Positions 1 through 64,000 of a stretch of DNA of 64,000 nucleotides are shown here, piece after piece. A program made the translations under genes and the position numbers. Each line of letters begins with the position of its first letter. Positions within the stretch are counted from its first letter, which is position 1. A model generated the notes under the pieces. The model was not told where the DNA came from. It did not search any database and worked only from the letters and a program-made list of their open reading frames with translations. This stretch comes from Candidatus Magasanikiibacteriota bacterium (GTDB taxonomy: Bacteria > Patescibacteriota > Patescibacteriia > Magasanikbacterales > UBA922): contig JBAYVA010000002.1 of NCBI GenBank assembly GCA_041674805.1, positions 83,234 to 147,233 of the forward strand, given 5' to 3'.

Positions 1-305
1 CTGAAAGTTCTGAAAAAATAAGAACACGTGTCGAACGTGCTCGTGAAATACAAAACAAAAGATTTGCTGATAGTTCTTATACCACAAACAGTGAAATGAA
101 AAATAAAGATATTAAAAATTTTTGTAAATTAAATGAAGCATCTATTGAATTACTCAGACAAGCAGTCAGCCATATGAATTTATCAGCCCGCAGTTATCAC
201 CGCATTTTAAAATTAGCCAGAACGATTGCTGATTTGGCAGGTGTAGAATATATCGCCACCGAGCATATTGCTGAGGCTTTGCAATATAGAGCGAAGGTAG
301 AGTGA
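1..305 (+). CDS. C-terminal fragment of a YifB/ComM-family Mg-chelatase-like AAA ATPase (5' truncated by the window edge)
   Basis: The translation ends in ...SARSYHRILKLARTIADLAGVEYIATEHIAEALQYR, which is the conserved C-terminal tail of ComM/YifB proteins. The reading frame runs open to the window start. Confidence 0.6.
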   Translation, partial: ESSEKIRTRVERAREIQNKRFADSSYTTNSEMKNKDIKNFCKLNEASIELLRQAVSHMNLSARSYHRILKLARTIADLAGVEYIATEHIAEALQYRAKVE

Positions 306-329
306 GAGATTTAACAAAAATTTTTATGT

Positions 330-1604
330 TTAAATTTTTTTAAAAAAATCTATAAAAATATACCAAGAATATTTCACCAAACTCGGTACATTGTGTAATT
401 TCAAAATCAAAGAGGATAGACCCTTTCCTTTTTCTTTACTATCACAAAATTGAAACAAAAAGCCTTCTTTTTCTTTGGCAATTATCTTATACATTTGTCT
501 AAAGGTACGATTTGTTTTCATTCTATCCCAAACAAATCTATAAAAAACTTGTTTTTTATAATAAGTAATTATATTATGATAATTATTCATATTTTTTAAA
601 AAACTAGCAAAAACTTTATCATCACTCTTATCAAAATAATCTACTAATAACTTAGCAGATTCAATACCTGAAATAATAGAACCTTTGATACCATCTGCAG
701 CAAAAGCTCCACAAAAACCAGCTGCATCACCTATCAATAAAATTTGTGATTTATAAATATTTTTAAGAGGTCCTCCAATTGGTATCTTACTACCATAAAC
801 ACCATAAGACGCATCAACAGAATTATCTATATTTATAATATTTTTTTTCAAAAGTACTTGTATAAATTTTTTTAACAATTCTTTGGCATTTTTATTCTCT
901 TTCATTTTTTTGGCAAGACCAATACGAAAAGCTTTTTTATCATCTATTATAGTAGAAGATAGCCAACCACCATAACCAAGTGAAAAATCACCAAACCAAA
1001 AATGATAAATTGTCTCTTCTGGATTTGGCCCTAATAAAATATTACCAAAATAAACTTCTTCTATACCAAATAGAAATTTTTTATTTTTTTCTAAAGAATT
1101 TTGTAAAGCAACCTTCGAGCTACCACCATCAGCTCCTATCAAAAATTTTGTTTTTACATTTATTTTATTACCTTTTTGCAAAAAATTGACTGTCATTTTT
1201 TTATTTTCTTCATCGATTTTACTATTATCTATATAAATAGTTTCTGTCCACAAAGTAACATTTTCTGATAAATTATTAGCCATTTCTTGTATCAATTTTT
1301 TTGTATCTGTTTGATAAATCCAAGGATCTTCCTTACTAGAAAAAAAATGTTCTTCAAAATCAGTAGTAACAACACCTATTGTTGTTATTTTATTAGTAAT
1401 ATAATTATCTATTTCAAAAAAACTATCAAATATTTGTCTAGTATGTTCTGTTATCAAACCTGTAGATTCTACAGTAAAACCAACTGATGGTTTAGCTTCT
1501 ACTATCAAAACTTTTATCTTAGAATCTTTAGGTAAATTACGAACAAAAGATAAACCAGAAAAGCTAGCTCCAACTACGACGATATCAAAATATAAATCAT
1601 TCAT
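330..1604 (-). CDS. FAD-dependent oxidoreductase of the geranylgeranyl-reductase family
   Basis: It has the N-terminal dinucleotide-binding motif DIVVVGASFSGLSF, a second GADGGSS motif and the LIGDAAG motif typical of FAD-dependent reductases. Length is 424 aa. Confidence 0.6.
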   Translation of the reverse strand: MNDLYFDIVVVGASFSGLSFVRNLPKDSKIKVLIVEAKPSVGFTVESTGLITEHTRQIFDSFFEIDNYITNKITTIGVVTTDFEEHFFSSKEDPWIYQTDTKKLIQEMANNLSENVTLWTETIYIDNSKIDEENKKMTVNFLQKGNKINVKTKFLIGADGGSSKVALQNSLEKNKKFLFGIEEVYFGNILLGPNPEETIYHFWFGDFSLGYGGWLSSTIIDDKKAFRIGLAKKMKENKNAKELLKKFIQVLLKKNIINIDNSVDASYGVYGSKIPIGGPLKNIYKSQILLIGDAAGFCGAFAADGIKGSIISGIESAKLLVDYFDKSDDKVFASFLKNMNNYHNIITYYKKQVFYRFVWDRMKTNRTFRQMYKIIAKEKEGFLFQFCDSKEKGKGLSSLILKLHNVPSLVKYSWYIFIDFFKKI

Positions 1605-1697
1605 AATTTTAATAATTATTTATATAACAACTAAATTACAGCCAACTAAGCATACCACATTACAAAAAAAAGAAAAGCATATTTATACTTTTCTTTG

Positions 1698-1771
1698 TCG
1701 GAGTGAAAGGACTTGAACCTTCGACCCTCTGGTCCCAAACCAGATGCTCTAGCCAACTGAGCTACACTCCG
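1698..1771 (-). tRNA. tRNA-Pro (anticodon TGG)
   Basis: Folded by hand as a cloverleaf. Acceptor CGGAGTG/CACTCCG, D-arm GCTC..GAGC, anticodon stem TCTGG/CCAGA around loop TTTGGGA, T-arm GGTTCAAGTCC. Confidence 0.8.
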
Positions 1772-1861
1772 TTATAAGTTAAAAGTTCATAAAGTTATAA
1801 AGTTTTTAAAGTTAAAAGTAACTTTTAACTTTATGAACTTTAAAAACTTTCAACTTCTCTG

Positions 1862-1933
1862 TGCCGAGGGGGAGAATTGAACTCCCGACACGAGGATTTT
1901 CAGTCCACTGCTCTACCACTGAGCTACCTCGGC
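1862..1933 (-). tRNA. tRNA-Phe (anticodon GAA)
   Basis: Cloverleaf with acceptor GCCGAGG/CCTCGGC, D-arm GCTCAGTGGTAGAGC, anticodon loop CTGAAAA, T-arm GGTTCAATTCC. Confidence 0.8.
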
Positions 1934-2027
1934 TTTAAAAAACAGTTGACACTTGACTGTTAACAATTAACTTTCAAAATTACATCAATGTTAAATGTCA
2001 CAAGTCAAATGTCAACTGTCGATAGTG

Positions 2028-2100
2028 GACCAGACAGGACTCGAACCTGCCACATCCGCCGTGCAAGGGCGGCGCTCTACCAGATGAGCTACTGGCCCAT
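2028..2100 (-). tRNA. tRNA-Ala (anticodon TGC)
   Basis: Acceptor GGGCCAG carries the G3:U70 alanine identity pair. Anticodon stem CCGCC/GGCGG around loop CTTGCAC; T-arm GGTTCGAGTCC. Confidence 0.8.
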
Positions 2101-2194
2101 TATAATACAGACTTTTATACAACATTTTTAGACGAGAAAATTATATCAATAATACGATTAAAAGTCAATACTTTTAAGACACCTTTCCACAATA

Positions 2195-3892
2195 CTACTT
2201 TAAAAAGCTAATTCCTGAGGTAAATCTTAGTTGCATTTCATCTTTTTGACTTTTACGAAGATCAAAAAATGTCTTATTTGTCAAAGGTTTATTTTGAATA
2301 ATATCAGAAATCCACTGTCCTCCCAACAAGTGTGTCATCATCACATAATTGGCTCCAGCTTCATATAAATCATCCAAATAAGTATTATGATAAAGATTAC
2401 CAATAATAATAACTTTTTTATTTATTTTTCTAATGTGTTTGAACAAAATGATTTGATCATCAGGATTAGGTATTGTACAAACTATCATTTCTGCTTTTTC
2501 CAAAGGCAAACTTTCCAAAAATTCTATATCACTAACATCCCCAAAAAATGCCGGAATATGTCTATTTTTCAAAACTTTTACTGCTTCAGGATTATAATCC
2601 ACTACCGCATATTTCATATTTTTTTCAGCAAAACCTTCACACACTTTCCAACCAATACGATGATAACCAAAAACCCAATTAGTAAAAATTTCTTCATTTT
2701 TTTCTATTTGTTTGTGCTTATCATGTCCGAACAAATTGAAGACTGGACGCAAAAATTCAAAAATCTTCTCACTATAAGTAATAAGATAAGAAGATACAAT
2801 AATAGTTGTCAAAGCGACAATAGTAAAAATTTCTAATTCTTTGCCAACCACATGTCCCAAATTTCTTCCAACAATCAAAAGCACAAAACCAAATTCACTG
2901 ACCTGAGCCGCTGTCACACCAGCCAAAAAACTATTTCTTCTTGTGAATTTTTGTGAACGAAAAGCCCAATACAAAACAAAAGGATTACCAATCAAAATAA
3001 ATAAAGATAAAATCAAACCATTTATCCAAATTCCATCCAAATTAGTAAGTGACATTTCACTACCCAAAATAATAAAAAATATCACAATAAAAAAATCACG
3101 CAAAGGTTTGATACGACTAGAAATTTCTGATTGAAAAGGCGAAGAACCAAGAGTAAGACCAGCTACTATAGCACCAATTTCCAAAGAAAAACCCAACCAA
3201 TATAACAAACTAGAAATACCAAAACACCAAGTCAAAGTAAAAATAAAAAGAAATTCACCAGACTTCGCCACACTTTGTAAAATTTTTGGAATAATATATC
3301 TCGCTGTCAGTCCAACAAATCCCAACAAAATAAATATCTTACCAACTAATTCTCCTACTTCTACCCAAATATTATTTCCTTGACCTAATGATGTCACCAT
3401 CATCATAATAAAAATAGCCACAATATCTTGTACTACCATGAGACCAATAGTATATCTACCATAAACACTTTCAGTGTCTTTTTTGTCTGCCAATAATTTT
3501 ACAATAATAATAGTACTAGAGAAAGTCAAAGCCAAAGCCAAATAAATAGCTGACGATGCTGAAAATTTCATGGCAAGAAGTATCAAAAAGCCAAGAGAAG
3601 CTGTAAATATTACTTGGGCCATACCTGTAATGACCGCAACTTTACCAATACTCTTGATATGTTGAATATTGAGACTTAAACCTACCACAAACAAAAGCAA
3701 CACAACACCAAATTCAGCCAAAGCATCAAAAGTATGTCCACCTTCTTGCAACAAATTCAAAAACATCGGACCAGCAATAATGCCAGCAATCAGATAAGAA
3801 ATTAAAAGTGGTTGTTTTAACAAACGCAATACAAAAGCTACAGAAACAGTAATACCAAGCAAAGCAGAAATTTGAAGAAAAATATTATCCAT
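2195..3892 (-). CDS. CPA2-family monovalent cation:proton antiporter (KefB-like) with a C-terminal RCK/TrkA-N domain
   Basis: 565 aa with about 12 predicted TM helices, consistent with a Na_H exchanger fold. The C-terminal part has a Rossmann-like RCK segment (KYAVVDYNPEAVKVL...IIIGNLY). Confidence 0.65.
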   Translation of the reverse strand: MDNIFLQISALLGITVSVAFVLRLLKQPLLISYLIAGIIAGPMFLNLLQEGGHTFDALAEFGVVLLLFVVGLSLNIQHIKSIGKVAVITGMAQVIFTASLGFLILLAMKFSASSAIYLALALTFSSTIIIVKLLADKKDTESVYGRYTIGLMVVQDIVAIFIMMMVTSLGQGNNIWVEVGELVGKIFILLGFVGLTARYIIPKILQSVAKSGEFLFIFTLTWCFGISSLLYWLGFSLEIGAIVAGLTLGSSPFQSEISSRIKPLRDFFIVIFFIILGSEMSLTNLDGIWINGLILSLFILIGNPFVLYWAFRSQKFTRRNSFLAGVTAAQVSEFGFVLLIVGRNLGHVVGKELEIFTIVALTTIIVSSYLITYSEKIFEFLRPVFNLFGHDKHKQIEKNEEIFTNWVFGYHRIGWKVCEGFAEKNMKYAVVDYNPEAVKVLKNRHIPAFFGDVSDIEFLESLPLEKAEMIVCTIPNPDDQIILFKHIRKINKKVIIIGNLYHNTYLDDLYEAGANYVMMTHLLGGQWISDIIQNKPLTNKTFFDLRKSQKDEMQLRFTSGISFLK

Positions 3893-3953
3893 GTTTTTTT
3901 ATTATTTGTTTATAAACATATTATAACAAATTTTTAATTTTTTTTCTACAATT

Positions 3954-6900
3954 TTATTTAGAAATAAATTTTTTAATCAATTTTTTTATTTTTGAAAAAA
4001 TATTTTCTCCATTACTTTTCAAAAAAAGTCCAAACAAAATAGCAGTAAAACCACCAGCTGTAGCTGTTAAATATTTTTCAACAATATCCGCGTTGTCTTG
4101 CTCTTTGGCTTTTTCTTTTTTTGTTACCAAATCTTCACTAACACCTGTTTTAATAATATCATTTTGATCACGTGGCAACAATTGATATTCTGTTTTTGTT
4201 TGATGAAGTAGTCCAGTAATACTTACTAAATTACCTTCTTCAAATATATCTTTTTTTATACCAGCTCCTCTCTTAAAATATACTTTTATTTCCTCAGTTC
4301 CATCGTCTACATACATATAAGAACTTTTTATTTCTGTAATTTCACCACTTACCAAAATAAGACTACCTTCATATTGTTCCCCCACATCTTCTAATTCCAA
4401 GACTCTACCAATTGGTAATTCACTATGTCCCAATTTTTTTATATCATTTTTTTCTTTTAATTTTATTCTAGTTTCACCAGAAGTTTCTGTAATTTCTCCC
4501 ATAACTTCTATTTTGTCTCCCCTTTTTAAATCTGGAAAATCTTTACTAAACATATAAATTTGTACACCAGCATTTTCAGAAACTATATAAAAAATTTGTG
4601 TACCCATTATACCTGGTTCTACTGCTACTGTACCTGTCACACTAATCATATCACCCAAATCTTCATCACGTATTTTTTCTAAACTAGTGTTTATAACTGC
4701 TTTCACTGAATTACTCTTACTTTTTACTATTTTAACGGATTTTACTTCTGTTATTTCTTCTACAAAATTTACCTCACCAGGGCTAATAATTTTATTCCAA
4801 ATCCAGTTACCTTCACTATTACGAACATAAGAGGCTCCTTCTATTACATCATCAAATCTTACTTCCATTATAATAGTTCCATCAGGATACAAAAGACGCA
4901 CAGAATCACTAGTGTTATTCAAAGCCAACTTTGTATCTTGGCGACCAAAGACTTTATATTCTTTAGCTTTTATCAAAGTATTAGCTCCTACAGTATAAGC
5001 TTTTGATCCACCTTCTTCATCATCAATTTTTAAACCCGAAATATCAACATCTTCTTCTGTAGGATTGTGAATTTCAATAAATTCAGTAGTATCTGAACCT
5101 ACTGGATTTGGCAAAATCTCTGAAATGTACAAAACAGATATATCACTTGTTCCAGCATAACCACCCACAAAATCTTGAGACAATTTTACACTTAAAACAA
5201 CATCCTTTTTACTTTCATTACTACCATCACTTACTGTCAAAGATACAGTATAAACTCCTTGTTGCAAAAATTTATGTTCTACACTCGCGCCATCTTCATC
5301 AGTCCCATCAGCAAAATCCCAATGAAATTTTAAATCTTTTCCTTCTGGACTAACAGTATCAGAAGCATCAAATTTCACCCATTCATTTACAGCTACTTCG
5401 GTATCTACATCAAGTGCAATAATTGGTGCTGCACTTTTACCTTCTACTATGTTTTTGCTTCCAGCAGTAATTTTACTACTCCATACCCAAGTAGCATCAT
5501 CTTGCCTCACATAACTAAAAGAATCACTAGCACTACCAGGATAACTTACACTATTTACGATTGCCCCATTTGGAGAAAATAATTTTACTTCATCTCCTCC
5601 TGTATTATTTAGAGCTATTTGTGTCATAGTTCTTTTGAAAACAATGAATTCATTTGCTTTCAATACACCTTGTTTTATTGTATATTTTTTCTTACTAGAA
5701 TCAGATAATTGCCAATCTTTCAAATCAATAGTTTCTGTACCTTTATTCCAAATTTCAATAAACTCATCATCACTATCACTACCTGGAGGATTTGGATAAA
5801 TTTCATTCAAAACTATGTTTGTTTGCAAAGAAAAAATTTCTTGTTTTTCCAAATCTTCAGCTTTTAAAGATAAAACATTTTTTTGTCCCCTAGTAATAGT
5901 ATCTGTAATTATAAAATCATAATAATCATTATCAGCATCTTGTCCATCTGTTTTTCTTATCAACGAATATGGATCACTTGCCACAGCAGCATTATCATAA
6001 GTATTACCATCATCCCAATTGCCATAAGTAACTTTATCTATTTCTTTTTTACTAGGATCTAATAATAACAAAATATCACCAGCATTATTGAGACTTCCTT
6101 TTGGTTCCTCAATTACAAAAAAACCTTTAGGCAAAATAGTCCCTGTCAAAATCGTAATTGTTTCACTACCATCTTCCAAAGACCAATCATTTAAATCAAT
6201 AATTTCTGAAGTGTTGTTATATATTTCTACGAATTCTTTTTCTCCATCACTAGGATCAGAAACCAACTCGTTTATGACCAAATCTCGTGCATTATAATTT
6301 TTTGTTGTTACTTCAGAACTAGAAGACGAACCTCCACCAGAACTAGAAACTGGAATATTTTTAATAATATTGACTTCACCTGGCGTTGGTTCTGTGGTAA
6401 TAGAAAAATCATTTTTATTATTTCCCGTGTTTTGACCATCCACGATTCTCGCCACAGAATAAGGATCACTGTGTGCAGGAGCGTTGTCTGAAATATCTTC
6501 ATCAAAAAAATCTATCCAATCACCAAAACGCACTGTGTCTATCAAATTACCAGAATTATCATACAAAAAAATACCATCACCATCATTGTTCAATTTACTA
6601 GACAAAATATTTACTCGCAAAAAACTTTTTGTTTCCAAAATATTATCCAAAACCAAAATTTTTTTTGTGCTACTACTACTTTTGTCACCTTCGTGCACTT
6701 CCCAATCTTTCAAATCAATAGTAGAGGTAGAATTATTATATATTTCTACCCATTCATTTTCACCAGCCACAGGATCACTTACAAATTCATTAATAACTAT
6801 TTCATAATTAGGAATAGTATTTGTCGTGGTAGTAGTACTTTCAAAATTTTCTACTATACTAAAGTTAAAAATGTCACTTGCAAAATCATTTTTATCATCT

Positions 6901-7697
6901 ATAACTTTTAATTCAAGACTAAAGTTGCCAATATCAGAAAAAATATATGAAAAAAAAGAACTAGTTGATAAAAGTATATTATCAAACAACCAATTATACT
7001 CTACTATTTGGCCATCACTATCACTAGAAGTACTACCATCAAAATCTACAGCTTTTGATTTTTGAAAAATGTTTCCACTTGTAACAATTTTGGCAACAGG
7101 TTTTTGATTTTGAATATCATTATTATCTAAAGACCAATAATTTTTTTGTCCTACCGAATTATTGTCTGGATGTTCTTGCCAATTATCAATATTATTTATT
7201 GGCTGAAATACATCCATTCTTTCCAAAGAATGATTATTTTGGATGGCTTTATAAACAAAATTTTCTATGAAACTATCATCTTTTTTTAAACCTATTTCTT
7301 CTCCACCCTTGTTCAAAGTTGTCCAAGAACTGTCCAAAATTAAAGAAGAAAAATTTGGATATCTCTCAAAAAAATTCAAATCATTTTGAGTAATTACAGC
7401 GTATCCTTTTGGAGCTAAAATAAAAGTTTGAAACAAACTTTTTTCACTAATATTTAAACTATGATTAGTATCTGCTTCCCAAAATTTCCAGCCAGTCAAA
7501 TCCATACTTTCATCACCTTTGTTATAAATTTCTATCCACTGAAAACCACTTTCAGCACAACCAGTAGGACAAATTTCTGTAATCACCACATCATTATCAG
7601 AACCAAAAACAAAATTTTTAAATAAAAAAACACTCAATATAAGTGCTAAAAAAAACAAACTAAATTTTCTTAATTTAATAAAAAAAATTTTAATCAT
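3954..7697 (-). CDS. Giant extracellular protein (1247 aa) with N-terminal signal/TM, about five lamin-tail-domain (LTD) repeats, a PKD domain, tandem C-terminal OB-fold-like domains, and a C-terminal TM anchor with a basic tail
   Basis: LTD-type repeats: NEFVSDPVAGENEWVEIYNNSTSTIDLKDW, VINELVSDPSDGEKEFVEIYN, LNEIYPNPPGSDSDDEFIEIWN, ISEILPNPVGSDTTEFIEIHN. A PKD-like segment: KFDASDTVSPEGKDLKFHWDFADGTDEDG...YTVSLTVSDGS. The C-terminus has an OB-like pair (VTGTVAVEPGIMGTQIFYIVSENAGVQIY and SLILVSGEITEIKSS) followed by FTAILFGLFL and KKLIKKFISK. Confidence 0.7.
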   Translation of the reverse strand: MIKIFFIKLRKFSLFFLALILSVFLFKNFVFGSDNDVVITEICPTGCAESGFQWIEIYNKGDESMDLTGWKFWEADTNHSLNISEKSLFQTFILAPKGYAVITQNDLNFFERYPNFSSLILDSSWTTLNKGGEEIGLKKDDSFIENFVYKAIQNNHSLERMDVFQPINNIDNWQEHPDNNSVGQKNYWSLDNNDIQNQKPVAKIVTSGNIFQKSKAVDFDGSTSSDSDGQIVEYNWLFDNILLSTSSFFSYIFSDIGNFSLELKVIDDKNDFASDIFNFSIVENFESTTTTTNTIPNYEIVINEFVSDPVAGENEWVEIYNNSTSTIDLKDWEVHEGDKSSSSTKKILVLDNILETKSFLRVNILSSKLNNDGDGIFLYDNSGNLIDTVRFGDWIDFFDEDISDNAPAHSDPYSVARIVDGQNTGNNKNDFSITTEPTPGEVNIIKNIPVSSSGGGSSSSSEVTTKNYNARDLVINELVSDPSDGEKEFVEIYNNTSEIIDLNDWSLEDGSETITILTGTILPKGFFVIEEPKGSLNNAGDILLLLDPSKKEIDKVTYGNWDDGNTYDNAAVASDPYSLIRKTDGQDADNDYYDFIITDTITRGQKNVLSLKAEDLEKQEIFSLQTNIVLNEIYPNPPGSDSDDEFIEIWNKGTETIDLKDWQLSDSSKKKYTIKQGVLKANEFIVFKRTMTQIALNNTGGDEVKLFSPNGAIVNSVSYPGSASDSFSYVRQDDATWVWSSKITAGSKNIVEGKSAAPIIALDVDTEVAVNEWVKFDASDTVSPEGKDLKFHWDFADGTDEDGASVEHKFLQQGVYTVSLTVSDGSNESKKDVVLSVKLSQDFVGGYAGTSDISVLYISEILPNPVGSDTTEFIEIHNPTEEDVDISGLKIDDEEGGSKAYTVGANTLIKAKEYKVFGRQDTKLALNNTSDSVRLLYPDGTIIMEVRFDDVIEGASYVRNSEGNWIWNKIISPGEVNFVEEITEVKSVKIVKSKSNSVKAVINTSLEKIRDEDLGDMISVTGTVAVEPGIMGTQIFYIVSENAGVQIYMFSKDFPDLKRGDKIEVMGEITETSGETRIKLKEKNDIKKLGHSELPIGRVLELEDVGEQYEGSLILVSGEITEIKSSYMYVDDGTEEIKVYFKRGAGIKKDIFEEGNLVSITGLLHQTKTEYQLLPRDQNDIIKTGVSEDLVTKKEKAKEQDNADIVEKYLTATAGGFTAILFGLFLKSNGENIFSKIKKLIKKFISK

Positions 7698-7823
7698 ATT
7701 CCCCCCTTAAAAGATTAGATTATAAAAACAAAAATATTATAACATAAAATTTTAAAAAATAAAAAGCCGTTTGACAACTTTGTGGACAAAGATCTATACT
7801 TACTAAAATAAAAAGAAAAAAAT

Positions 7824-8126
7824 ATGAAATACAATAAACTTATTCGTGATAAAATCCCAGAAAATTTAAATAAAAAAAACGTAAAATACAAAATTCATAT
7901 TGCCGACGAAAAAGAATATGAAGAAAAATTACGAGAAAAACTCGGTGAAGAAATGCAAGAATTTTTAAAAAATTCCAATGTAGAAGAATTAGCCGATATC
8001 TTGGAGGTAATATACGCTCTTTGCACTTTTTATAAGATAGACAGAAAAGACTTAGAAAAAACAAGAAAAGAAAAATTCGAAAAAAAGGGAGGTTTTAATG
8101 ATAAAATTATTTTAGAAGAAAGTTAA
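7824..8126 (+). CDS. Small MazG-like nucleoside-triphosphate pyrophosphohydrolase (house-cleaning NTP-PPase family)
   Basis: 100 aa. It has the KLIRDKIPE start and an EExxE/ELADILE acidic helix pair typical of stand-alone MazG/HisE-like pyrophosphohydrolases. A TTGACA-18-TATACT promoter lies upstream at about 7773-7802. Confidence 0.55.
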   Translation: MKYNKLIRDKIPENLNKKNVKYKIHIADEKEYEEKLREKLGEEMQEFLKNSNVEELADILEVIYALCTFYKIDRKDLEKTRKEKFEKKGGFNDKIILEES

Positions 8127-8129
8127 AAA

Positions 8130-8168
8130 AATAAAAATACTCTTAGTTTAACAAGAGTATTTTTATTT
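8130..8168. terminator. Bidirectional intrinsic terminator between convergent genes
   Basis: Hairpin AATACTCTT-(loop)-AAGAGTATT flanked by an A-run upstream and a T-run downstream. Confidence 0.6.
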
Positions 8169-8187
8169 AAATAACTAATAACTATAA

Positions 8188-9591
8188 TTATTTTCTAACG
8201 TAAGAAAGTGGATTAACAAATTTTCCATTTACACGAATTTCAAAGTGAGTGTGAGGTCCAGTAGAACGACCTGTAGATCCCATCAAGGCAATCGTTTGTC
8301 CTTGTGTCACATAGTCACCAACTTCTACAAATAATTTTGAGTTATGCCCATATAAAGATACTACACCATTACCATGATCAATTTTGATATAACAACCATA
8401 TCCACCATTATAACCACATTGTGAAGTAATTACAGTACCAGCTTTGGTTGCATAAATGGCTGTACCAATAGGGCCTGCAACATCCAAGCCAGTGTGTTTC
8501 AACCCATAATATTGGGTAACAATCTTAGCAGCAGTTGGCCACAAATAACCAGAACCAGCAGGAGCTTCTACTGAAGAAGGTAAAGCAACTACATTATTAT
8601 AAGAAGCAGGCCTTGTCGCTACATAAGTTGGTTTTTTAATTTCTTCCACTTTTTTGCCACCAGGAACGATAAGCAGTTCCCCTATCACAATATCAGCACC
8701 ACCCTCTTCCAATTTATTAAATTTTATAATTTCATCAGAATTCGCACCATAAACTTTGGCAATTTTGGAAATAGTATCATTTTTAACTACTTTGTGTGTC
8801 ACACCATCAGTTGGTAAAATAATCAAAGTTTGATTTGGTTTAATAGTAGACCTTGCAGTTAAATTGTTTGCCCATAAAATTGTATTTACACTAATACCAA
8901 AACGACTTGCTATTTCTCCTATTACATCCCCAGACTGTACAACATATTCCAAAATTTCACTTCTATTAGTTTTTACAATTTGTGAACCATTCGAATTTTG
9001 ATTTGCCAACTCTGAACCAGGAATAATTGTTGGTTTAGTTACTGCACTACCACCGACAGTGACACTTACCAAATCTTCTAATTTATTACTTTTATTTAAA
9101 ACTTCTTTGCTATTTTCTACAGAAATACTACCATCTTTCCAATTCAAATTACTTTTATCACTGTTATTTGTGTTTATATTGTTTACAAGTATTTCTTCTT
9201 CATAAAAGTCTTGATCACTAGTGTCGATAATTTTATATAGCAAAGAATTTCTACCAGAAATTTCACCAAATTCTTTGGTATATAATTTAGTATGGGGATA
9301 CATAATAACAAAAAATATTATAAACAAAAAAATCTGAAGAACACCTCTTCTACCAAAAATTTCTATTTTACTTTCTTGTCTAAATAATTTTAATTTATTT
9401 AAATTTTTTTTACTATAAAAAAGGGCTTTAAACAATACAAACCCCAAAGTTCTTTTATAAATATTATTAACAAATAACAAAAATTTCCAAAAAAAAGATA
9501 TCCCGAAAAAAGTAAACCTTTTTAAATATATCAAAGACTTAAGTAAATATAATATAAATTTGTAAAATTTTTGATTCATAGGTATGTCCAA
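8188..9591 (-). CDS. M23-family (LytM-type) peptidoglycan endopeptidase with two LysM domains and an N-terminal TM segment
   Basis: C-terminal HxxxD...HxH M23 signature (GLDVAGPIGTAIYA...GPHTHFEIRVNGKFVNP). Two LysM-like segments (YVVQSGDVIGEIASRFGISVNTILWANNL and HKVVKNDTISKIAKVYGANSDEII). The true start may be downstream of the first ATG. Confidence 0.75.
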   Translation of the reverse strand: MDIPMNQKFYKFILYLLKSLIYLKRFTFFGISFFWKFLLFVNNIYKRTLGFVLFKALFYSKKNLNKLKLFRQESKIEIFGRRGVLQIFLFIIFFVIMYPHTKLYTKEFGEISGRNSLLYKIIDTSDQDFYEEEILVNNINTNNSDKSNLNWKDGSISVENSKEVLNKSNKLEDLVSVTVGGSAVTKPTIIPGSELANQNSNGSQIVKTNRSEILEYVVQSGDVIGEIASRFGISVNTILWANNLTARSTIKPNQTLIILPTDGVTHKVVKNDTISKIAKVYGANSDEIIKFNKLEEGGADIVIGELLIVPGGKKVEEIKKPTYVATRPASYNNVVALPSSVEAPAGSGYLWPTAAKIVTQYYGLKHTGLDVAGPIGTAIYATKAGTVITSQCGYNGGYGCYIKIDHGNGVVSLYGHNSKLFVEVGDYVTQGQTIALMGSTGRSTGPHTHFEIRVNGKFVNPLSYVRK

Positions 9592-9701
9592 TTATAACTC
9601 AAAATAGACTTTTTTTCAATTCTAAACAATTTTTTAATCAAAAACAAAAAACTATTGAATTTTATAATAATCTATGCTATTATAATTTCACACAAAATAA
9701 T

Positions 9702-9776
9702 GGTACCGTAGCCAAGCGGTAAGGCAGGGGTCTGCAAAACCTCTATTCGTGAGTTCGATTCTCGCCGGTACCTCCA
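9702..9776 (+). tRNA. tRNA-Cys (anticodon GCA), with CCA encoded
   Basis: Acceptor GGTACCG/CGGTACC, anticodon loop CTGCAAA, T-arm GAGTTCGATTCTC, 3' TCCA. Confidence 0.8.
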
Positions 9777-9789
9777 TAATTATACAAAA

Positions 9790-9816
9790 AAACAGCTTAC
9801 CTAAGCTGTTTTTTAT
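9790..9816. terminator. Intrinsic terminator hairpin (usable on both strands)
   Basis: AACAGCTTACCTAAGCTGTTTTTT. Confidence 0.55.
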
Positions 9817-9824
9817 AATTTTTT

Positions 9825-10373
9825 TTATTTGTAAAAAATTTCCATTTTTACTCTTTTTACACCAAAATTTACAGCTTCATTTCTAGTTGGCATCCAAATA
9901 TCACCACGTCCGTAACCATATCTAGCATTCATTCTATCTCTTACTACGAAGATTTTGTCAACATAAAGATCTGGAAAACGTACTTTTGTTCCTAAAGGTA
10001 AAAAGTTAGCAGCAATTGTATTTTGTTCGCCAAACTTTTCATAGTTTTCACACAAATTATACTTATAATCTGCAGGAATACAAGGTGTGCTATCAGTTTG
10101 TCCAACATCACTTGAATAAGCTGTCATCACAGCCATTACAATTTTTCTAGGTTCAGCATCTTCAATATCAGGAAAAGAAGCTACTTCTTCCTCAGTTTCT
10201 TCTGCTTGAGCTACGTTATTTTTGAAAAAATCGCTAATTTTAGCAAAAAAGTCTCCTTTTGCTTCTACAACTTCTGGTTGTAAGGTATTAAACAAAACAG
10301 AGAAGACAACTATCAAAGATAAACTACCCTTAAAAAGGTGTTTATTTAGCTCTTTTTTTAATGTTTTTTTCAT
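9825..10373 (-). CDS. Secreted 3D-domain (RlpA/MltA-like double-psi beta-barrel) cell-wall protein
   Basis: N-terminal signal/TM. The C-terminal segment IFVVRDRMNARYGYGRGDIWMPTRNEAVNFGV resembles the 3D domain, with three conserved Asp. Confidence 0.5.
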   Translation of the reverse strand: MKKTLKKELNKHLFKGSLSLIVVFSVLFNTLQPEVVEAKGDFFAKISDFFKNNVAQAEETEEEVASFPDIEDAEPRKIVMAVMTAYSSDVGQTDSTPCIPADYKYNLCENYEKFGEQNTIAANFLPLGTKVRFPDLYVDKIFVVRDRMNARYGYGRGDIWMPTRNEAVNFGVKRVKMEIFYK

Positions 10374-10528
10374 ATTTGTGTTTGTTTTTGGCTTATTTAA
10401 GCCTTTTTTGTCAGTTAAATAAATTATAAATTAATTACGATTGTTTAATTTAACGACGGCTTATTGTACCATAAATTAGCCTTTTTGTCAATATTTTGAT
10501 AGAATAGAAATAACTAATTATTTCTTTT

Positions 10529-13363
10529 ATGCCGATACAAAAAAGGTCTTATGGTTACCTAAATAATCACAAAAAAAACAAAAATAACCCAAACTCCGAA
10601 CTAAAAAAGAAAATCAAAAAAATTATTTTATTAAGTACTTTGTTTTTATCTGTTTTCACGATACTTTTTGTGACAATTTTAACAGCTTGGATTAGTAAAG
10701 ACTTACCAGATCCAAACAAACTAACTGATAGAAAAATTGCCCAAAGTACCAAAATTTATGATAGAACAGGACAACACTTACTCTATGAAATTTTTGCTGA
10801 TGAAAAACGTACCCTTATTGAATTTGAACAACTACCAAAAGATTTGATAAATGGTGTAGTTGCTACTGAAGATACCAAATTTTATGAACACAGTGGTATT
10901 AGACCTTTATCTATCTTTCGTTCTATCATTGCAGGTATTTTTACCAAACAACGCATTGGCAGTGGTGCCTCTACTCTTACTCAACAACTAGTCAAAAATG
11001 CTATTTTAACTAATGAAAGATCTGTCTTACGTAAAATAAAAGAAGCAGTCATGACAATAAGATTGGAACAAAAATATACCAAAGAACAAATATTAAAAAT
11101 TTATTTCAATGAAATACCTTATGGCTCTACCAATTACGGTGTAGAATCAGCTGCCCAAAGTTATTTTGGTAAAAAAACTAGTGAATTAACACTGGCTGAA
11201 TCAGCTACTTTGGCAGGTATTCCCAAAGCCCCTTCCAAATATATAAATGACAATGAAGCTTTGAAACAAAGACGTGATTTCGTTTTACGCAGAATGTACG
11301 AAGAAGGATATATTACCGAAGAACAAAAAAATCAAGCTCAAGCTGAAGAACTAAAAATTAAAAAAACTTTTCATAAGATGGAAGCCCCTCATTTTGTTGA
11401 ATATGTACACGAGCAGTTGGCTGCCAAATATGGAGAAACAACTCTTGATACAGAAGGTCTAAAAGTCATAACTACTCTTGACTGGGACAAACAACAAATT
11501 GCTGAAAAAATAATGGAAGAAGAATCTGAACAAATATTAAAAGATGCTGGCGCCAACAACACATCTTTGGTAGCAATTGATCCCAAAACAGGACAACTGT
11601 TGGCTATGTTAGGTTCTCGTAATTATTATGATGACACTATAAAAGGTCAATTCAATGTAGCAACTTTGGGAACAAGACAGCCAGGTTCTTCTTTTAAACC
11701 TATTATTTATGCTGCCGCTTTTGAAAAAGGCTATACTCCCGATACTATTTTATTTGATACATTAACAAATTTTGCTGTTTCAGGACAACCTTATATTCCC
11801 AAAAATTATGATTTGAAAGAAAGAGGTCCTGTCACTATCAGACAAGCTCTGCAAGGATCTTTAAATATACCAGCTGTTAAAGCAATGTATCTTGTCGGTG
11901 AAAAAAATGCTGAAACATTCTCCAAAAAACTTGGTTACACTACTATTAAAGATGGACAAGCTGGTCTATCATTAGTCTTGGGTGGTGGAGCTGTAAAACT
12001 ATTGGAGCATACTAATACTTTTGCCACCTTTGCTAACAAAGGTTACAAAAATGAAATAGTTACTATTTTGAAAGTAGAAGATGCCAATGGCAAAATATTG
12101 GAAGAATGGAAAAACAAAAAAGGAGAAAAAGTAATAGAAGAAGATACCGCCAATAATATTTCTAATATTTTGAGTGATGACGCTGCTCGTGCTTATATGT
12201 TTGGGGCTGGAGGAATTTTGACTTTACCTGGTAGACCAGTAGCTGCCAAAACAGGTACTACCAACAACTACGTAGATTCTTGGACTATGGGCTATACACC
12301 TTCTTTGGCTACAGGTGTCTGGGCAGGAAACACTAATAATTCACCAATGAAAGCTGGTTATGGTGGTAGTATGGTAGCTGCCAAAATTTGGAACAGTTTT
12401 ATGAAACAGGCTTTACAAAACACTGCTGTAGAAAATTTTCCACCACTACCAAAAAATACAGCTGAAAAACCTGTGCTAAAAGGATCAGAAGGAGGAAAAG
12501 TTACTTTAAAAATAGACAAAGCCACAGGAAAATTAGCTTCTACTTCTACACCTGAATATTTGATTGAAGAAAAAACATATATACAAGCTCATTCCATATT
12601 ACATTATGTAAAAAAAGATGATCCACGCGGTGAAGCTCCAGAAAATCCTAGTGACGATCCACAATATCTTGGTTGGGAAAAAGGCATAGAAGATTGGATA
12701 AATAAAAATAAAGAAGCCAATCCTGAATGGAATTTTAGTTTTGAAGAACCACCAACAGAATATGATGATGCCCATAGTTTGGAATTATTACCAAGTATTG
12801 AAATTGTATATCCTGCAAATGACGGAAAAATAAATACCCGACAATTGGATACAGATATTCGTGTTAGTGCACCAAGAGGTATTGCCAAAGTAACTTATCA
12901 ATTAGATGGCGTTTATGTTGGTGTTGTAAATTTACATCCTTTCAATCTTCACTATTACATGGAAGAACAAGATTCTGGGGAACATACTCTAAAAATAACA
13001 GCTGAAGATGATATAGGAAACCGCATGGAAAAAGAAATAAAATTTATTTTGGAAACTTCCGAAGTAAAAGCTACTGTAACATTTTTAGAAAATTATAATA
13101 TCATTAAAAAAGAAAATTTTCCAAAAACAATTACTTTGAAACCTATCAAATTAAATGAAATAAAAAGTGTATCATTATATTATGAAAATAATGGACAAAA
13201 AAATTTGATAGAAACTATAAACACTTTTGATAATTTAATTAATAATCAAATATTTATTAGTTGGAAAAGTTCCCCACAAATTGGTAAATACAAATTATTA
13301 GCAGAAACAATTGATAATAATAATGAAAAATCAATTTCAACATTAGAAATAGAAATACAATAA
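10529..13363 (+). CDS. mrcA: Bifunctional class A penicillin-binding protein 1A (glycosyltransferase plus transpeptidase) with a long C-terminal extension
   Basis: GT51 motifs EDTKFYEHSGI and RIGSGASTLTQQ. Transpeptidase motifs SSFKP, SLN and KTGTT. N-terminal TM anchor. 944 aa. Confidence 0.85.
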   Translation: MPIQKRSYGYLNNHKKNKNNPNSELKKKIKKIILLSTLFLSVFTILFVTILTAWISKDLPDPNKLTDRKIAQSTKIYDRTGQHLLYEIFADEKRTLIEFEQLPKDLINGVVATEDTKFYEHSGIRPLSIFRSIIAGIFTKQRIGSGASTLTQQLVKNAILTNERSVLRKIKEAVMTIRLEQKYTKEQILKIYFNEIPYGSTNYGVESAAQSYFGKKTSELTLAESATLAGIPKAPSKYINDNEALKQRRDFVLRRMYEEGYITEEQKNQAQAEELKIKKTFHKMEAPHFVEYVHEQLAAKYGETTLDTEGLKVITTLDWDKQQIAEKIMEEESEQILKDAGANNTSLVAIDPKTGQLLAMLGSRNYYDDTIKGQFNVATLGTRQPGSSFKPIIYAAAFEKGYTPDTILFDTLTNFAVSGQPYIPKNYDLKERGPVTIRQALQGSLNIPAVKAMYLVGEKNAETFSKKLGYTTIKDGQAGLSLVLGGGAVKLLEHTNTFATFANKGYKNEIVTILKVEDANGKILEEWKNKKGEKVIEEDTANNISNILSDDAARAYMFGAGGILTLPGRPVAAKTGTTNNYVDSWTMGYTPSLATGVWAGNTNNSPMKAGYGGSMVAAKIWNSFMKQALQNTAVENFPPLPKNTAEKPVLKGSEGGKVTLKIDKATGKLASTSTPEYLIEEKTYIQAHSILHYVKKDDPRGEAPENPSDDPQYLGWEKGIEDWINKNKEANPEWNFSFEEPPTEYDDAHSLELLPSIEIVYPANDGKINTRQLDTDIRVSAPRGIAKVTYQLDGVYVGVVNLHPFNLHYYMEEQDSGEHTLKITAEDDIGNRMEKEIKFILETSEVKATVTFLENYNIIKKENFPKTITLKPIKLNEIKSVSLYYENNGQKNLIETINTFDNLINNQIFISWKSSPQIGKYKLLAETIDNNNEKSISTLEIEIQ

Positions 13364-13371
13364 AAAAATAA

Positions 13372-13395
13372 AATCACCTTTTAGGTGATTTTTTT
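13372..13395 (+). terminator. Intrinsic terminator after PBP1A
   Basis: AATCACC-TTTTA-GGTGATT followed by a T-run. Confidence 0.6.
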
Positions 13396-13468
13396 GTAGA
13401 AAAAATTATTTAGAATTTTAAAAACCAATAAATAATTAATTAAAATGAACAATAATAAAATAGTTTTA

Positions 13469-13909
13469 TTAGAATATAAGTTTGTAAGTAAAACCTTCAT
13501 TCCATTGAGGGTTATTCCATTTCATAAAACCTACTTTTTCACACAGTTTTTGCATAGGATAGTTTTCAAAAGATGTTTCAGTAACAATCCCTATAGCTCC
13601 TCTATTTTTTGAATGTTCAATACATTTATCAATCAAACATTGTCCCATTCCAAATTTTTGAAACATTGAATCAACTAGTATCTCGCGAATAAAAAAGAAA
13701 TTATCTTCCCACCAATCTCTATCAATAGAACAAAAAGCCACAAATTTATCATTTTTTTTAGCCAATAAATATAAACTATCTTTTAGAACAAAATTTTTCT
13801 TGAGTAATTTAATTGTGCTTTTATCAAATATATAATTAAAAGATTTTTTACCCTCTAAAAGTTCAATTTCTTTTTCATTCTTTATTTCAGAAATAATAAT
13901 ATCATCCAT
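13469..13909 (-). CDS. GNAT-family N-acetyltransferase
   Basis: 146 aa with a central acetyl-CoA-binding-like core (IREILVDSMFQKFGMGQCLIDKCIEHSK). Confidence 0.5.
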   Translation of the reverse strand: MDDIIISEIKNEKEIELLEGKKSFNYIFDKSTIKLLKKNFVLKDSLYLLAKKNDKFVAFCSIDRDWWEDNFFFIREILVDSMFQKFGMGQCLIDKCIEHSKNRGAIGIVTETSFENYPMQKLCEKVGFMKWNNPQWNEGFTYKLIF

Positions 13910-14122
13910 AAAATAAAAATAATTTTATTTAATTTTCAAATATAATATTGAATTTTAGATGATGTAATCTTTTTTATTACTTTGGAAAATAATTTTTTCT
14001 AGTTTTTAGCAAATTGAATTTAATTACAAGATAATTAATCATTTCAAATCTAAAAAAAATATCAACTAAATTATTATAAACAAAACAAAAAACAAATTAA
14101 TAATTTTATTTTATAAATAAAA

Positions 14123-15250
14123 TTATTTTTTAATAGGCATAACGATATACAAGTAATTGTCTTTTTCTTTTGGTCTAAAAATACAAGGAGCATCAGCACT
14201 ATTTACACCAAATTCAATGTTTTCACCTTCCATGTGTGCTAAACCATCCAACACATAGCTGTGGTTTAATAAAATGGAATTTTCTTCACCAATTACTTCA
14301 GCATCAACTTCAGAAGTATGTTCTCCAGCTTGAGTACTGGAAGAAGAAACTCCTACATTTTTTTTGCTTGGACTAAGCTCAAAAGAAACAGCATTGATAC
14401 CACCTGACGTAAACAAACTCGCTGCTTTGATTTTGTTGACCATAACACTTAGCGGAAAAGCAGCTGTTGTTTTAAAATTGTTTGGAATAATTTGTGTATA
14501 ATCTGGATAACGGCCTTCAATCAAACGACTAGTCATTTCAAAATTTCCATAACGAATAGCTATTTGATTATCACTTACCCAAACACGAACAATATCTTCA
14601 CCGCCATGACTTTTGGCAATTGTCAAAAGACGATTTATTTCATAAGCTACGCGTGCTGGTACAATACAGTGCACATTTTGAATTTCACCTTGTTTAATTT
14701 TTATTTTAGCTTCTGCCAAACGATAAGAATCTGTTGCTGCTAATACTAATCCATCATATTTTTCTGAAAAAAATGAAAAATAAATACCTGAAAATTCTGG
14801 TCTTACTTCGTTTTTGGAAACAGCTATAATAACTTTGCCAATAGCTTCTTTCAAATCATCAACTTGAACAACATAAGAATTTTTTTCTTCCACTTCTGGT
14901 AAAATTGGATAATCTTCATCTGTTGATCCTTTGATTTTAGTGCTAGAATTACCTGAAGTTATGATTAATTCATTGCCTTTTTGGTCTATTTCTACTTGTT
15001 CGCTTGTCAATAACTTAACATAATCTGCCAAAGTTTTTGCTGGAACTGTAAAATTTCCAGTAGTTTCTACTTTGGCTCTAATTTGTGTTTTTACTGCAAT
15101 TTCTAAGTTAGTACTGCTAATTTCAATACCTGAATCATTGGCTTTGATAAGTACGTTACTCAAAATTGGTAAGTTTGTATGTTTACTAGCTAAGGAACTC
15201 ACAAGACTCAAGGAATATTCTAAGTTTTCTTTTGTACATGTGAATTTCAT
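14123..15250 (-). CDS. dnaN: DNA polymerase III beta sliding clamp
   Basis: 375 aa. N-terminus MKFTCTKENL...LPILSNVLIKA is typical of DnaN, and the gene is immediately downstream of dnaA. Confidence 0.85.
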   Translation of the reverse strand: MKFTCTKENLEYSLSLVSSLASKHTNLPILSNVLIKANDSGIEISSTNLEIAVKTQIRAKVETTGNFTVPAKTLADYVKLLTSEQVEIDQKGNELIITSGNSSTKIKGSTDEDYPILPEVEEKNSYVVQVDDLKEAIGKVIIAVSKNEVRPEFSGIYFSFFSEKYDGLVLAATDSYRLAEAKIKIKQGEIQNVHCIVPARVAYEINRLLTIAKSHGGEDIVRVWVSDNQIAIRYGNFEMTSRLIEGRYPDYTQIIPNNFKTTAAFPLSVMVNKIKAASLFTSGGINAVSFELSPSKKNVGVSSSSTQAGEHTSEVDAEVIGEENSILLNHSYVLDGLAHMEGENIEFGVNSADAPCIFRPKEKDNYLYIVMPIKK

Positions 15251-15764
15251 ATGTTTGTTGTTTTATTAGTATATATATATTTATATAACTAGTAATATAT
15301 AATAAGGCCTGTGTGTAAAGTGCGAAAGTCGTTTTTTTGTTTTGGTTGACTTATTTTTTTGTGTGGACTTCTGCGCTTAAACTGTGTTTTTAAATGTGGT
15401 ATTTCTGGTGATAACTTTTTTTTAATTTTTTTCCTGTTGATGAACTGTTGATTTGTGGATAGATTATGAACAGTCTTTTTTTAGTTATCAACTTTTTTGT
15501 TATCGAGAATTTTTTTTGTGAATTGTTTGTTATTAACTTTTTTTAAATATTATTTTTAAAGGAATAATTTTTATTAGTTTTTGTTTGTCTTGTCAGAACT
15601 CTTAGTTTGGAGTTGATAGAATGAATCTAATAAAAATATAATTTTTTGTTTGCTAATAAAACTTCTCTGTTTTTTTGTTGAGAAATTTTTCAAAAATTAT
15701 AATGATTTACAATTTTTGAAAAATCCCTCATCTTTTTTTTAAAAAGATTTTTGGGATTATTTTT
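15251..15764. promoter_or_regulatory. dnaA-dnaN intergenic region, oriC part: DnaA-box-like sites plus an AT-rich unwinding element
   Basis: TGTGGATAG at 15454-15462 and TGTGGACTT near 15362. An extremely AT-rich tract runs 15530-15600. No ORFs. Confidence 0.5.
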
Positions 15765-17150
15765 TTAAACAGCGTTGGAATATAATCTTTGTTTTATCAT
15801 TTCCAAATCTTGTTTGAGCTTTAAGTCGTTGTCTATACTTTGTAATATTTTACTGTGTGCATGCATAGCTGTAGTATGATCTCTACCACCTAGTTCATCA
15901 CCTATATTTGGATAAGAAAGTTTCAACTCTTCTCTTAGCAAATACATGATAATTTGACGTGGAAAAGCTAATTTTTTTTCACGACTTTTGCCGAGTACAT
16001 CATCGATAGAGATATCAAAATAACCAGCTACGACATTTATTATTTCACGAGGAGTTAAAGAACGTTTCATACTTTGTTCTTCAAAACTAGATAATACTTG
16101 TTTAATAGTTTCTTCAGTTGCTTCAATATTTTTTAGTTCGTGATAAGCAATAATTTTGTTGAGAGCGCCTTCTAATTCACGAATATTATTTTTAACATTT
16201 GTCGCAATAAATTGGATAAGTTTTCCTTCAATTTTGAAATCTTTTTCCTGAGCTTTTCTTTGTAGAATAGCTAAACGAGTTTCTAAGTCAGGAGGAGAAA
16301 TATCAGCAATCATACCCCATTCAAATCTACTGCGTAAGCGATCTTCTAAAGCAGGTATGGCTTTTGGTGGTCTATCACTTGTTAAAACAACTTGTTTACC
16401 TTGTTGGTGTAATTCGTTGAAAGTGTGAAAAAATTCTTCTTGTGTTTGTTCTTTGCCACCAATAAATTGAATATCATCAATCAAAAGTAAATCAACATTT
16501 CTATATCTATCTTTGAATTCTTTGGCTCTACCTTCTTTTACAGAAGAAACAAATTCATTGGTAAATTTTTCAGAACTAACGTATAAAATTTTTGTTTGAG
16601 GATTGGCCTCAAGCATAGTATGGCCAATCGCTTGTATAAGATGAGTTTTTCCCAAACCTACTCCTCCATAAATGAATAAAGGGTTGTAAGAATCTCCAGG
16701 ACGACGAGCTACGGCTTGAGCTGCAGCATGAGCAAGTTCATTACCTTTACCTACGACAAAAGTATCAAAAGTATATTTTGGATTCAAACCAAATTGCTGA
16801 ACCAAAGTATTTTTTCTTTGGTTATTGTATAAAGGGTTTGTAATAGTAGAAATTTGTGGTAACTTCTCTGACATTTTACATTCAGATTCTTTGATATTTT
16901 TTATATTTTCTACTATATAATCTACTTTTTTGATAGGTTTGCCTGTCACTCTTTCTAAGATCTTGATTATTTGAGAGTGATGCTTCTTTTCTAACCAACT
17001 CTTTGTAAAGGAGTTAGGAACACAAATATTCACTAATCCTTCTTCATAATTTGCTATTCCTGTGTTTTTGAACCATGTCGTAAATTGAGCTTTGGATAAA
17101 CTTAGCTCAAATTCGGCCAAAACAGCTTGCCAGATTTCGTGAGTGGTCAT
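15765..17150 (-). CDS. dnaA: Chromosomal replication initiator protein DnaA
   Basis: 461 aa. Walker A GGVGLGKTHL, sensor and box VII motifs, and the C-terminal DNA-binding helix (LSYPNIGDELGGRDHTTAMHA). Confidence 0.9.
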   Translation of the reverse strand: MTTHEIWQAVLAEFELSLSKAQFTTWFKNTGIANYEEGLVNICVPNSFTKSWLEKKHHSQIIKILERVTGKPIKKVDYIVENIKNIKESECKMSEKLPQISTITNPLYNNQRKNTLVQQFGLNPKYTFDTFVVGKGNELAHAAAQAVARRPGDSYNPLFIYGGVGLGKTHLIQAIGHTMLEANPQTKILYVSSEKFTNEFVSSVKEGRAKEFKDRYRNVDLLLIDDIQFIGGKEQTQEEFFHTFNELHQQGKQVVLTSDRPPKAIPALEDRLRSRFEWGMIADISPPDLETRLAILQRKAQEKDFKIEGKLIQFIATNVKNNIRELEGALNKIIAYHELKNIEATEETIKQVLSSFEEQSMKRSLTPREIINVVAGYFDISIDDVLGKSREKKLAFPRQIIMYLLREELKLSYPNIGDELGGRDHTTAMHAHSKILQSIDNDLKLKQDLEMIKQRLYSNAV

Positions 17151-17733
17151 AGATAAAGTCTTTATTTTTATGTTTTTTCATTTTATCACAGTTTGCTAAT
17201 TTAAAAAATCCTCTAAATTAAGCTAAAAGTGCATAAAGTTGTGGACAACTTGTGGATTCTGTGGATAATTTGGCTAAAATACTTTATATTTTTTATTAAA
17301 AAATTATGAACAGTTTGGAGATTTTTACTTTTTTTATTTTAGAAAAATAGATTTTTTGTTAATAGCGTTTTTTTGCTAATTTTAGTAAAAAATGAATAAA
17401 AATAGTTGATTGCTTTATTATAATAACACATCCTTCACTCGTAGCAAAAACAAAGGTCAGAAATGTTTTTTTACCAATGTTTTTGTCTAAAGGTGGATAA
17501 TTACTACGAAATAATACAATTTATACCCTATTTTTGATTTTATTAGGATTTGTAGATTCATTAATTTTGATTAATGTGGTCAATTTATTAGATTTTTGTG
17601 TTTTTTGAAGTTGAAAATTTTTTTTATGTAAGTTAGTTTTTCTTATTATTGTCTAAGTTTTTATCAATACTTGACAAAACTTTAAATTTTTTGTATTATT
17701 TAGCTACATTATTTAGTTTTGAACTTATAAGTT
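17151..17733. promoter_or_regulatory. oriC / dnaA upstream region with clustered DnaA boxes
   Basis: TGTGGACAA at 17240-17248, TGTGGATTC at 17251-17259, a perfect TGTGGATAA at 17260-17268 and GGTGGATAA at 17492-17500. The region is flanked by divergent rpmH and dnaA. Confidence 0.7.
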
Positions 17734-17913
17734 ATGGCAACAAAAAGAACATATCAGCCAAAAAAACGTAAAAGAGCAAAGACCCATGGTTTTCTAGAAA
17801 GAATGAAAACAAAAGATGGTCGTAAAGTTCTTAAGGCACGTCGTGATAAAGGCAGAAAAAAACTTACAGTAAGTGAAGAAAGAACAGGTAAAAGAACAAG
17901 AAAAACACGTTAA
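17734..17913 (+). CDS. rpmH: Ribosomal protein L34, with a C-terminal extension. It is missing from the ORF track because it is under 60 aa.
   Basis: Translation is [59 protein letters not shown]. The L34 core TYQPKKRKR...HGF...G..VL.RR is conserved and rnpA follows directly. Confidence 0.85.
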
Positions 17914-17978
17914 TTTGTCTGTTTTTAATCTAATAACCATTACTACCTCGTTTTTACGAGGTTTTTGTGTTATAATAT

Positions 17979-18362
17979 TTGTATATGTTAGCCAAAGAAT
18001 TTAGATTAAGAGGTAAAAAAGAATGGGAAGTTTTGTTTGCAGAAGGTAACTTTGCTTCGGCAAATTTTTTGACGGTCAAATTTTGGAAGATAGAAGTAAA
18101 TAAATTTCCTCGTAGAAAGTTTCAAGTATCAGATCTTAAGATAGGCTTTAGTGTTGGTTTAAAAATAAGTAAAAGTGCTGTAAAACGTAATAGTGTTAAA
18201 AGAAAAATGAGTGAAGTTGTGAGATTGTTATTAAAAGACAATAAAATTAAATCAGGTTATTTGATTGGATTCTTGGCTAAAAATAATATTTTAGATGTTG
18301 ATTACTCACAAATAGAAGCAGATATTATTAATTGTCTGAAAAAATCTAAACTATTAATCTAA
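17979..18362 (+). CDS. rnpA: RNase P protein component
   Basis: 127 aa basic protein directly downstream of rpmH, with an RnpA-like fold (KEFRLR...FSVGLKISKSAVKRNSVKR). Confidence 0.75.
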   Translation: MYMLAKEFRLRGKKEWEVLFAEGNFASANFLTVKFWKIEVNKFPRRKFQVSDLKIGFSVGLKISKSAVKRNSVKRKMSEVVRLLLKDNKIKSGYLIGFLAKNNILDVDYSQIEADIINCLKKSKLLI

Positions 18363-18385
18363 AAATTTAGCTTAAAATAGATAAA

Positions 18386-18414
18386 AAATGAACTTACAAA
18401 GTTCATTTTTTTTG
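18386..18414 (+). terminator. Intrinsic terminator after rnpA
   Basis: ATGAAC-TTACAAA-GTTCAT followed by TTTTTTT. Confidence 0.65.
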
Positions 18415-18883
18415 TATTTGTTTGTTTCTTTTGAAAATATTCAAATTTTTTATAAATTTACGAAAAGTTTTGTTTTTTATTTTATTTTTTTATGAGAGAT
18501 AATTAATTTGTATTTGTTAATGTTACTTTTTGTCTTTAATTAGCCAAATATATTTATAGTTTTTTTGTTTTATTTTTTAGTAATTATAATTTTGTTATTT
18601 TTTGCTAAAAATTTGTCATAATTTGTTTTTTAAGAAAAAAATTTTGTAAAAAATTATATTATTTTTTATAGGAACTTAAAAATTTTGTTGTTAATTCAAA
18701 AAAATGGCTAAAATTAGCACAGTTTAAAAAGTAAAAATAATTTTATTTTTACATATTGTTTTAATTTGTTTTTTTTGTTACAGTTAGTTTAAAGTTAGAC
18801 ATATATATTTTGAAAAATATTTTACTAATTTTTAATAAAATATTGTCAAAATTTTACTTTTTATAATTCATAATTTTGGCTTT

Positions 18884-19141
18884 ATGAAGCACAAAATAAC
18901 ATATTTACCACGTATTCCAATTTTGTTTTTGATAAGTCTTTATCAAAAGACATTATCCCCTGATCATGGCTGGTTCAAGAAGTATCATCCTAATGGTTAT
19001 TGTCGTTTTTATCCTACTTGTAGTCAGTATGGTTATGAGGTGATAAAGAAAAAAGGTTTGATCAGAGGTATTCCTCAAACTGCTTGGCGTATTATGCGTT
19101 GCAACCCTTGGTCTAAGGGGGGTGTTGACTTGCCGAAGTAG
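18884..19141 (+). CDS. yidD: Membrane protein insertion efficiency factor YidD
   Basis: 85 aa containing the CRFYPTCSQYG...RCNPWSKGGVD hallmark. Confidence 0.85.
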   Translation: MKHKITYLPRIPILFLISLYQKTLSPDHGWFKKYHPNGYCRFYPTCSQYGYEVIKKKGLIRGIPQTAWRIMRCNPWSKGGVDLPK

Positions 19142-19183
19142 TTTTGTGTTATAATATAGTTATAATTTTTAATTTAAAATAAT

Positions 19184-19543
19184 ATGAATATGGAATCTGG
19201 AGCTAGAAGGAATAGTGATTTTAAATTTTCTAGAGAAGGTAGAAAAGATGATGAGGATCCTTTGGCTGAAATTTTACCTAAAGAAGATAAAACCACAGAT
19301 GTCTTTTTAGCAGGTATGAGCCCTGAGGAATCATCTTTTTTTAGAAATTCACAAATTAAGCAAGCTCATGAGGATGTCTATAAAGCCGCAGCTGTATCAG
19401 AAACAAACCCTAGTGATTCTTTTAACGAACAAGAAACAGAATGGTTTGCACAAGGTGAAAGGCAAGATTTTCAAGAAAAAGATATACCAAGAAAAGAGAA
19501 TCTTGTAAAAAGATTGTTTAAGAGAATGTTTGGTAGTAAATAA
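19184..19543 (+). CDS. Hypothetical acidic protein (119 aa)
   Basis: ORF with a terminator directly downstream (19553-19579). No recognisable motif. Confidence 0.35.
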   Translation: MNMESGARRNSDFKFSREGRKDDEDPLAEILPKEDKTTDVFLAGMSPEESSFFRNSQIKQAHEDVYKAAAVSETNPSDSFNEQETEWFAQGERQDFQEKDIPRKENLVKRLFKRMFGSK

Positions 19544-19592
19544 AAATAATTTAGCAGCCTTTATCTGAGGCTGCTTTTGATAAAATATAATT

Positions 19593-19814
19593 ATGCTTCT
19601 AAACATCAAAGTAATACCAAAATCATCTTTAAACAAGGTTATAAGGCTTTCTGAGAATGAATTGAAGGTGAAGTTGACTTCCCCACCTGTTGATGGCGAA
19701 GCAAATAAAAAATTGATAGAAATACTTAGTAAAGAATTTAATGTTGCTAAATCAAAGATTAGAATTGTGAAAGGTGAGACTGGAAAAAATAAGGTAGTTG
19801 ATATTGAATTTTAA
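19593..19814 (+). CDS. DUF167 / YggU-family (UPF0235) small protein
   Basis: 73 aa with the typical LKVKLTSPPVDGEANKKLIEILSKEFNVAKSKIRIVKGETGKNKVV pattern. Confidence 0.7.
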   Translation: MLLNIKVIPKSSLNKVIRLSENELKVKLTSPPVDGEANKKLIEILSKEFNVAKSKIRIVKGETGKNKVVDIEF

Positions 19815-19871
19815 ATTTAGCAATTTTAAATTTTAAATGGTGTCATTTCAAAATTTTAAAATTTCTAAATT

Positions 19872-19903
19872 AAAAACGTCCTTAGTGATAAGGACGTTTT
19901 TGT
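19872..19903. terminator. Bidirectional terminator between yggU and tig
   Basis: AACGTCCTTA-GTGA-TAAGGACGTT flanked by A and T runs. Confidence 0.65.
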
Positions 19904-19915
19904 TTATCTAAATTT

Positions 19916-21283
19916 TTAATGATTATGACCTGTATGATCTTCGTGATCTTCTTCTGCCATGGCATGTCCGTGAGAATGTTCTTCATGCTTATGTCTTTCA
20001 CCTTCTACTAATTTATCTGCCAAAAAGTTTACAACTTTTTTATTTAATAGCATGTTGTGAATAGAATCAAGTACTTCTGGTTTTTTCAAATTTTCTAGAT
20101 ACTCAGCAGTTTCTTTGTAGTATTCACGTAGATTTTTTACTTCAGCATCTAATTCATCTTTGGAAATAGTTAGACTGTGTGCTAGAGCTACTTCACGAGA
20201 AAGCAATGAAGCTTTGGCTCTATCAGTTGCTTTGTTTCTAAAATCTTCTTGTAATTCTTTTTCATTTTTTTTGATGTCTTGTAAATATTGTTCAATTGTT
20301 ACACCATGTTTTTCTAAATCATGTTGTAATTCATAAAACATTTTTTTGAGTTCAGCTTCTACTAACACTTCTGGAATTTCTTCAAATTTAGTTTCTTTGA
20401 TCAATGTTTCAAACATTTCTATTTCAGCTATTTCATCAGCTTTGTGTTCAGCTTCGTGAGTCAAATTTTCTTTGATTAGGTCTTTTAATTTGTCTAAACT
20501 TTCTTGTCCTAATACTTTGGCAAAAGCATCGTCTGCTTTTGGTATTTCTCTACCAAAAACTTCTTTTACTTTTACTTTGAATTTGCCAGTTTTACCAGCT
20601 AATTGTGCACTATAATAATTTTTTGGAAAAGGTAAATCAAATTCTTTTTCATCACCTTTTTCTAAACCAATCAAAGCATCATTGAAACCAGGGATATGTT
20701 GATGATCTTCTGATAAATAAACATTGTAATCAATAGCCTGTCCACCTTCTACTGGTACTCCATCCAAAAACAAATTCATATCTATAACGATCTTGTCTTC
20801 TTTTGTTGCTTTGCCTTTTTTGATTACTTCTTTTGCTTGCATTTTTAATAAATTATCAATAGTTTCATTTACTGATTGATCATTTACTTCTTTGACTGTT
20901 CTTTTTATTTTGATTGATTCTAATTTTGGTAATTCAACTTTTGGTAACAAAGCTACTTTGGCAGAATAAACTAAATCATTAGCAGGTGCCATTTTTTGAA
21001 TATTGATATCTGGCATGCCAATAGTATTTAATTTTTCAGCTGTTACAGTTTGATAAAAACTGTCTTGGATAATATCTTCCAAAGCTTCTTGCAAAAGTTT
21101 CATTTCACCTACTTCTTGTTTGACCATTTCAAAAGGAGCTTTGCCTTTGCGGAAACCTCTAATAGCTACACGATTTGAAATAGTAGTAGCTGCTTTTTCT
21201 AAATGTTTTTGATAATCTTTTGGACTAACTGTAATAGTAAGTTCAATTTGTGATTTTTCTAATTTTTCTATTTTGTGTTCCAT
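19916..21283 (-). CDS. tig: Trigger factor (ribosome-associated PPIase chaperone) with an unusual His-rich C-terminal tail
   Basis: N-terminal ribosome-binding motif GFRKGKAP and an FKBP-like middle domain. The C-terminus reads HKHEEHSHGHAMAEEDHEDHTGHNH. Confidence 0.85.
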   Translation of the reverse strand: MEHKIEKLEKSQIELTITVSPKDYQKHLEKAATTISNRVAIRGFRKGKAPFEMVKQEVGEMKLLQEALEDIIQDSFYQTVTAEKLNTIGMPDINIQKMAPANDLVYSAKVALLPKVELPKLESIKIKRTVKEVNDQSVNETIDNLLKMQAKEVIKKGKATKEDKIVIDMNLFLDGVPVEGGQAIDYNVYLSEDHQHIPGFNDALIGLEKGDEKEFDLPFPKNYYSAQLAGKTGKFKVKVKEVFGREIPKADDAFAKVLGQESLDKLKDLIKENLTHEAEHKADEIAEIEMFETLIKETKFEEIPEVLVEAELKKMFYELQHDLEKHGVTIEQYLQDIKKNEKELQEDFRNKATDRAKASLLSREVALAHSLTISKDELDAEVKNLREYYKETAEYLENLKKPEVLDSIHNMLLNKKVVNFLADKLVEGERHKHEEHSHGHAMAEEDHEDHTGHNH

Positions 21284-21298
21284 ACTTTATTTTTTAAA

Positions 21299-21337
21299 AC
21301 GCGGAATTACGCGGACTTTTACGCGGATAGACGCGGA
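21299..21337. promoter_or_regulatory. Four direct ACGCGGA repeats (spacings 10/12/10) in the tig leader, between the tig promoter and its start codon
   Basis: The sequence reads ACGCGGAATTACGCGGACTTTTACGCGGATAGACGCGGAAAG. The 20-mer TTACGCGGATAGACGCGGAA recurs at 43447-43466 upstream of thyA. Confidence 0.55.
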
Positions 21338-21381
21338 AAGTGACCAAAATAATGCGTTTATTTTTGATTAAAAAGTGGCTA

Positions 21382-21410
21382 TAATATAGCTTGTTTTGCT
21401 TGAAATGTCA
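21382..21410 (-). promoter_or_regulatory. Sigma70-like promoter for tig (minus strand)
   Basis: On the minus strand: TTGACA - 17 nt - TATATT. Confidence 0.6.
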
Positions 21411-21415
21411 ACTGT

Positions 21416-21459
21416 TGGCAAGCAGAGTAAGCAAAGTAAGCAGAATAGGCATAATAAGT
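21416..21459. repeat. Iteron block of four roughly 9-bp TNTGCYTAY units abutting the -35 of both the tig promoter and the divergent cassette promoter. A second copy lies at 24970-25012 upstream of polA.
   Basis: Read on the minus strand: AACTTATTATGCCTATTCTGCTTACTTTGCTTACTCTGCTTGCC. Compare AACTTATTCTGCCTATTTTGCTTACTTTGCTTATTTTGCTTGC at 24970. Confidence 0.6.
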
Positions 21460-21460
21460 T

Positions 21461-21490
21461 TTTGACGAGGATATTTTTTGGTGTTATTGT
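21461..21490 (+). promoter_or_regulatory. Sigma70-like promoter driving the GC-rich mini-cassette
   Basis: TTGACG - 17/18 nt - TATTGT. Confidence 0.5.
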
Positions 21491-21508
21491 TTGTTGCGGA
21501 GGTGAGAA

Positions 21509-21646
21509 ATGAAAGAATTTCTTGAGACCCTCATCGGCATTCTCGCTTCCCTTTTTTGGGGAGCGGTGTTCGCCGTTTTCCTCTTTGATGAGGAAGCGGC
21601 GGCGACCTTCCTGCGAGGGGAGGTCAAATATGTCACGGGGGTTTGA
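21509..21646 (+). CDS. Small hydrophobic single-TM peptide (45 aa) inside the GC-rich cassette. It is below the ORF-track size cutoff.
   Basis: A GGAGGTGA Shine-Dalgarno lies 6 nt before the ATG. Hand translation gives MKEFLETLIGILASLFWGAVFAVFLFDEEAAATFLRGEVKYVTGV. Local GC is far above the genome background. Confidence 0.45.
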   Translation: MKEFLETLIGILASLFWGAVFAVFLFDEEAAATFLRGEVKYVTGV

Positions 21647-21689
21647 AAAGGAGGGCGGTCCGGGCGTACGTGCGCGGACCAAACTCATA

Positions 21690-21727
21690 AATTAAGACCG
21701 TTTTTCTTTATTGAAAGACGGTTTTTT
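21690..21727 (+). terminator. Intrinsic terminator/attenuator inside the cassette
   Basis: AGACCGT-(loop)-ACGGTTT followed by TTTTTTTT. Confidence 0.5.
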
Positions 21728-21784
21728 TTGACAGTTCATTTTTTTGTAGTAGTTTTTAAATATCTTCCACGGAAGGAGGTGGTT

Positions 21785-21976
21785 GTGGGTGGTGAGAGCC
21801 CCTTTCATACGCTGATCCAGTGTCCAAACTGTAGGCGTTATACGGACTCAAGAGAGTTCGAAACGCTGACAAAAGATGGGGGAGAGTACAAAAAGTGCCC
21901 ATATTGTGGGTGGTCACATCTTGTGTCTATGCCCTCGGCGTACTTTAAGTATAGGAGGGACGATGGAATTAATTAG
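21785..21976 (+). CDS. Zinc-ribbon mini-protein (about 63 aa, GTG start) in the GC-rich cassette
   Basis: An AAGGAGGTG Shine-Dalgarno sits just upstream. The sequence contains CPNCRRY...CPYCGW (CxxC-x25-CxxC). It lies in the same frame as track ORF 21728..21976, whose AT-rich 5' part overlaps the terminator. Confidence 0.45.
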   Translation: MGGESPFHTLIQCPNCRRYTDSREFETLTKDGGEYKKCPYCGWSHLVSMPSAYFKYRRDDGIN

Positions 21977-22065
21977 GTAAGGGGTGGGGAAGGTGGATGC
22001 GCGCGACTTCTACGAAAGTGGTTGTCGTGCGCGTTCGTTCAAATAAAAAATAAAATTTTAAAATT

Positions 22066-22099
22066 AAAAAAACACTCTCAAATTGAGAGTGTTTTTTAT
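22066..22099. terminator. Bidirectional terminator (3' end of the H+-PPase gene and right edge of the cassette)
   Basis: ACACTCTCA-AAT-TGAGAGTGT with flanking A/T runs. Confidence 0.6.
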
Positions 22100-22119
22100 T
22101 TCAGTTTAAATCAATGCTT

Positions 22120-24108
22120 TTATTTTAACAAACCAATTATGAGCAAAGCCACAATGTTAGCCACTTTGATCATAGGATTGATTGCAGGGCCAGCTGTGTC
22201 CTTGTAAGGGTCACCTACAGTGTCACCAGTGACAGCAGCTTGATGTGCAAAACTTCCTTTACCACCGTGATTGCCTTCTTCAATATATTTTTTTGCATTG
22301 TCCCAAGCACCACCACCAGTAGTCATAGAAATTGCGACGAATAGACCGGTGATAATAGTACCAACAAGCAAACCACCAAGAGCAGCAGCACCCAAGAAAT
22401 AACCAACTAAGATTGGAGCTACAACAGGGATAACTGCTGGTAAAATCATTTGACCAATAGCACCTTTAGTTACTATATCTACTGTTTTGGCATAGTCAGG
22501 TTTGGCTTGACCTTCCATAATACCTTTGATTTCACGGAATTGTCTGCGAACTTCTTCTACTACACTACCAGCTACTTTACCTACTGATTGCATTAGTAAT
22601 GAACCAAATAAGTAAGGAAGCAAACCACCAATAAATAAACCTGTCAAAACTTTTGGATCATCAATTCTAAATACTGTACTGATACCTTCTGCATCAAGTT
22701 TGTGTGTGAAATCTGCAAATAATACTAGAGCAGCTAGAGCAGCTGAAGCGATAGCATAACCTTTGGTAACAGCTTTTGTGGTGTTGCCAACAGCATCTAG
22801 CGGATCTGTAACATTTCTAACATCTTCTCCAAGTTCTGCCATTTCGGCGATACCACCAGCATTGTCAGTGATAGGTCCATAAGCGTCGATTGCTACGACA
22901 ATACCAGTAAGAGAAAGCATAGACATAGCAGCGATAGCTACTCCGTAAAGTCCCATGAAGTGATAAGCTACAAGCATACCGGCGACAATAGCCAATACTG
23001 GCAAAGCAGTTGATTTCATGGATACTGCTAGACCTGTGATGACATTGGTACCATGACCTGTTTCACTAGATTTTGCAATTTGTTTTACAGGAGCATATTT
23101 GGTTGAAGTATAATATTCAGTAATCCAAACCATAGCACCAGTAAGTACGATACCAACTACAGTTGTCCAGAAAACATCAGCAGTAGTCGCATTTAAATCA
23201 GCAGCGTAGTGTCTACTCAAGAAAAAGAAACCAATTATTGAGAAAAGGCCAGACATTATTAGACCTTTGTACAAAGCTCCCATGATGTTGTTCTTTTTGC
23301 CAAGTCTGATGAAGAAACTTCCAAAGATTGAAGCAATAATAGAAATAGCTCCAAGCATAAGAGGAAACATAATACCTGCAGTAGTACCAACAAAAGTAAG
23401 TCCACCAAGTACCATCGCAGCGACAGCTGTTACTGCATAAGTTTCAAACAAGTCAGCAGCCATACCAGCACAGTCACCGACGTTGTCACCGACGTTGTCA
23501 GCAATTACAGCTGGATTACGAGGATCATCTTCTGGAATACCTTTTTCTACTTTTCCAACTAAATCAGCTCCGACGTCAGCAGCTTTGGTAAAAATACCAC
23601 CACCGATACGAGCGAATATTGAGATAAGACTACCACCGAAAGCTAATCCAATAAGAGCATCTAGGTCTTTGGTCAATAAATAAAAACCAGCAACTCCCAA
23701 AAGTCCAAGACCAACTACGAGTAAACCAGTAACAGTACCACCTTTGACAGCTACATCTAAAGCAGCTTTTAAACCTTTTTTGGCAGCTTCAGTAGTACGA
23801 ACATTGGCTTTGACAGATACATTCATACCTACAAAACCAGCAATTCCAGAGAAAAGAGCTCCAACTAGGAAACCTAGTCCAGTCATCCAGCCTAAAGTTA
23901 GTCCAAGAACCAAGAAAACAAGGATAGCTACATAAGAAATAGTCTTATATTGGCGAGCCAAATAAGCTTTGGCACCTTCTTGGATAGCGCGAGCAATATT
24001 TTGCATGCGTTCTGATCCTGTAGGCTGTTTGTTTATCCATTGAATTAAAAAGATACCGTAACCAATCGCCAAAACGGCTGGTCCGATAAGCAGTAGTGTT
24101 GTTAGCAT
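22120..24108 (-). CDS. hppA: Membrane-bound proton/sodium-translocating pyrophosphatase
   Basis: 662 aa with about 16 TM helices. Conserved motifs [19 protein letters not shown] and [21 protein letters not shown]. Confidence 0.9.
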
Positions 24109-24253
24109 ACTCTACTTTATAAATTAAAAATAAATGAATTAATAGGTAGATTATAGGGAAAAAGGGTTGAAAAGTCAAGGGAACTTAGTCAAAAGTCTAT
24201 AAAGTTCGTAAAGTTGAAAGTCGTTTAAAAAACAAAAAATAGTCTTTTTAGGA

Positions 24254-24898
24254 CTATTTTTTAATTTGGATAAGTTTGGCTAGTTGTTTTTGGCTTATTT
24301 TCAATAGATCTTCTAGTTTCGTTTCTTTATTTTTCTGTAAATAATTTTTTACCAGGAAATAGCCTATTACTCTACCTATATATGCAGGTTTGCTTTTGGG
24401 ATTATGAAACCATTTGGCAGGGTTGTAATCTTTTAGCTTAAAAAATCTTTTATTTTTGTTTATCAGGTCTTCAACTTCATTTTTGTTTAATTCAAAATTT
24501 TCGGTTAGGGCGAATTTGGTAATTGTTTTTTCAAAGTTTAGGGCCACGCCGTGCAGTAATATTTCTTCTAATAGTGTCTTAGGAAAGCCAAATTTCTGGT
24601 AAATACTGAGTAAATAAAGATCATTAGAAACAGGGCGTCTGACGTATTGTTTGAGATATTTTTTGAATTTTTTGTGTTTGGTGTCAAAAGTAACAGCTAG
24701 TACATTGTCGTTTATTATTCTGGTTTCCACAGCGCTACCAACACGAGTTCCGTCCTCCATAACTAAAATATCAACATTCTTAGTGTCAAGATATTTGGAA
24801 ATTTGTTTCAATACCAAATCAAACTCTTTTTTTAGTCGGGTGTTATAGGGTTTTAGCAGAGGGTTAGCTTGGAGAATGTGGAGGTGGATGTTTTTCAT
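24254..24898 (-). CDS. Hypothetical basic protein (214 aa)
   Basis: ORF only. No motif I can name. Confidence 0.3.
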   Translation of the reverse strand: MKNIHLHILQANPLLKPYNTRLKKEFDLVLKQISKYLDTKNVDILVMEDGTRVGSAVETRIINDNVLAVTFDTKHKKFKKYLKQYVRRPVSNDLYLLSIYQKFGFPKTLLEEILLHGVALNFEKTITKFALTENFELNKNEVEDLINKNKRFFKLKDYNPAKWFHNPKSKPAYIGRVIGYFLVKNYLQKNKETKLEDLLKISQKQLAKLIQIKK

Positions 24899-25042
24899 AA
24901 ATATATAGATAAAGTAATTAAAGTATATCTCTTTGTCTTTGTCTAGTCAAAAGCTAATAATTTTAAGGTAACTTATTCTGCCTATTTTGCTTACTTTGCT
25001 TATTTTGCTTGCTATGTTACAATATACTGGATAATAAAAATT

Positions 25043-27766
25043 ATGACAGAAACAAAAGAACAAAATTTTAAAAAACTAGTAATAATTGACGGTAACGCCA
25101 TTGTTCACCGTGCTTATCACGCCCTACCACCCATGCGAGTAAAAGATGGTAGTATGGTAAATGTAGTTTATGGTTTTGCGTCTATGTTGCTCAAGATTAT
25201 CAATGATGTGAAGCCAGAATATTTGGCTGTGAGTTTTGATGTGGCAGGTGGTACTTTTCGTGATGAAATTTTTGCTGATTATAAAGCCACACGTGTCAAA
25301 GCGGATCAAGATTTATATGATCAATTTCCTCTTGTTTATGATTTAGTTAATGCTTTCAATATTCCTATTTTTACCAAAGAAGGATTTGAAGCTGATGATG
25401 TTATTGGTACTTTGGCGTTCGATGTTGCAGGGATACGAAATACAAAAAATACAAAATTACGAAATGTAAAATCGTTAATTGTGACAGGAGATAAAGATTT
25501 ATTACAGTTAGTAGATGATAAACATAATATCGAAGTGATGTTGCTTAAAAAAGGCATGTCAGAGTTTGAAAGTTGTAATGAGCAAGGTGTAATAGATAAA
25601 TTTGGTTTTGGTCCAGACATGATAATTTCTTACAAATCTTTGTGTGGCGATGCTTCTGATAATATCCCGGGTGTCAAAGGTATTGGAGATAAAACAGCTA
25701 CAGGTTTGATAATTCAAATAGGTAGTATTGATAAAATTTATGAAGAATTAGAAAATAAGTCTTCTGATATTTATGAAGAATTTAGTTCTTCAGTAATAAA
25801 TAAATTAATTGAACAAAAAGAAAGTGCTTTGATGAGTAAAGACTTGGCTACTATTCGTACTGATGTAGAAGGAATTGATTTTGATTTGGAAAAAGCCAAG
25901 ACACAAGATTTTGATAGAGAAAAAATAGTATCTCTTTTTCAAAAATTTGAATTTTATTCTTTGATAAAAAGATTGCCAGGTTCAGAAAATGTTTTAATAC
26001 AAAAAAACAAAAAAACAAAAAATAAATTACAATTATCAAAAAAAATAATTAGAGTAGATGAAAAAAATGTTGAAGAATTAATAAAAAATATTTTGCAAGA
26101 GAAATATTTTGTAGCCAAAGAAATTATGTTAGATGATAATATTTTTGCTTCTAATAATTTTTCTCTTTTGATTTCTACTTTGAAAGAAAACTATTTTTTT
26201 GAAAATATAAATTCAAAAGTATTCAAAATTTTTGAAAATGAAAAAATATTTTTTGTAGGGCATGATTTGAAAAATCTTATCAAACTTATTCAATTACAAA
26301 AAATTGAAATAAAAAATAAGATTTTTGATACGATGATAGCTTCTTATATTTTGAATTCTAGTACGAGAGCTCATGATATCAAGTCAGTTTGTTTGCGTGA
26401 GCTTGGCAAAGAGATTTTGATTTTGGATGCACAAAAAAGTTTGTTTGGTATAGACCCTAAAAACACTTTGGAAGAAATACAAGCTACTTTGGAAGTATAT
26501 ACTATTTATCGAGAAAAATTGAAAATAGAAAAAAATGAAGATTTGTATTTTGATATAGAAATGCCATTATTGAAAGTACTGGCTGAAATGGAGTTAAATG
26601 GTATTGCGATAGATGTAGATATGTTGAATGATTTGTCACAACAAGTAAATAAGACTTTGGGAAAACTGGAAAAACAAATTTGGGAAGAAGCTGGTGAAGA
26701 ATTTAATGTAGCTTCATCTGTACAGTTGCGTGATATTTTGTTTGATAAAATGGATTTACCTACTCAAGGTATCAAAAAAGGTAAAACTGGTTATTCTACT
26801 GCTGCAGCTGAATTGGAAAAATTGCGAGATTTCCATCCGATTATTTCTTATATAGAGGAATTTCGTGAATTGGAAAAATTGCGTAATACGTATATAGATG
26901 TTTTACCAAATTTACGTAATCAATTGACTAATAGAATTCATACTACTTATAATCAAACAGTAGCTTCCACAGGACGTCTTTCTAGTTCTGATCCAAATCT
27001 GCAAAATATTCCGATTCGTACTGAACTTGGTAAAAAAGTTCGCGAAGTTTTTATAGCTGAAAAAGGTAATGCTTTGATTGCCGCAGATTATTCACAAATC
27101 GAATTGCGTGTGGTGGCTTCACTGGCAAAAGATGAAAGAATGATTGAAATTTTCAAAAATAAACAAGATATTCATACTGCTACAGCGGCTGCTATCAATG
27201 GTGTTGATCTAAAAGATGTAACTAAAGAAATGCGTCGGGCTGCCAAAGAAGTTAATTTTGGAGTTTTGTATGGTATGGGTGCTTTTGGTTTAGCTTCTCG
27301 TACTGGTATTAGTCGTTATGATGCTCAAGAATTTATAGATAAATATTTTGCAAATTTTTCTGGTGTAAAAAAGTATATGGAAAATATTTTGAAACAAGCA
27401 GAAGAAGATGGTTTTGTAGAAACATTGTTTGGGCGTCGTCGTTATATTCCAGAATTACACTCTAATAATTTTCAATTACGTTCTTCAGGTGAAAGAATGG
27501 CAGTAAATATGCCAGTTCAAGGTACTGCAGCAGATATTATGAAACTTGCTATGATTGCAGTTAGTAATAAAATAAATATCAAAAAATATGAAAACAAAGT
27601 AAGATTGTGTTTGCAAGTACACGATGAATTGGTATTAGAAGTTAGTGAAGATTTGAAAGATGAAATTGCTGAATTAGTAAAACACGAAATGGAAAATGTA
27701 ATGAAATTAGAAGTACCTCTTGATGTAGAAGTAAATGTTGGTTATAGTTGGGGACGTCTTAAGTAA
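25043..27766 (+). CDS. polA: DNA polymerase I with a 5'-3' nuclease domain. The 3'-5' exonuclease domain appears to lack catalytic residues.
   Basis: N-terminal FEN-like domain (IIDGNAIVHRAYHA, GVKGIGDKTA). Pol A motifs DYSQIELR, KEVNFGVLYGMG and VHDELVLEV. The Exo I position reads FVAKEIMLDD rather than DxE. Confidence 0.9.
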   Translation: MTETKEQNFKKLVIIDGNAIVHRAYHALPPMRVKDGSMVNVVYGFASMLLKIINDVKPEYLAVSFDVAGGTFRDEIFADYKATRVKADQDLYDQFPLVYDLVNAFNIPIFTKEGFEADDVIGTLAFDVAGIRNTKNTKLRNVKSLIVTGDKDLLQLVDDKHNIEVMLLKKGMSEFESCNEQGVIDKFGFGPDMIISYKSLCGDASDNIPGVKGIGDKTATGLIIQIGSIDKIYEELENKSSDIYEEFSSSVINKLIEQKESALMSKDLATIRTDVEGIDFDLEKAKTQDFDREKIVSLFQKFEFYSLIKRLPGSENVLIQKNKKTKNKLQLSKKIIRVDEKNVEELIKNILQEKYFVAKEIMLDDNIFASNNFSLLISTLKENYFFENINSKVFKIFENEKIFFVGHDLKNLIKLIQLQKIEIKNKIFDTMIASYILNSSTRAHDIKSVCLRELGKEILILDAQKSLFGIDPKNTLEEIQATLEVYTIYREKLKIEKNEDLYFDIEMPLLKVLAEMELNGIAIDVDMLNDLSQQVNKTLGKLEKQIWEEAGEEFNVASSVQLRDILFDKMDLPTQGIKKGKTGYSTAAAELEKLRDFHPIISYIEEFRELEKLRNTYIDVLPNLRNQLTNRIHTTYNQTVASTGRLSSSDPNLQNIPIRTELGKKVREVFIAEKGNALIAADYSQIELRVVASLAKDERMIEIFKNKQDIHTATAAAINGVDLKDVTKEMRRAAKEVNFGVLYGMGAFGLASRTGISRYDAQEFIDKYFANFSGVKKYMENILKQAEEDGFVETLFGRRRYIPELHSNNFQLRSSGERMAVNMPVQGTAADIMKLAMIAVSNKINIKKYENKVRLCLQVHDELVLEVSEDLKDEIAELVKHEMENVMKLEVPLDVEVNVGYSWGRLK

Positions 27767-27861
27767 GCACCTAATCACTTTATCACTTAAATACTTTTTT
27801 ATTTTTAAAATAACCAACCTACGGTCACATCCGGAACATCCGGATTATCTGTATATCAGGA

Positions 27862-28830
27862 TTGTTTATGATTATATTTCTATACGGCAAAGACACTTAC
27901 CGTAGTAAACAACAACTCAAAAAAATGGTTGAGAAGTTCAAAGTTGAACGTGACCCACAGGGCTACAATGTGGTTGATTTGGATTGTGAAAAAGAAGATA
28001 AAAATAATATTTTACAACAAATGCTCACCTCCCCTTTTTTGGCAGAAAAGAAAATGGTGATTTTGAAAAACTTATTGACAACGACAGAACACAAAGATTT
28101 TTTGAAAGAAATAAAAAAAAGAATAGAGGAAAATAATTTTCCAGAAAATAATATTATTGTTTTTTGGGAGAATACTGATATTTTCAAAAATAAAAATTCC
28201 AAAGAATTATCTGAAGTTTTGAAGACAGAAAAATTTGCACAATTTTTTGGAGAATTAAAAGGTTTGGATTTATCAAATTGGATTAAACAAGAAGTTTCTT
28301 TACGTGGTGGAAAAATTGAGGTACCTTCTTTGAATTATTTGTTACAAAACTTTTCTTTGGATATGTGGTCTTTATCAAATTTATTGGATCAATTGTTATC
28401 ATATAATACAGCAATTGATTTAGTGACTACTCAAAAATTTGTAGAAGAAAAAATTGATGATAATATTTTTAATCTCGTAGATGCTATTGTCGCTGGCCAA
28501 AAAAATAAAGCTTTCAAAATGATTCGCAAACAATATGAAAAAGGAGAAGATGCACAGTTTATTTTTGCCATGTTGTTGCGTCAGTTTAGAATTTTGCTTG
28601 AGATGCGTGAAATATATGAGAAACAAGATAGTATTCATAGTAATGATTTAGCAAAGATGCTCGGACTTCATCCTTTTGTAGTTACCAAATCACTCGTTTT
28701 TGTAAAAAGATATACTTTGTCTCATTTGAAAAATATTTATTTAAAATTATTGGAAATGGATACCAAAACAAAAACTGGTCAGGGAGACCAGTCTTTATTG
28801 ATTGATGTTTTGGTGGGAACAACAATGTAA
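27862..28830 (+). CDS. holA: DNA polymerase III delta subunit (clamp-loader subunit)
   Basis: 322 aa. Begins IIFLYGKDTYR... with a HolA-like helical layout. Located directly after polA. Confidence 0.55.
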   Translation: MFMIIFLYGKDTYRSKQQLKKMVEKFKVERDPQGYNVVDLDCEKEDKNNILQQMLTSPFLAEKKMVILKNLLTTTEHKDFLKEIKKRIEENNFPENNIIVFWENTDIFKNKNSKELSEVLKTEKFAQFFGELKGLDLSNWIKQEVSLRGGKIEVPSLNYLLQNFSLDMWSLSNLLDQLLSYNTAIDLVTTQKFVEEKIDDNIFNLVDAIVAGQKNKAFKMIRKQYEKGEDAQFIFAMLLRQFRILLEMREIYEKQDSIHSNDLAKMLGLHPFVVTKSLVFVKRYTLSHLKNIYLKLLEMDTKTKTGQGDQSLLIDVLVGTTM

Positions 28831-28857
28831 TCTTGATTAGAACTACATAAACTAACA

Positions 28858-28889
28858 AAATAAGGAAAAGGTAATTCCTTATTTTTTTT
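28858..28889. terminator. Bidirectional terminator between convergent holA and the GGDEF gene
   Basis: TAAGGAA-AAGGTAA-TTCCTTA followed by TTTTTTTT. Confidence 0.6.
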
Positions 28890-29883
28890 CTACTAATTTT
28901 TCATAACACTCTAGAGCATGTCCTACTATTTCTTTTTCTGATTTATCTTTTAGTACTTCTTGCATAGGACGCATGACCTGTCTTATGTAAGAAAGTTTTT
29001 CTTTTTCTCCTTCTTCAAAATAAGTTTCTGTTTCTTCTGATGAAATTATTCTATCAGCTGAAGATGTATCATCTTTATCTTCTAAAAGATTCTTTGTTCT
29101 GATTAGTTTAGAAATTTCTCCTGCTTTGTCAGCCTCTTCACGCTTGTTTTTGAACAAATCTTTTTCACTTACCATTTCTGGAGCAACTACAGTATAGCCA
29201 ACACTTATAGTTTGTTTGTTTCCATCAGGTCTTTCACTGTTTTGTTCAATATTGGTTACCATTCTGGCTAAAACATTTTTTACATCAGTAACTTTGTCTT
29301 GTGGCATTGTCAAAAACATACCATATTCATCTCCACTGAATCTGATCCCTACGTCTCCTTTGGCTAGTGAAAGAGTAGCTTCCAAATTTTTGGCAACTGT
29401 TTTAAGTAACTCGTCTCCTCTTTCGTGGGTGAATGAATCATTTATTTTTTTAAAATTATCCAAATCAAAAGTCACAAAGACAATAACATTGTTACTACCT
29501 TGTATTTCAGTCATTTTTCTTTTAAATTCCTGTTGGGCACCATATCGGCTAAATAACTCTGGAGTCAAATTTTCTTGACCTTCTTTTATGGTACTTTCTG
29601 TTAGTTTTTTTAATTCAGTTAAAGACGCTGTTAGAGCTTTGTCTTGAAATTCTGGAGAAATTTCTACAGTTTCACCCTTTTTAGATTTTCTTGTTTTTTC
29701 ACCAGCAATCAATCTTTTGTAGTTTTTGGCAAACCAGTTGCGTAATTCTTCTTGATTTTGTTTAGTAAGATCTTTTTCATCAATAGTGTTGAAGTAATTA
29801 TCTAAAGCTTCATTTATACCTTTATTTGTTATAGTTTCGTCACCAAACAATATCTCTCTAGATTGGGGTGTTGTTTCACTCAT
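28879..29883 (-). CDS. GGDEF-domain protein (diguanylate-cyclase fold) with a degenerate SGDEY active-site motif and an uncharacterised N-terminal domain
   Basis: The cyclase core reads IVFVTFDLDNFKKINDSFTHERGDELLKTVA...GDVGIRFSGDEYGMFL, where the canonical sequence is RxGGDEF. Confidence 0.7.
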   Translation of the reverse strand: MSETTPQSREILFGDETITNKGINEALDNYFNTIDEKDLTKQNQEELRNWFAKNYKRLIAGEKTRKSKKGETVEISPEFQDKALTASLTELKKLTESTIKEGQENLTPELFSRYGAQQEFKRKMTEIQGSNNVIVFVTFDLDNFKKINDSFTHERGDELLKTVAKNLEATLSLAKGDVGIRFSGDEYGMFLTMPQDKVTDVKNVLARMVTNIEQNSERPDGNKQTISVGYTVVAPEMVSEKDLFKNKREEADKAGEISKLIRTKNLLEDKDDTSSADRIISSEETETYFEEGEKEKLSYIRQVMRPMQEVLKDKSEKEIVGHALECYEKLVEKK

Positions 29884-29904
29884 ATAAGTATCTTTTAAAA
29901 AATA

Positions 29905-29940
29905 AAAATCCTGACTTATTATAGTCAGGATTTATTTTAT
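29905..29940. terminator. Intrinsic terminator hairpin
   Basis: AATCCTGACT-TATTATA-GTCAGGATT followed by a T-run. Confidence 0.6.
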
Positions 29941-29948
29941 ATGTTATT

Positions 29949-30287
29949 TTATTTTTTTGCAACTTTTTTTGTGATTTTCTTTTTAGTCGCAGGTTTTTTT
30001 GCTTTAGCTTTTGCTGGAACTACAGTTTTTTGGTCAATTTTCAATTTTGAAGCAAGTCTAGATAAGTAACGAGAAGCTGTATTTGCTTTCAAAACACCTT
30101 TTTTTACAGCTTTGTCTAGTGTTTTTTGAGCTAAGCGAATTTTTTCACTTACTTCTTTTTCACCAGATAAAACGGCTTTGCGAGCTGTTTTCAAAGCATC
30201 TTTGTAAGCTTTTTTGAAAACTTTGTTTTCTACTTCACGTTTTTTTGCTTGACGCAATGCTTTTTTAGCATTTTCTAGTATAGGCAT
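29949..30287 (-). CDS. rpsT: Ribosomal protein S20 with a Lys/Ala-rich C-terminal tail
   Basis: MPILENAKKALRQAKKR...NKVFKKAYKDALK core, followed by AKAKAKKPATKKKITKKVAKK. Confidence 0.75.
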   Translation of the reverse strand: MPILENAKKALRQAKKREVENKVFKKAYKDALKTARKAVLSGEKEVSEKIRLAQKTLDKAVKKGVLKANTASRYLSRLASKLKIDQKTVVPAKAKAKKPATKKKITKKVAKK

Positions 30288-30438
30288 AATTTTTTGTAAA
30301 TTTTTTTAGTTAAAATTATATTGTTTGATACATTTTTAGGGAGAACTTTCCTAAATATTGTTTGTATCATTGAGAGCGTGATTAGTATATGTTATTTGTC
30401 TGTTTTTGTCAAGAGTTAGCTCAAAAGTAGACTAACTA

Positions 30439-31917
30439 CTAAATAGTTTTACTGATATAATAGTCTACTGGTGCAAAGTCATCTGTTAAAACTGGCATAG
30501 ATTCTTCTATTTTGCCAATCCATAAGTGTGTTAGATATTTTTGAATTTCTTCATCAGTAGACTCTAGTTTTATTTTTTTGTCGGACTTTAGAGCTACTAG
30601 AATTATATTTTGAACTTCTTTGTCATTGTGTGAATTTCTTACAGGAAATAGATAGACTTGAGGAAAAACATTTTGGTAAGTAGCATATTCTGCACGTAGA
30701 AATTTACCTTGTTCGCCGTTTATAGAAGAAATGATATTCAAAATTACAATACCTTCATCATTTAAAATATTATATTTTTTTTGTACAGCTTCTTTGGTGG
30801 TCAATTGGTAAGGAATAGAAAAATGTGAACTAAAAGCATCTCCAAAAATAACATCGTATTTTTTGTTTGTTTTATTTAAATAAACGCGTCCATCTTCATG
30901 ATAAATTTTCAAATTTGGATTTTCTTTTAAATTGAAATATTGTTTGGCAAGTTCTGTGACTTGTGGATCTATTTCAACTACGTCTATTTTAGCTTCTGGA
31001 TATTTTGATAAAAAATCTTTTGGATAAGAGTAACCAGCACCTCCGAGCATTAGTGTTTCTTTGAAATCGGGCTTGAAGTGTCTTGCTAAGTGATAATACT
31101 TAGTATATTCATAAACTAGTTCCTCACTGTTTAAAAACATTGCGGAACTATGTTCATTGTTGATAGAGAGTGTCCGTTTATTTCCAGCTTGATTATCAGA
31201 AATCCAAACGCGGTTGTAAGAGGTATCTGTATCTAAGAAGAGTCTTTTTTGATTGTTGTTATTAGAAGTGAGAGACAAAGTAGACAGATTCAAAAATATA
31301 ATTATAAAAATTGTTAATTTTGTTTTTATTAAATTTTTTGATGAAAGTATAATAGAGATTATGATAAGAGATAAAGACAAAATCATTAATAATTTATTAG
31401 TACCAAAATGTGGAATCAAATAAAATCCTGAAAAAAATGTTCCAAAAATACTACCAGCTGTTGAAATAGCATATAAATTTCCTATGGTGACTCCAGAACT
31501 ATTTAAATTATTAAGTTTTAGTTTGGCTGCATAGGGAGAAACAATACCGAGTAACAGACTTGGAGGTAAAAACAGAATCAAAGAAGCAATTACGGCTGAA
31601 GTTTTGACATCTTTTATATTATTTTGTAAAAAAATTAAGAGAATATCTTTTTGAAAAATAGTTAGACCTATAAAAAGAGCTGCTAATAAAATAATTATGG
31701 ATAAAGTATTTATATTTGGTTTTTTGTCAGCTAGTTTGCCTCCAAGATAATAGCCAAGACTAAGACTTCCTAGTATGATGCCGATGAGACTTGTCCAAAC
31801 AAAAATTGAGGTACCAAAATATGGTCCTAATATTCTAGAGCCAACAAGTTCAAAAATCATAACAATTGCACCACATGCAAAGATAGCAATTTCCAAATTA
31901 TATTTAGTTAGTTTCAT
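30439..31917 (-). CDS. Fused multi-TM domain plus spermidine-synthase-like aminopropyltransferase
   Basis: The N-terminal half has about 7 TM helices. The C-terminal half has LMLGGAGYSYPKDF...IDVVEIDPQVTELAKQYF...VIFGDAFS, the spermidine synthase motifs. Confidence 0.7.
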   Translation of the reverse strand: MKLTKYNLEIAIFACGAIVMIFELVGSRILGPYFGTSIFVWTSLIGIILGSLSLGYYLGGKLADKKPNINTLSIIILLAALFIGLTIFQKDILLIFLQNNIKDVKTSAVIASLILFLPPSLLLGIVSPYAAKLKLNNLNSSGVTIGNLYAISTAGSIFGTFFSGFYLIPHFGTNKLLMILSLSLIIISIILSSKNLIKTKLTIFIIIFLNLSTLSLTSNNNNQKRLFLDTDTSYNRVWISDNQAGNKRTLSINNEHSSAMFLNSEELVYEYTKYYHLARHFKPDFKETLMLGGAGYSYPKDFLSKYPEAKIDVVEIDPQVTELAKQYFNLKENPNLKIYHEDGRVYLNKTNKKYDVIFGDAFSSHFSIPYQLTTKEAVQKKYNILNDEGIVILNIISSINGEQGKFLRAEYATYQNVFPQVYLFPVRNSHNDKEVQNIILVALKSDKKIKLESTDEEIQKYLTHLWIGKIEESMPVLTDDFAPVDYYISKTI

Positions 31918-32738
31918 TTTGGTTTAATTAGGTTTTTAATAACTTCAAATAAATCCAAGTATTTTTTAATTTCTCCTGTCCAATCATAGTTATTTTCAGG
32001 ATGGATTTGAAATTCAATATAAGTACAAGTACGAAAAACTAATGCTCGTAAAAGTAGTTGATCAAATTCTTTTATGTTTTTACCTAGATTAATTATTGAT
32101 ACATCTAAATTATCATTTGCTAACGCACTAATTAACATATCAGCAATGGGATAATTGGCTGGTCTAAAATATGGTGTCATATCAAGTATAGTAGGAGGAA
32201 GTGTATCAGAAAATAATATTTGACCAGGTCCCCAATCACCATGAACAAGTTGGTTAGGAAGATTATTTTCTTTTAGTAATTCAAAAATATTTTCAAGTTG
32301 TTTTTTTGCTGGTTCAAAATTTGGTAGTGGCAATTCTCCCCAAGCAATTTTGTCAGCAATAGCGAACACGTCTGTTTTTTTATCAAACCAGTCTGGTTTT
32401 TTGATATCTTTTAATTCATTGTGAAATATTTTACTGAGTTCAATAGCTTTTGTATAGTTATCTTTTTTATGTGCACCTTCCAAAAATTCACTAGCAGTCC
32501 AACCTTCAAAAACAAAACAATCATTATTGACTTTTTTATATTTTGGCACGCGGAATTCACTACTTTGGAGATTATTATTTATTTCTGCTAGCCAAGTTGT
32601 TTCGATTGGATTGTCTGTTGGTTTTAGTACAATATTCCCAACACGAAAGCATGTTCCTTGCCCACCATCAAGTAGTTCTGGTTTACCAGAAGTATTAAAA
32701 GCTTGTAGAATATCTTGGGTAGGAACTTTTTCTGGCAT
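31914..32738 (-). CDS. APH/CotS-like phosphotransferase (kinase-fold) protein
   Basis: LVHGDWGPGQILF, the Brenner HGD motif, plus a downstream D. Its start overlaps the downstream gene by 4 nt, an ATGA overlap. Confidence 0.5.
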   Translation of the reverse strand: MPEKVPTQDILQAFNTSGKPELLDGGQGTCFRVGNIVLKPTDNPIETTWLAEINNNLQSSEFRVPKYKKVNNDCFVFEGWTASEFLEGAHKKDNYTKAIELSKIFHNELKDIKKPDWFDKKTDVFAIADKIAWGELPLPNFEPAKKQLENIFELLKENNLPNQLVHGDWGPGQILFSDTLPPTILDMTPYFRPANYPIADMLISALANDNLDVSIINLGKNIKEFDQLLLRALVFRTCTYIEFQIHPENNYDWTGEIKKYLDLFEVIKNLIKPK

Positions 32739-32750
32739 ATTTTAAATTTG

Positions 32751-33683
32751 CTATGTTGTCCAATCTTTACTCTTAATCTTTATTTTTTTCCGTTCAGCTA
32801 ATTTTTTAATTAAAGTGAGTTTTGATATTAGTTCATCAAAATTTTTTGATTGTAACACGGACAATATTATGTCTTTTTTATTTACCTCTAATTCATCGGT
32901 GCCGACAAGATAGATTAATTCCATACATAAATCAAAAAGTATCACATTGTATTCATCAAGTTTTTTTAAACTTTCTGGTTCATCTTTTTGTAATTTTTCT
33001 CTTTCGGTCGGGTTTATTCTTATGTGGTCATATCCGCCGATTATTCCATTACTTGATAATCTAGCTAAAAGTTCTTCACGGTAGAGACTGAAACCTTTTG
33101 CAATGTGTTCATTTTTTTCATCGGTAAAAGTATGTCCATCAAGTTGTGCAAACAATCCTATCAAGTGATTTATTTCGTGAGGTATATTTTCTGATAGATA
33201 TGATTGATTAGTAGTATCTTTAATTATTATGAATGATACAGATTCCGAATCTCTTATTTTTGCAGTTTTTGCTTGGGTCCTCCCATTTTCATTTGGAAAT
33301 AAAATTTGGTAGGCAGTATCTGTCATTACGATAGTATAAATACCAGTACTTAATCTTTTTAATTGGTAACCATTTTCAGGGATTCTTTCTATAACATCTT
33401 GTGGAAATGCTTGTTTTAAAAAGTCTAAGGCCACTAGTTTTCCCTCAACAACACGTTTTTCATATTTTTCTTTATACTTTTCTGTACTTTGTAGATAGAT
33501 TCTTAACATTTTTTTTATATCTTCAGGAAATTCATCTACACTTTTTTCTTCAAAATTTGATCCACCAGACAATTGGTTTATAAAAGATATGTAGGCTTCT
33601 CCTACTTTTCTAGACAACCTTAAATATTCGTCCTCTTTAGAATAATCTCTATGTTCTGAATTAAATTTTATTTGTTCAGACAT
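32751..33683 (-). CDS. Hypothetical protein with an HExxH zinc-metallopeptidase-like motif
   Basis: IPHEINHLIGLFAQLDGH. 310 aa. Same operon orientation as its neighbours. Confidence 0.35.
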   Translation of the reverse strand: MSEQIKFNSEHRDYSKEDEYLRLSRKVGEAYISFINQLSGGSNFEEKSVDEFPEDIKKMLRIYLQSTEKYKEKYEKRVVEGKLVALDFLKQAFPQDVIERIPENGYQLKRLSTGIYTIVMTDTAYQILFPNENGRTQAKTAKIRDSESVSFIIIKDTTNQSYLSENIPHEINHLIGLFAQLDGHTFTDEKNEHIAKGFSLYREELLARLSSNGIIGGYDHIRINPTEREKLQKDEPESLKKLDEYNVILFDLCMELIYLVGTDELEVNKKDIILSVLQSKNFDELISKLTLIKKLAERKKIKIKSKDWTT

Positions 33684-33690
33684 ATTTATT

Positions 33691-34812
33691 TTACTCTATT
33701 TCCATTTTCGGCTTATCCAACAACTCTGGTTCAACACTTTTTTCTCCGCCAGTAATACGAACGACGTCTTTGTCTATTTTGCCAAGCTCTTTGTAAGCGG
33801 TGTTGTAATGATTGACTGTAGTAGTCATGCTAATACCAAGTTTTTTCATGAAGTCTTCATAAGCATTGAGATGTTTGCTAAGTTGCTCAACATTCTTGCG
33901 AATTTCTTTGGCGCCATCTTCTATCTTCATCGCGCGTAAACCTTGCAAAACAGTTTGCAAATAGGCTGCAAAAGTTGTTGGTGAAACGATGACAACTTTT
34001 TTTTCATTGAAAGCATAATCAATAAGATTTCTGGTATTTACTTTAACAGCTCCGACTTCGTTGACTAGCAAATCATAATAAATAGCTTCGGAAGGGATGA
34101 ACATGAAAGCGAATTCAAGCGTCCCCTCTTTTGTTTTGATATATTTACTTGTTTCATCAATTCTTTTTTTCAAATCATTTTTGAAATCTACTTCCAATTT
34201 TTTACGAACGTCTTCATTTTCTTCGTGCAAAAGTCTTTGATAATTATCTAGAGAAAATTTGGCGTCCACAGGGATAGTACCTTCTTTGGTGATGATAAGG
34301 GCGTCCACAATATCACCATCATCGAATTTGTGTTGAAATTCAAAAGAGCCAGGTGGCAACATGTTTTCCATGACAAGTTGCAAACCAGCTTCACCTAAGT
34401 TGCCACGTTGTTTTTGGTGCTTCAAAACTTTTTCCAAATTTGAAAGTTGTTCAGAAAAGCCAATAACTTGTTGATTGGTTTTGTCTAAACTTGTTAGTTT
34501 CTCTGTGATGTCGGCAATCATCTTATTGCTTTGGGTAGATATGCCTTGAATAATTTTGGCATTTTGTCCAAATTGATCTTGAATAGTTCTATTTATATTG
34601 AATTGAGTGTCATTCATGGACTTGTGTGTCTCAGACATTTTTTGATCTAGAGTTTTGTTTAGGTCTTGCATTTGTTGTTGCAAAAGCATAAACATGTTTT
34701 GTTCGCCTTCTTTTGGTTTTTTCAAATCTTGTACTTTTTGATAAAGAAAAAAAATGCCGGCAAGAGTGGCTAAGAGTAATAAAGTTAATATAATAAGAAT
34801 TGCGGTTTGCAT
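33691..34812 (-). CDS. rmuC: DNA recombination protein RmuC. The likely start is at MQTAILII..., 17 codons inside the track ORF 33691..34863.
   Basis: N-terminal TM, coiled-coil, and a C-terminal RmuC core (FAFMFIPSEAIYYDLL, VVIVSPTTFAAYLQTV). Confidence 0.75.
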   Translation of the reverse strand: MQTAILIILTLLLLATLAGIFFLYQKVQDLKKPKEGEQNMFMLLQQQMQDLNKTLDQKMSETHKSMNDTQFNINRTIQDQFGQNAKIIQGISTQSNKMIADITEKLTSLDKTNQQVIGFSEQLSNLEKVLKHQKQRGNLGEAGLQLVMENMLPPGSFEFQHKFDDGDIVDALIITKEGTIPVDAKFSLDNYQRLLHEENEDVRKKLEVDFKNDLKKRIDETSKYIKTKEGTLEFAFMFIPSEAIYYDLLVNEVGAVKVNTRNLIDYAFNEKKVVIVSPTTFAAYLQTVLQGLRAMKIEDGAKEIRKNVEQLSKHLNAYEDFMKKLGISMTTTVNHYNTAYKELGKIDKDVVRITGGEKSVEPELLDKPKMEIE

Positions 34813-35006
34813 AAATAAAGTATTATTGAGGTATATTATTTGCGAAGTAAATAGACAACACACAATAGTAAACAGATTTTGTTATATTCTATTTACTCTG
34901 GTCTTTTTACTATTTACAGCAGTTGTTTACTTGCTTTTACTAAAAAAAAAGGTTACAATGGCTAACGCAATTATACCAAAGATACCAATAATAACAGATA
35001 ACATAT

Positions 35007-35243
35007 TTAAAATAGTTTAACTATTGCTAAAGTAGCAATTAATGCCCAAAAAACGTTTAATACTGTTGTTGGATAATCTTTTTTTGTACTAGAGTAGTAA
35101 ACTAAAGCTAAGGCACCAGTAACATTCATCGATTGGTATAAAAAAGAATTAGAATTGGTAATTTCAAAACTGGTCAAAGCAAAAGCTACAAGGATTATAA
35201 TGGCACCGTACCATCCAATTAGGTTGTGTAAAAGTCTGTGCAT
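35007..35243 (-). CDS. Small two-TM membrane protein (78 aa)
   Basis: ORF with two hydrophobic helices. Similar in feel to the CBU_0592 small-membrane-protein family. Confidence 0.35.
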   Translation of the reverse strand: MHRLLHNLIGWYGAIIILVAFALTSFEITNSNSFLYQSMNVTGALALVYYSSTKKDYPTTVLNVFWALIATLAIVKLF

Positions 35244-35335
35244 AAGTTGATTTATTCACAGCTATTATAACATTTTTGTTTTTAATTGTATAGAATACTC
35301 TACTATTTTATAAAAAATATACACAGATTCTCATT

Positions 35336-35349
35336 TAGTTCAGTGGATA
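35336..35349 (+). repeat. 14-nt direct duplicate of the tRNA-Arg D-arm (TAGTTCAGTGGATA), 27 nt upstream of tRNA-Arg. Possible tRNA remnant or att-associated duplication.
   Basis: Exact match to positions 35376-35389 inside the tRNA. Confidence 0.5.
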
Positions 35350-35368
35350 CCTGCCCGCCCTTACTTAT

Positions 35369-35440
35369 GCCCCTGTAGTTCAGTGGATAGAACAAGACAC
35401 TCCTAACGTCTAGACACATGTTCGATTCATGTCAGGGGCA
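35369..35440 (+). tRNA. tRNA-Arg (anticodon CCT)
   Basis: Acceptor GCCCCTG/CAGGGGC, D-arm GTTC..GAAC, anticodon loop CTCCTAA, T-arm ACATGTTCGATTCATGT. Confidence 0.75.
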
Positions 35441-35982
35441 CAGGCAATGGCAGACGAGAAACAATACACTGCTAACGTTTAGGTATATATTGTGTTTATA
35501 TAGTTTATAATATGTATATTTGTATACATTTGTGTATACAAATATAAACAATTGTAACTATTTTTTTTAGTAAAACATAATGTTTGCAATAATATTGTAA
35601 ATGAAATTCTTCCACAGATGGCTGTGGATTATTTTTTTAATTTGGATTTCTCCTTTAGTTTTCATTTTTATCTTTCTTATAAAATAGATTAAGCTTTTTA
35701 TGTAAGCAAAGTGAATAAGTTTAAATTTTTTTTATTAGTCTGAATTAGCGATCCAACTGTTGCCTCTTTTCCGATTTCAGTGTAACTTCAGAGTAGCTTA
35801 TTATAAAATATAAAAAAATAGAAATTTGATCTATAAATTCATTAGGACTATCTATAATTTGTATAAAGATGCGAAAAAAATAAAACGAACTATTAGATGA
35901 ATCTTTTAAGAATTTTGAAAGTTTATATATAATATGTATATACAAATTATGGATGTATACAATATACTATACAAACGCAAAC

Positions 35983-36008
35983 AAAAAACGCCAGTAAAAG
36001 GCGTTTTT
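35983..36008. terminator. Terminator hairpin at the 3' end of the integrase gene
   Basis: AAACGCC-AGTAAAA-GGCGTTT with flanking A/T runs. Confidence 0.6.
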
Positions 36009-36043
36009 TGTTATGTTTCACGTGTAACATTATATATTTTGTT

Positions 36044-36889
36044 TCATGTTTCACATGAAACTTGATCCAAATGGCTGAAAATATTGAGTGTTTGTACAGG
36101 CTTACTTGTTTTGTATTTTTTGGTAGTACGAATATTTTTATGGCCAAGTATTTTTTGAAGTTGTTTTTCATCGATTCCCCTTTCAAGCATTTCTTTACTA
36201 AAGCTGTGTCGTAAAGATTGAAAAGTTATTTTTTTAGTTATTTTGGCACGTTTTAGGGCTTCTGTGAAAGCTTTTTCAACAGATCTGATACTTAGTTGTT
36301 TATTTTGTGGGTTTATAAAAACAAAATCATTCATTTTTTTGAAAGCGACAAATCTTTTCAATTCATTTTTTATTGTCTGAGGTAATATAGTTTCTCTATT
36401 TTCTTTAGTTGATTTGTTGTTTAGGGTAATAATGTTGTTTTCAAATTGTAAATTTTTGACTTTTATATCTATAATCTCACTTATTTTTAATCCTGAACCA
36501 TAAGATAATAAAAAAATGAGACAATGTTTTTGATTTTTGGTATTTTCTATTATTTTCTCAAATTGTTTTTTGTTCAAAGTATTTATCTTGTTTGTATTTG
36601 TTTTAAAAAAAATTATAGACACTGTTTGTTTTTTGAAATTTTTGTAATAAAATGACAAAATGTTTAAAATTAAATTTTTTGTTTGATTTGATTTTTTTTG
36701 TTGAGTTTTCAAAAATAGTTTTATTGATGTATTTTCGTCAGATATTTTTTTTTTATTTAAAAAAAATAAATATTTTTCTAAATAAAAAAGGTAGGATTTA
36801 ATAGTTGTTGGCTTATAGTTTTTTTGTAGTAAATCAGTTTTTATTTTTGATAAAATATTTTTTTCTGAAATTTTTTTTTGTTTTTTCAT
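36044..36889 (-). CDS. Tyrosine site-specific recombinase/integrase (XerC/D-like phage-integrase family)
   Basis: C-terminal catalytic region FQSLRHSFSKEMLERGIDEKQLQKILGHKNIRTTKKY, following the R...H-x-x-R...H...Y pattern. It is adjacent to a tRNA gene. Confidence 0.75.
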   Translation of the reverse strand: MKKQKKISEKNILSKIKTDLLQKNYKPTTIKSYLFYLEKYLFFLNKKKISDENTSIKLFLKTQQKKSNQTKNLILNILSFYYKNFKKQTVSIIFFKTNTNKINTLNKKQFEKIIENTKNQKHCLIFLLSYGSGLKISEIIDIKVKNLQFENNIITLNNKSTKENRETILPQTIKNELKRFVAFKKMNDFVFINPQNKQLSIRSVEKAFTEALKRAKITKKITFQSLRHSFSKEMLERGIDEKQLQKILGHKNIRTTKKYKTSKPVQTLNIFSHLDQVSCET

Positions 36890-37034
36890 ATAAATTTATT
36901 ATAACATAAGTTCGTATAATATACAATATATAGTTATTAACAATAACTATATTGCTATTTCTATAAGATATGGTACGAAAAGCTTTTGTGGTGTATAATA
37001 TTAGTACTTATGAAAAATTATATACAAAAGCGTT

Positions 37035-37862
37035 ATGCAAAAACAATTGAAATCTTTTGATGGTACTCAAATAAATTATGATATTGTAAGAGTGAAGAAT
37101 TCAGAAAAGTTTTTAATTTTTTTACACGGCGTCGGTAGTGATCTTACCTCTTGGCACAAAGAAACAGTACCTTTCCATAAAAAAGGCTATTCAACTTTGG
37201 TGTTAGACATGAGGGGGCATGGTAAGTCTGATAGACCAGAGACACCACAAGATTATGATTTGAACAATTTTGCCAAAGACGTTTTTCTTATTATTAAACA
37301 TGAGAATATTGAAAAATTTGTTTTTGTAGGGCATTGTTTTGGGGCAATGGTATCTATGATGTTCCATAAAATGTATCCCAAATTGGCAAAATCTTATATT
37401 TTAGTTGATTCTACTTACAAAGCACCAAGATCACTCAGGCTTATTTTTCATAAAAATTTGTTTTTTGTAAAATTACTTAATTATTTTTTGATTAGAAGTG
37501 TTGATAATAAGAAAATTTTTGGTCACAATAATTTTGATAAATACGTGGGAACAGGGGACTGGAACATACAAAGAATTTTTGCTGATATTACTCATACCAG
37601 TTTCAAATCTTGGATTTTTACTTATCAAAATGTCGCAAAGTTTGATGCTATAGACATAATGAAAAAAATAAAACAAAGAGTATTGATTGTAGAGGGTGGC
37701 AGAGATAGTGTAATAAGTGTTTTGCAGGCCAAAAAAATGCATAGTTTAATCCAAAATTCTGAATTGTCAATTGTACCTGAGGCTAATCATATTATTATTC
37801 TCAATAATCCAAAAGAACTTGAAGTGGAAATTTATAAATTTTTGAAATCATTGAATTTTTAG
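37035..37862 (+). CDS. Alpha/beta-fold hydrolase whose nucleophile elbow reads GHCFG (Cys in place of Ser)
   Basis: IFLHGVGSD...VFVGHCFGAMV...ANH. 275 aa. Confidence 0.6.
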   Translation: MQKQLKSFDGTQINYDIVRVKNSEKFLIFLHGVGSDLTSWHKETVPFHKKGYSTLVLDMRGHGKSDRPETPQDYDLNNFAKDVFLIIKHENIEKFVFVGHCFGAMVSMMFHKMYPKLAKSYILVDSTYKAPRSLRLIFHKNLFFVKLLNYFLIRSVDNKKIFGHNNFDKYVGTGDWNIQRIFADITHTSFKSWIFTYQNVAKFDAIDIMKKIKQRVLIVEGGRDSVISVLQAKKMHSLIQNSELSIVPEANHIIILNNPKELEVEIYKFLKSLNF

Positions 37863-37888
37863 ATTTATAATATTATATAAAATAGTTT

Positions 37889-38455
37889 ATGAACAAAAAA
37901 ATAAAATCCTTACTTATTGGTGGTAATTTGTGGTATTTAGGTGAGGGCATGTTTGGTCCTTTGTTAGCTGTTTTTACTGAAAAAATTGGTGGTGATGTTC
38001 TTGATATAAGTTATGCTTGGTCGATTTATCTTTTAGTTATGGGTTTGCTAACAATGTTTGTTGGTAAGTTTTCTGATAAATCTGATAAAGCAAAAATAAT
38101 GGTATTTGGTTATGCTTTGAATGCTTTTTTTACCTTTGCTTATTTGTTTGTAGATTCATCTTTGAAACTTTTCGTTGTGCAGGCTGGTTTGGGTATATCA
38201 GCTTCTTTGGCTGCTCCAACTTGGTATTCATTGTATGCTAAGTATGAAGATAAAAATAAAGATGGTATGGAATGGGGTTTGGCAAGTGGTAGTTCGAATA
38301 TTATTACAGGTATTGCAATTTTAATTGGAGGTATTATTTTGAAATTTTATTCTTTTAATATTTTATTTTGTGTAATGGGTACTTTGCAGGTTGTGGCTAC
38401 TATTTATCAATTCCAAATTTTGAAAAAAAAGAAATTATTATTTTTTAAAAGATAG
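37889..38455 (+). CDS. Six-TM membrane protein resembling half of an MFS transporter, possibly a gene fragment
   Basis: 188 aa with about 6 TM helices and no partner half nearby. Confidence 0.35.
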   Translation: MNKKIKSLLIGGNLWYLGEGMFGPLLAVFTEKIGGDVLDISYAWSIYLLVMGLLTMFVGKFSDKSDKAKIMVFGYALNAFFTFAYLFVDSSLKLFVVQAGLGISASLAAPTWYSLYAKYEDKNKDGMEWGLASGSSNIITGIAILIGGIILKFYSFNILFCVMGTLQVVATIYQFQILKKKKLLFFKR

Positions 38456-38458
38456 TTT

Positions 38459-38815
38459 ATGTTTAAGAAATTGACTCCTGAAGAAGAACAAATAATTTTG
38501 AACAAAGGCACTGAGGCTCCTTTTTCGGGTGAATATTATTTGAATAATGATAAAGGTGTTTATACTTGTAAACGTTGTGGTACTAAACTTTATAAATCAG
38601 AGGACAAATTTGATTCTGGTTGTGGTTGGCCGAGTTTTGATGATGAAATTGAAGGTAGTATAAAAAGATTGGTGGATAGTGATGGTTTGCGTACAGAAAT
38701 TCAATGTGCTAATTGCGGGGCACATCTTGGTCATGTTTTTGCTGGTGAAGGTATGACTCCAAAAAATATTAGGCATTGTGTAAATTCTTTGTCTTTGTTA
38801 TTTGAAAAGGACTAG
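38459..38815 (+). CDS. msrB: Peptide-methionine (R)-S-oxide reductase
   Basis: CKRCGTKLY...CGWPSF...RTEIQCANCGAHLGHVF, the SelR/MsrB zinc and catalytic Cys motifs. Confidence 0.85.
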   Translation: MFKKLTPEEEQIILNKGTEAPFSGEYYLNNDKGVYTCKRCGTKLYKSEDKFDSGCGWPSFDDEIEGSIKRLVDSDGLRTEIQCANCGAHLGHVFAGEGMTPKNIRHCVNSLSLLFEKD

Positions 38816-38978
38816 TAATCTAGATGGTCATTTTATTATTTCAATTTTATCTCTTCGTTATTGTAAAATAAGATAGATATAAGGAGATAAAATGGAGATG
38901 ATTAAATTATCTCTATCTTATATCTGTTTTATCTCAATTTTTTGCTCGAGTCTTTAGTAAATAAAACACAAATTATAT

Positions 38979-39476
38979 ATGAACATTCTAAAAAAAATGA
39001 ACAAGGCATATTTCGCTGGTGGTTGTTTTTGGGGAGTGCAATATTATTTTGATAAGCTCCCGGGCGTTGTCAAAACAACAGTTGGTTATATGGGTGGAGA
39101 AAAACAAGAACCAACTTACCAAGAAGTTTGTGCTCATACGACTGGTCATTTGGAAGCTTTGGAAGTTGTATTTGATTCTGACAAAATAGATTTTGAAAAA
39201 GTATGTAAATATTTTTTTGAAATTCATGATCCAACTCAAAAAAATGGACAAGGACCTGATATTGGAGAACAATATTTGTCAGCTGTATTTTGTGTAGATG
39301 ATGAACAAAGAAATATTACAAAAAAATTGATTCTTATTTTGAAAGAAAAGGGGCTTGATATTTTTACTAAAATTTTACCAGCTGGAGAATTTTGGGAAGC
39401 AGAAAATTATCACCAAAAGTATTATGAAAAAAATGGACATGAACCTTATTGTCATTTTTATACTAAGCGTTTTTAG
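38979..39476 (+). CDS. msrA: Peptide-methionine (S)-S-oxide reductase
   Basis: The AYFAGGCFWGVQ active-site motif near the N-terminus. Confidence 0.85.
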   Translation: MNILKKMNKAYFAGGCFWGVQYYFDKLPGVVKTTVGYMGGEKQEPTYQEVCAHTTGHLEALEVVFDSDKIDFEKVCKYFFEIHDPTQKNGQGPDIGEQYLSAVFCVDDEQRNITKKLILILKEKGLDIFTKILPAGEFWEAENYHQKYYEKNGHEPYCHFYTKRF

Positions 39477-39539
39477 AGGATTGATTCAAATATTCGGATA
39501 ATTCAAATAACAGATATAATAAATTATTAATTTTAACTT

Positions 39540-40022
39540 ATGAAAATAGATTTCAAAAAACTAACAATATCTATTGTTGGTACACAACTTGCAGGTGTCT
39601 TAGGTTCGGTTTTTAATTTTGTTTCTATACCTACTTGGTATACAACTTTGAATAAACCAAGTTTCAATCCACCAAATTGGGTATTTGGACCTGTTTGGAC
39701 AATTTTGTTTTTGATGATGGGAGTTGCTGTTTATTTGGTCTGGACCAAAAAGACAATTTTTCATCAAAAAAAGAAAAAAGAAGCTTTGCAAATTTATTTA
39801 TTGCAACTTTTGTTAAATGTTTTGTGGAGTGCTTTGTTTTTTGGAATTTTGAATCCAGGTTTGGCTTTTGCTGAAATAATTGTTTTGTGGTTAGCTATTG
39901 TAATAACTATTTTCAAATTTAATAAATTTTCTACATTGGCTGCATGGTTGTTGGTACCTTATTTATTGTGGGTGAGTTTTGCTAGTATTCTGAATTTTTC
40001 GATTTGGATTTTGAATTTTTGA
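39540..40022 (+). CDS. tspO: TspO/MBR-family tryptophan-rich sensory protein
   Basis: Five-TM protein with WYTTLNKPSFNPPNWVFGPVWTILFLMMGVA. Confidence 0.8.
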   Translation: MKIDFKKLTISIVGTQLAGVLGSVFNFVSIPTWYTTLNKPSFNPPNWVFGPVWTILFLMMGVAVYLVWTKKTIFHQKKKKEALQIYLLQLLLNVLWSALFFGILNPGLAFAEIIVLWLAIVITIFKFNKFSTLAAWLLVPYLLWVSFASILNFSIWILNF

Positions 40023-40079
40023 TTTTTGACAAAATCATATTTTGTTGATAATATGTTTTTACTTTATTTGAAGTAAAAA

Positions 40080-40153
40080 GGGCCTTTAGCTCAGCTGGCT
40101 AGAGCGCTTCCATGGCATGGAAGAGGTCATGGGTTCAAGTCCCATAAGGTCCA
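40080..40153 (+). tRNA. tRNA-Ala (anticodon GGC)
   Basis: Acceptor GGGCCTT with the G3:U70 pair, D-arm GCTCAGCTGGCTAGAGC, anticodon stem CTTCC/GGAAG around loop ATGGCAT, T-arm GGGTTCAAGTCCC. Confidence 0.75.
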
Positions 40154-40170
40154 CAATTAAATAAAGCAAA

Positions 40171-40244
40171 GGGCCGTTTCCCGATTCATCGGGAGGCTAG
40201 AGTGCCCGGACGGGAGGTCGCTGGTTCGAATCCAGTAAGGTCCA
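40171..40244 (+). other. Aberrant tRNA-like element. It shares the acceptor 5' end (GGGCCGT) and the T-arm/3' end (GGTTCGAATCCAGTAAGGTCCA) with the adjacent tRNA-Ala, but the core does not fold into a canonical D/anticodon cloverleaf. It may be a pseudo-tRNA or an att remnant.
   Basis: Hand folding fails to produce a 7-nt anticodon loop. The 3' 24 nt are nearly identical to those of tRNA-Ala(GGC). Confidence 0.45.
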
Positions 40245-40318
40245 CAAAAAAACTTTCTATTTTATAGAGAGTTTTTTGTTTTTTGATTACATGTTATACT
40301 ATAAAAATAATATAATAA

Positions 40319-41185
40319 TTGAAATATATGCGACCACAAAATTTTAAAACAAAAATATTTCTTGATAGTGGTAATCCAGTTGAAACCAGAGAAGCAATTA
40401 AACTTCTTGGTTTTCTTGATGGACAAACTACCAATCCAAGTCTTATTGCCAAAAATCCAGAATTGCAAGCCAAAATTTTTGCAGGAGAAAAATTAACTTC
40501 TGAAGAAGTAAATGCTTTTTATAAAAGTGTAATAGAAGAAATTCGTGCTTTGATTCCAGAAGGTTCTATTTCTATAGAAGTCTATGCAGACAAAGAAACC
40601 AGTTTAGAAAAAATTTTGATACAAGCAAGAGAAATGAATAGTTGGATAAAAAATGCTCATATTAAGTTGCCTATTACAAAAACAGGTTTGGAAGCTGAAA
40701 AAATTTTAGTTGAAGAAAATATCAAAGTGAATATGACTCTTTGTTTTTCACAAGAGCAAGCAGCGGCTGTATATAATATGAGTAATGGCGCAAAAAAAGG
40801 GGATGTATTTGTTTCTCCTTTTATTGGTAGACTTGATGATAAGGGACAAAATGGTATGAGTTTGATTGCTAATATCCAAAAAATGTACGAAAAAGGGGAT
40901 GGACATGTTGAATTGTTGGCGGCTAGTGTCAGAACTTATGAACATTTTATGGCGTGTTTGGCTTTGAAAGTAGATATTATTACAGCTCCTTTAAAAATTT
41001 TGGAAGAATGGTGGAAAAGAGATTTGGAGTTACCTCAAACAGATTTTGTGTATAACAAAAAAGATTTAGTAAATTTGGATTTTGAGAATGTAGATTTATC
41101 AAAAGCTGAATATAATATTCAACATGAATTGACAAATATTGGTTTGGAAAAATTTGTAAGTGATTGGAAGACATTGATTACATAG
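40319..41185 (+). CDS. tal: Transaldolase / fructose-6-phosphate-aldolase family (class I aldolase TIM barrel)
   Basis: DSGNPVETREA...GQTTNPSLIAK, a TalB/Fsa-type motif. 288 aa. Confidence 0.7.
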   Translation: MKYMRPQNFKTKIFLDSGNPVETREAIKLLGFLDGQTTNPSLIAKNPELQAKIFAGEKLTSEEVNAFYKSVIEEIRALIPEGSISIEVYADKETSLEKILIQAREMNSWIKNAHIKLPITKTGLEAEKILVEENIKVNMTLCFSQEQAAAVYNMSNGAKKGDVFVSPFIGRLDDKGQNGMSLIANIQKMYEKGDGHVELLAASVRTYEHFMACLALKVDIITAPLKILEEWWKRDLELPQTDFVYNKKDLVNLDFENVDLSKAEYNIQHELTNIGLEKFVSDWKTLIT

Positions 41186-41288
41186 ATTCAAAAAATATTA
41201 AACTAATAAAAAAACAGGTTTTGAAACCTGTTTTTTGTTTAAAACATTGACAAAAAAATCCTTTTCATATATAATCTTAACCATCAAT

Positions 41289-41361
41289 GCGGATGTCGTA
41301 TAATGGCTTATTATCTCGGCCTTCCAAGCCGATGACGCCGGTTCGATTCCGGTCATCCGCT
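41289..41361 (+). tRNA. tRNA-Gly (anticodon TCC)
   Basis: Acceptor GCGGATG/CATCCGC, anticodon stem TCGGC/GCCGA around loop CTTCCAA, T-arm CCGGTTCGATTCCGG. Confidence 0.75.
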
Positions 41362-41449
41362 CTAAAGGCTTTGACCTTAAAATTTACACAGTGTGGTTAG
41401 TTAAAACGTTTAGTAGGAAGAATAAATATATCGTAGTATTCAAACATAT

Positions 41450-41523
41450 CGCGGGATAGAGCAGTCAGGCAGCTCGTCGGGCTCATAACCCGAAGGTCGT
41501 CGGTTCAAATCCGACTCCCGCAA
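41450..41523 (+). tRNA. Initiator tRNA-fMet (anticodon CAT)
   Basis: C1:A72 mismatch at the acceptor end and three G-C pairs in the anticodon stem (TCGGG/CCCGA), with loop CTCATAA. Both are bacterial initiator hallmarks. Confidence 0.75.
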
Positions 41524-41574
41524 CAAAGGTATTTACATTTTTTGTAAATATGTTAAAATGAATTTCGCAAAAAT

Positions 41575-41647
41575 GCGGTAGTAGTTCAGTTGGTAGAACG
41601 CTTCCTTGCCAAGGAAGAGGTCGCCGGTTCGAATCCGGTCTGCCGCT
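41575..41647 (+). tRNA. tRNA-Gly (anticodon GCC)
   Basis: Acceptor GCGGTAG/CTGCCGC, D-arm GTTCAGTTGGTAGAAC, anticodon stem CTTCC/GGAAG around loop TTGCCAA. Confidence 0.8.
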
Positions 41648-41652
41648 CTTAT

Positions 41653-41680
41653 AGACACCAATTATATTGGTGTTTTTTTA
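41653..41680 (+). terminator. Terminator after the tRNA cluster
   Basis: ACACCAAT-TATA-TTGGTGT followed by TTTTTTT. Confidence 0.6.
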
Positions 41681-41955
41681 TCTTTAAAATGTTCAAAATA
41701 AAAATATACACAGGTTTTGGGGATAACAATAGACTTTTTTTGTTTTTTTGTGTATAATAGTTTTATTGTTGAGTTGAATACAATTTAACAATATTGAAGT
41801 AGCAATACTTCAAACAAGGGTTATAATTTATTTTAGCCCTCACTGTATGGCCACAGAAACTCCTCTTTTTTCGGGGGGTTTTTGTTTTGCTCAAGTTCAC
41901 TTGCGATAGTCTTTTAATTCTGTTAAAATTCAATTATATATTTTAACTTTTTATT

Positions 41956-42438
41956 ATGCCTATTGAATCACGTAAAGATTTTATTTCTTGGGATGAGTGT
42001 TTTATGCGCATTGCTCACGTTATTGCTTTGCGTTCTAAGGATCCTTCTACGCAGGTGGGTGCTGTAATTGCTGATAGGGATAATGTGGTTATTGGTCTTG
42101 GTTATAATGGTTTTCCAAGGGGTATTGAAAGTGATAAATTACCTTGGGATAGAGAAGGTGAAAAATTATCTGATACCAAGTATGCCTATGTTTGTCATGC
42201 TGAAGAAAATGCAATATATAATTCAAGTAAACAGCCAAAAGATTGTAAAATTTATTGCTCTCTTTTCCCTTGTAATGAATGTGCTAAGACAATTGTCCAA
42301 AATGGAATTACAGAAATAGTTTATGAGAGTGACAAATATCATGATGATGATATTTTTGTAGCCTCACGTCGTATCTTGGATGCGGCTGGTGTAGTTTGTC
42401 GACAATTTATTTCAGAAGAAACAAAAAATAAAGAATAA
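41956..42438 (+). CDS. dCMP deaminase (ComEB-type cytidine/deoxycytidylate deaminase)
   Basis: CHAEENAI...PCNECAKTI zinc-binding motifs. 160 aa. Confidence 0.8.
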   Translation: MPIESRKDFISWDECFMRIAHVIALRSKDPSTQVGAVIADRDNVVIGLGYNGFPRGIESDKLPWDREGEKLSDTKYAYVCHAEENAIYNSSKQPKDCKIYCSLFPCNECAKTIVQNGITEIVYESDKYHDDDIFVASRRILDAAGVVCRQFISEETKNKE

Positions 42439-42443
42439 AAAAT

Positions 42444-43007
42444 ATGTCAAATAAAATAATTTTAGGTTTTGTTGGTGATTTGGCTTCTGGTAAGGGAACC
42501 TTGGCTAAATATTTACAAGAAAAGTATAATTGTAATACTTACAGATTTTCTAATATGCTTCGTGATGTTTTAGATAGAATCTATGTAGAAAAAAATCGTG
42601 AAAATATGCAACTCGTTTCAAAAGTATTGCGCGAAAATTTTGGGCAAGATGTGATGAGCAATGTCATTGCCAAAGATGTGGTTGGTGACAAAAATGAACT
42701 TGTTGTGGTAGATGGTATTAGACGTCCAACTGACATCACTTATTTACAAAATTTAGAAGGTTTTCATCTAATATATATTACAGCTGACGTCAAAACTCGT
42801 TGGCAAAGAATGGTGAATCGTCAAGAAAATCCTGATGAAAAAGACAAAACGTTTGAACAATTTTTACTTGATGAACAAGCAGAAGCAGATATGCTGATAA
42901 AAGAGCTTGGTAGTAAAGCTGAAAAAACAATAAATAATGATGGTACAATCGAAGAACTTTATAACAAAATAGAAAATATTTTAGAAAGTTATGGACATAA
43001 AAATTAA
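42444..43007 (+). CDS. P-loop nucleotide kinase (dNMP-kinase-like)
   Basis: Walker A GDLASGKGT and a DGIRRP NMP-kinase-like motif. It sits between the dCMP deaminase and dUTPase genes and overlaps dut by 17 nt. Confidence 0.5.
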   Translation: MSNKIILGFVGDLASGKGTLAKYLQEKYNCNTYRFSNMLRDVLDRIYVEKNRENMQLVSKVLRENFGQDVMSNVIAKDVVGDKNELVVVDGIRRPTDITYLQNLEGFHLIYITADVKTRWQRMVNRQENPDEKDKTFEQFLLDEQAEADMLIKELGSKAEKTINNDGTIEELYNKIENILESYGHKN

Positions 43008-43425
43008 ACGCATAGACAAAAGTTTACCTTTACCAGAATACAAAACACAAGGCTCTATTGCTTTTGATATGTATTCTCGCGAAGAAATGAAAATTGCGCC
43101 AAAATCTTTGGCACTTTTACCAAGTAATTTCATTATCAAAACTCCAGAAAGTCACGGACTTATTTTGTCAGCTAGATCTAGTCTTGCTAAGAAAAAAGGT
43201 TTGATGCTCGCCAATGGTGTTGGTACAATTGATAGGGATTATTGTGGTGAAAATGATGAAATATTATTGTCAGTTTATAATTTTACAGATGCAGAAGTAA
43301 TTGTAGAAAAAGGTGAGCGTATCGCCCAAGGTATGTTTATGCGTATTGATAGTGGTAATTTTGTAGAAGTAGAAAAAATGGAAGAAAATGATAGGGGGGG
43401 GTTTGGGAGTACAGGTTCGTTTTAA
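42991..43425 (+). CDS. dut: dUTP diphosphatase
   Basis: GSIAFDMYS, ARSSLAKKKG, GTIDRDYCGE and the C-terminal GGFGSTG are the dUTPase motifs. Confidence 0.8.
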   Translation: MDIKIKRIDKSLPLPEYKTQGSIAFDMYSREEMKIAPKSLALLPSNFIIKTPESHGLILSARSSLAKKKGLMLANGVGTIDRDYCGENDEILLSVYNFTDAEVIVEKGERIAQGMFMRIDSGNFVEVEKMEENDRGGFGSTGSF

Positions 43426-43446
43426 TGCAGATTAGTATTGATATTT

Positions 43447-43466
43447 ACGCGGATAGACGCGGAATT
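43447..43466. promoter_or_regulatory. TTACGCGGATAGACGCGGAA operator-like element in the thyA promoter, the second copy of the tig-leader motif
   Basis: Exact 20-nt identity with 21319-21338. It overlaps the TTGATA -35-like hexamer at 43440-43445. Confidence 0.5.
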
Positions 43467-43479
43467 AATTTTATAAAAT

Positions 43480-44352
43480 ATGAAAGCATACTTGGATATT
43501 GTTAAAAAAATATTAGATAGTGGAATAGAAAAAACAGATAGAACAGGTACTGGTACTATTTCTATACCTGGCATCATGTTTGAACATGAAATGAGCAAAG
43601 GTTTTCCATTACTTACCACAAAAAAAATGCCTTTCAAAATTTTGGCTGTGGAGTTGGAATTTTTTATCAAAGGTCTTACTGACAAACAATGGTTGATTGA
43701 TAGAAACTGTCATATTTGGGATGAATGGGCAAATCCTGAAAAAGCTCCTTATGGACATGACGAAGCTAGCAAAAAAAGAATGGCAGAAGAAAGAGATTTG
43801 GGGCCAGTTTATGGTTTCCAATGGCGTCATTTTGGTGCACCTTATTATAATTATGATAGTGATTATACAGAACAAGGTTTTGATCAGCTGAAATATGTAG
43901 TTGATAATTTGAAAAATAAACCAGACGATAGAAGAATGGTTGTAAGCGCCTGGAATCCTGCAATGGCTTCTAAAATGGCTCTCCCTCCATGTCACTATGC
44001 TTTTCAAGTTACGGTTACTGATGGTAAATTAAATCTTATGTGGAACCAAAGATCTGTGGACACTATGCTAGGGCTTCCTTTTAATATCGCTAGTTATGCT
44101 TTGTTATTACATCTTTTGGCAAAAGAATCCAATTTGGGTGAGGGTAAGCTCGTTGGTTTCCTTGGTGACACTCATATTTACAAAAATCATATAGAAGGTG
44201 CAGAAGAACAACTTAGTCGTGATTCAAATAAATATCAATTACCAAAATTGGAAACAGAAAATTTCACTTCTATTTTTGACTGGAAAGCTGAAGATACCAA
44301 AGTCGTTGGTTACGAAAGTTTTGATAGAATAAAATTTGATATTGCTGTTTAA
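43480..44352 (+). CDS. thyA: Thymidylate synthase (ThyA type)
   Basis: TDRTGTGT and LPPCH (the active-site Cys) plus WNQRS-type motifs. 290 aa. Confidence 0.9.
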   Translation: MKAYLDIVKKILDSGIEKTDRTGTGTISIPGIMFEHEMSKGFPLLTTKKMPFKILAVELEFFIKGLTDKQWLIDRNCHIWDEWANPEKAPYGHDEASKKRMAEERDLGPVYGFQWRHFGAPYYNYDSDYTEQGFDQLKYVVDNLKNKPDDRRMVVSAWNPAMASKMALPPCHYAFQVTVTDGKLNLMWNQRSVDTMLGLPFNIASYALLLHLLAKESNLGEGKLVGFLGDTHIYKNHIEGAEEQLSRDSNKYQLPKLETENFTSIFDWKAEDTKVVGYESFDRIKFDIAV

Positions 44353-44363
44353 TTTAAAAATAT

Positions 44364-44834
44364 ATGCTTTCACTTATCGCCGCTATTTCAGAAAATAATT
44401 GCATTGGAAAAAACAATGCTTTGCCTTGGAATATCAAAGAAGACATGAAACATTTCAAAGAAATTACTAGTGGAAATATTGTTCTTATGGGACGTAATAC
44501 TTGGGAATCAATTCCCGAAAGATTTCGTCCACTGCCAAATAGAAAAAATATTGTGATTACTCGCGATGAAAATTATTTGTTGCCAGAAAATGTAGAAAAA
44601 TATTTTAGTATTGAAGAAGCTCTTGAAAAATACAAAAATGAAAATGTTTTTATCATTGGTGGAGCAAGTATTTATAAACAAACAATTGATATTGCTGATA
44701 AACTATATATTACCGAAGTTCACAAGACATTTGATGGAGATGTTTTTTTCCCAGAAATAAATAAAAATATTTGGAAAGAAGTTGGGCGTGAAGATTTTGG
44801 TGAATTTAGTTTTGTTGAGTACTCTCATAAATAA
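44364..44834 (+). CDS. folA: Dihydrofolate reductase
   Basis: IAAISENNCIGKNNALPW...LMGRNTWESIP...IIGGASIY. Confidence 0.85.
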   Translation: MLSLIAAISENNCIGKNNALPWNIKEDMKHFKEITSGNIVLMGRNTWESIPERFRPLPNRKNIVITRDENYLLPENVEKYFSIEEALEKYKNENVFIIGGASIYKQTIDIADKLYITEVHKTFDGDVFFPEINKNIWKEVGREDFGEFSFVEYSHK

Positions 44835-44887
44835 ATTGAGATAAAATAGAGATACAATTGAGATAATTTTTTTAAATAAAATAATTT

Positions 44888-45475
44888 ATGAAAAATGGAT
44901 TATTCATAGTTTTACACGGAATAAATAATTTGGGCAAAACTACTCAAGCCAAAATGTTGGTTGAAAAATTGCAAGCAGAAGGACATAAAGCAGAATATAT
45001 GAAATATCCTGTTTATGATTTGGAACCATCTGGTGTAATTTTGAATAATTATTTACGTGAGGGAAACAAATTTAGTCTGACTCCTCGTGAAATTCAAACA
45101 ATTTACGCTCTCAATCGTACACAATATGAATCAACTTTGAAAGAAAAGTTAGAAAGTGGTATAAATATTATTGCCGAAGATTACACTGGCACGGGAATTT
45201 GTTGGGGGATTGGTGCTGGAGTGGATGAAGAATATTTGAAATTAATAAATTCACATTTATTAAAAGAAGATTTAGATTTTCTTTTTGATGGTAAACGTTT
45301 TACAGAAAGTACAGAAAAAAATCATAAGCATGAAACAGATGAAGAACTTTTGGAAAAAGTGAGACAAACACATTTGAGAATAGGTGAAGAATTTGGTTGG
45401 AAAAAAATAAATGCTAATTTAACAATTCTAGAAATTCATGCTATACTATGGGAAGAAATAAAAAAATTAATTTAA
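44888..45475 (+). CDS. tmk: Thymidylate kinase
   Basis: FIVLHGINNLGKTTQ P-loop. The DYTGTGI region replaces the usual DRY motif. Confidence 0.7.
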   Translation: MKNGLFIVLHGINNLGKTTQAKMLVEKLQAEGHKAEYMKYPVYDLEPSGVILNNYLREGNKFSLTPREIQTIYALNRTQYESTLKEKLESGINIIAEDYTGTGICWGIGAGVDEEYLKLINSHLLKEDLDFLFDGKRFTESTEKNHKHETDEELLEKVRQTHLRIGEEFGWKKINANLTILEIHAILWEEIKKLI

Positions 45476-45484
45476 AATAATTTT

Positions 45485-46264
45485 ATGTTGCCTTCCATTA
45501 GTAAATTTTTTGTGAAATCTAGCAAAATTTATTTGTCTGTTTTTACAAAAATGTGGCCATATTTTATAATTTTGGCTGTTTTTTCATTTGTTATTTTATT
45601 GAAAGATATATCAAATGTTGTTTTAGTTGATTTAATAAAAAATGTATATTTGAGAACTTCATTGATAGGTCTCGCTGCTTTTATTTTTTCTTTGTTAAGT
45701 TTTTCTTTGTCTATTTCTATAGTACGTTTTTTTTCAGCTTTTGTTACAAACAGTATTTTGCCAAAATTTTTTTCTAATTTAAAAGAATCTTTTTTTATAG
45801 CTTGGAAACATGTGGGGTTAGTTTTGATTTTTATGATACCTACAATTTTGATTTATTCTATTTTCATAGCTAGTTTAGCAGGAGTATTGTCTTTTGGGCA
45901 GATGATTATCTCTAATTTTGTTTTGTTGTTTTTATTACTCTTAGTTGTTTTGTGGTTTGTAGTATTAGGACAAGCTGTTGCTTTGGAAAATGCTGGAAGT
46001 TTTGCTTCAATAAAAAATTCTATTTTTTTGGTAAAAGGTAGAGTGTTTGAATCTTTTTTATTGACTGCTCTTCCTTTACTTTTGGTAAGTATTGTTTTCA
46101 ATTTAATATTTGATAGTATATTAACTATATTTTTATCTACAGATAGTTGGTTTTATTCATTATTGCTTCTTTTTGCTGTTATTTGTATTTTTTCTTTTAG
46201 TTTATTATTGACTACTTTGTTATATTTTGAACTAAAAAATAATAAAAATATTGAAAATGTTTAG
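45485..46264 (+). CDS. Hypothetical polytopic membrane protein (259 aa)
   Basis: ORF with about 6 hydrophobic helices. A terminator follows at 46284-46316. Confidence 0.4.
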   Translation: MLPSISKFFVKSSKIYLSVFTKMWPYFIILAVFSFVILLKDISNVVLVDLIKNVYLRTSLIGLAAFIFSLLSFSLSISIVRFFSAFVTNSILPKFFSNLKESFFIAWKHVGLVLIFMIPTILIYSIFIASLAGVLSFGQMIISNFVLLFLLLLVVLWFVVLGQAVALENAGSFASIKNSIFLVKGRVFESFLLTALPLLLVSIVFNLIFDSILTIFLSTDSWFYSLLLLFAVICIFSFSLLLTTLLYFELKNNKNIENV

Positions 46265-46460
46265 ATTTATTTTTTATTTTCAAGAGACCTCCAAAATTTG
46301 GGGGTCTTTTCTTTTGTCTTTTCTCGTGTTACAATCAAGTTATGGATGTCTAACTTTGACTTTTTTTAGAGTCATCCTATAGACGTGCTATTAAGTTATT
46401 TTAAAAAAGATCCCTCTCCTTCGACTCCTTCGTCGCTCAGGATCGGGATGACAAAAACAT

Positions 46461-48002
46461 ATGAAACAATACGTCCCAATTATTGGCATGGAAGTGCATG
46501 TTGAATTAAAAACAAAGTCAAAAATGTTTTGTTCTTGCTCAAACAATCCTAATATTGATACACCAAATAAAAACATTTGTGAAATTTGTCTTGCTCATCC
46601 AGGAACTTTGCCAGTTCCAAACAAAAAAGCGATAGAATGGACTGTTTTAGTTGGAAAAGCGCTAAATTGTCATATTTTGGAATTTTCCAAGTTTGATCGT
46701 AAGCATTATTTTTATCCAGATTTACCAAAGGGTTACCAGATTTCTCAGTATGAAGAGCCTATTGCTGAACATGGATTTGTTGATTTGGATTTTATAGGAG
46801 AAAATCCTATTCGTGATACTGCTAAGATTGGTATTACTCGTGCTCATCTTGAAGAAGATACTGCTAGACTAAATCATGGTGAAGATGGAAGTACTCTTGT
46901 CGATTTCAATCGTTCTGGGGTGCCTTTAGTTGAAATTGTGACTGATCCAGATTTCAAGTCAGCTCTTGAAGCTAAGACTTATTGTCAAGAATTACGCAAC
47001 ATTGTGCGTTATTTGGGGGTGAGTGACGCTGATATGGAAAAAGGTCAAATGCGTTGTGAAGCCAATATTTCTGTCCAAGAAGTTGGTAGTTTTGAAATAG
47101 TTGACGGTGTGGTAAAACCTTTGAACGGTACAAAATTAAATAACAAAGTAGAGTTGAAAAACCTGAATTCTTTCAAAGCTGTTGAGCGTGGTATTGATTT
47201 TGAAATCAAAAGGCAAACAGCCATGATAGAAAAAGGTGAAACTTGGGTACAGCAGACTCGTGGTTGGGATGACAGCAAACAAGAAACTGTGATGCAACGT
47301 ACCAAAGAAAATGCAGCAGATTATCGTTATTTTCCAGATCCAGATATTCCACCTTTTCATCCTCTCAAAATTGCCGGAAATATTTCTTTGCCAGAGTTAC
47401 CAGCTCAAAAGAGATTGCGTTTTCGTGAAGAATATTTTCTTTCTTTTTCTGATGCTAAGATTTTAACAGACAGCAAAGAACTATCTTATTTTACTGAAGC
47501 TGTGATGAGTGACCTTGTTGAGTGGTTGGATTCTATGCCAGAATCAGAGAACAAAGCCGAAAATGTTCCACAAAAAATTAGTCGTTTAGCTGGCAGTTGG
47601 ATTACTACCAAACTTTTGGGAATTCTCAAAGAAAAAAATATGGATATCACTGATGTCAAATTTTCTCCTGAGAATTTTGCTGAACTTATTGCCCTTATTT
47701 ATAATAACAAAGTAAACGCTACCAATGCTTACAAAATTTTGCTTATTATGGTTGGTCTTGGTGTAGACAAAGATCCAACACATATTTTGGAAGAAAAAGG
47801 TTGGGGACAGGTTTCTGACAGTGGTCAAATTGAAAGTCTTGTTGATGATGTGATTGCTAATTATCCAGACCAAGTTGCTCAAGTCAAAGCCGGCAAAGAA
47901 ACTGTTATCAAATTTTTGATTGGTATGGTGATGAAAGCAAGTGAAGGAAGTGCTGATGTGAAAGTGGTGGAGGAAATTTTGAAAAACAAATTGTCATCAT
48001 AA
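46461..48002 (+). CDS. gatB: Asp/Glu-tRNA amidotransferase subunit B
   Basis: IGMEVHVELKTKSKMFCSC N-terminal motif and a C-terminal GatB/YqeY domain. 513 aa. Confidence 0.85.
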   Translation: MKQYVPIIGMEVHVELKTKSKMFCSCSNNPNIDTPNKNICEICLAHPGTLPVPNKKAIEWTVLVGKALNCHILEFSKFDRKHYFYPDLPKGYQISQYEEPIAEHGFVDLDFIGENPIRDTAKIGITRAHLEEDTARLNHGEDGSTLVDFNRSGVPLVEIVTDPDFKSALEAKTYCQELRNIVRYLGVSDADMEKGQMRCEANISVQEVGSFEIVDGVVKPLNGTKLNNKVELKNLNSFKAVERGIDFEIKRQTAMIEKGETWVQQTRGWDDSKQETVMQRTKENAADYRYFPDPDIPPFHPLKIAGNISLPELPAQKRLRFREEYFLSFSDAKILTDSKELSYFTEAVMSDLVEWLDSMPESENKAENVPQKISRLAGSWITTKLLGILKEKNMDITDVKFSPENFAELIALIYNNKVNATNAYKILLIMVGLGVDKDPTHILEEKGWGQVSDSGQIESLVDDVIANYPDQVAQVKAGKETVIKFLIGMVMKASEGSADVKVVEEILKNKLSS

Positions 48003-48020
48003 TTTTTTGATTTTAAAAAA

Positions 48021-48047
48021 AGCTATCAATATTTGATAGCTTTTTTA
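48021..48047. terminator. Bidirectional terminator between convergent gatB and the PRTase-deaminase gene
   Basis: AGCTATCAA-TAT-TTGATAGCT followed by TTTTTT. Confidence 0.65.
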
Positions 48048-48065
48048 TTTTATTATTATCAATTT

Positions 48066-49232
48066 TTAGGCAAAAGAAAGTCCTGGTTCCAACATCATTT
48101 CTTCATTTTCTATTTTTGTTTTTTGAAAAATATTTTGGTTGGCATAAAATTTTTCATTGGTTGCCATTAGTCTAATGTTTTTACCATTTTCTACTAAATA
48201 CTGAATACCGTTACCACAAATTTTGTTGTCAGCTACATCTTTTTGACCAATGATAACCCATTTTAGTTGTGGCATATCAGATATAAGATGTGAGCATGGT
48301 GTATATTTGCCATTACGATAGGTGCATGGTTCCATTGTACAATAAAGCATGTATTCGTGTTCTTCCCAATCAGGAGTATTATTTTTTAGCATAGACAAAG
48401 CATCTTGTTCAGCATGAACATGTCCACGTCTGTATCCCCAAGCAGAAATTTCGAAAGTTTCAGAATCTACCAATGTGGCTCCTACGCCATAGCCGTGTCT
48501 AGATTTATTTGAAACATCTTCAGCTAATCGTTCAGTGATAGTATAAAATCTACGGTTTACGTCAGCCCAAAAAACATCTTTGAAACGACTAGACATACTA
48601 CAAATTACTTTATTATTTTCTATATAAGTATCAAAAAGGTAGGAATAATCATATTTTTCAAAAATATCATTTTTTTGTCTATAATTACTTTTATCATTTA
48701 CACAATAAATGCCTGTAATTTTTGTATCTGAGCTTATTGACTCAACTGCTTTTACCATATTTACAATAGTTCCTCCAGTTGAAGCCATACAGTCTACAAT
48801 AGCAATTTTTTTATTTTTTAGAGCTTTACTCATATACATTGTACGTTCGTAATAGCCTGTTTGTTGTGAAAAATCAACACATTCTATATCATAATGAAAT
48901 GTTTTGGCAATAATCAAAGGAAGTCGTAATTGTGCAGCGATCAAAGTAGCAATGCCTATACCATCAGATTCTATAGACAGTATAACTTCGGTATCTTTTG
49001 GTATCATTTCTGCTAAATATTTTGCCAAAGTGTTATAAATTCCTTGATTAGCTAGAGTAAAACCTTTGAAAGGATATATAAAATATTGATAATTAGAAAC
49101 AGTACCACCTTTACTATCAGTTGTACGTATTTGTGCTTCACGAAATAAATTCATAGCATCACCTACATCTTTTTTTATGGCTATTATTTCTTGATATGTT
49201 TGTTGAAGTTCTTTTTCAAGAAGATTTAACAT
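48066..49232 (-). CDS. Two-domain fusion: N-terminal type-I phosphoribosyltransferase domain plus C-terminal RibD-type (riboflavin-pathway-like) cytidine-deaminase-fold domain
   Basis: PRPP-binding loop KIAIVDCMASTGGTIV. Deaminase zinc motifs HVHAEQDAL and TMEPCTYRNGKYTPC. The long spacer between the two Cys matches the RibD pattern EPC-x8/9-PC, not the PCxxC of dCMP deaminase or TadA. Confidence 0.6.
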   Translation of the reverse strand: MLNLLEKELQQTYQEIIAIKKDVGDAMNLFREAQIRTTDSKGGTVSNYQYFIYPFKGFTLANQGIYNTLAKYLAEMIPKDTEVILSIESDGIGIATLIAAQLRLPLIIAKTFHYDIECVDFSQQTGYYERTMYMSKALKNKKIAIVDCMASTGGTIVNMVKAVESISSDTKITGIYCVNDKSNYRQKNDIFEKYDYSYLFDTYIENNKVICSMSSRFKDVFWADVNRRFYTITERLAEDVSNKSRHGYGVGATLVDSETFEISAWGYRRGHVHAEQDALSMLKNNTPDWEEHEYMLYCTMEPCTYRNGKYTPCSHLISDMPQLKWVIIGQKDVADNKICGNGIQYLVENGKNIRLMATNEKFYANQNIFQKTKIENEEMMLEPGLSFA

Positions 49233-49276
49233 ATTATATAAAATTAGTCACACCAAAGTGGTATGTAGTAAATAAA

Positions 49277-49300
49277 AAATCATCCGTATTAGGATGATTT
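49277..49300 (-). terminator. Terminator of the SanA-like gene
   Basis: ATCATCC-GTATTA-GGATGAT with a T-run on the minus strand. Confidence 0.55.
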
Positions 49301-49438
49301 TATTGTATATATAAAGAAATGAACACTAGCGGATAGCTGGATTTGACTGTTTCTAAATTGTTGTATTGAAGTTATATTCATACCTTACTAATAATAGCAT
49401 GTTTTGAAATAAACAACAATCATAAATTGTGTATATTT

Positions 49439-50089
49439 TTATTCTATATTTATTTTATCTCCCAAAAACTTTGGTTGAATATCAAATAATAAATCAAGCA
49501 TCATTTTGAGTCGTGCGAAGCTTTCCCTGATTTGTATTTTTGTATTAGCATAAGATTTTACATTACGAGCATTGTATCCTATAGCGTCTATACCTTTTTT
49601 GTTGGCAATATATATGGCACGTTCATTGTGGAATTTTTGTGAGATGATAGTAATATTCTCTTGTCCAAATATTTCTTTGCTTCGGACGACTGAGTCTAGA
49701 GTTCGAAAGCCAGCATAATCGAGGAAGATGCTCGAAGTCGGCACGCCAGCTTCTATCAAATCATTTTGAATAGTTGTTGGTTCATTGTATTTCTTTGTGC
49801 TGTTGTCTCCACTTACTAAAATAAAATCAATTTTGTTAGCTTCAAAAAGTTTTTTGGCAGCTGTAATTCTATAAGCATAATAAGCATTTATTCTGCCATC
49901 TTTCAAATATTTACTTGTGCCGAGTAATAATCCGACTTTGTTGTGAGGAATATTTTCTATTGAATCATAAATTTTTTCGTCAGTGTTTTTTTCTATTATT
50001 TTGTTGGTGATAATAATAGATGAAGAAAGAAAAATAAAACTCAAGAAAAAAATTAGTAAAAGTTTTAAGAATATTTTTTTCATAATCAA
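49439..50089 (-). CDS. DUF218 (SanA/YdcF/ElyC-family) envelope protein
   Basis: N-terminal TM, then DFILVSGDNSTKKYNEPTTIQNDL...ITIISQKFHNERAIYIANK, the DUF218 core. Confidence 0.65.
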   Translation of the reverse strand: MIMKKIFLKLLLIFFLSFIFLSSSIIITNKIIEKNTDEKIYDSIENIPHNKVGLLLGTSKYLKDGRINAYYAYRITAAKKLFEANKIDFILVSGDNSTKKYNEPTTIQNDLIEAGVPTSSIFLDYAGFRTLDSVVRSKEIFGQENITIISQKFHNERAIYIANKKGIDAIGYNARNVKSYANTKIQIRESFARLKMMLDLLFDIQPKFLGDKINIE

Positions 50090-50643
50090 AACTTCTCCGT
50101 AATATGCAAATGTTTTCTAATTTTATTTTTCCAAGTTTCAAAACTTTCTACCAAAGTTATCAATCCCAACATCACCATGATGAATACTACTGGCTGAGTA
50201 GAATATTGAGGCAGATTAAAAATGCTAAAATTTTGTAAAAATAATTTTAATAATTGCCAGATAATCATTGAGACTAGAGTTGCTAACAAAAATTTAATTA
50301 CGAAAAAATCAAAGTTGAGAAAATTCTGTATGAACTTGCCATCCATTTTTTTTAACCAATTAATATATTTTTGGGAGACAGGATGTTTTTTTGTGTATAG
50401 TAAAAATAATTTGATTATGAAAATAATGATTCCAGAAATAAGAATAGTCAACATAATATCGAAGACTACATGCCACCAAGTAGGGTATTCTTTTCTGATA
50501 GTATTAACCAAAGGTGTGTCCATTAGTTTTAAGCCCGCTGGCAAGGTGAGGGTGGCATAGAGGAAGACAATAGCCGTGACTCTCTGTATCCAGAGCAATA
50601 TTTTGCTGTGTGTTTTTTGGTTTGGATAGTATGTTTTGTTCAT
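50086..50643 (-). CDS. Hypothetical 5-TM membrane protein, translationally coupled to the DUF218 gene by an ATGA overlap
   Basis: ORF with hydrophobic helices and a 4-nt overlap with the downstream gene. Confidence 0.4.
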   Translation of the reverse strand: MNKTYYPNQKTHSKILLWIQRVTAIVFLYATLTLPAGLKLMDTPLVNTIRKEYPTWWHVVFDIMLTILISGIIIFIIKLFLLYTKKHPVSQKYINWLKKMDGKFIQNFLNFDFFVIKFLLATLVSMIIWQLLKLFLQNFSIFNLPQYSTQPVVFIMVMLGLITLVESFETWKNKIRKHLHITEKF

Positions 50644-50866
50644 AGTTTATAGACTTTACAAAGGTTCAATGTTATGTTATTTTAACATATGCGGAAGATA
50701 TTGACAAAAGTAGCAAAATGTGCTACACTACTCCGTTTATTACACATATATAAAAAGGCTTTATTTAGCCGATTAATTCATAATTTACAAATGGTTGTGA
50801 TTTCCATAAACCATTATAATGTGTAGTCATTTTAATTTATACATATTAAGTCTAATATATTCGTCT

Positions 50867-53788
50867 ATGAAAAAGAACTTTTTCGCTAAACTAGGCCATT
50901 TTTTCCTGGTTTCAGCTGTTTTATTCAATGGTTTTGGTGTAGCCTTTGTGAAGGCTGATGTTGTAGAAGTTTTGGGTATGTCTCCAAATACAGCAACTTT
51001 GTCTGAGGGTGACATTAACCCTATTTCTTTAGTAACAATTTCTAATTCATCTACTAGTACTATAAATCTAACATTTACTATGTCAGGTGAAGCTGTTAGA
51101 AGTATAGATGGTAGTGGTGATTATGAATTGTTTGTTGGGGAAGGTTCTCCATTTGTAGTTGTTGATACAAACTTAATAAGTGTGCCTGCAAATGATTCTG
51201 TCATCTTTCCTATAAATATTATAAATGACACAGTATCAGAAAATGCAGAATCTTTTGGTTTGACATTTGAAACAGCTAGTTATGATGATGAAAATAGAAC
51301 ACCTGTAGAAGGTTTTAGTTCTCGTGGTGCTATAAATTTTACTATCAATGATAATGATATTACACCTCCTACTTTTGATACTATTGTCCCTAGTCCATTT
51401 TCAAGAAATGAAAGTGATAATTTTGGTGGTATTGCTACTTTTATAAATAATGCTAGTACAACTTTAGATTTTCATTTTGAAATTAGTGGAACAGCTTCTA
51501 CATCTGATTATATAATTGAAACAACTAGTCGTAGTATAAATGAAAATGGAGATGTTATGGCGGTGCCTAATAGTGTGGATTTAGAAAATGGTATAATTAG
51601 TGGGGTTACAGGAAATGAAAAAAGAAGATTTAATTTTAAACCAGTAGAGGACACAGAAGTAGAAATTGATGAAACAGTTATTATTACATTGAAATATGCT
51701 ACTGATATTGAACAAAGAGTTTATGATTTTGCAGATATTTCTTACACTACTATTATTAAAGATAATGATACTGCATCCACTACTACCACAGCTAACGTCA
51801 CATTTTCTTTTTCAACTTCTACTATTAATGAAAATTCTGGTAATGTAAATGTTGCTAATGTTATTAATAATGAAAATCAAGATGTATCTGTGAAATTTAC
51901 ATTTTCTGGCACAGCAGTATATGGCACAGACTATACTTTGAGATCAGGAACTGGTACTTCTATTTTTGGTAATGGTACAGAAGCAGTACTTTTGATAGGT
52001 ATTAATAGTAGTAGTAGTTTTCCTTTGACTCTGAATACAGTTGATAGTGATAAAACTGTTGAAATTACTCTTACACAAGTAAATTTTGCGGATAATTCAA
52101 CAACAACATCTTTCACTGCAGGAAATGTTACAACACATACACTTACTATCAAAAATGTTCCTACATCAGGTGAAAATAATATTCCAACAATAAAAACACC
52201 GATAGCCACACAATATATAGATCTTTATGTTACTTCTACATTAACTATTAATAATGAAATATTAAAGAATTTATTTTTTGATTTAGATACTAATGATAGA
52301 GTTGGTATTAGTTTGACTAATAATACAGATGCTACTGTTGTAACAACAACATCAGACATAGAATTTTCTAGTTTAGTATTAACAGGTTTAAAAGTTGGAA
52401 CAAGTACTATTGAACTTACTGGTGATGATCATCGTGGTGGTATTGTTACCTCAACTTTCGATGTAATCGTTACTGATTCTACTCCTGTTGAGGGAAATAA
52501 TGCTCCAACATCAACTGTAATAGATGATAAAACATTGGAGGTTGGTCAGACTTTTGATATTATTCCTAGTGTTATTTTTGAAGATGTAGAAGATAGTGAT
52601 GATAAGTTAACTTATGGTGTAGAAATTAGTGCTGGTTCTGTTGTTTCTGTAACAACAACAAATTTTACAAATTCTTGGGCATATACTTTTACTGCTGAAA
52701 GTGTAGGTACTTCTACAATTACTCTTAGTGCAACTGATTTGGGTGGTCTTAGTACAAGTACATCATTTAAGGTAACTGTCACAGAAGATGTAACACCTAT
52801 ATTAATAAAAGAAATAGTTAATCAAACTTTAAAAGTAGGTGAAAGTGTAGTTTTGAACTTAAATGATTATTTTTCAGATCCAAACGAAGATGTCTTGTCT
52901 TTTTTAACAAGTATTAACGTTCCAAATTTAATTACTACAACACTTAATACTGAAACAAATAAATTAACAATTACTGGTGTAGCTATAGGTACAACTCTTA
53001 TGAGTGTTACTGCCTCTGATAGTCAACATAGTGTTTATGATATATTTAATGTCACAGTAAAAGAAAATAATGAAGGTAATACTGATAACAATACCGGTTC
53101 AAGTAACGGCGGTGGTAGTTTATTACCAAACACAGCTCCTCAAGCTTCTATGGTTGTTGGTCAAGAAGTAACTATCGAAGTAAACAAAGAAATTACTTTT
53201 GATGCTAGTAGTAGTGTAGATAAAGAAGGAAACATTAGATTTTATTTCTGGAACTTTGGTGACGGAAGTGATGAAGTATATTACACTGTCCCAACAGTCA
53301 AATATACTTATACTAAAATAGGTAATTACACTTTGAATATCAAAGTAAAAGATGCTTACGGTGCTGAGAGTAGTGCGCAAGTAAAGGTAAAAGTTGTAGC
53401 TGGCAAAGCTTCTACAAATACGGGAACTCCAAATACTAATACTGAAAGTGGAACTAAAACTGAAACTGAAACTACAACTTCTACTTCAACAACTGATACC
53501 CCAACTCCTGTAGAAGAAACTGGAAGTACTGGTAGTACAAATAATAATACTAACAATAACACTTCTGCTAATAATACTGAAGAAGAAGCAATAACAACTG
53601 AGGAAGAAAATACTTCTATAGAAGAAGAGACTACTTCTGAAAATACTGAAGAAGAAATTACTGAAGAAGTACCTGCTGAAACAACAGAAGAATTACCAAC
53701 TTGGATCAAGATCATCTTTGGCAGTGGTGCTCTAGCTGCTATTGCTGGCGCTGGACTTGCTATCAATAGAGTGAGAAAAAATGTGTAA
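50867..53788 (+). CDS. Giant surface protein A (about 973 aa from the MKKNFF start): signal peptide, Ig/cadherin-like beta-sandwich repeats, PKD domain, Thr/Glu-rich acidic stalk, and a C-terminal ELPTW plus TM plus RVRKN anchor
   Basis: Signal peptide MKKNFFAKLGHFFLVSAVLFNGFGVAFVKA. PKD segment ITFDASSSVDKEGNIRFYFWNFGDGSDEVYYTVPTVKYTYTKIGNYTLNIKVKDAYGAES. C-terminus EELPTWIKIIFGSGALAAIAGAGLAINRVRKNV. The track ORF starts 16 codons earlier at a non-conserved ATG. Confidence 0.7.
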   Translation: MKKNFFAKLGHFFLVSAVLFNGFGVAFVKADVVEVLGMSPNTATLSEGDINPISLVTISNSSTSTINLTFTMSGEAVRSIDGSGDYELFVGEGSPFVVVDTNLISVPANDSVIFPINIINDTVSENAESFGLTFETASYDDENRTPVEGFSSRGAINFTINDNDITPPTFDTIVPSPFSRNESDNFGGIATFINNASTTLDFHFEISGTASTSDYIIETTSRSINENGDVMAVPNSVDLENGIISGVTGNEKRRFNFKPVEDTEVEIDETVIITLKYATDIEQRVYDFADISYTTIIKDNDTASTTTTANVTFSFSTSTINENSGNVNVANVINNENQDVSVKFTFSGTAVYGTDYTLRSGTGTSIFGNGTEAVLLIGINSSSSFPLTLNTVDSDKTVEITLTQVNFADNSTTTSFTAGNVTTHTLTIKNVPTSGENNIPTIKTPIATQYIDLYVTSTLTINNEILKNLFFDLDTNDRVGISLTNNTDATVVTTTSDIEFSSLVLTGLKVGTSTIELTGDDHRGGIVTSTFDVIVTDSTPVEGNNAPTSTVIDDKTLEVGQTFDIIPSVIFEDVEDSDDKLTYGVEISAGSVVSVTTTNFTNSWAYTFTAESVGTSTITLSATDLGGLSTSTSFKVTVTEDVTPILIKEIVNQTLKVGESVVLNLNDYFSDPNEDVLSFLTSINVPNLITTTLNTETNKLTITGVAIGTTLMSVTASDSQHSVYDIFNVTVKENNEGNTDNNTGSSNGGGSLLPNTAPQASMVVGQEVTIEVNKEITFDASSSVDKEGNIRFYFWNFGDGSDEVYYTVPTVKYTYTKIGNYTLNIKVKDAYGAESSAQVKVKVVAGKASTNTGTPNTNTESGTKTETETTTSTSTTDTPTPVEETGSTGSTNNNTNNNTSANNTEEEAITTEEENTSIEEETTSENTEEEITEEVPAETTEELPTWIKIIFGSGALAAIAGAGLAINRVRKNV

Positions 53789-54158
53789 GATTGTTTGATA
53801 ATATAAAAAATAAAGAAGCTATTCATATATATTGAGTAGCTTCTTTTTTTATGAAGTTTTGATTGTTCACACATAGACTTTACAAGATATAAAGATTATG
53901 TTAATTTAATATATGTAGGATGTTGACAAAAATAGTATGGTATGTTGTTAATTTCTCTCATATTTAGATACATTCAAAGGCTTTATTTGGCCAATTAGTA
54001 ATTCAAAATGGTCGTGACCATTCACATAAACCATTGTAATATATAGTCAGTTTACTCATACTTAAAAAGTATGATAAATTTATCTATTAATTCATACTAA
54101 TTGAGTATGATATATTTAACTTATTAATTCAAAATTACCAAGTTTAATATATTTACTT

Positions 54159-57100
54159 ATGAAAAATAATTTTTTTGCTAAACTGGGAAACTTTTTTCTG
54201 GTTTCGGCTGTATTGTTCAATGGTTTTGGGGTAGGTTTGGTAAGTGCAGAATATGCAGAAGTTGTCTCTCCCACATTCTCTTTACTTGTTGATAATGTAA
54301 AAGAAGGAAATTTAGGAGAAACAACTACTTATAATGTTGGTGTAAAATATAATGGTCCAGTTTTGGTCTCTGATTATACTGTGGAAGTAATATTTTATAG
54401 TGTTTTAAATGATACTTTTGCTGAATATGGTGTTGATTATGAGGTACCTAATTCTGTGCCTAATTTGGAAGATTCTTCGTATTTTCTTACTTTTACGCCA
54501 GCAACACAAAATGATGAATTGTTTGTTCCTGTAACTGTTATGGGTAACGATACTATTAATAGTTTTAATGTTTTATTCAAATACATTATTTTTACTATAA
54601 AAGGTATTAATATCGACCAACCTGACCAGCTGTTTGGTTTGAGTATTGAAGATGATGATGTTCCTACTATTATTGAACCAATATTTACTCCCGCTACTTC
54701 TGTTGTCTATGAAGGTGTTGCTACAGGAGCTAATGTTACTAAGTTGGTAAACAATAATAATACTGATTTAATTTATACTATTGAACTTACTGGTGATGCT
54801 TTACTCGAACAAGAATTTGGATTGTCTGTTATTGATGAACAAAATATCTCTACACCAATCATGAGTAATTTTTTCAATCTTTCTGTACCAAGAAATTCTA
54901 GTTCTACTTTTTCTGTTCGTACAAATGGTATTTATGATAATTCGTCTTTTGATAATGTTGCAAAACAGACAATTTGGACTGTAACAAATGCGTTTGATGA
55001 GAGTATCTTTATTGATTATGATTTATCTTTAAGTAATATCAACTTTACTTTGGATATAAAAGATGAGGAAAATGATGTAGGTTTTATAAATCCAGCTTCA
55101 TCTGTTGCAGAAGGAATTTCATTGAATGACTCTAATTCATCACTTGTATACAACAATGGTACTGACAATGATGTGTCTTTGACATTTGAACTTTCGGGTA
55201 CGGCATCTTCTTTAACGGATTATACTGTAAGAACAAATGAATTGAGTTCAGGTTCTACTTGGGTAGTACCAAAAAATTCTATTAAATCTTTTCCTGTAGA
55301 TATCTTGAATGTAACTGGTGAAAAAAATTTAGTGTTTACAATTACAAAAATAGATTTATTAAATGACAATGGTACCATTAAAAATGGAAATATTACACCT
55401 ATTTTACCGAATGCACAGACACACACTTTGACAATTCTGGATAATGTTGTACCGCCTGTAAATCATGCACCTGTTGCAATTATGCAACCAATACTTTTGG
55501 GTAATGTTAATGTTGGTTCAAACTCAACCCCTGTTTCATTTTCAACCACTTTTTCAGATCCTGATTCAGATGTACTTACATATAGTGTAGAACTTTCAAA
55601 TCCTGTAATTGCAACATCTCAAATAACAGCAGGTGAGTTGGTACTTACAGGAACAAGTGTCGGTACAACAACAGTAACAATGATGGCTACAGATCCTGAT
55701 GGCTTGAGTGCTAGTACCACGTTTAGTTTGACTGTCGTAGAAAATAATAATGGTGGTGGAAATAATTCTCCAACAGTAAATATTCCAATAGCCACACAAT
55801 ATATTGATCTCTATACTACTTCCACATTAACTATTAATAATGCAATATTGCAGAATTTATTTTCTGATGCTGATGTTAATGACATAGTTGGTATTAGTTT
55901 GACTAATAATACAGATGCTACTGTTGTGACAACAACACCAGGCATAGAATTTTCTAGTTTAATGTTGACAGGTTTGAAAGTCGGTGCAAGTGTTATTGAA
56001 CTTACGGGAGATGATACACATGGTGGTATTGTTACCTCTACTTTTGCGGTAATCGTTAGTGACTCTACTCCTATAGAAGGAAATAATGCTCCTACATTAT
56101 CAACTACAACAGTATTTGTAGATAACGAAATTTCTTTGCAAGAAACATTTGGATCAAATCTTCATCTTTATTTCGAAGATGTTGATGCGGGTGATACATT
56201 AACTTTTTCAGCTACTACAACTGATGCTTCTATAGTGACAAGTGGAATTGACGCATTGGGTCAAATAACACTGACACCACATAATTATGGTACAGTTCAA
56301 GTAATTGTTACTGCCACAGATAATCAAGGTGCTAGTGTCTCTGATGCATTTTCTTTGAAAGTAAATACTCCACCAGAATTAACAGTAAATACTTTAGGAA
56401 ATAAACAAATTGATTTGAAAGTATCATCTAGTTTGTTAATAGATAGTAATACAATTCGTGGTGTTTTTACAGATAGAGATGGAGAAATACTTACTATTTC
56501 TGTAAGTGATAATAGTGATAATACTGTTGTAACAACTACTCTTGGAGAAGATGATTCTCTCACTTTACTTGGTTTAAAAGTGGGAACAAGTACGATTGAA
56601 ATCACTGCTGACGATGGTTATGAAATTACCTCTACTACATTTCTTGTTACGGTTGTAAATTCTACATCTGAAGAAACAGGGAATAATGGTGGCAACTCTG
56701 GCAGTTCAAGTGGATCTAGTGGCGGTGGTGGTTCTGCTCTTCTTTCTAATACAGCTCCTCAAGCTGCTATAACTAATGGTCAAGAAGTAACTGTGGAAGT
56801 AAACAAAGAAATTACTTTTGATGCTAGTCAAAGTACTGACAAAGAAAATAATATTAGATTTTACTTCTGGAACTTTGGTGATGATAGTGATGAAGTATAT
56901 TACACGGTACCAACAGTCAAACATACTTATACTAAAATAAGTAATTACACTTTGATAAGCAAAGTACGTGATGCTTACGGTGCTGAGAGTATTGCTGAAG
57001 TAAAAGTAAAAGTTGTAGCTGCTAAAGGTTCTACAAATACGGGAACTACAAATAATACTTCAAATACTAATACAGAAAGTGAAACTAAAAATGAAACTAC

Positions 57101-57431
57101 AATTCCAAAAACTGATACAACTACATCTGTAAAAGAAACTGGAAGTACTGGTACTACTACAAATACTAATAACAATAATTCTTCTAACAATACTGAAGAA
57201 GAAACAGTTATTGAAGAAGAAATTATAGAAGAAAGTACAATTGAGGAAGAAGATACTTCTTCTGAAGAAGAGTTTATTTTTGAAAATATCAAAGAAGAAA
57301 GTATTAAAGAAACACCAGTTGGAGAAGTAGAAGAACTACCAACTTGGATAAAAATCATCTTTGGTAGTGGTGCTTTAGCTGCTGTAGCTGGCGCTGGTCT
57401 TGCTATTAATAAAGTGAGAAAGAATATATAA
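54159..57431 (+). CDS. Giant surface protein B (1090 aa), tandem paralog of protein A with the same signal peptide, repeat modules, PKD domain, acidic stalk and ELPTW-TM-basic C-terminus
   Basis: MKNNFFAKLGNFFLVSAVLFNGFGVGLVSA. A repeated module is nearly identical to one in protein A (NIPIATQYIDLYTTSTLTINNAILQNLF...GISLTNNTDATVVTTT...LTGLKVG..IELTGDD). C-terminus EELPTWIKIIFGSGALAAVAGAGLAINKVRKNI. Confidence 0.7.
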   Translation: MKNNFFAKLGNFFLVSAVLFNGFGVGLVSAEYAEVVSPTFSLLVDNVKEGNLGETTTYNVGVKYNGPVLVSDYTVEVIFYSVLNDTFAEYGVDYEVPNSVPNLEDSSYFLTFTPATQNDELFVPVTVMGNDTINSFNVLFKYIIFTIKGINIDQPDQLFGLSIEDDDVPTIIEPIFTPATSVVYEGVATGANVTKLVNNNNTDLIYTIELTGDALLEQEFGLSVIDEQNISTPIMSNFFNLSVPRNSSSTFSVRTNGIYDNSSFDNVAKQTIWTVTNAFDESIFIDYDLSLSNINFTLDIKDEENDVGFINPASSVAEGISLNDSNSSLVYNNGTDNDVSLTFELSGTASSLTDYTVRTNELSSGSTWVVPKNSIKSFPVDILNVTGEKNLVFTITKIDLLNDNGTIKNGNITPILPNAQTHTLTILDNVVPPVNHAPVAIMQPILLGNVNVGSNSTPVSFSTTFSDPDSDVLTYSVELSNPVIATSQITAGELVLTGTSVGTTTVTMMATDPDGLSASTTFSLTVVENNNGGGNNSPTVNIPIATQYIDLYTTSTLTINNAILQNLFSDADVNDIVGISLTNNTDATVVTTTPGIEFSSLMLTGLKVGASVIELTGDDTHGGIVTSTFAVIVSDSTPIEGNNAPTLSTTTVFVDNEISLQETFGSNLHLYFEDVDAGDTLTFSATTTDASIVTSGIDALGQITLTPHNYGTVQVIVTATDNQGASVSDAFSLKVNTPPELTVNTLGNKQIDLKVSSSLLIDSNTIRGVFTDRDGEILTISVSDNSDNTVVTTTLGEDDSLTLLGLKVGTSTIEITADDGYEITSTTFLVTVVNSTSEETGNNGGNSGSSSGSSGGGGSALLSNTAPQAAITNGQEVTVEVNKEITFDASQSTDKENNIRFYFWNFGDDSDEVYYTVPTVKHTYTKISNYTLISKVRDAYGAESIAEVKVKVVAAKGSTNTGTTNNTSNTNTESETKNETTIPKTDTTTSVKETGSTGTTTNTNNNNSSNNTEEETVIEEEIIEESTIEEEDTSSEEEFIFENIKEESIKETPVGEVEELPTWIKIIFGSGALAAVAGAGLAINKVRKNI

Positions 57432-57452
57432 TTTCTTAATTGTGAAATTAAA

Positions 57453-57485
57453 AAACACTGTCCGTGATAGGACAGTGTTTTTGTT
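57453..57485. terminator. Bidirectional terminator between surface protein B and miaA
   Basis: ACACTGTCC-GTGATA-GGACAGTGT followed by TTTTT. Confidence 0.65.
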
Positions 57486-57494
57486 TTCTTAATT

Positions 57495-58445
57495 TTAATC
57501 TTTTAAAAATTTTGCTATCAATTTTTCTGCTTCATCTCTATTTTCTAGCCAGTTGATTCTTTGGTCACGCTTGAACCAAGTCATTTGTTTTTTGGCAAAA
57601 TGTTTGGTCTCTCTTTTCAGTTTTTTGATAGCATCTTCCAGGCTTTCTTTTCCTTCTAAATGATCACGAAATTGACGATAACCAATACCACTCATACTTG
57701 GTAAGTCCCAGCTGTATTTTTGTTTTTGTAGTTTTTTTATTTCTTCCAAAATTCCTTCTTGTATCATTTTGTCAACGCGATCCTCTATTCTTTGGTGAAT
57801 AATTTCTTTTTCTGCTTTGAGGCCAATTTGTAAAATATCAAAAAGTTGTTCGCCCATTTTTTGTTGAGTAGAAAATGGTTCACCGCTGAGGATACTGACT
57901 TCTAGAGCTCGGATAATTCTTCTTTTGTTGTTGATATCAATTATTTCGGCAGAAATAGGATCTACTTGTTTTAACCATTCGACTAGATCTTCAATACTTT
58001 TTTCTTCGAAACTTCTTCTTAGTTTTTTGTTGGGAGCAATTCTTGGCATCTTATAATTATCAACTAGTGATTGTATATACATACCAGTACCACCGACCAC
58101 AAAAGGAATTTTATTTTTCATGTGGATCATCTTGGCATACTTGATGGCTTGGTCGTGAAATTCGGCGGCAGTGAAATATTTGCCAGGATCAAGGAAATCT
58201 ACCAAATAATGTGGAACATCATCAACATAATAATTTTTTTTGAAACCCTCGCGTTTCCATTGACCGAGAGGTTTGGCTGTGCCTATGTCCATTTTTTTAT
58301 AAAGTTGTCTTGAATCTGCTGAAATTATTTCTCCTCCAAATTTTTTGGCCAAATGCAAACTCCAATCAGTTTTGCCACTGGCGGTAGGTCCCAAGATGAC
58401 AATTAGTTTGGGAAGTTGTGTGTTTTCTGTATGTTTGTTGGACAC
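57495..58445 (-). CDS. miaA: tRNA dimethylallyltransferase
   Basis: P-loop ILGPTASGKT and ISADSRQLYKKMDIGTAKP. Confidence 0.85.
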   Translation of the reverse strand: MSNKHTENTQLPKLIVILGPTASGKTDWSLHLAKKFGGEIISADSRQLYKKMDIGTAKPLGQWKREGFKKNYYVDDVPHYLVDFLDPGKYFTAAEFHDQAIKYAKMIHMKNKIPFVVGGTGMYIQSLVDNYKMPRIAPNKKLRRSFEEKSIEDLVEWLKQVDPISAEIIDINNKRRIIRALEVSILSGEPFSTQQKMGEQLFDILQIGLKAEKEIIHQRIEDRVDKMIQEGILEEIKKLQKQKYSWDLPSMSGIGYRQFRDHLEGKESLEDAIKKLKRETKHFAKKQMTWFKRDQRINWLENRDEAEKLIAKFLKD

Positions 58446-58473
58446 AAGATTGTAAGTTATTTATATATTGTTA

Positions 58474-59814
58474 TTATAGCATTTTCCCCCATAAAATCCA
58501 GTGTCCTGCTTCGGTGATGATTACTTTTACTATTTTACCAATCAAAGATTTGTCTCCTGGAAAATTGATGCGTTTCATTTCGCGAGAGTTGCCACCGCAC
58601 ATTCCGTTTTTGAAAGTGTCCACCAAGACAGATACTTCTTTGTTTAAGTATAATTGATTTTTGCGTAAAACGATATCTTCCATCAAATGTTGTAATTTAA
58701 ACCAACGTTTTTTCTTTTCATCTTGAGTAATATTGTCTGTGAAAGCTTTGTCAGCTGTCGTGCCAGAACGAGTAGAATATTTGGCAGTATAAGATATATC
58801 AAAATCACATTCTTGATAAAGTGAAATAGTTTCAGCAAAATCTTCGTCTGTCTCATCACAAAAACCAACAATAATATCTGTACCAATTGCAATGTCTGGT
58901 TTTTTTTCTCTGATTTTCTTTATTTTTTCTAAATACAATTCACGAGTGTGCTTGCGATTCATTTTTTTCAAAATCTTGCTACTGCCAGATTGCACTGGTA
59001 AATGTATAAAATTCAATTGTTTTGGCAGTGTCAAAGCATCAATTACTTCATCGTCCATGTGAATCGGATGTGGTGCTGTCCAGTGAATACGTTCTAGCCC
59101 CTCAATTTGATTTAGTTCCCATAGCAATTTGGCAAAATCATTTTGTGTATAAGGATTATTTGAACTGAATTTGTCGTCTTCTTTGGCAAGCCAATGATTG
59201 ACTATTTGTCCCAAGAGTGTGATTTCTAGACAGCCATAGTTTACTAGAGATTTTACTTCATCAAGAATATCTTTGAGTGGTCTGTTTACTTCCATACCTC
59301 GAGCATAAGGTACGACACAATAGGTACAGAACTGGTTACAACCTGTCTGAATGGTCACAAAAGCCTGGAATTTACTTTTGACGTGTGGTTTGACACTTAG
59401 ATAATCAAGTTCTAAATCTATTGGTCTAAGCTCTGGATTGAGTTCTGAGAGCCACTTTGGCATCATAATCACATCTTTAGTCGGGAAAAATAGATCTACG
59501 CCTTTCAATCTTTTGCGTAATGTGCCATCTTTGTCACGTCCTGGCATACAGCCTGTCACTGCGACGATTAAGTTTGGTTTAGTTTCTTTTAACTTTGCAA
59601 ATTCATGAGAAAAACTATAGATACGATCTTCAGCCGATTCGCGAATAGAGCAACTGTTCATGAGTATCACGTCAGCTTCTTCTGGCTTATCTGTTGATAT
59701 CATATTCATGGACTCAAAAATAGATTCAATACGCTCTGAATCATTTTTGTTCATTTGGCAACCGAATGTTATAATATGATAGTGGAATTTTTTGTTTTCT
59801 TGATGGTCTTTCAT
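58474..59814 (-). CDS. miaB: tRNA-i6A37 methylthiotransferase (radical-SAM MTTase)
   Basis: N-terminal MTTase Cys triad (FGCQMN...NSC...TGC) and the radical-SAM CNQFCTYC motif, plus a TRAM domain. Located adjacent to miaA. Confidence 0.8.
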   Translation of the reverse strand: MKDHQENKKFHYHIITFGCQMNKNDSERIESIFESMNMISTDKPEEADVILMNSCSIRESAEDRIYSFSHEFAKLKETKPNLIVAVTGCMPGRDKDGTLRKRLKGVDLFFPTKDVIMMPKWLSELNPELRPIDLELDYLSVKPHVKSKFQAFVTIQTGCNQFCTYCVVPYARGMEVNRPLKDILDEVKSLVNYGCLEITLLGQIVNHWLAKEDDKFSSNNPYTQNDFAKLLWELNQIEGLERIHWTAPHPIHMDDEVIDALTLPKQLNFIHLPVQSGSSKILKKMNRKHTRELYLEKIKKIREKKPDIAIGTDIIVGFCDETDEDFAETISLYQECDFDISYTAKYSTRSGTTADKAFTDNITQDEKKKRWFKLQHLMEDIVLRKNQLYLNKEVSVLVDTFKNGMCGGNSREMKRINFPGDKSLIGKIVKVIITEAGHWILWGKML

Positions 59815-59962
59815 AAAATTTTAACATTTATAACTTACAATAAGGAATGGGGAACGGGGAATGAGGAATGTTTATTAAAAAAATGATTAGTATAAATTCT
59901 TGTTAAGATTAGTGTTACAATTATAATGATTTTTTCAAAAAATGCAAGAGTTAGCAAAAAAT

Positions 59963-59995
59963 TGACATTGACAAAACGCGTTTTTTGTGCTATAA
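59963..59995 (+). promoter_or_regulatory. Near-consensus sigma70 promoter
   Basis: TTGACA - 17 nt - TATAAT upstream of the 60030 ORF. Confidence 0.55.
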
Positions 59996-60029
59996 TAAGT
60001 ACATAAATTAATATTTTTAATATAAAAAT

Positions 60030-60329
60030 ATGGAATCAGAAAGAAAAATACCTTTAGGTCATTCTGAATATAACATGCCTGCTGTTGGAATTTCTATGGG
60101 TAACTCAAGTAAAAAACCTGAATTTGTTAATACTAAAGTTGCAAGATCTTACGCTGAAAAAGTTCCTTCTCGTGATATACAAAAATCTCCATTAGAATCA
60201 TTAGAAACACAAACTATAAAACAAAAATCAGAAACACAAACTACAAAACAAAGAATTGAGGATCTTCGTAGTAGAATTTTGAAAACAAGAAGAGATTCAA
60301 ATACTCCCTCATCACTTTCAAAAGATTAA
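60030..60329 (+). CDS. Hypothetical charged protein (99 aa)
   Basis: ORF downstream of a strong promoter. Confidence 0.35.
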   Translation: MESERKIPLGHSEYNMPAVGISMGNSSKKPEFVNTKVARSYAEKVPSRDIQKSPLESLETQTIKQKSETQTTKQRIEDLRSRILKTRRDSNTPSSLSKD

Positions 60330-60365
60330 AAACAATATTTATCATCTTTATTTAATTCAAAATAT

Positions 60366-61412
60366 ATGAATTCAAGATCTCCAGAAGAGCGACATCCTCA
60401 AAAGGGTATAGAGGATTTTACAGGTTCTGGTTCTAATGTGAAAAAAGAATCTAACGTTGTGTCTGTTACTGAACAATTAGCTCAAAAGAAACGTGAAAAA
60501 TTTCTTGCAGGTTTTGCAGTTGGAAACAAGAGACAGATAAAAGATATGATAGCAAATAGAAAATCTGCTCCGGATAATGGTGGGTTGTCTGTTACTGAAC
60601 AATTAGCTCAAAAGAAAGGTGAAATTATTGAATCTAAAAAAGAATCAGAATTAAAATCAGATATTGATACTACAAAACCTATGAGAGATCGTAGTTTTTT
60701 GGCTGAAGCTAGATCAGCTGAAAGAAGAAGAGAAGAATATGTGGCTACAGGCAAAAGAAAACAACAAGAACAAGAAGAGGAAAAACTTGATTTAGAAGTT
60801 GCTTATAAAAATTTGGCTTCTGCTGTTGTTAAAGATGCTACAAAATTAGAGGAATATTTGGATAATGATGTTTTGAATAGACAATATTTTGCTAAAGATG
60901 GAGATATTCGTAGTGATAAAATTGCAGAAGTAAGATCTGGTTTTGTGGATAATGGAAAAGTTTCTGGAGATAAAATAGTTGTAAGAAATATAGATGAAGA
61001 AGCATTTTTGAGAGATTATAAAGAAACTGGAGTAATAAAACATTTTGAAGAAGAAAAAACACACACACCAGAAGAAACTGGAGTAATAAAACATTTTGAA
61101 GAAGAAAAAATAAAAACACCAGAAGAATTAAAAAGTGAATGTATCGTTATTATCAAAGAATTAAAAACTAATTATGGTGTAAATGTAAATGAAGATGGTA
61201 CTATTCCTGCTGGTTTCTTAGGAATGAATAGAAAAAAAGTTTTGAAGCTTGAAGAAACAGTTCCTATTTTTTCTGCAACAACTAAAGAGCTCGTTGATTT
61301 GAATACACAAATATATGCTGCATCTCACAATACTAATAATGTGCGTGTAAGTAGTAATGTTAAAAGAAATAATACTCCAAGAACAGGAGGCAATGTCTTG
61401 ACAGGTAATTAA
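60366..61412 (+). CDS. Hypothetical K/E-rich protein (348 aa) with two sets of internal tandem repeats
   Basis: LSVTEQLAQKK(R/G)E appears twice, and ETGVIKHFEEEK(T/I)(H/K)TPEE appears twice. These correspond to approximately 40-bp DNA direct repeats at about 60461/60585 and 61021/61076. Confidence 0.45.
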   Translation: MNSRSPEERHPQKGIEDFTGSGSNVKKESNVVSVTEQLAQKKREKFLAGFAVGNKRQIKDMIANRKSAPDNGGLSVTEQLAQKKGEIIESKKESELKSDIDTTKPMRDRSFLAEARSAERRREEYVATGKRKQQEQEEEKLDLEVAYKNLASAVVKDATKLEEYLDNDVLNRQYFAKDGDIRSDKIAEVRSGFVDNGKVSGDKIVVRNIDEEAFLRDYKETGVIKHFEEEKTHTPEETGVIKHFEEEKIKTPEELKSECIVIIKELKTNYGVNVNEDGTIPAGFLGMNRKKVLKLEETVPIFSATTKELVDLNTQIYAASHNTNNVRVSSNVKRNNTPRTGGNVLTGN

Positions 61413-61423
61413 TAATATTTTTT

Positions 61424-61630
61424 ATGGAAGATAACACACAAAAAACAAATCCAATTCCTGATTATACAAACATGACAGAACAAGAAAGAATGGACGCCGC
61501 TATGAAACAAGCTGGTATGGCTCCAGGTGATATTGGTAAGATGGTTGCCAAAAATATGGCTACCAATATGGCCAAGAGTACTGCTAAGAATTGGATTAGA
61601 ACTTTGCTTCATAGTATTTTTAAGTTTTAA
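61424..61630 (+). CDS. Hypothetical small protein (68 aa)
   Basis: ORF followed by a terminator at 61648-61679. Confidence 0.3.
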   Translation: MEDNTQKTNPIPDYTNMTEQERMDAAMKQAGMAPGDIGKMVAKNMATNMAKSTAKNWIRTLLHSIFKF

Positions 61631-61863
61631 ACATTTTTTTGTTGAAAGTGCTCCTTAGTTTTTAAGGAGTATTTTTTTGACATTGCAATAACACAAATAC
61701 TCACGAATATTCACAAATATTTTTTTTGGTTAGTTCTATTATCTCCATTTTATCTCTATTTATTATTAGATTTTATTAAAATATAAAAATATTCCGCCCA
61801 AGGCTGATCAGTCTTCGCTGAAAAAGTATTAAAACACTCTCGTTAAGTAAGTATTTCAAAATT

Positions 61864-62622
61864 ATGCTCGTTCGTCTCCAAAAACACATCGCAGATTTAG
61901 GAATTTGTTCTCGTCGTAAGGCTGAAGAACTTATTTTGGCTAAAAAAGTAAAAGTAAATGGAAAATTAATTACAGAAATGGGTGTAAAAGTGGATCCAGA
62001 AAAAGATAAAGTTGAAATCATAACAGACAAAAAAACAAAAACATTTGTAAAAAGAACTTTTGATAGTCCTGTTAATAATAATGGCAAAGTTTATATTATT
62101 TTGAACAAACCTGTTGGTTACATTACAAGTGCTTCTAGTGAACAAGGTGAATCAGTGTTGGATCTTTTGACTTCACAAAACTGTGTAATGAAAGGTGGAG
62201 AAGTGAAGGCTAGAGTTTATCCTGTTGGTCGTTTAGACAAAGATTCTGAAGGATTAGTACTTTTGACTAACGATGGTGATTTGACGAATGAACTTACTCA
62301 TCCTCGTTATGAACACGAAAAAGAATATGAAATTACTATTGATGGTTTTCTTACCAAAGATGCTGTGAAGATATTGACCAAGGGTATGCAAATAGGTGAT
62401 GATTATGTAAATGGTATACAGCTTGTGAAAGAATTCAAAAAAGGACGTACTTCTATTATTACAGCAATTTTAACAGAAGGTAAAAACAGACAAATTAGAA
62501 AGATGTTTGGTAGTATTGGTTACCGTGTAATGACCTTACGTCGTAGCCGTATAAATAAATTGAAATTGGGTGTATTGCCTGTGGGAAAGTGGAAATATAT
62601 AACTAAAGATAAAATTGTTTAA
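61864..62622 (+). CDS. rluB: rRNA pseudouridine synthase (RsuA/RluB family) with an N-terminal S4 domain
   Basis: S4 region GICSRRKAEELILAKKVKVNGK and catalytic VGRLDKDSEGLVLLTNDGDL. Confidence 0.8.
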   Translation: MLVRLQKHIADLGICSRRKAEELILAKKVKVNGKLITEMGVKVDPEKDKVEIITDKKTKTFVKRTFDSPVNNNGKVYIILNKPVGYITSASSEQGESVLDLLTSQNCVMKGGEVKARVYPVGRLDKDSEGLVLLTNDGDLTNELTHPRYEHEKEYEITIDGFLTKDAVKILTKGMQIGDDYVNGIQLVKEFKKGRTSIITAILTEGKNRQIRKMFGSIGYRVMTLRRSRINKLKLGVLPVGKWKYITKDKIV

Positions 62623-62694
62623 ATCATTTTTACTGGAGTATTTTAGATTTTGGTTTAGTATGATATACTAAAAGTATAATATTAATTTTTTTAT

Positions 62695-63756
62695 ATGATA
62701 AAAGGTACAGCAAATTTTAGTAAAATGAGATCAATATTTTTTTTCGGTCTTATTGGTATTTTGACTTTAGGAGTATTATATCTTTTTGCTCCATTTTTTT
62801 ATCCTATATTTTGGGCAGCCGTGCTCGCAGTAATTTTTTATCCACTTTATAAATGGTTTTTAAAATTATTTAAAAAAGAAGGAATAAGTGCTGGTGTTTC
62901 GGCAAGTATTGTTTTTTTGATGTTGATTTCGGTAGTTAGTATTTTATCTTTTTTATTGGTTAACCAATCAATATCTCTATATAATGATGTCTCAAGTAGT
63001 GGTGTGTTCCAAAATTCAACTAATAATTTTTCTTCTTGGCTAGAAAAAACTCCTTTGTCACCATATTTTACAGAACTAAAAAATAATTGGACTTCATATA
63101 TTAATGATTTCACTAAGAATCTTAGTGTTTGGATTGTTAATTTTGTAAAGGATGGTACTACTGTTTCTATAATATTTGTATTCAAAATTTTTATAATGTT
63201 TTATACTTTATATTATTTTTTTAAAGATGGTAAAAGATTATTGATTTGGTTAGAAAAAATATCACCTTTGGGGAATAAATATGAAGTAAGTCTTTATGAT
63301 AGATTCACTTCTACGGTGAGGGCTACTTTAAAAAGTACTTTATTTGTCGGTACTATACAAGGTACTTTGGGTGGTTTTATATTTTGGTTGACAGGTATAA
63401 AAGGAGCTTTTGTTTGGGGTGTAATCATGGTTATTATTGCTATTATACCTGCTGTGGGACCTTCTCTTGTCCTTGGAATTGCTGCTATTATAATGCTTGT
63501 GGTTGGAAATATTTGGCAAGCTATAGTTTTGGCTATTGCTACTGTAGTTATTAGTTTTGTTGATAATCTTATTCGTCCTGCTTTTATTGGCAAAGATATT
63601 CAAATGCATCCTTTATTAGTTTTCTTTAGTATTTTGGGTGGTTTGGCTTTGTTTGGGGCTTCTGGTTTTGTTATAGGTCCTGTGATTGCAGCTCTTTATC
63701 TTTCTGTTATTGCTATTTATGAAAGTTATTATAAGAAAGAGTTGAAAGATAATTAG
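62695..63756 (+). CDS. AI-2E-family (PerM/YdiK-like) transporter
   Basis: 8-TM protein with the typical AI-2E layout (FYPIFWAAVLAVIFYPLY...). 353 aa. Confidence 0.7.
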   Translation: MIKGTANFSKMRSIFFFGLIGILTLGVLYLFAPFFYPIFWAAVLAVIFYPLYKWFLKLFKKEGISAGVSASIVFLMLISVVSILSFLLVNQSISLYNDVSSSGVFQNSTNNFSSWLEKTPLSPYFTELKNNWTSYINDFTKNLSVWIVNFVKDGTTVSIIFVFKIFIMFYTLYYFFKDGKRLLIWLEKISPLGNKYEVSLYDRFTSTVRATLKSTLFVGTIQGTLGGFIFWLTGIKGAFVWGVIMVIIAIIPAVGPSLVLGIAAIIMLVVGNIWQAIVLAIATVVISFVDNLIRPAFIGKDIQMHPLLVFFSILGGLALFGASGFVIGPVIAALYLSVIAIYESYYKKELKDN

Positions 63757-63952
63757 TAAAGTAAAAAATAATAATATAAATAAAACGTTTTATTAAATAA
63801 TAGAACGTTTTTAATTACAAATTTCTAATGTCAAAACTTTTTGTAATTAATAATTTGAAATTGATTTGATATTTGGATTTTTTAATTTGAAGTTTGTTTC
63901 TTAGTAAGAAAATTTATATATTAAAAAATAGACTTAGTAGTCTATTTTTTGT

Positions 63953-64000
63953 ACCGCGGGCGGGACTTGAACCCGCACGACATTGCTGCCAAGGGATTTT
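63953..64000 (-). tRNA. Partial tRNA (3' portion; T-arm and acceptor 3' strand), truncated by the window end. Identity undetermined.
   Basis: Minus strand reads ...GCGGGTTCAAGTCCCGCCCGCGGTACA, a T-stem/loop with an acceptor arm. Confidence 0.5.

What the first reader, a model, noticed from the sequence alone, without database searches (positions are those of the whole stretch)
3954..7697. 1247-aa LTD-repeat, PKD and tandem OB-fold surface protein: a candidate extracellular DNA-binding or uptake factor
It has five lamin-tail-domain repeats, a PKD domain, and a C-terminal pair of OB-fold-like modules similar to the DNA-binding OB domains of ExeM/NucH-type extracellular nucleases, but no visible nuclease (EEP) domain. 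It is anchored by a C-terminal TM plus a basic tail. In nucleotide-auxotrophic CPR cells such proteins are thought to capture environmental DNA. The gene also lies next to cell-wall remodelling genes (M23/LysM, 3D-domain, PBP1A).
Basis: partly seen in the sequence, partly recalled or inferred. Interest (0 to 1): 0.5.

Follow-up and report, generated by a model that had tools for sequence, protein, structure and literature searches.

The report
Membrane-anchored DNA-catching surface protein of CPR
This is a real, well-conserved 1247-residue surface protein of an ultrasmall (Candidatus Magasanikbacteria) bacterium that most likely holds extracellular DNA at the cell surface without cutting it. 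It is an enzyme-less member of a modular family whose other members carry a nuclease or a ComEA-type DNA-binding domain.

Summary
The ORF at 3954..7697 (-) is real. It is identical to NCBI MFA7245084.1, "lamin tail domain-containing protein", from a Candidatus Magasanikbacteria MAG.

Its architecture is: signal peptide, LTD1, PKD1, LTD2, LTD3, LTD4, PKD2, LTD5, tandem OB folds, conserved C-terminal membrane helix (EKYLTATAGGFT...), basic tail. That is five LTDs and two PKDs, not one PKD. No gap between domains exceeds 17 residues, so no catalytic domain is hidden.

Close relatives with the same LTD/OB/TM scaffold also carry a ComEA-type HhH domain, a staphylococcal-type nuclease with intact catalytic residues, or both.

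Best reading: a non-catalytic, membrane-anchored receptor for extracellular DNA. A role in uptake is untested.

The cell-wall gene neighbours are not conserved. A Kef-type antiporter gene directly downstream is conserved, and this is unexplained.

Verdict: a new variant of a known kind, of moderate interest.

The parts
3954..7697 (-). Whole gene, 1247 aa plus stop codon. Identical to NCBI MFA7245084.1, 'lamin tail domain-containing protein', Candidatus Magasanikbacteria MAG.
7701..7777 (-). Upstream region. It holds a Shine-Dalgarno sequence (AAGGGGGG, 7701-7708) and a sigma-70-like site (TTGTCA-17-TAAAAT, 7777-7749). It is shared divergently with the + strand gene at 7824..8126.
   Evidence: These are consensus matches only, not proof of function.
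7602..7697 (-). Sec-type signal peptide, aa 1-32 (MIKIFFIKLRKFSLFFLALILSVFLFKNFVFG).
   Evidence: Kyte-Doolittle 2.21 for aa 14-32. The cleavage site is inferred by eye.
7122..7601 (-). LTD1 (aa 33-192), the most divergent lamin-tail repeat, with an insertion.
   Evidence: Pfam LTD 55.9 bits. Repeat alignment; own HMM.
6828..7115 (-). PKD1 (aa 195-290), the least conserved domain: 28% mean identity to orthologues.
   Evidence: Pfam PKD_4 43.6 bits
6351..6818 (-). LTD2 (aa 294-449).
   Evidence: Pfam LTD 56.3 bits
6303..6350 (-). Ser/Gly-rich flexible linker (aa 450-465, ...SSSGGGSSSSS...).
5859..6302 (-). LTD3 (aa 466-613).
   Evidence: Pfam LTD 63.0 bits. 61% mean identity to orthologues.
5442..5840 (-). 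LTD4 (aa 620-752).
   Evidence: Pfam LTD 72.7 bits
5163..5441 (-). PKD2 (aa 753-845).
   Evidence: Pfam PKD_4 75.7 bits, PKD 49.6 bits
4749..5156 (-). LTD5 (aa 848-983).
   Evidence: Pfam LTD 59.9 bits. 62% mean identity to orthologues.
4413..4709 (-). OB fold 1 (aa 997-1095).
4122..4412 (-). OB fold 2 (aa 1096-1192). Together with OB1 it forms the DUF5689-like tandem-OB module.
   Evidence: Pfam tRNA_anti-codon and DUF5689 30.2 bits (cut-off 28.6). Foldseek top hits are tandem-OB HIN dsDNA binders, at low TM-score.
4074..4121 (-). Short, charged, poorly conserved juxtamembrane linker (aa 1193-1208).
4020..4073 (-). Conserved C-terminal membrane helix (aa 1209-1226, YLTATAGGFTAILFGLFL). The YLTATAGG.T motif is nearly invariant in the Magasanikbacteria-type clade, and this is the most conserved segment of the protein (70%).
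   Evidence: No match to any NCBIfam sorting-signal model.
3957..4019 (-). Lys-rich cytoplasmic tail (aa 1227-1247).
   Evidence: (pI 9.8)
2195..3892 (-). Downstream Kef-type CPA2 antiporter gene (Na_H_Exchanger + TrkA_N), separated by 61 bp with no terminator-like site. It is the only conserved neighbour; the reason is unknown.
   Evidence: Present on the same strand downstream in 38 of 68 related loci and directly adjacent in 32.

Best explanation
The gene encodes a non-catalytic, membrane-anchored receptor for extracellular nucleic acid, most likely DNA, in a Candidatus Magasanikbacteria (CPR/Patescibacteria) cell.

**Proposed mechanism.** Each step is marked as shown or inferred.
1. A Sec signal peptide exports the protein. 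The C-terminal hydrophobic helix and Lys-rich tail hold it in the cytoplasmic membrane in type I topology. (Sequence shown; topology inferred.)
2. A tandem OB-fold module sits about 17 residues from the membrane. It is homologous to DUF5689/DdbD and to the OB region of ExeM/NucH nucleases, and it binds DNA without sequence specificity. (Fold and homology shown; binding inferred.)
3. Five lamin-tail domains and two PKD Ig-like domains, with a Ser/Gly hinge, form a long stalk or array projecting through and beyond the wall. It acts as a spacer and possibly as additional DNA contact surface. (Domains shown; role inferred.)
4. The protein has no hydrolytic domain. It therefore concentrates or holds DNA at the surface for partners acting in trans, such as secreted nucleases and nucleoside transport, or the type IV pilus/ComEC route. 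(Inferred; partners not identified.)
5. The unusually conserved Gly/Ala/Thr-rich membrane helix suggests oligomerisation or docking to a membrane partner. (Speculative.)

The protein is one configuration of a modular CPR family. In that family LTD, OB pair and TM anchor are the constant scaffold, while a distal ComEA-type HhH domain and an SNase nuclease are optional additions.
For: **Architecture and fold**
- Domain calls.
- AF2 model with pLDDT above 90 over both barrels.
- Foldseek top hits are tandem-OB dsDNA- or ssDNA-binding proteins: p202, AIM2, IFI16 HIN domains and Teb1.

**Family link**
- The OB pair scores 30.2 bits on DUF5689, cut-off 28.6.
- 12 of 14 OB pairs and 27 of 44 relatives hit DUF5689. 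P0145 scores 55.5 bits over profile positions 16-217 of 217.
- DUF5689 proteins are DdbD and RA0C_RS04920.
  - DdbD is the predicted DNA-binding partner of the DdbC transporter in a locus required for exogenous DNA metabolism. Its authors likewise aligned its model to a p202 dsDNA-binding domain, citing PDB 4JBM (bioRxiv 10.1101/2025.03.18.642099).
  - RA0C_RS04920 was recovered in a transposon screen for natural-transformation genes in Riemerella (PMC8459023).

**Domain fusions in close relatives** (E below 1e-60 to the OB-pair profile)
- P0222 is HhH + LTD + SNase + LTD + PKD + LTD + OB pair + TM.
- P0168, P0158 and P0181 are LTD + SNase + LTD + OB.
- Nine proteins carry an N-terminal HhH.
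- That HhH is 60-83% identical to roughly 100-aa proteins, several of which their sources name ComEA.
- The SNase domains keep D21, R35, D40, T/S41, E43 and R87.
- The P0222 and P0134 loci (L089, L088) carry an FtsK-Lactamase_B_3 pair downstream of the gene. L089 and the L005 locus of the nuclease-less orthologue P0041 both carry Lactamase_B_3, a hypothetical gene and GyrA downstream. This suggests positional orthology.

**Precedent**
- In ExeM and Xds (LTD + OB + EEP + C-terminal GG/TM/basic anchor), the OB region is essential for nuclease activity. The LTD is dispensable but enhances ExeM activity in vitro (PMC6085458, PMC6746945).

**Constraint**
- OB1, OB2, LTD3, LTD5 and the TM helix are the best-conserved parts, at 60-70%.
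Against: - No binding experiment exists for any member of this CPR family.
- The OB domains, and the whole ectodomain, are net acidic: pI 4.5-4.8 for the OB domains and 4.4 overall. That is not what a simple electrostatic DNA binder looks like.
- OB folds also bind oligosaccharides and proteins. BOF-family periplasmic OB proteins have no known DNA role.
- The Foldseek matches to HIN domains have low TM-scores (0.25-0.44) and high rmsd. They show only 'two OB folds in tandem'.
- The DUF5689 match covers only the C-terminal half of the profile and is just above threshold. On the full-length protein it is below threshold: 23.9 bits.
- Only 4 SNase-bearing and 9 HhH-bearing proteins were found among 274 in hand. 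Most members lack any domain with a proven DNA function.
- No competence, nuclease or nucleoside-transport gene is linked in any locus inspected.
- The only conserved neighbour is a cation/proton antiporter, which this model does not explain.
Confidence: 0.6

Rival explanations
1. Host or surface adhesin. The LTD and PKD Ig-like array is the business end and binds a host cell or particle surface, as expected for an episymbiotic CPR bacterium. The OB pair is merely a rigid membrane-proximal pedestal or binds a glycan.
For: - Seven Ig-like beta-sandwich domains make up about 75% of the protein.
- PKD1 and LTD1/LTD2 are the most variable parts (28-50% identity), as expected for surfaces that face a changing partner.
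- CPR bacteria depend on adhesins for epibiotic growth (PMC10633639).
- The window holds two further large PKD-bearing surface proteins.
- The ectodomain is acidic.
Against: - The most conserved modules are the OB pair and the TM helix, not a distal tip.
- Stand-alone proteins consisting of signal peptide + OB pair + TM, with no Ig domain, exist (P0017, P0019). Proteins with 5-6 OB-profile matches also exist, and the one scanned individually (P0141) has no LTD or PKD hit.
- The domains accreted in relatives are DNA-specific (ComEA-type HhH, SNase), not lectins or adhesin tips.
- LTD is typically found with nucleases and phosphoesterases in bacteria (Mans et al. 2004, as cited in PMC6085458).
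Confidence: 0.17
2. Cell-envelope structural or spacer protein. It would be a membrane-anchored strut that binds wall polymers (peptidoglycan or anionic phosphodiester polymers) through its OB and LTD domains and organises the wall or S-layer. This would fit the nearby M23/LysM, 3D-like and PBP1A genes.
For: - It is adjacent to M23/LysM (8188..9591) and PBP1A (10529..13363) in this window and in its closest relatives.
- It has a membrane anchor plus a long modular ectodomain.
- LTDs were proposed to tether proteins to membrane-associated structures (Mans et al. 2004, via PMC6085458 and PMC6746945).
Against: - The cell-wall neighbours are not conserved. M23/LysM occurs in 7 of 80 loci and PBP1A in 6 of 80. 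Loci of more distant orthologues are unrelated.
- No recognised wall-binding domain (LysM, SH3b, PG_binding, SLH) was found.
- In Xds the LTD is not needed for membrane association (PMC6746945).
- This reading does not explain the HhH and SNase fusions.
Confidence: 0.08
3. Processed and released factor. The conserved KYLTATAGG + helix + basic tail would be a sorting or cleavage signal, either rhombosortase/GlyGly-CTERM-like (as proposed for ExeM) or sortase-like. The ectodomain would then be released or covalently attached to the wall rather than staying membrane-anchored.
For: - The layout is tripartite: conserved motif, hydrophobic stretch, basic residues. The Gly-Gly sits at the start of the helix, as in the GlyGly-CTERM signal described for ExeM (PMC6085458).
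- The motif is nearly invariant across the clade while the flanks vary.
Against: - The C-terminal 58 residues hit no NCBIfam sorting-signal model (GlyGly-CTERM, LPXTG and others) even at E<=10.
- No other ORF in the window carries the motif.
- By-eye reading of the ORF translations and Pfam scans of 19 of the 53 other ORFs found no sortase or rhomboid in the window.
- The tail after the helix is 21 residues, longer than usual for such signals.
- Distant relatives keep only 'KYL' plus an ordinary, strongly hydrophobic helix.
- In ExeM itself, neither rhombosortase nor the GG motif mattered much.
Confidence: 0.1

Closest known systems
DUF5689 (PF18942) proteins: DdbD of the Bacteroides thetaiotaomicron ddbABCDEF DNA-utilization locus, and RA0C_RS04920 of Riemerella anatipestifer (natural transformation)
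   Same: Both have a tandem OB-type module exposed outside the cytoplasmic membrane. There is sequence similarity at Pfam-threshold level: 30.2 bits for the target's OB pair and up to 55.5 bits in close relatives. The structural resemblance to HIN-type tandem-OB dsDNA binders reported for DdbD also appears in my Foldseek search. Both are non-catalytic components associated with extracellular DNA handling.
   Different: [quoted passage not shown] The CPR protein has no such partner nearby. The organism is presumed to be monoderm (my own knowledge). The protein is anchored by a C-terminal helix in the cytoplasmic membrane and carries five LTDs and two PKDs, which DdbD is not reported to have. 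The match covers only profile positions 108-217.
ExeM / Xds / NucH-type extracellular nucleases (NCBIfam NF033681)
   Same: Shared features are an N-terminal signal peptide, a lamin-tail domain, a YhcR-like OB region required for DNA degradation, and a C-terminal Gly-Gly + hydrophobic helix + basic anchor with membrane association (PMC6085458, PMC6746945). There is a local sequence match of the OB region to the family model, positions 35-120.
   Different: The target has no EEP catalytic domain. It scores 20-26 bits against a cut-off of 300. It has five LTDs rather than one, and two PKDs. The known nucleases are gammaproteobacterial, whereas this is CPR. It therefore works like the substrate-binding half of these enzymes but is not a member of the family.
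ComEA (membrane-anchored dsDNA receptor of Gram-positive competence)
   Same: Both would be a single-pass membrane-anchored, non-catalytic DNA-binding protein on the outer face of the cytoplasmic membrane. Relatives of the target carry a bona fide ComEA-type HhH domain at their N-terminus.
   Different: The target itself has no HhH domain. Its anchor is C-terminal rather than N-terminal. Its presumed binding module is OB rather than HhH. No genetic link to comEC was seen.
Bacillus subtilis YhcR and streptococcal wall-anchored nucleases (OB + SNase, with or without 5'-nucleotidase, + LPXTG)
   Same: These are surface-anchored modular proteins that combine OB folds with a staphylococcal-type nuclease. 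The SNase-bearing CPR relatives (P0222, P0168, P0158, P0181) have that logic. JGI names some fragments of this family 'YhcR'.
   Different: The target lacks SNase and nucleotidase domains and has no LPXTG signal. LTD and PKD arrays are not part of YhcR.

Membership tests
Lamin tail domain (Pfam PF00932) | Sequence match above the gathering score (34.3 bits) | tested here: met
   Five separate copies score 55.9, 56.3, 63.0, 72.7 and 59.9 bits when scanned piece by piece. The whole protein scores 267.8 bits with 5 stretches.
PKD domain (Pfam PF18911 / PF00801) | Sequence match above the gathering score (27 / 23.5 bits) | tested here: met
   Two copies. PKD_4 scores 43.6 and 75.7 bits; PKD scores 26.1 and 49.6 bits.
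Nucleic-acid-binding OB fold (Pfam PF01336 tRNA_anti-codon; OB-fold superfamily) | Five-stranded beta-barrel with a sequence match above the cut-off (27 bits) | tested here: met
Nucleic-acid-binding OB fold | Actual binding of DNA or RNA | not testable with these tools
   This needs EMSA or anisotropy with the purified fragment. The net acidic charge (pI 4.5-4.8) is a caveat.
DUF5689 (PF18942; DdbD / RA0C_RS04920) | Sequence match above the gathering score (28.6 bits) over the domain | tested here: inconclusive
   The OB pair alone scores 30.2 bits, but only over profile positions 108-217 of 217. The full-length protein scores 23.9 bits, below the cut-off. Relatives pass clearly: P0145 at 55.5 bits over 16-217 and P0222 at 31.7 bits. 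12 of 14 OB pairs hit.
DUF5689 (DdbD-type) | [quoted passage not shown] | tested here: not met
   No such gene lies near the target or in any related locus. The feature is described in bioRxiv 10.1101/2025.03.18.642099 and PMC8459023.
ExeM/NucH extracellular endonuclease (NCBIfam NF033681) | Score at or above the 300-bit cut-off for the family model | tested here: not met
   20.5 bits for the full protein and 26.1 bits for the C-terminal fragment. The match covers only model positions 35-120 of 546.
ExeM/NucH extracellular endonuclease | C-terminal endonuclease/exonuclease/phosphatase (EEP) catalytic domain | tested here: not met
   No EEP hit in Pfam at E<=1. No inter-domain gap exceeds 17 residues. 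None of the 120 best full-length homologues carries PF03372.
ExeM/NucH extracellular endonuclease | N-terminal LTD followed by an OB region, and a C-terminal GG + TM + basic anchor | tested here: met
   LTD and OB are present. The C-terminus reads ...TATAGG-FTAILFGLFL-KSNGENIFSKIKKLIKKFISK. The ExeM layout is taken from PMC6085458.
ComEA | Helix-hairpin-helix DNA-binding domain (PF12836 / PF00633) | tested here: not met
   The target has no HhH hit. phmmer with the HhH of P0134 finds nothing in the window. Relatives P0134, P0138, P0171, P0184, P0192, P0191, P0204, P0269 and P0222 do carry one.
C-terminal protein-sorting signals (LPXTG/sortase, GlyGly-CTERM/rhombosortase and related NCBIfam models) | Match to a curated sorting-signal model, with a cognate processing enzyme in the genome | tested here: not met
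   The last 58 residues give no NCBIfam hit at E<=10. HMMER filters may drop very short weak matches. By-eye reading of the ORF translations and Pfam scans of 19 of the 53 other ORFs found no sortase or rhomboid in the 64-kb window. The rest of the genome was not available.

The most novel reading that the evidence does not exclude
The LTD/OB-pair/TM family is the dedicated extracellular-DNA receptor of ABY1-class Patescibacteria (Magasanikbacteria, Falkowbacteria, Buchananbacteria). It would be the functional counterpart of ComEA in Gram-positives and of DdbD/RA0C_RS04920 in Bacteroidota. It would capture DNA on a long LTD/PKD 'fishing rod'. Its unusually conserved Gly/Ala/Thr-rich membrane helix would dock it to a membrane partner, either the ComEC channel or another transporter. 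Lineages tune the system by adding a distal HhH clamp or an SNase 'cutter'. If true, it would also give the bacterial lamin-tail domain, whose function has been unknown since 2004, a concrete role in handling DNA outside the cell.
Probability: 0.2. Interest if true: 0.7.

Novelty: new variant of a known kind. Interest (0 to 1): 0.45.

Why it matters
**What is at stake**
- CPR/Patescibacteria are thought to live off other cells and to scavenge nucleic acids. Saccharibacteria are naturally competent.
- The core competence genes listed as conserved across CPR phyla in the one genetic study read here are ComEC, DprA and ComFC. No DNA receptor is among them (PMC10633639).
- A conserved, abundant, enzyme-less surface protein built from DNA-associated modules is a concrete, testable candidate for that first step, at least in one large CPR class.

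**Wider links**
- It connects three bodies of work that have so far been separate:
  - ExeM/Xds/NucH nucleases
  - Bacteroidota DdbD/DUF5689 DNA-utilization and transformation proteins
  - uncharacterised CPR 'lamin tail domain-containing proteins'
- Together they suggest a single theme: a tandem-OB module that handles DNA outside the cytoplasmic membrane.

**Practical uses**
- The OB pair (about 190 residues) is small and predicted with high confidence, so it is an easy target for binding assays.
- The family offers a natural series for dissecting what LTDs do: bare OB pair, + LTD, + HhH, + SNase.

Tried and rejected
1. **Sortase or rhombosortase signal.** I suspected the invariant KYLTATAGG + helix + basic tail was a sorting signal.
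   - NCBIfam on the last 58 residues gave nothing at E<=10.
   - A regex search found no other ORF in the window with such a tail.
   - Distant relatives have an ordinary TM helix.
   - I kept this only as a low-probability rival.
2. **Downstream neighbour of the stand-alone OB-pair proteins.** The 201-209-aa protein downstream of P0017 and P0019 looked like a possible processing enzyme. It has one N-terminal TM helix and no sortase-like features, so I dropped it.
3. **PDB by sequence.** The single sequence gave no hits. The OB-pair profile gave only an RPA2 hit at E 0.058.
4. **Foldseek against afdb50.** This would have let me compare with ExeM, DdbD and ComEC models. The library was not available.
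5. **Literature on LTD proteins in CPR.** Two searches found nothing specific.
6. **Do Magasanikbacteria lack a canonical ComEA?** I searched with the HhH of P0134. The search only confirmed that the domain is ComEA-type and that small HhH proteins exist in at least one CPR lineage (Berkelbacteria). It cannot show absence in this genome.
7. **Functional link to cell-wall genes.** Rejected because the synteny is not conserved.
8. **Hidden or degenerate nuclease domain.** Rejected because no unassigned segment exceeds 17 residues.
9. **ComEC, pilus, nuclease or nucleoside-transporter genes next to the gene.** None were found in 12 individually inspected loci. The 80 genome loci were tested only for homologues of ten of this window's own neighbouring genes.
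10. **Recent internal duplication of the LTDs.** Rejected because the repeats are only 23-42% identical to each other, and the five-LTD layout is shared by about 40 species.

Full report
**1. What is there**

The window is about 30% G+C. It carries dnaA (15765..17150) and dnaN (14123..15250) next to a GC-skew turn at about 17-18 kb.

The flagged ORF runs 3954..7697 on the minus strand: 1247 codons, ATG start. A strong ribosome-binding site (AAGGGGGG, 7701-7708) and a promoter-like site lie upstream, in a short divergent intergenic region.

The protein is identical to NCBI MFA7245084.1, [quoted passage not shown], on a 317-kb contig.

**2. Domain anatomy**

| Evidence | Result |
|---|---|
| Pfam LTD, whole protein | E 9e-81, five stretches |
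| Pfam PKD_4, whole protein | E 5e-31, two stretches |
| Pfam tRNA_anti-codon OB, whole protein | 35.1 bits (cut-off 27), two stretches |
| Each LTD scanned alone | 56-73 bits (cut-off 34.3) |
| Each PKD scanned alone | 44 and 76 bits (cut-off 27) |

The order of parts is:
- signal peptide (aa 1-32)
- LTD1 (33-192)
- PKD1 (195-290)
- LTD2 (294-449)
- Ser/Gly hinge (450-465)
- LTD3 (466-613)
- LTD4 (620-752)
- PKD2 (753-845)
- LTD5 (848-983)
- OB1 (997-1095)
- OB2 (1096-1192)
- 16-residue charged linker (1193-1208)
- conserved hydrophobic helix YLTATAGGFTAILFGLFL (1209-1226)
- Lys-rich tail (1227-1247)

No unassigned stretch is longer than 17 residues, so there is no room for a hidden catalytic domain. 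The five LTDs are only 23-42% identical to each other, so they are old repeats and not a recent expansion.

**3. The OB pair**

An AlphaFold2 model of the last 268 residues was built with 19 homologues. Its mean pLDDT is 83.8, and above 90 across residues about 20-210 of the fragment. It shows two five-stranded barrels followed by one long helix.

Foldseek, which aligns both barrels, ranks the tandem-OB HIN domains (p202, AIM2, IFI16, MNDA, several with dsDNA) and Teb1 first. TM-scores are only 0.25-0.44, so this shows the "two OB folds in tandem" topology and nothing finer.

Scanned on its own, the 193-residue OB pair scores:
- 43.4 bits on tRNA_anti-codon
- 30.2 bits on DUF5689 (PF18942, cut-off 28.6, profile positions 108-217)

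NCBIfam gives a local 26-bit match to the OB part of the ExeM/NucH model (positions 35-120 of 546, cut-off 300). The OB assignment is therefore solid. The similarity to ExeM/NucH is real but weak and local.

**4. The family and its variants**

More than 200 full-length homologues (30-68% identity) share the LTD/PKD/OB layout. Those that carry names are from Magasanikbacteria, Parcubacteria, Buchananbacteria or "Patescibacteria group" MAGs. A scan of one genome per GTDB species found 268 genomes with a relative. Named records again come from Magasanikbacteria, Falkowbacteria, Buchananbacteria, Parcubacteria and unclassified Patescibacteria.

In the 80 loci kept, the closest 40 or so species have five LTDs and more distant ones have 2-4. 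There is one copy per locus.

A profile of the OB pair finds 6057 clusters at E<=1e-3 and 1201 at E<=1e-30 among 1.84 billion representatives.

Among 44 close relatives chosen for atypical length (all E below 1e-60), Pfam counts were:

| Domain | Members of 44 |
|---|---|
| LTD | 34 |
| DUF5689 | 27 |
| PKD | 11 |
| SNase | 3 |
| ComEA-type HHH_3 | 2 |

Individual architectures:
- P0222: HhH, LTD, SNase, LTD, PKD, LTD, OB pair, TM.
- P0168, P0158, P0181: LTD, SNase, LTD, OB.
- P0134, P0138, P0171, P0184, P0192, P0191, P0204, P0269: N-terminal HhH, LTDs (with or without PKD), OB pair, TM.
- P0017, P0019: just signal peptide, OB pair, TM.
- P0141-P0143 carry 5-6 OB-profile matches; P0141, the one scanned individually, has no LTD or PKD.

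The HhH is 60-83% identical to roughly 100-residue proteins, several of which their sources name ComEA. The SNase domains keep all catalytic and Ca2+-binding residues of staphylococcal nuclease: D21, R35, D40, T/S41, E43, R87. That alignment uses the S. aureus sequence from my own memory.

The P0222 and P0134 loci both carry an FtsK-Lactamase_B_3 pair downstream of the gene. The P0222 locus and the locus of the nuclease-less orthologue P0041 both have Lactamase_B_3, a hypothetical gene and GyrA downstream. This suggests positional orthologues that gained or lost modules.

In summary:
- The constant scaffold is LTD(s), the OB pair and the C-terminal anchor.
- The optional modules are a dsDNA clamp and a nuclease.
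- The target is the plain, enzyme-less configuration, and this is the majority form: 4 SNase and 9 HhH among 274 proteins in hand, and none with a nuclease among the 120 best homologues.

**5. Link to characterised systems**

DUF5689 appears in only three papers of the searchable library, of which two were listed and read; both concern DNA.

- In Riemerella anatipestifer, the DUF5689 protein RA0C_RS04920 and the adjacent outer-membrane protein RA0C_RS04915 were recovered in a transposon screen for natural-transformation genes (PMC8459023).
- In Bacteroides thetaiotaomicron, the DUF5689 protein DdbD is encoded in the ddbABCDEF locus, which is required for metabolism of exogenous DNA.
  - DdbD is predicted to be the substrate-binding partner of the TonB-dependent transporter DdbC.
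  - Its authors aligned its model to a p202 dsDNA-binding domain, citing PDB 4JBM (bioRxiv 10.1101/2025.03.18.642099). The same HIN-domain entry appears among my Foldseek hits for the CPR module.
- For the ExeM and Xds nucleases (LTD, OB, EEP, C-terminal GG/TM/basic anchor), deletion analysis showed the following (PMC6085458, PMC6746945):
  - the OB region is essential for DNA degradation;
  - the LTD is dispensable, though its loss slows ExeM in vitro;
  - the LTD is not needed for membrane association of Xds.

These results make [quoted passage not shown] the best-supported inference. It remains an inference for the CPR protein.

**6. The anchor**

In the Magasanikbacteria-type clade, the motif (E)KYLTATAGG(L/F)T is nearly invariant while the flanking linker and tail vary. 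At 70% mean identity it is the most conserved segment of the protein, ahead of OB2 (62%), LTD5 (62%), LTD3 (61%) and OB1 (60%). PKD1 is lowest at 28%.

Its hydrophobicity is modest (KD 1.34 over 19 residues). Distant relatives keep "KYL" followed by an ordinary, strongly hydrophobic helix and basic residues. I therefore read it as a genuine membrane anchor.

I tested whether it might be a sorting signal:
- No NCBIfam sorting-signal model matches.
- No other ORF in the window has such a tail.
- No sortase or rhomboid was seen in the window, from by-eye reading of the ORF translations and Pfam scans of 19 of the 53 other ORFs.

A helix-helix packing role, either oligomerisation or docking to a membrane partner, is my speculation for its conservation.

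**7. Genomic context**

The M23/LysM peptidase (8188..9591) and PBP1A (10529..13363) are real neighbours. They accompany the gene only in the closest relatives: 7 and 6 of 80 loci respectively. Loci of more distant orthologues are unrelated.

The "3D-domain" ORF (9825..10373) has no Pfam hit even at E<=10. By eye its C-terminal half has a 3D-like pattern.

The one conserved neighbour is the Kef-type CPA2 antiporter directly downstream (2195..3892). The gap is 61 bp and there is no terminator-like site. A homologue lies downstream on the same strand in 38 of 68 loci with enough sequence, and directly adjacent in 32. I cannot explain this pairing. It may be lineage synteny or co-transcription.

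No ComEC, pilus, nuclease or nucleoside-transport gene is linked in any individually inspected locus.

**8. Interpretation**

The most likely function is a non-catalytic, membrane-anchored receptor that holds extracellular DNA at the cell surface (confidence about 0.6).
- The tandem OB module would be the binding core close to the membrane.
- The LTD/PKD array would be an extended stalk and possibly extra binding surface.

Whether captured DNA is passed to nucleases for nutrition or to the competence machinery is open. The "DNA uptake for nucleotides" premise has been weakened by the finding that ComEC is dispensable for growth of a Saccharibacterium (PMC10633639).

The main caveats are:
- the net acidic charge of the OB domains, pI 4.5-4.8;
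- the marginal and partial DUF5689 score;
- the minority status of the HhH and SNase fusions;
- the absence of any experiment.

The rivals are a host adhesin (0.17), a processed or released factor (0.10) and an envelope strut (0.08).

**9. Novelty and score**

The protein is already in databases under a generic domain name. Its components are known, and the LTD + OB + anchor logic is known from ExeM/Xds.

What is new:
- the recognition of a large, modular, CPR-specific family whose majority form lacks any enzyme;
- its link to DUF5689/DdbD;
- the natural series of HhH and SNase variants.

I rate it a new variant of a known kind, with interest 0.45.

Noticed in passing
window 2195..3892 (-), and loci L008-L087: A Kef-type CPA2 antiporter gene (Na_H_Exchanger + TrkA_N) lies directly downstream of the LTD/OB gene, with a 61-bp gap. 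A homologue sits downstream on the same strand in 38 of 68 related genomes and directly adjacent in 32, even where the OB pair is only about 45-50% identical. No functional reason is apparent.
   Followed up: partly
window 50819..53788 (+) and 54159..57431 (+): Two paralogous large surface proteins of 989 and 1090 aa. They have near-identical signal peptides, a PKD domain near the C-terminus and Thr/Asn/Glu-rich low-complexity stretches. They share a C-terminal 'EELPTWIKIIFGSGALAA.AGAGLAIN.VRKN' tail: an LPxT-like motif, a hydrophobic stretch and basic residues, resembling a sorting signal.
   Followed up: no
window 9825..10373 (-): A 182-aa secreted-looking protein has no Pfam hit even at E<=10. 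By eye its C-terminal half has a 3D/MltA-like pattern (TAY...PLGTKV...RDR...GDIW). It is conserved upstream of the M23/LysM gene in two of the closest relatives (L009, L013).
   Followed up: partly
window 14123..17150 (-) and about 17-18 kb: dnaN and dnaA lie next to the point where GC skew changes sign, so the window probably spans the replication origin.
   Followed up: no
window about 41956..45475 (+): A run of pyrimidine-salvage and dTMP genes, read by eye from translations only: a dCMP-deaminase-like gene, dUTPase, thymidylate synthase, DHFR and thymidylate kinase. A PRTase + cytidine/dCMP-deaminase fusion lies at 48066..49232 (Pfam). This is relevant to how the organism handles scavenged nucleotides.
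   Followed up: no
window 22120..24108 (-): A membrane pyrophosphatase-like gene (identified by eye) sits in the only G+C-rich stretch of the window: 0.40 against about 0.30. This could reflect horizontal acquisition or composition-constrained membrane protein coding.
   Followed up: no
proteins P0141-P0143, P0271, P0273: Relatives with 3-6 matches to the OB-pair profile in one polypeptide of up to 1511 aa. P0141, the only one scanned individually, has no LTD or PKD hit. They look like 'beads on a string' versions of the presumed binding module.
   Followed up: partly
loci L020, L024, L026, L029, L033 and others: Many GTDB genomes that carry this CPR-type gene have the record title 'uncultured Gammaproteobacteria bacterium' (TPA_asm, binchicken/SRP co-assemblies). 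Given the gene content, these titles are probably placeholder or erroneous taxonomy rather than true gammaproteobacterial occurrences.
   Followed up: no
loci L005, L088, L089: The P0134 (L088) and P0222 (L089) loci share an FtsK-Lactamase_B_3 pair downstream of the LTD/OB gene. L089 and the L005 locus of the nuclease-less orthologue P0041 share Lactamase_B_3, a hypothetical gene and GyrA. This hints at an old conserved chromosomal neighbourhood despite the domain shuffling.
   Followed up: partly

Follow-up and report, generated by a model that had tools for sequence, protein, structure and literature searches.

Two candidate lineage-specific small-protein mini-genes in the GC-rich spacer between tig and the H+-PPase gene of a Magasanikbacteria genome

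Short transcripts that encode a single small hydrophobic peptide are described from type I toxin-antitoxin systems, and in Fst/RNAI, AapA1/IsoA1 and Hok/Sok a peptide of ≤60 aa with one hydrophobic helix is encoded on a short transcript of its own, which has a strong promoter and Shine-Dalgarno (SD) site. Long-distance interactions and metastable hairpins have been reported for the aapA1 and hok mRNAs (PMC6733600, PMC5416894). Small ORFs are likewise carried by the structured RNAs of dual-function sRNA systems (SR1/SR1P, SgrS/SgrT and RNAIII/hld), and single hydrophobic helices are found in small transporter modulators such as KdpF, AcrZ, MgtS, CydX and phospholamban/sarcolipin. Phage 'morons' are single ORFs with their own promoter and terminator and a GC content unlike that of their neighbours (PMC3594210), and integron cassettes are promoterless ORFs, each followed by an attC site, that lie in an array beside an integrase.

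The locus that we compared with these systems is the intergenic patch between tig and the H+-PPase gene, which is GC-rich in the otherwise AT-rich genome of a member of the Magasanikbacteria (CPR). The window (the whole 64-kb stretch of DNA that was analysed) has a mean GC of 0.307, and GC in 200-nt windows over 21400-21999 was 0.425-0.535 as compared with 0.27-0.34 in tig and upstream of it. With a 120-nt/0.47 threshold, positions 21479-22053 (575 nt) formed the longest GC island of the 64 kb. Third codon positions revealed the same shift, with a GC3 of 0.61 in the first mini-ORF (ORF1) and 0.53 in the second (ORF2) versus 0.16 in tig and 0.24 in the H+-PPase gene, such that windowed GC and GC3 bore out both the GC-rich patch of the preliminary description (here 21.46-22.07 kb, the largest GC island of the 64 kb, at 0.42-0.54 versus about 0.30) and its deviant composition and codon usage. 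The remaining GC islands of the window were tRNAs or intragenic. Start signals were concentrated here too, with 5 of the 20 plus-strand GGAGG motifs of the 64 kb falling inside the 460 nt of the two modules described below, and an SD-like motif absent from 45 of 47 long ORFs in the same genome. Among free-standing ORFs, a GGAGG-headed start was seen in the two mini-ORFs and otherwise just in a 38-codon ORF at 38327, which we take for chance. Annotation of CPR/Patescibacteria genomes systematically overlooks small proteins, and gene callers had left both mini-ORFs on this contig uncalled. The plus strand of the whole region folded far better than shuffled sequences (z=-8.1). It is extremely improbable that so abrupt a shift in composition, in a metagenome-assembled contig, reflects a chimera or other assembly artefact, given that ENA record L001, an independent record of the same contig, has exactly the same 835-nt intergenic sequence, that module 1 recurs in independent assemblies (JGI, ENA, Logan and NCBI) and that module 2 is bounded by a terminator and a promoter, with both flanks continuing in relatives.

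We consider it reasonably probable that the patch holds two independent, lineage-specific small-protein mini-genes (modules 1 and 2; Table 1) and not one cassette, with module 1 inherited and module 2 strain-specific. The single 0.6-kb cassette with paired ORFs that the preliminary description proposed was not upheld, as module 1 is present in seven other genomes, none of which carries the zinc-ribbon ORF. The components that it listed were recovered, namely a divergent sigma70-like promoter, two strong SD sites, a 45-aa ORF, an internal hairpin with U-run terminator and a roughly 63-aa CxxC...CxxC ORF.

Table 1. Positions of features at the tig-PPase locus, numbered from the first letter of the window.
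Feature	Position	Strand	Remarks
Trigger factor gene (tig)	19916-21283	minus	Pfam E=1e-37
Repeat array of 9-nt units (TAAGCARAR)	21418-21460		Between tig promoter and P1
Module 1	21462-21729	plus	Promoter, SD, ORF1, 3' element, terminator T1
Promoter P1, TTGACG-17-TATTGT, TG upstream	21462-21490	plus	Promoter scan and homologous loci
SD GGAGGTG	21498-21504	plus	6 nt ahead of ATG 21509
ORF1, 45 aa, MKEFLETLIGILASLFWGAVFAVFLFDEEAAATFLRGEVKYVTGV	21509-21646	plus	ATG start, SD-led
Conserved 3'-UTR element	21646-21695	plus	AAGGAGG, stem-loop, then CAAACTCATAAATTAA
Intrinsic terminator T1	21694-21729	plus	13-bp stem, 6-nt loop, U8; predicted in every fold
Putative promoter P2, TTGACA-16-TAGTTT	21728-21755	plus	Read from sequence; weak -10
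SD AAGGAGGTG	21773-21781	plus	5 nt ahead of GTG 21785
ORF2, 63 aa from GTG, CPNC-x21-CPYC	21785-21976	plus	Orphan, zinc-ribbon-like, this genome only
GC-rich 14-bp stem-loop, module 2 3' UTR	21999-22033	plus	Folds
Bidirectional intrinsic terminator	22067-22097		Common to module 2 and the convergent H+-PPase gene
H+-PPase gene	22120-24108	minus	Pfam E=1e-271

For module 1 we infer transcription, translation, membrane location and any activity along the following lines. Passed on vertically as a unit of some 235 nt, it would be transcribed from a conserved sigma70-type promoter that starts the RNA just upstream of GGAGGTG, and a ribosome would translate 39-45 residues, in which a hydrophobic, transmembrane-like helix comes first and an amphipathic helix follows after an acidic hinge, with the message ending in a conserved stem-loop and then an intrinsic terminator. 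The high GC would be a property of the RNA, the packing of its hairpins presumably stabilising the message and/or gating translation. The peptide may insert in the membrane or lie on it, as a small membrane-protein modulator or a membrane-perturbing peptide. Module 2 would be peculiar to this strain, an addition to the variable slot that lies downstream of module 1 and ahead of the PPase terminator, and would have no functional connection with module 1.

Comparison with related genomes revealed module 1 homologues between tig and PPase in seven of them (L003, L004, L008, L011, L012, L018 and L019), with a Tig identity across the module 1 genomes of 76-80%. P1 occupied an identical position in 8/8 loci, GGAGGTG was invariant in all eight at 5-8 nt before the ATG, and frame +1, that of ORF1, was open in every one, with frame +2 interrupted in 8/8 and frame +3 in 6/8. 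The chance of the ORF1 frame staying open in 6 lineages was ~2e-6, and the peptides, 39-45 aa long, all kept a hydrophobic stretch and an acidic hinge. The locus was single-copy and syntenic. When 189 kb were searched with a covariance model built on the 3' element, each locus gave a single strong match, and the only other candidate in plus orientation was a weak one at the L003 module 2 (16 bits, E=0.15). Pattern scans for the element gave only the same three genome types and L008 in metagenomes and no match in IMG/VR, and a multi-copy or mobile 3' element was rejected in view of these scans and of the one strong copy per locus.

These homologues bear directly on the origin of the patch. The preliminary description held that same-locus homologous cassettes of normal GC, together with uniform read coverage, would refute a foreign origin; same-locus homologues were indeed found, but the GC of module 1 was raised in all eight genomes (0.39-0.56), a pattern that suggests RNA-level selection rather than recent transfer. 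A GC island in an AT-rich genome does not necessarily imply horizontal transfer. A recent foreign source for the entire 0.6 kb, for instance as what is left of a mobile element or phage, is in our judgement very unlikely. The GC and GC3 of the stretch lie far from host values, both of its ORFs are SD-led in an SD-poor genome, module 2 is confined to this genome and L003 carries a 60%-GC insertion at the same locus, and an architecture of own promoter and terminator with deviant GC is of the moron type (PMC3594210), with module 2 and its slot further resembling morons in their presence and absence among otherwise collinear genomes. Contrary to morons, however, the site is a core chromosomal intergenic region and not a prophage, and module 1 is conserved and not sporadic, being common to 8 genomes at the same locus. 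The flanks are core genes without an integrase, a transposase or terminal repeats, and the sequence showed no similarity to phage, plasmid or IMG/VR entries and no PHROG match below E=3e-4. Judged from sequence, module 1 is not recent foreign DNA and has been inherited with its locus across the Tig 76-80% genomes, so of the earlier proposal of foreign origin a part is retained for module 2 only, for which recent acquisition, or a recent birth, stays plausible. The suggested mobile-element or phage remnant found no footing in blastn, which gave no match to phage or plasmid.

The transcript predicted for module 1 begins with GGAGGTG at its extreme 5' end and folded with z=-7.9 against shuffles, with the coding RNA of ORF1 alone forming a three-hairpin junction (z=-5.5). 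Fold z was negative in 7/8 module 1 homologues, and strong folding of ORF1 was limited to the sub-lineage of the window, L008 and L011. The best-conserved portion of module 1 was the 3'-UTR element, in which AAGGAGG (21648-21654) is followed by a stem-loop (GGTCCGGGCG/TGCGCGGACC, 21657-21680) and then CAAACTCATAAATTAA. Compensatory changes were found in 4/9 pairs of this 3' stem-loop, where 90% of cells were paired versus 14-46% when slid, and in 4/6 pairs of a hairpin inside ORF1, and the covariation score of the whole structure was reached by 0/500 shuffles, all of these counts being drawn from 7-8 related sequences, from which the structures were derived as well. T1 was missed by the consensus terminator scan because its stem has few G-C pairs. 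A hidden ORF after the 3' AAGGAGG was rejected, as no conserved start codon could be read from the sequences.

Such conservation raises the question of whether the RNA is itself the functional product, a structured or dual-function sRNA in which the 3' stem-loop together with the single-stranded CAAACUCAUAAA would do the work, with the ORF secondary or serving to load ribosomes. The 3' UTR was more conserved than the ORF in 24/28 pairwise comparisons (0.76-0.90 versus 0.59-0.76 for the window against L011, L003, L012 and L018), two hairpins covaried, GC3 has remained high under vertical inheritance, and the order of stem-loop, single-stranded stretch and terminator is typical for sRNA 3' modules. 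In addition, ORF1 substitutions were even over codon positions (4/4/5 and 19/21/18), which makes ORF1 unlike a protein under ordinary purifying selection and fits an RNA-level constraint or a nearly neutral peptide. With ~230 nt of structured RNA around a 39-45-codon ORF, and with stronger conservation over its 3' portion (stem-loop, single-stranded stretch and terminator) than over the ORF, module 1 does resemble the dual-function sRNAs. It differs from them in that the ORF takes up most of the RNA, that no family matched and that no target or seed complementarity was found, the complement of CCAAACUCAUAA having 13 matches in the window versus 12 expected and thus no enrichment. Moreover, all 8 loci retain the ORF together with its SD and start, and L004 and L012 show little or no structure inside the ORF. 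When the entire window was scanned against Rfam 15 at gathering threshold, no match fell within 21200-22200, and with the cut-off relaxed to E≤10 the region returned just sub-threshold matches to the AT-rich terminator, so that a known ncRNA was discarded as a candidate. We therefore regard RNA function as rather doubtful, although an active RNA would be a new structured RNA, and we return to the reading of module 1 as an inherited small-protein mini-gene in which RNA and peptide both seem constrained, conserved and unannotated, and with a perfect SD in a genome where long ORFs have nearly none.

In the ORF1 peptide, a hydrophobic helix at the N-terminus is joined through an acidic hinge to an amphipathic helix at the C-terminus, and AF2 modelled the peptide as helix 2-25, a kink and helix 28-43 (pLDDT 83). 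In Fst, too, an acidic segment follows the helix. The maximum Kyte-Doolittle value and the AF2 helix agreed on the hydrophobic helix that had been described previously. Over 19 residues this maximum was 1.6-2.5 in 7/8 peptides and 1.27 in L004, which is under the usual transmembrane threshold, with L012 borderline; several homologues have D/E residues inside their helices. Peptide identity among homologues was 26-53%, indicating fast divergence. No Rfam, Pfam, NCBIfam, PHROG or PADLOC family matched the ORF1 module, a profile search of the PDB gave nothing, and among 5.8 billion proteins a profile search detected no homologue outside the clade, its single match (P0001) being near-identical and L003-type.

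It is possible, although unlikely, that module 1 is a type I toxin-antitoxin, i.e. a membrane toxin whose synthesis is restrained by the folding of its own message and by an unrecognised antisense RNA. Its peptide is small (<60 aa), hydrophobic and predicted to form a transmembrane-like helix, and the combination of a fast-diverging peptide, an unannotated and lineage-restricted locus and a short, autonomous and very strongly folded transcript is shared with type I toxins and their mRNAs. CU-rich anti-SD-like tracts lie inside ORF1, and the folds of L012 and L019, as well as RNAalifold, predict that the 5' GGAGG pairs with an invariant CUC in the 3' UTR, features that recall the aapA1 and hok mRNAs (PMC6733600, PMC5416894). 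On the opposite strand, however, a sigma70-like promoter was conserved in 0/8 loci by a consensus scan, in a phylum whose promoters are uncharacterised, and in L004 and L011 the locus has no space for an antitoxin gene of its own. Sequestration of the SD varies among the homologues, with a mostly unpaired SD predicted in the window, L008 and L011, and net charges of -3 to -7 (0 in L019) make these acidic peptides atypical, as does a locus that is single-copy and syntenic. Scans of the eight peptides against Pfam and NCBIfam at E≤10 gave chance matches only, PADLOC gave none, and there was no sequence homology to known type I toxins. As no antisense promoter was found, membership in a type I toxin family is not established, and of the type-I-like toxin module put forward in the preliminary description the resemblance in peptide and transcript is what stands.

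Among the small transporter modulators, ORF1 finds parallels in its size, its single hydrophobic helix and its position beside a membrane pump gene, that of the H+-PPase, and small hydrophobic ORFs also adjoin PPase in L007 and L017; L015 has a PPase without a small ORF. H+-PPase is not known to have a small subunit. Different from these modulators, module 1 is convergent with PPase, separately transcribed and outside its operon, and its peptide evolves far faster than PPase. Tentatively, and with low expectation, one might propose that this genus-level clade of Magasanikbacteria, with its scant SD use, keeps SD-led, GC-rich, hyper-structured mini-messages for hydrophobic peptides around the H+-PPase, a class that would include module 1, the L003 module 2, the L007 cassette and the L017 ORF. 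Module 1 would then be a small regulatory proton-pump partner or an antisense-independent toxin-like peptide whose translation is set by the mRNA fold and the 3' element, with the latter's SD-like run and stem-loop acting, for example, via anti-SD competition or 5'-3' contact. If the peptide does act on the membrane or the proton pump, it would be a lineage-specific regulator in organisms of minimal physiology.

Turning to module 2, its putative promoter resembles that of the L003 module 2 and was unreported by the promoter scan; alternatively, ORF2 could be transcribed by read-through of T1. The fold of module 2 reached z=-6.9 versus shuffles. A third, SD-preceded micro-ORF in the preliminary description does exist (ATG 21997, 18 codons) but falls as a gene, since it lies almost wholly within the 14-bp hairpin and is not conserved; we read it as RNA structure because of this position and because it has no counterpart elsewhere. 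Characterised from one sequence, ORF2 was modelled by AF2 (single-sequence) with a beta-rich core at residues 10-48, comprising 5 strands at pLDDT 75-85, and it probably folds as a C4 zinc ribbon. Its best Foldseek match was the small zinc-finger protein ZifS of Thermus thermophilus (8yoz; prob 0.92, E=0.12). Like small C4 zinc-ribbon proteins, ORF2 has two CPxC knuckles, in its case 21 residues apart, and AF2-predicted beta-hairpins. The zinc-ribbon mini-protein suggested earlier is thus plausible as a fold, whereas Pfam zinc-ribbon matches were all below gathering score (best 19 bits versus cut-offs of 27-29). Differing in this from the C4 zinc-ribbon proteins of the Pfam Zn_ribbon families, ORF2 had no homologue in 5.8 billion proteins (word-indexed search) or in an exhaustive HMMER search of 1.8 billion (1.84 billion representatives), the latter giving just six weak matches, all to long proteins and none of similar size. 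Neither IMG/VR nor phage (tblastn) held a homologue, and the related loci showed no DNA or protein similarity (tblastn), the search for a zinc-ribbon family of ORF2 thus ending without a homologue.

All seven module 1 relatives lack the zinc-ribbon ORF, and the slot between module 1 and the PPase terminator held other contents, namely a 95-aa ORF in L003, 39-aa and 304-aa ORFs in L008 and an opposite-strand cassette in L012, and was empty in L004, L011 and L019. Because module 2 is absent in relatives and slot content differs by strain, we do not consider it a partner of module 1, and the tig-PPase spacer is a hot spot for strain-specific small genes. The terminator at the far end of the slot is kept beside PPase in L008, L011, L012 and L019.

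Two further arrangements were considered and set aside. Integron gene cassettes do not fit, as both modules come with a promoter, the 3' element occurs once per locus and the genes called in the locus held no integrase-type Pfam. The repeat array at 21418-21460 has an inverted copy (91%) at 24970-25012, upstream of the promoters of polA and a 214-aa ORF, and a mobile segment of 21418-25012 bounded by this inverted repeat was rejected as the primary reading because its arms immediately precede the promoters of tig and polA and because polA-PPase-tig synteny reaches a clade with 64% Tig identity. The core genes near the patch are tig, PPase and polA, and the rpmH-rnpA-dnaA region is also near.

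Both GC-rich modules lie inside the 835-nt spacer that runs from tig to the membrane H+-pyrophosphatase (PPase) gene, where zero genes are called on the contig's public record. The window's trigger factor is 100% identical to an NCBI MAG protein assigned to Candidatus Magasanikbacteria (CPR/Patescibacteria), and its relatives bear that name too. Since a few kb separate the spacer from the rpmH-rnpA-yidD-dnaA cluster, we place it in the core chromosome. Against a window mean GC of 0.307, the spacer peaks at 0.535 (200-nt windows), and this rise forms the longest GC island of the 64 kb. The GC rise, promoter, Shine-Dalgarno (SD) sites, ORFs and hairpin with U-run listed in the preliminary description were all found present, and an Rfam scan returned zero family matches at the gathering threshold or at E<=10. 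The proposal that they form a single foreign toxin-regulator cassette held only in part, in that the features are as described but the region splits in two. Module 1 (P1 through terminator T1) is a conserved, unannotated, lineage-specific mini-gene with a predicted, unusually structured mRNA, whereas module 2 is a strain-specific orphan zinc-ribbon mini-gene behind it.

Features of the tig-PPase spacer and its flanking genes (window coordinates)
Feature	Position	Strand	Remark
tig (trigger factor)	19916-21283	minus	Pfam
Promoter P1, TTGACG-17-TATTGT	21462-21490	+	
Shine-Dalgarno GGAGGTG	21498	+	5-6 nt from start codon
ORF1, 45 aa	21509-21646	+	
13-bp hairpin and U8 (T1)	21694-21729	+	
Shine-Dalgarno AAGGAGGTG	21773	+	5-6 nt from ORF2 start codon
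ORF2, CPNC...CPYC	21785-21976	+	
14-bp GC hairpin, ORF2 3' UTR	21999-22033	+	
Bidirectional terminator common to module 2 and PPase	22067-22097		ends module 2
PPase gene	22120-24108	minus	Pfam

Related loci came from genome contigs reached through trigger factor, from metagenome contigs matching the DNA pattern of the module's 3' element, and from Tig homologues at 76-80% identity whose contigs were then looked up. These revealed seven further distinct versions of module 1 (loci L003, L004, L008, L011, L012, L018 and L019). Wherever the contig spans both flanks, the module sits in the tig-PPase spacer and is directed away from tig. P1 holds an identical position in all eight loci (consensus TTGACK-17-TATYKT), and GGAGGTG is unchanged across the homologues with the ATG 5-8 nt downstream. 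The ORF, of 39-45 codons, stops just 5' of a run of purines and a stem-loop of 9-10 bp, after which come CAAACTCA and the terminator.

Of the 47 ORFs in the window that reach 120 aa, 45 lack an SD-like tetramer or longer within 20 nt of their first ATG. Many of these instead carry a TATAAT-like box a few bases (6-10 nt) before the start, suggesting that leaderless or SD-independent initiation is the norm in the host organism. Only five GGAGG in the window have a start codon 4-10 nt downstream that opens 25 codons or more: those of ORF1 and ORF2, two within long genes, and one at a 38-codon ORF at 38327 that we took for chance. ORF1 and ORF2 are thus set apart both in their composition and in their initiation signals.

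Frame +1 of ORF1 is open in all eight homologues, with frame +2 broken in 8/8 and +3 in 6/8; judged by composition only, a frame would be open with a probability of 0.03-0.21 in a single sequence and of about 2e-6 across six lineages. Aligned from end to end, the peptides share one pattern, with a central Trp within the hydrophobic stretch (7/8), a short acidic hinge after it (DEE, EED, PES, PEE, ADE, VED or NEH) and a tail with an F/L-L/I pair and then charged residues, which are K/R in five peptides and E or D in two. Their best 19-residue hydropathy is 1.3-2.5 and their net charge -3 to -7 (0 in L019). The predicted fold (AlphaFold2, single-sequence; mean pLDDT 83) has helices at residues 2-25 and 28-43 separated by a break, and we regard the modelled peptide as probably membrane-associated. 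Peptide identity is 26-53% versus 76-80% for Tig, and differences fall evenly over codon positions (4/4/5 for the window vs L008; 19/21/18 vs L003), which together we counted against ordinary protein evolution. No relatives of the peptide were found in Pfam, NCBIfam, PHROG, PADLOC or PDB, and its profile matched a sole L003-type sequence among 5.8 billion proteins.

At the RNA level, the plus strand folds far more stably than shuffled controls, with z-scores of -8.1 over the whole region, -7.9 in the module 1 transcript and -6.9 in module 2; the minus strand reached -4.3. ORF1 on its own reached -5.5 in the window, and the homologous ORFs -7.0 (L008), -5.3 (L011), -3.2 (L019) and -2.6 (L003), with weaker values in L018 (-2.0), L012 (-1.6) and L004 (0.0). 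GC3 of ORF1 is 0.61, against tig at 0.16 and PPase at 0.24, and remains high (0.46-0.61) in the homologues checked (L008, L003, L004) despite vertical inheritance. The consensus structure of the eight-sequence module 1 alignment pairs 89% of cells versus 31-55% with partners slid; both-side changes occur at nine pairs and 0/500 shuffles matched the covariation score, these counts coming from few, related sequences and from structures drawn from those same sequences. Best supported are a hairpin within ORF1 (codons 24-29, compensatory at 4/6 pairs) and the 3'-UTR stem-loop, whose base varies as GGTCC/GGACC, GGTTC/GAACC or GGGGCC/GGCCCC and whose pair 6 is G-C, A-U or A.C. In 24/28 pairwise comparisons conservation is higher in the 3' element than in ORF1. 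The covariance model of this element found one 59-68-bit copy per locus in 189 kb, so it is no dispersed repeat; the rest of the 189 kb gave a single 16-bit match, at the L003 module 2.

Size, the hydrophobic helix and an autonomous, highly folded mRNA give module 1 a real resemblance to a type I toxin locus, as do CU-rich tracts able to pair with the SD and a predicted GGAGG-CUC 5'-3' contact (RNAalifold, also in the L012 and L019 folds); the aapA1 and hok mRNAs (PMC6733600, PMC5416894, PMC8594479) offer a comparison. The defining antisense RNA is without support, however, with no opposite-strand promoter conserved across the module 1 loci and no space for a separate gene in L004 and L011. 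The SD is also mostly unpaired in predicted folds of the window's sub-lineage, and we therefore keep a type I toxin only as a rather unlikely rival. For module 1 as a lineage-specific mini-gene, the most likely mechanism would be a small membrane-acting peptide made from a stabilised or gated message. Its novelty is modest, being a new small-protein/RNA family of a generally known kind, and it offers a well defined, testable case.

In module 2, the candidate ORF2 promoter (TTGACA-16-TAGTTT) is weak, overlaps the T1 U-run and was unreported by the promoter scan. ORF2 (63 aa) has a predicted beta-rich core at residues 10-48 (AF2, single-sequence; pLDDT 75-85), and its top Foldseek matches were small zinc-binding proteins and Rpb9/TFIIS-type ribbons, at E of at least 0.12. 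Scores against Pfam zinc-ribbon models fell under cut-offs, and the best PHROG matches were to a family of unknown function (E=3.5e-4) and a Lar-like family (6e-3). Protein word search, exhaustive HMMER, IMG/VR and phage tblastn yielded no homologues, and no module 1-bearing relative locus shows DNA or protein similarity to it. The slot 3' of module 1 instead differs genome by genome, holding a 95-aa ORF with similar promoter, SD and 3' end in L003, AT-rich 39-aa and 304-aa ORFs in L008, and ~250 GC-rich nt (~700-915, read on the locus's minus strand) with a 49-codon ORF opposite to module 1 in L012, and being empty in L004, L011 and L019. Our reading of ORF2 is an orphan gene, real or very young, that occupies this variable slot. 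A role as regulator paired with ORF1 was rejected, as ORF2 is absent from relatives' module 1 loci. The L012 slot also has a strong GC hairpin, GGGCGGGCGCGCG...CGCGCCCGCC.

In the next clade out (Tig ~64% identical), the spacer is just 138 nt in L015, and in L017 it holds an unrelated ORF (3071-3325, minus) of 84 aa that is preceded by an SD (GGAGG-7-ATG) and has two hydrophobic stretches. L007, an L003-type genome, has a further GC-rich small-ORF cassette (~1330-1710) between the 214-aa ORF and PPase, with a TTGACA promoter, GGGAGGGG 5' of the ATG, an ORF of ~62 aa in which two stretches are hydrophobic, and a GC hairpin terminator of its own. In L003, a 264-aa ORF (2807-3601, +) of ~60% GC, in a genome labelled ~33%, is an insertion that separates module 1 from the tig promoter, flanked by the direct repeat TGTCAATGWWCACGAATCTTAAC at ~2690-2715 and 3715-3740; Pfam, PHROG and PADLOC gave no match for it, and gene callers picked a 271-aa frame on the opposite strand.

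The heptamer ACGCGGA occurs 8 times in the window versus 0.57 expected: four in tandem at ~10-12 nt spacing within the ~90-nt tig leader (21299-21337), two immediately 5' of thyA (43447-43463) with the same 19-mer TACGCGGATAGACGCGGAA, and further copies at 4087 and 32548. Partly kept 5' of tig in L019, L011, L003 and L004, these repeats are a candidate operator or RNA-binding array. A 43-nt inverted repeat of 9-nt TAAGCARAR units (21418-21460 and 24970-25012; 91% complementary) brackets both modules, PPase and the 214-aa DUF2268/GldB-like ORF (24254-24898), each arm lying just 5' of a divergent promoter pair (tig/P1; polA/214-aa ORF). The array recurs in L004 (polA side only) and L019/L020 (P1 side), and probably represents a regulatory array common to these upstream regions, not mobile-element ends. 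Adjoining it in L004 (1077-1382), a C-terminal remnant alone is left of the 214-aa ORF.

Follow-up and report, generated by a model that had tools for sequence, protein, structure and literature searches.

Two nearly identical 43-bp blocks stand in inverted orientation in the promoter regions of tig and polA in the 64-kb window (the whole stretch of DNA analysed, 64,000 nucleotides of a Candidatus Magasanikbacteria MAG, CPR). The blocks represent a short, discrete repeat element that is found in this Magasanikbacteria clade and consists of tandem 9-bp TGCYTAYTY units; intergenic arrays of these units form a wider family in CPR/Patescibacteria. This repeat family, which is intergenic in many CPR genomes, has apparently not been described before. 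As judged from the sequence, the block might be an operator-like array for a putative DNA-binding protein, partly co-opted as core promoter; this proposal is tentative. The initial annotation, in which the block was regarded as a helically phased activating module immediately upstream of two -35 hexamers, was supported in part.

Structure of the block in the window

The two copies are identical at 39 of 43 positions in the pairwise alignment and form the longest and best inverted repeat of the window (91%). The right copy is located where it was originally annotated, whereas the left copy occupies 21418-21460 instead of 21416-21459. The block is a discrete element with the head ACTTATTC-TGCCTATTC and the tail TGCTTGY, and the similarity between the copies is lost abruptly at both ends. 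Each copy consists of four clear 9-bp units (TGCCTATTY, TGCTTACTT, TGCTTAYTY, and TGCTTGC), as had been recognized, preceded by a degenerate head unit, AACTTATTM. Both copies are directed toward the outer gene, tig or polA, in agreement with the initial annotation.

A chance origin of the block pair is excluded by shuffled controls, by the count of a two-unit pattern, and by a profile search. In 12 shuffles that preserved local composition, the best inverted match of 43 nt reached 30-33 of 43 positions, compared with the 39 of 43 observed; the long, near-identical element first noticed in the two promoter regions is real. The two-unit pattern matched eight times (1.09 expected), a number reached in none of 100 shuffles, and the profile built from the block copies found only the two blocks in the window, the next-best match having an E value of 0.38. 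Single TGCYTAY units are not over-represented (35 versus 30.9 expected), and identification of the block as a DNA uptake sequence (DUS/USS) was rejected on this count.

A single block shows no self-structure: it folds worse than shuffled sequences, with z = +0.8 to +1.3. No Rfam covariance model matched at the gathering score in the window, and none matched at E <= 1 in 21200-25100; the block was not assigned to a known structured RNA. The unstructured single block, together with the lack of an Rfam match, favours a role as double-stranded DNA for the window copies.

Position of the block at the polA and tig promoters

The coordinates of the blocks, the promoters, and the neighbouring genes are collected in Table 1. 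At polA, the last two units of the block provide the -35-like TTGCTT and the 16-nt spacer, as read from the sequence; that is, the right block overlaps these promoter elements. The extended -10 is 19 nt before the ATG. The segment TGTTACAATAT at this promoter is invariant in five relatives, including those that have no block, and the same extended -10 motif is present at rpiB in relatives. With a conserved TGn-TAnnnT motif that is suitably spaced from the start codon, both polA and rpiB are predicted to have a sigma-70 extended -10 promoter. It should be mentioned that TTACAA had been taken as the polA -35. This hexamer overlaps the extended -10, which is conserved in block-less relatives, and a -10 placed 17 nt after it would land on the polA start codon; the assignment was abandoned.

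At tig, the block does lie just upstream of the -35, as had been claimed for both genes: its end is 6 nt (CAACAG) from TTGACA at 21411-21406, and it spans approximately -42 to -84 relative to the likely tig start. On the other side, the divergent -35 TTGACG of a small ORF begins 1 nt beyond the inner end of the block. The left block occupies the 50-bp gap separating the back-to-back -35 hexamers. The positions of the block relative to the core promoter at tig and polA are about 24 bp apart.

Table 1. Positions of the blocks, promoter-like sites, and genes in the window
Feature	Position	Strand	Sequence or description	Remarks
tig	19916..21283	-	trigger factor	
tig promoter	21383..21411	-	TTGACA-N17-TATATT	11/12 match; conserved in six relatives
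Left 43-bp block	21418..21460	-	minus-strand reading AACTTATTA TGCCTATTC TGCTTACTT TGCTTACTC TGCTTGC	nhmmer E = 1.6e-13
Divergent promoter for 45-aa ORF	21462..21490	+	TTGACG-N17-TATTGT, TG-extended	TTGACG conserved in L129, L003, L150
45-aa small ORF	21509..21646	+	divergent from tig; GGAGGTG Shine-Dalgarno	conserved; homologues in L003, L151
hppA	22120..24108	-	H+-translocating pyrophosphatase; between copies	PF03030, 1.4e-271
DUF2268-like gene	24254..24898	-	214 aa; divergent from polA	present in L140, L151
Promoter-like site, DUF2268-like gene	24922..24950	-	TTGACT-N17-TATACT	10/12 match; 19 nt from block inner end
Right 43-bp block	24970..25012	+	AACTTATTC TGCCTATTT TGCTTACTT TGCTTATTT TGCTTGC	nhmmer E = 2.1e-12; orthologous copies in L140, L003
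polA promoter	24996..25023	+	-35-like TTGCTT 24996-25001 inside unit 4; 16-nt spacer; extended -10 TGtTACAAT 25015-25023	
polA	25043..27766	+	DNA polymerase I	

It is unlikely that the block is an upstream activating module, such as an activator array or an UP-element-like sequence, that stimulates tig and polA from just before the -35. The common orientation toward the outward genes, the location relative to the likely tig start, and the conservation of the block at polA and tig in some relatives are consistent with such a role. In addition, other promoters in the window, for example that of hppA, have 9-bp arrays of other units adjoining the -35. However, the overlap with the -35 and the spacer at polA argues against an upstream module. 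The sites are not on one face of the helix as had been supposed, because the 9-bp period rotates successive sites by about 51 degrees. An UP element is an A/T-rich tract at -40 to -60 that contacts the alpha subunit C-terminal domain, whereas the 21 nt adjoining the tig -35 (GCTTACTCTGCTTGCCAACAG) have a G+C content of about 50%; identification as an UP element was rejected. Furthermore, four relative lineages retain a fully conserved tig promoter but have no block there, and the lag-9 periodicity upstream of 13 predicted promoters of the window is barely raised (0.37 versus 0.33).

Copies in relatives and unit arrays across CPR

Orthologous copies of the block are found at polA in L140 and L003, differing from the window copy at 2 and about 6 of 43 positions, respectively, and at tig in L129, where the CAACAG linker is identical. 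The block was kept at these sites despite a protein divergence of about 22-26%, while the DNA upstream of the polA block cannot be aligned between the window and those relatives. The head-to-tail element also occurs upstream of rpiB in other Magasanikbacteria (L019, L034, and L154) and in the der/pth and rpmA neighbourhoods of L093 and L146, the latter copies being at gene 3' ends. Conservation in relatives was seen, but it is patchy among equally related genomes. The polA copy is missing in L151 and L007, and the tig copy in L003, L004-6, L150, and L151-3, with the core promoter intact in every case; the tig block is absent from four of the five relative lineages whose promoter is otherwise conserved. 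The spacer between the -35 hexamers of tig and the small ORF ranges from 30 to 71 nt in relatives and is unrelated in sequence. When filled and empty tig sites were compared, the whole spacer was found to be replaced, with no target-site duplication. The unit number varies from 2 to 5. At rpiB of L157 there are just two promoter-proximal units and TATGTTACAAT, and the arrays of L129 and L154 tolerate GC-rich insertions of 20-24 nt, which disrupt the 9-bp register. The adjacent 45-aa and 82-aa ORFs (the latter zinc-ribbon-like, below the Pfam threshold) showed no linkage to the block in relatives.

The two copies bracket a 3.5-kb segment with a G+C content of 40-48%, compared with about 30% in the surroundings, and nucleotide identity to L140 is mosaic, being 91% inside the segment and 73-76% in polA and holA. 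These features, with the inverted arrangement, would fit a mobile or invertible segment in which the copies act as terminal inverted repeats of a higher-G+C hppA island or as recombination sites for inversion. This explanation is, however, highly improbable. The polA-hppA-tig order is conserved in relatives, including L007, L151, and L003, in which one or both copies are missing, and every relative seen (L003, L007, L140, and L151) has the segment in the same orientation. The segment contains no transposase or recombinase, and the breakpoint in L140 is inside the 5' end of polA, not at the block. The high G+C content tracks the very conserved HppA (84-96% amino acid identity). No effect of inversion is expected, because the inner genes are served by promoters of their own. 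As for known element types, a MITE or composite transposon was rejected in view of the lack of terminal inverted repeats in the block, the lack of a duplication, and the synteny kept without blocks; an inverton was rejected in view of the single orientation and the absence of an internal recombinase, although inverted repeats are present.

Other CPR classes also have arrays of TGCYTAYTY units, which frequently form inverted pairs in short intergenic spacers; the distant sources include Paceibacter (at least six loci), UBA12086, and JAHJGG01. The 94 units of distant CPR and the 41 units of this clade give the same logo, T-G-C-[T>C]-T-A-[C/T]-T-[C/T]. This identity argues for constraint on the unit, as expected of a recognition motif, and the arrays of the family are probably binding sites for a protein. 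The CPR arrays have mixed units and inverted partners, whereas non-CPR and viral matches are homogeneous microsatellites. The arrays are intergenic, and nearly all of them are no more than 150 nt from a gene start; of the spacers counted, 14 are tandem, 9 divergent, and just 1 convergent. In two paralogues in L046 the array lies between the -10 and the Shine-Dalgarno sequence, and in L121, L104, L105, and L059 arrays adjoin or overlap start codons; one array, in L066, is inside an ORF. The orientation relative to the nearest gene is inconsistent across independent loci.

The inverted pairs in other CPR genomes could form stems of 20-24 bp (-28 to -52 kcal/mol) directly after stop codons. This raises the question of a role at the RNA level, in which arms or array pairs form long hairpins that serve as terminators, processing sites, or mRNA stabilizers; in the window, long-range pairing would join the reverse-complement array at the 5' end of a DUF2268-hppA transcript to the forward array at its 3' end. 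The variation of the unit is strictly from pyrimidine to pyrimidine, which is compatible with G-U wobble pairing, and a weak minus-strand promoter-like site is present to the right of the right block. We consider this role very unlikely. Since the window copies are in divergent regions and precede the best promoters of either strand, they are unlikely to be transcribed; as described above, a single block is unstructured and has no Rfam counterpart. The arms are no more complementary within a locus (25.2) than between loci (24.2), and the orientation of single copies relative to transcription is inconsistent.

Possible role of the arrays and comparison with known systems

The main rival of the operator-like reading is a dispersed repeat of the REP/MITE type with no dedicated regulatory role, which would be neutral or selfish and would spread or decay intergenically. 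Such a repeat happens to contain the -35-like TTGCTT and so would have been co-opted in the polA and rpiB promoters, while at tig it would do no more than fill the space between divergent promoters. The patchy presence among relatives that keep the promoters, the variable unit number, the tolerated insertions, the unrelated tig spacers, and the diverse contexts, including gene 3' ends and an ORF, are in line with this explanation; together with the mixed genes and orientations, they could be explained just as well by a dispersed repeat that is neutral or selfish. In common with REP/BIME (REPIN) elements of proteobacteria, the block is short, dispersed, strictly or mostly extragenic, patchy, and present in several copies per genome, and CPR arrays, like REP/BIME, are frequently found in operons as inverted pairs directly downstream of stop codons. 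However, the block is a non-palindromic tandem array that lacks the imperfect palindrome of a REP hairpin, complementarity being found only between arrays. There are only two copies in 64 kb, without terminal inverted repeats or target-site duplication, and the window region examined showed no transposase or RAYT gene. A REP family is usually confined to one species, whereas a 7-nt core is kept here across CPR classes, and orthologous copies are kept with 0-6 changes where neutral non-coding DNA cannot be aligned. A dispersed repeat of this type is only somewhat less likely than the operator-like array. The initial annotation had named a dispersed, randomly located repeat with no promoter association as the finding that would speak against a regulatory role; the element is dispersed, yet intergenic and close to gene starts.

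The conservation at orthologous sites, the third promoter at rpiB, and the non-chance nature of the element make a cis-acting role of the block plausible, probably through protein binding. In the operator-like reading, a putative sequence-specific DNA-binding protein would recognize the units and load side by side along the array. With the 9-bp spacing, the bound protein might spiral round the DNA, like ribbon-helix-helix (RHH) repressors and centromere-binding proteins on tandem sites of 7-11 bp. At polA, and at rpiB in relatives, the -35 TTGCTT and the 16-nt spacer of an extended -10 promoter seem to be made up of the two proximal units; a bound protein would occlude this promoter, and the array would act as an operator. 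At tig, occupancy between the divergent -35 hexamers would affect both promoters. The placements over the -35 and spacer (polA and rpiB), between divergent -35 hexamers (tig), between the -10 and the Shine-Dalgarno sequence (L046), and at start codons (L121, L104, L105, and L059) are operator-like and count for this proposal, as do the scarcity of convergent spacers and the mixed units and inverted partners of the CPR arrays. No common regulation is obvious for the genes concerned (polA, tig, rpiB, pth, and others), which counts against it, as do the patchy presence, the variable unit number, the tolerated insertions, the copies at gene 3' ends and in an ORF, and the inconsistent orientation.

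The closest parallels might be RHH systems, such as the 8-bp metboxes of MetJ, the 7-bp heptads of the omega repressor on pSM19035, and the ParR/ParG sites. These arrays have 2-10 contiguous units of 7-11 bp, direct or inverted, that overlap or adjoin promoter hexamers; the unit spacing is less than a helical turn, so the bound proteins spiral along the DNA. In the arrangement of its sites, the block resembles these operators and centromeres: four to five contiguous 9-bp units overlap the polA -35 and spacer and adjoin two -35 hexamers at tig. The unit sequence is unrelated, and the copies are chromosomal, at housekeeping genes, and dispersed in many CPR genomes. The MraZ boxes, three to four direct repeats with a period of about 10 nt upstream of the dcw operon that are bound by oligomeric MraZ, are likewise tandem short repeats beside a promoter when compared by period and location alone, but the period of the block is 9 instead of 10, the motif is different, and the block is not at an mraZ promoter. 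Plasmid origin iterons share with the block the direct short repeats, presumably protein-binding. They are 17-22 bp long and are found beside a rep gene, a DUE, and DnaA boxes at the origin, and a plasmid-type iteron was rejected in view of the 9-bp units and the lack of a rep gene among the neighbours (tig, hppA, the DUF2268-like gene, and polA). The chromosomal origin nearby has canonical DnaA boxes (among them TTATCCACA, upstream of dnaA at 17260, and CTATCCACA, between dnaA and dnaN), which differ in sequence from the block units; a DnaA-box cluster was rejected, TGCYTAYTY being unrelated to TTATCCACA.

A broader reading, which is speculative and rather unlikely to hold as a whole, is that the TGCYTAYTY arrays and their sister 9-bp arrays are an undescribed CPR-wide cis-element system read by a conserved putative DNA-binding protein. 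This protein would fill the very short intergenic spacers, serving as operator and insulator at 5' ends and after stop codons, and tig and polA would be members of a global regulon; the function of the window copies may then be shared by the distant arrays.

The CPR/Patescibacteria have genomes of about 1 Mb with few recognizable regulators and very short intergenic spacers, and to our knowledge almost nothing is known about their transcriptional control. A motif that recurs at promoters and between genes in several CPR classes gives experiments a concrete starting point. It could serve as a bait, in DNA-affinity capture or DAP-seq, for a lineage-wide DNA-binding factor, and as a marker for annotating promoters and operon boundaries in MAGs. 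If the family is REP-like instead, it would have no described precedent in CPR, to the extent that a limited literature search shows, and would be of use in strain typing and in explaining how repeats are assembled into promoters.

The block and the promoters of tig and polA

The two copies of the block were identical at 39 of 43 positions and form the longest and best inverted repeat of the window. Shuffles preserving local composition gave best matches of only 30-33/43; the pair is beyond chance, and the shared block described in the initial annotation is confirmed. The sequence is (A)ACTTATTM TGCCTATTY TGCTTACTT TGCTTAYTY TGCTTGC, in other words, a degenerate head unit and four clean 9-bp units. 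Similarity was lost abruptly at either end when the flanks were included in the pairwise alignment. A profile built from the copies matched no other site in the 64 kb. No third, diverged copy was found in the window: a two-unit match at 49871-49886 falls within a coding sequence and is due to chance. The two-unit pattern occurred 8 times against 1.09 expected. The single 7-mer unit was not enriched (35 versus 31 expected), and therefore the signal is the array, not a dispersed word. With this count, the block does not qualify as a DNA uptake sequence.

Features of the window and their coordinates
Feature	Position	Strand	Remark
Left block copy	21418-21460	minus	43 nt
Right block copy	24970-25012	plus	43 nt
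tig promoter			TTGACA-N17-TATATT, 11/12 match; -35 6 nt downstream of block end
Divergent promoter of 45-aa ORF			TTGACG-N17-TATTGT; -35 begins 1 nt from the block's inner end
polA extended -10	25015-25023		TGtTACAAT
tig 5' leader repeats	21300-21340	minus	four direct repeats, TCCGCGTCTA TCCGCGTAAAAG TCCGCGTAAT TCCGCG
45-aa ORF	21509-21646	plus	hydrophobic; strong GGAGGTG Shine-Dalgarno
82-aa ORF	21728-21976	plus	CxxC...CxxC zinc-ribbon-like motifs, below Pfam thresholds
hppA promoter region	24155-24265	minus	TTGACT-N17-TATAAT
Tandem ACATCCGGA, two copies	27827-27844		directly upstream of holA (TTG start 27862)
dnaA	15765-17150	minus	flanked by candidate oriC regions
Candidate oriC regions	15251-15764, 17151-17300		
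Canonical DnaA box	17260		TTATCCACA
dnaA-dnaN spacer boxes	15478-15543		CTATCCACA and GTTGATAAC-type boxes and a period-15 array
tRNA-Ala/tRNA-Phe/tRNA-Pro spacers	1775-1860, 1940-2035		inverted short-unit arrays
GAGATAA/TTATCTC family	38870-38945, 44833-44866, 61739-61761		period about 11; one inverted pair, two single arrays
Paralogous segments	50800-57450		two, about 3.6 kb apart
Tandem duplication	61021-61127		51 bp

The window belongs to a MAG of Candidatus Magasanikbacteria (CPR/Patescibacteria), with ENA ERZ27247358 k141_2249070 as source contig. The blocks lie a few kb from dnaA, dnaN, and rpmH. Both DnaA boxes and an origin element were rejected as explanations, since the canonical DnaA boxes of this organism differ in sequence from the block (oriC is 4-8 kb away). 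The left block exactly fills the gap between two back-to-back promoters, those of tig and of a conserved 45-aa ORF. This ORF, uncalled in the source assembly, is also divergent from tig in L003 and L151 (35-36% identity; L-numbers denote loci from other genomes). Together with the following 82-aa ORF it occupies an unusually G+C-rich region (42-48%). An alignment of this region across relatives (A3) showed that the leader repeats, placed after the tig promoter and before the start codon, are shared by L003, L004, L129, L150, and L151.

The right block lies between polA and the TTGACT-N17-TATACT site of a DUF2268-like gene. TTACAA had been taken as the -35 of polA; in that case, the -10 located 17 nt downstream would coincide with the polA ATG. 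This hexamer belongs instead to the extended -10, which was invariant in five relatives, including those lacking the block. With this extended -10, the -35 of polA is TTGCTT from unit 4, and the 16-nt spacer comes from units 4 and 5, the two promoter-proximal units. Therefore, the block sits at different offsets from the core promoters of tig and polA, about 24 bp apart.

The model proposed initially, an upstream activator array or UP-like module abutting both -35 hexamers, seems unlikely. A cis-element in promoter regions is indeed present; helical phasing, likeness to UP elements (excluded by composition), and an equivalent position at both promoters did not hold. A spacing of 9 bp is atypical of activators that bind one face of the helix. 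An array upstream of the -35 is not a general promoter architecture of this genome either, as arrays occur at only some promoters and lag-9 enrichment was marginal. From the sequence alone, two further promoter models were rejected. For a built-in TTGnnn-N17-TAnnnT promoter in every array, the -35 arises only where units are joined by T, as they are in the Magasanikbacteria block and are not in most distant CPR arrays. The spacing is unsuitable for a sigma-54 -24/-12 promoter.

Several other repeats were observed in the window. Units of the tRNA-spacer arrays are of the AAAGTT type (period 9) or TTGACA-like (period 7-9), and these arrays would fold as long hairpins. One of the single arrays of the GAGATAA/TTATCTC family, a third unit family, lies just upstream of the gene start at 44889. 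The two large paralogous segments are 76-86% identical over 140-300-nt stretches (families D1-D3, D7). They contain Thr/Asn/Glu-rich low-complexity repeats and probably represent tandem paralogues encoding surface proteins.

The segment between the copies

The 3.5-kb segment bracketed by the blocks has a G+C content of 40-48% versus a background of roughly 30%. Its coding content is limited to hppA, the DUF2268-like gene, and two small ORFs. The compared genomes share 84-96% identity in HppA, and the high G+C content is thus attributed to a highly conserved membrane protein. The polA / hppA -> tig order is kept in relatives whose Tig is 78% and 62% identical, among them genomes lacking one or both blocks. 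No transposase or recombinase was found in the segment, and no target-site duplication. An island or transposon inserted with the inverted copies as its ends was rejected on these grounds, and a mobile or invertible segment is considered highly improbable.

It should be mentioned that the hppA promoter is directly preceded by a different 9-bp array, GACTTTCA ACTTTACGA ACTTTATAG ACTTTTGAC, and also by an intrinsic terminator following the DUF2268-like gene. The same array-plus-promoter module also occurs before hppA in L003 and before ileS in L019, L034, L154, and L157. Comparison of L140 with window positions 23702-28840 showed mosaic divergence: nucleotide identity was 91% from the DUF2268-like gene through hppA and the block into the first ~50 nt of polA, and just 73-76% over the remaining polA and holA. 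In L140, a GC-rich insertion is also present close to the polA 5' end. This pattern suggests inter-lineage recombination, with a putative breakpoint near 25064-25095.

Copies in relatives and arrays across the CPR

Tig identity, about 76-78% to the window in each case, split the genomes into three sublineages: the window, L129/L004/L151, and L003/L150. The polA-side copy is present in the window, L140, and L003, and absent from L151 (degenerate trace only) and L007. The tig-side copy is present in the window and in L129, with an identical CAACAG linker, and absent from L003, L004-6, L150, and L151-3. All compared genomes, with or without the block, show conserved core promoters and a conserved tig leader. 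Wherever present, the block is nearly unchanged; the L140 copy equals the clade consensus, from which the window copies deviate at 2 positions each. The DNA directly upstream of the block is unalignable between these genomes.

The element, with its head and tail, also occurs outside these loci: in L019, L034, and L154 it precedes rpiB (divergent from ileS) and is followed by TATGTTACAATATA, as at polA. At rpiB of L157, all that remains is the two promoter-proximal units and the extended -10; L159 has zero units. Since L157 retains those two units only, the proximal units at polA and rpiB are at minimum the predicted promoter -35 and spacer. In L093, copies lie on both sides of pth, each directly after a stop codon and reverse to transcription, accompanied by TCCGGATA-type repeats. 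In L146, a copy overlaps the rpmA 3' end. The genes rpiB, ileS, der, pth, and rpmA are all absent from the window. In L129 and L154, the array is interrupted by 20-24-nt GC-rich palindromic insertions, which break the 9-bp register. Such inserts, of the CCTGCCGGCAGG and CTTGTCCGCCTTGGGYGGA types, are dispersed through the intergenic DNA of relatives (L129 220-240 and about 345-385; L154 about 3830-3950; L093 about 1770-1800), also within 9-bp arrays and the tig leader, and look like a separate miniature-insertion family.

Four observations speak against a dedicated regulatory role: the element is patchily distributed, its upstream units are dispensable, insertions are tolerated, and some copies lie at the 3' ends of genes. 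They fit a REP-like dispersed repeat, neutral or selfish and co-opted in places, a reading rated only slightly less probable than the operator array considered below. In genomic distribution, REP/BIME elements are the closest to the block. It differs from REP and MITE elements in that a single block is non-palindromic, without terminal inverted repeats or target-site duplication. As to whether the element is simply a dispersed repeat, it belongs to a dispersed family, yet sits in promoter regions.

Scanning GTDB species genomes with a three-unit pattern gave more than 118 loci, most of them homogeneous 9-bp microsatellites in unrelated taxa. A phage or plasmid origin was rejected: no similarity was found in plasmid or phage collections, and the viral pattern matches were all homogeneous microsatellites. 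CPR genomes stand out, with several array loci per genome: at least six in Ca. Paceibacter DYFM01, and multiple loci each in UBA12086, JAHJGG01, PFPL01, and H41-bin286. In these arrays C/T unit variants are mixed, and the unit logo is identical to that of the Magasanikbacteria block. Very often they form closely spaced inverted pairs in short intergenic spacers, for example, in three different genomes between an MraY-type and an ATE_C-like gene, and in L104 between two iPGM paralogues. At two paralogous genes of L046, the array is placed downstream of a TTGACA-N17-TATAAT promoter and upstream of the Shine-Dalgarno. A crude census counted 14 clusters in tandem, 9 in divergent, and 1 in convergent spacers, nearly all within 150 nt of a gene start. 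In Paceibacter L049 and L087, TGCTTAY arrays are flanked by TCCGTAA arrays resembling the tig leader repeats.

The arms of the inverted pairs are able to fold into long stems. Their complementarity was no better within a locus than between loci, and co-adapted hairpin arms were thus rejected. A known RNA or hairpin was rejected, as a single block is unstructured and had zero Rfam matches. A role as RNA or a structural element is rated very unlikely.

A candidate operator array

A sequence-specific reader of the unit, and a putative function, are supported by three observations. The 7-nt core is under constraint in different classes, orthologous copies persist where neutral DNA has become unalignable, and the array positions are operator-like. 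These positions overlap the -35 and spacer, lie between divergent -35 hexamers, or fall in 5' leaders and at start codons. Proteins polymerising or spiralling on tandem sites, such as those of RHH operators and centromeres, typically have a spacing like these 9 bp. RHH-type tandem operators are the closest to the block in anatomy; LexA-type dyads are unlike a tandem array of 4-5 units, and plasmid iterons differ in unit size and in being accompanied by a rep gene. Judged from these features, the block might be a protein-binding operator array, with the units as candidate sites, the reading rated most probable and still a tentative one.

No paper with the unit strings or with intergenic tandem or palindromic repeats of CPR was found in the searched literature, and, as far as that search reaches, the array family therefore appears undescribed. 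The block is a discrete, clade-specific copy of this CPR-wide intergenic array family.
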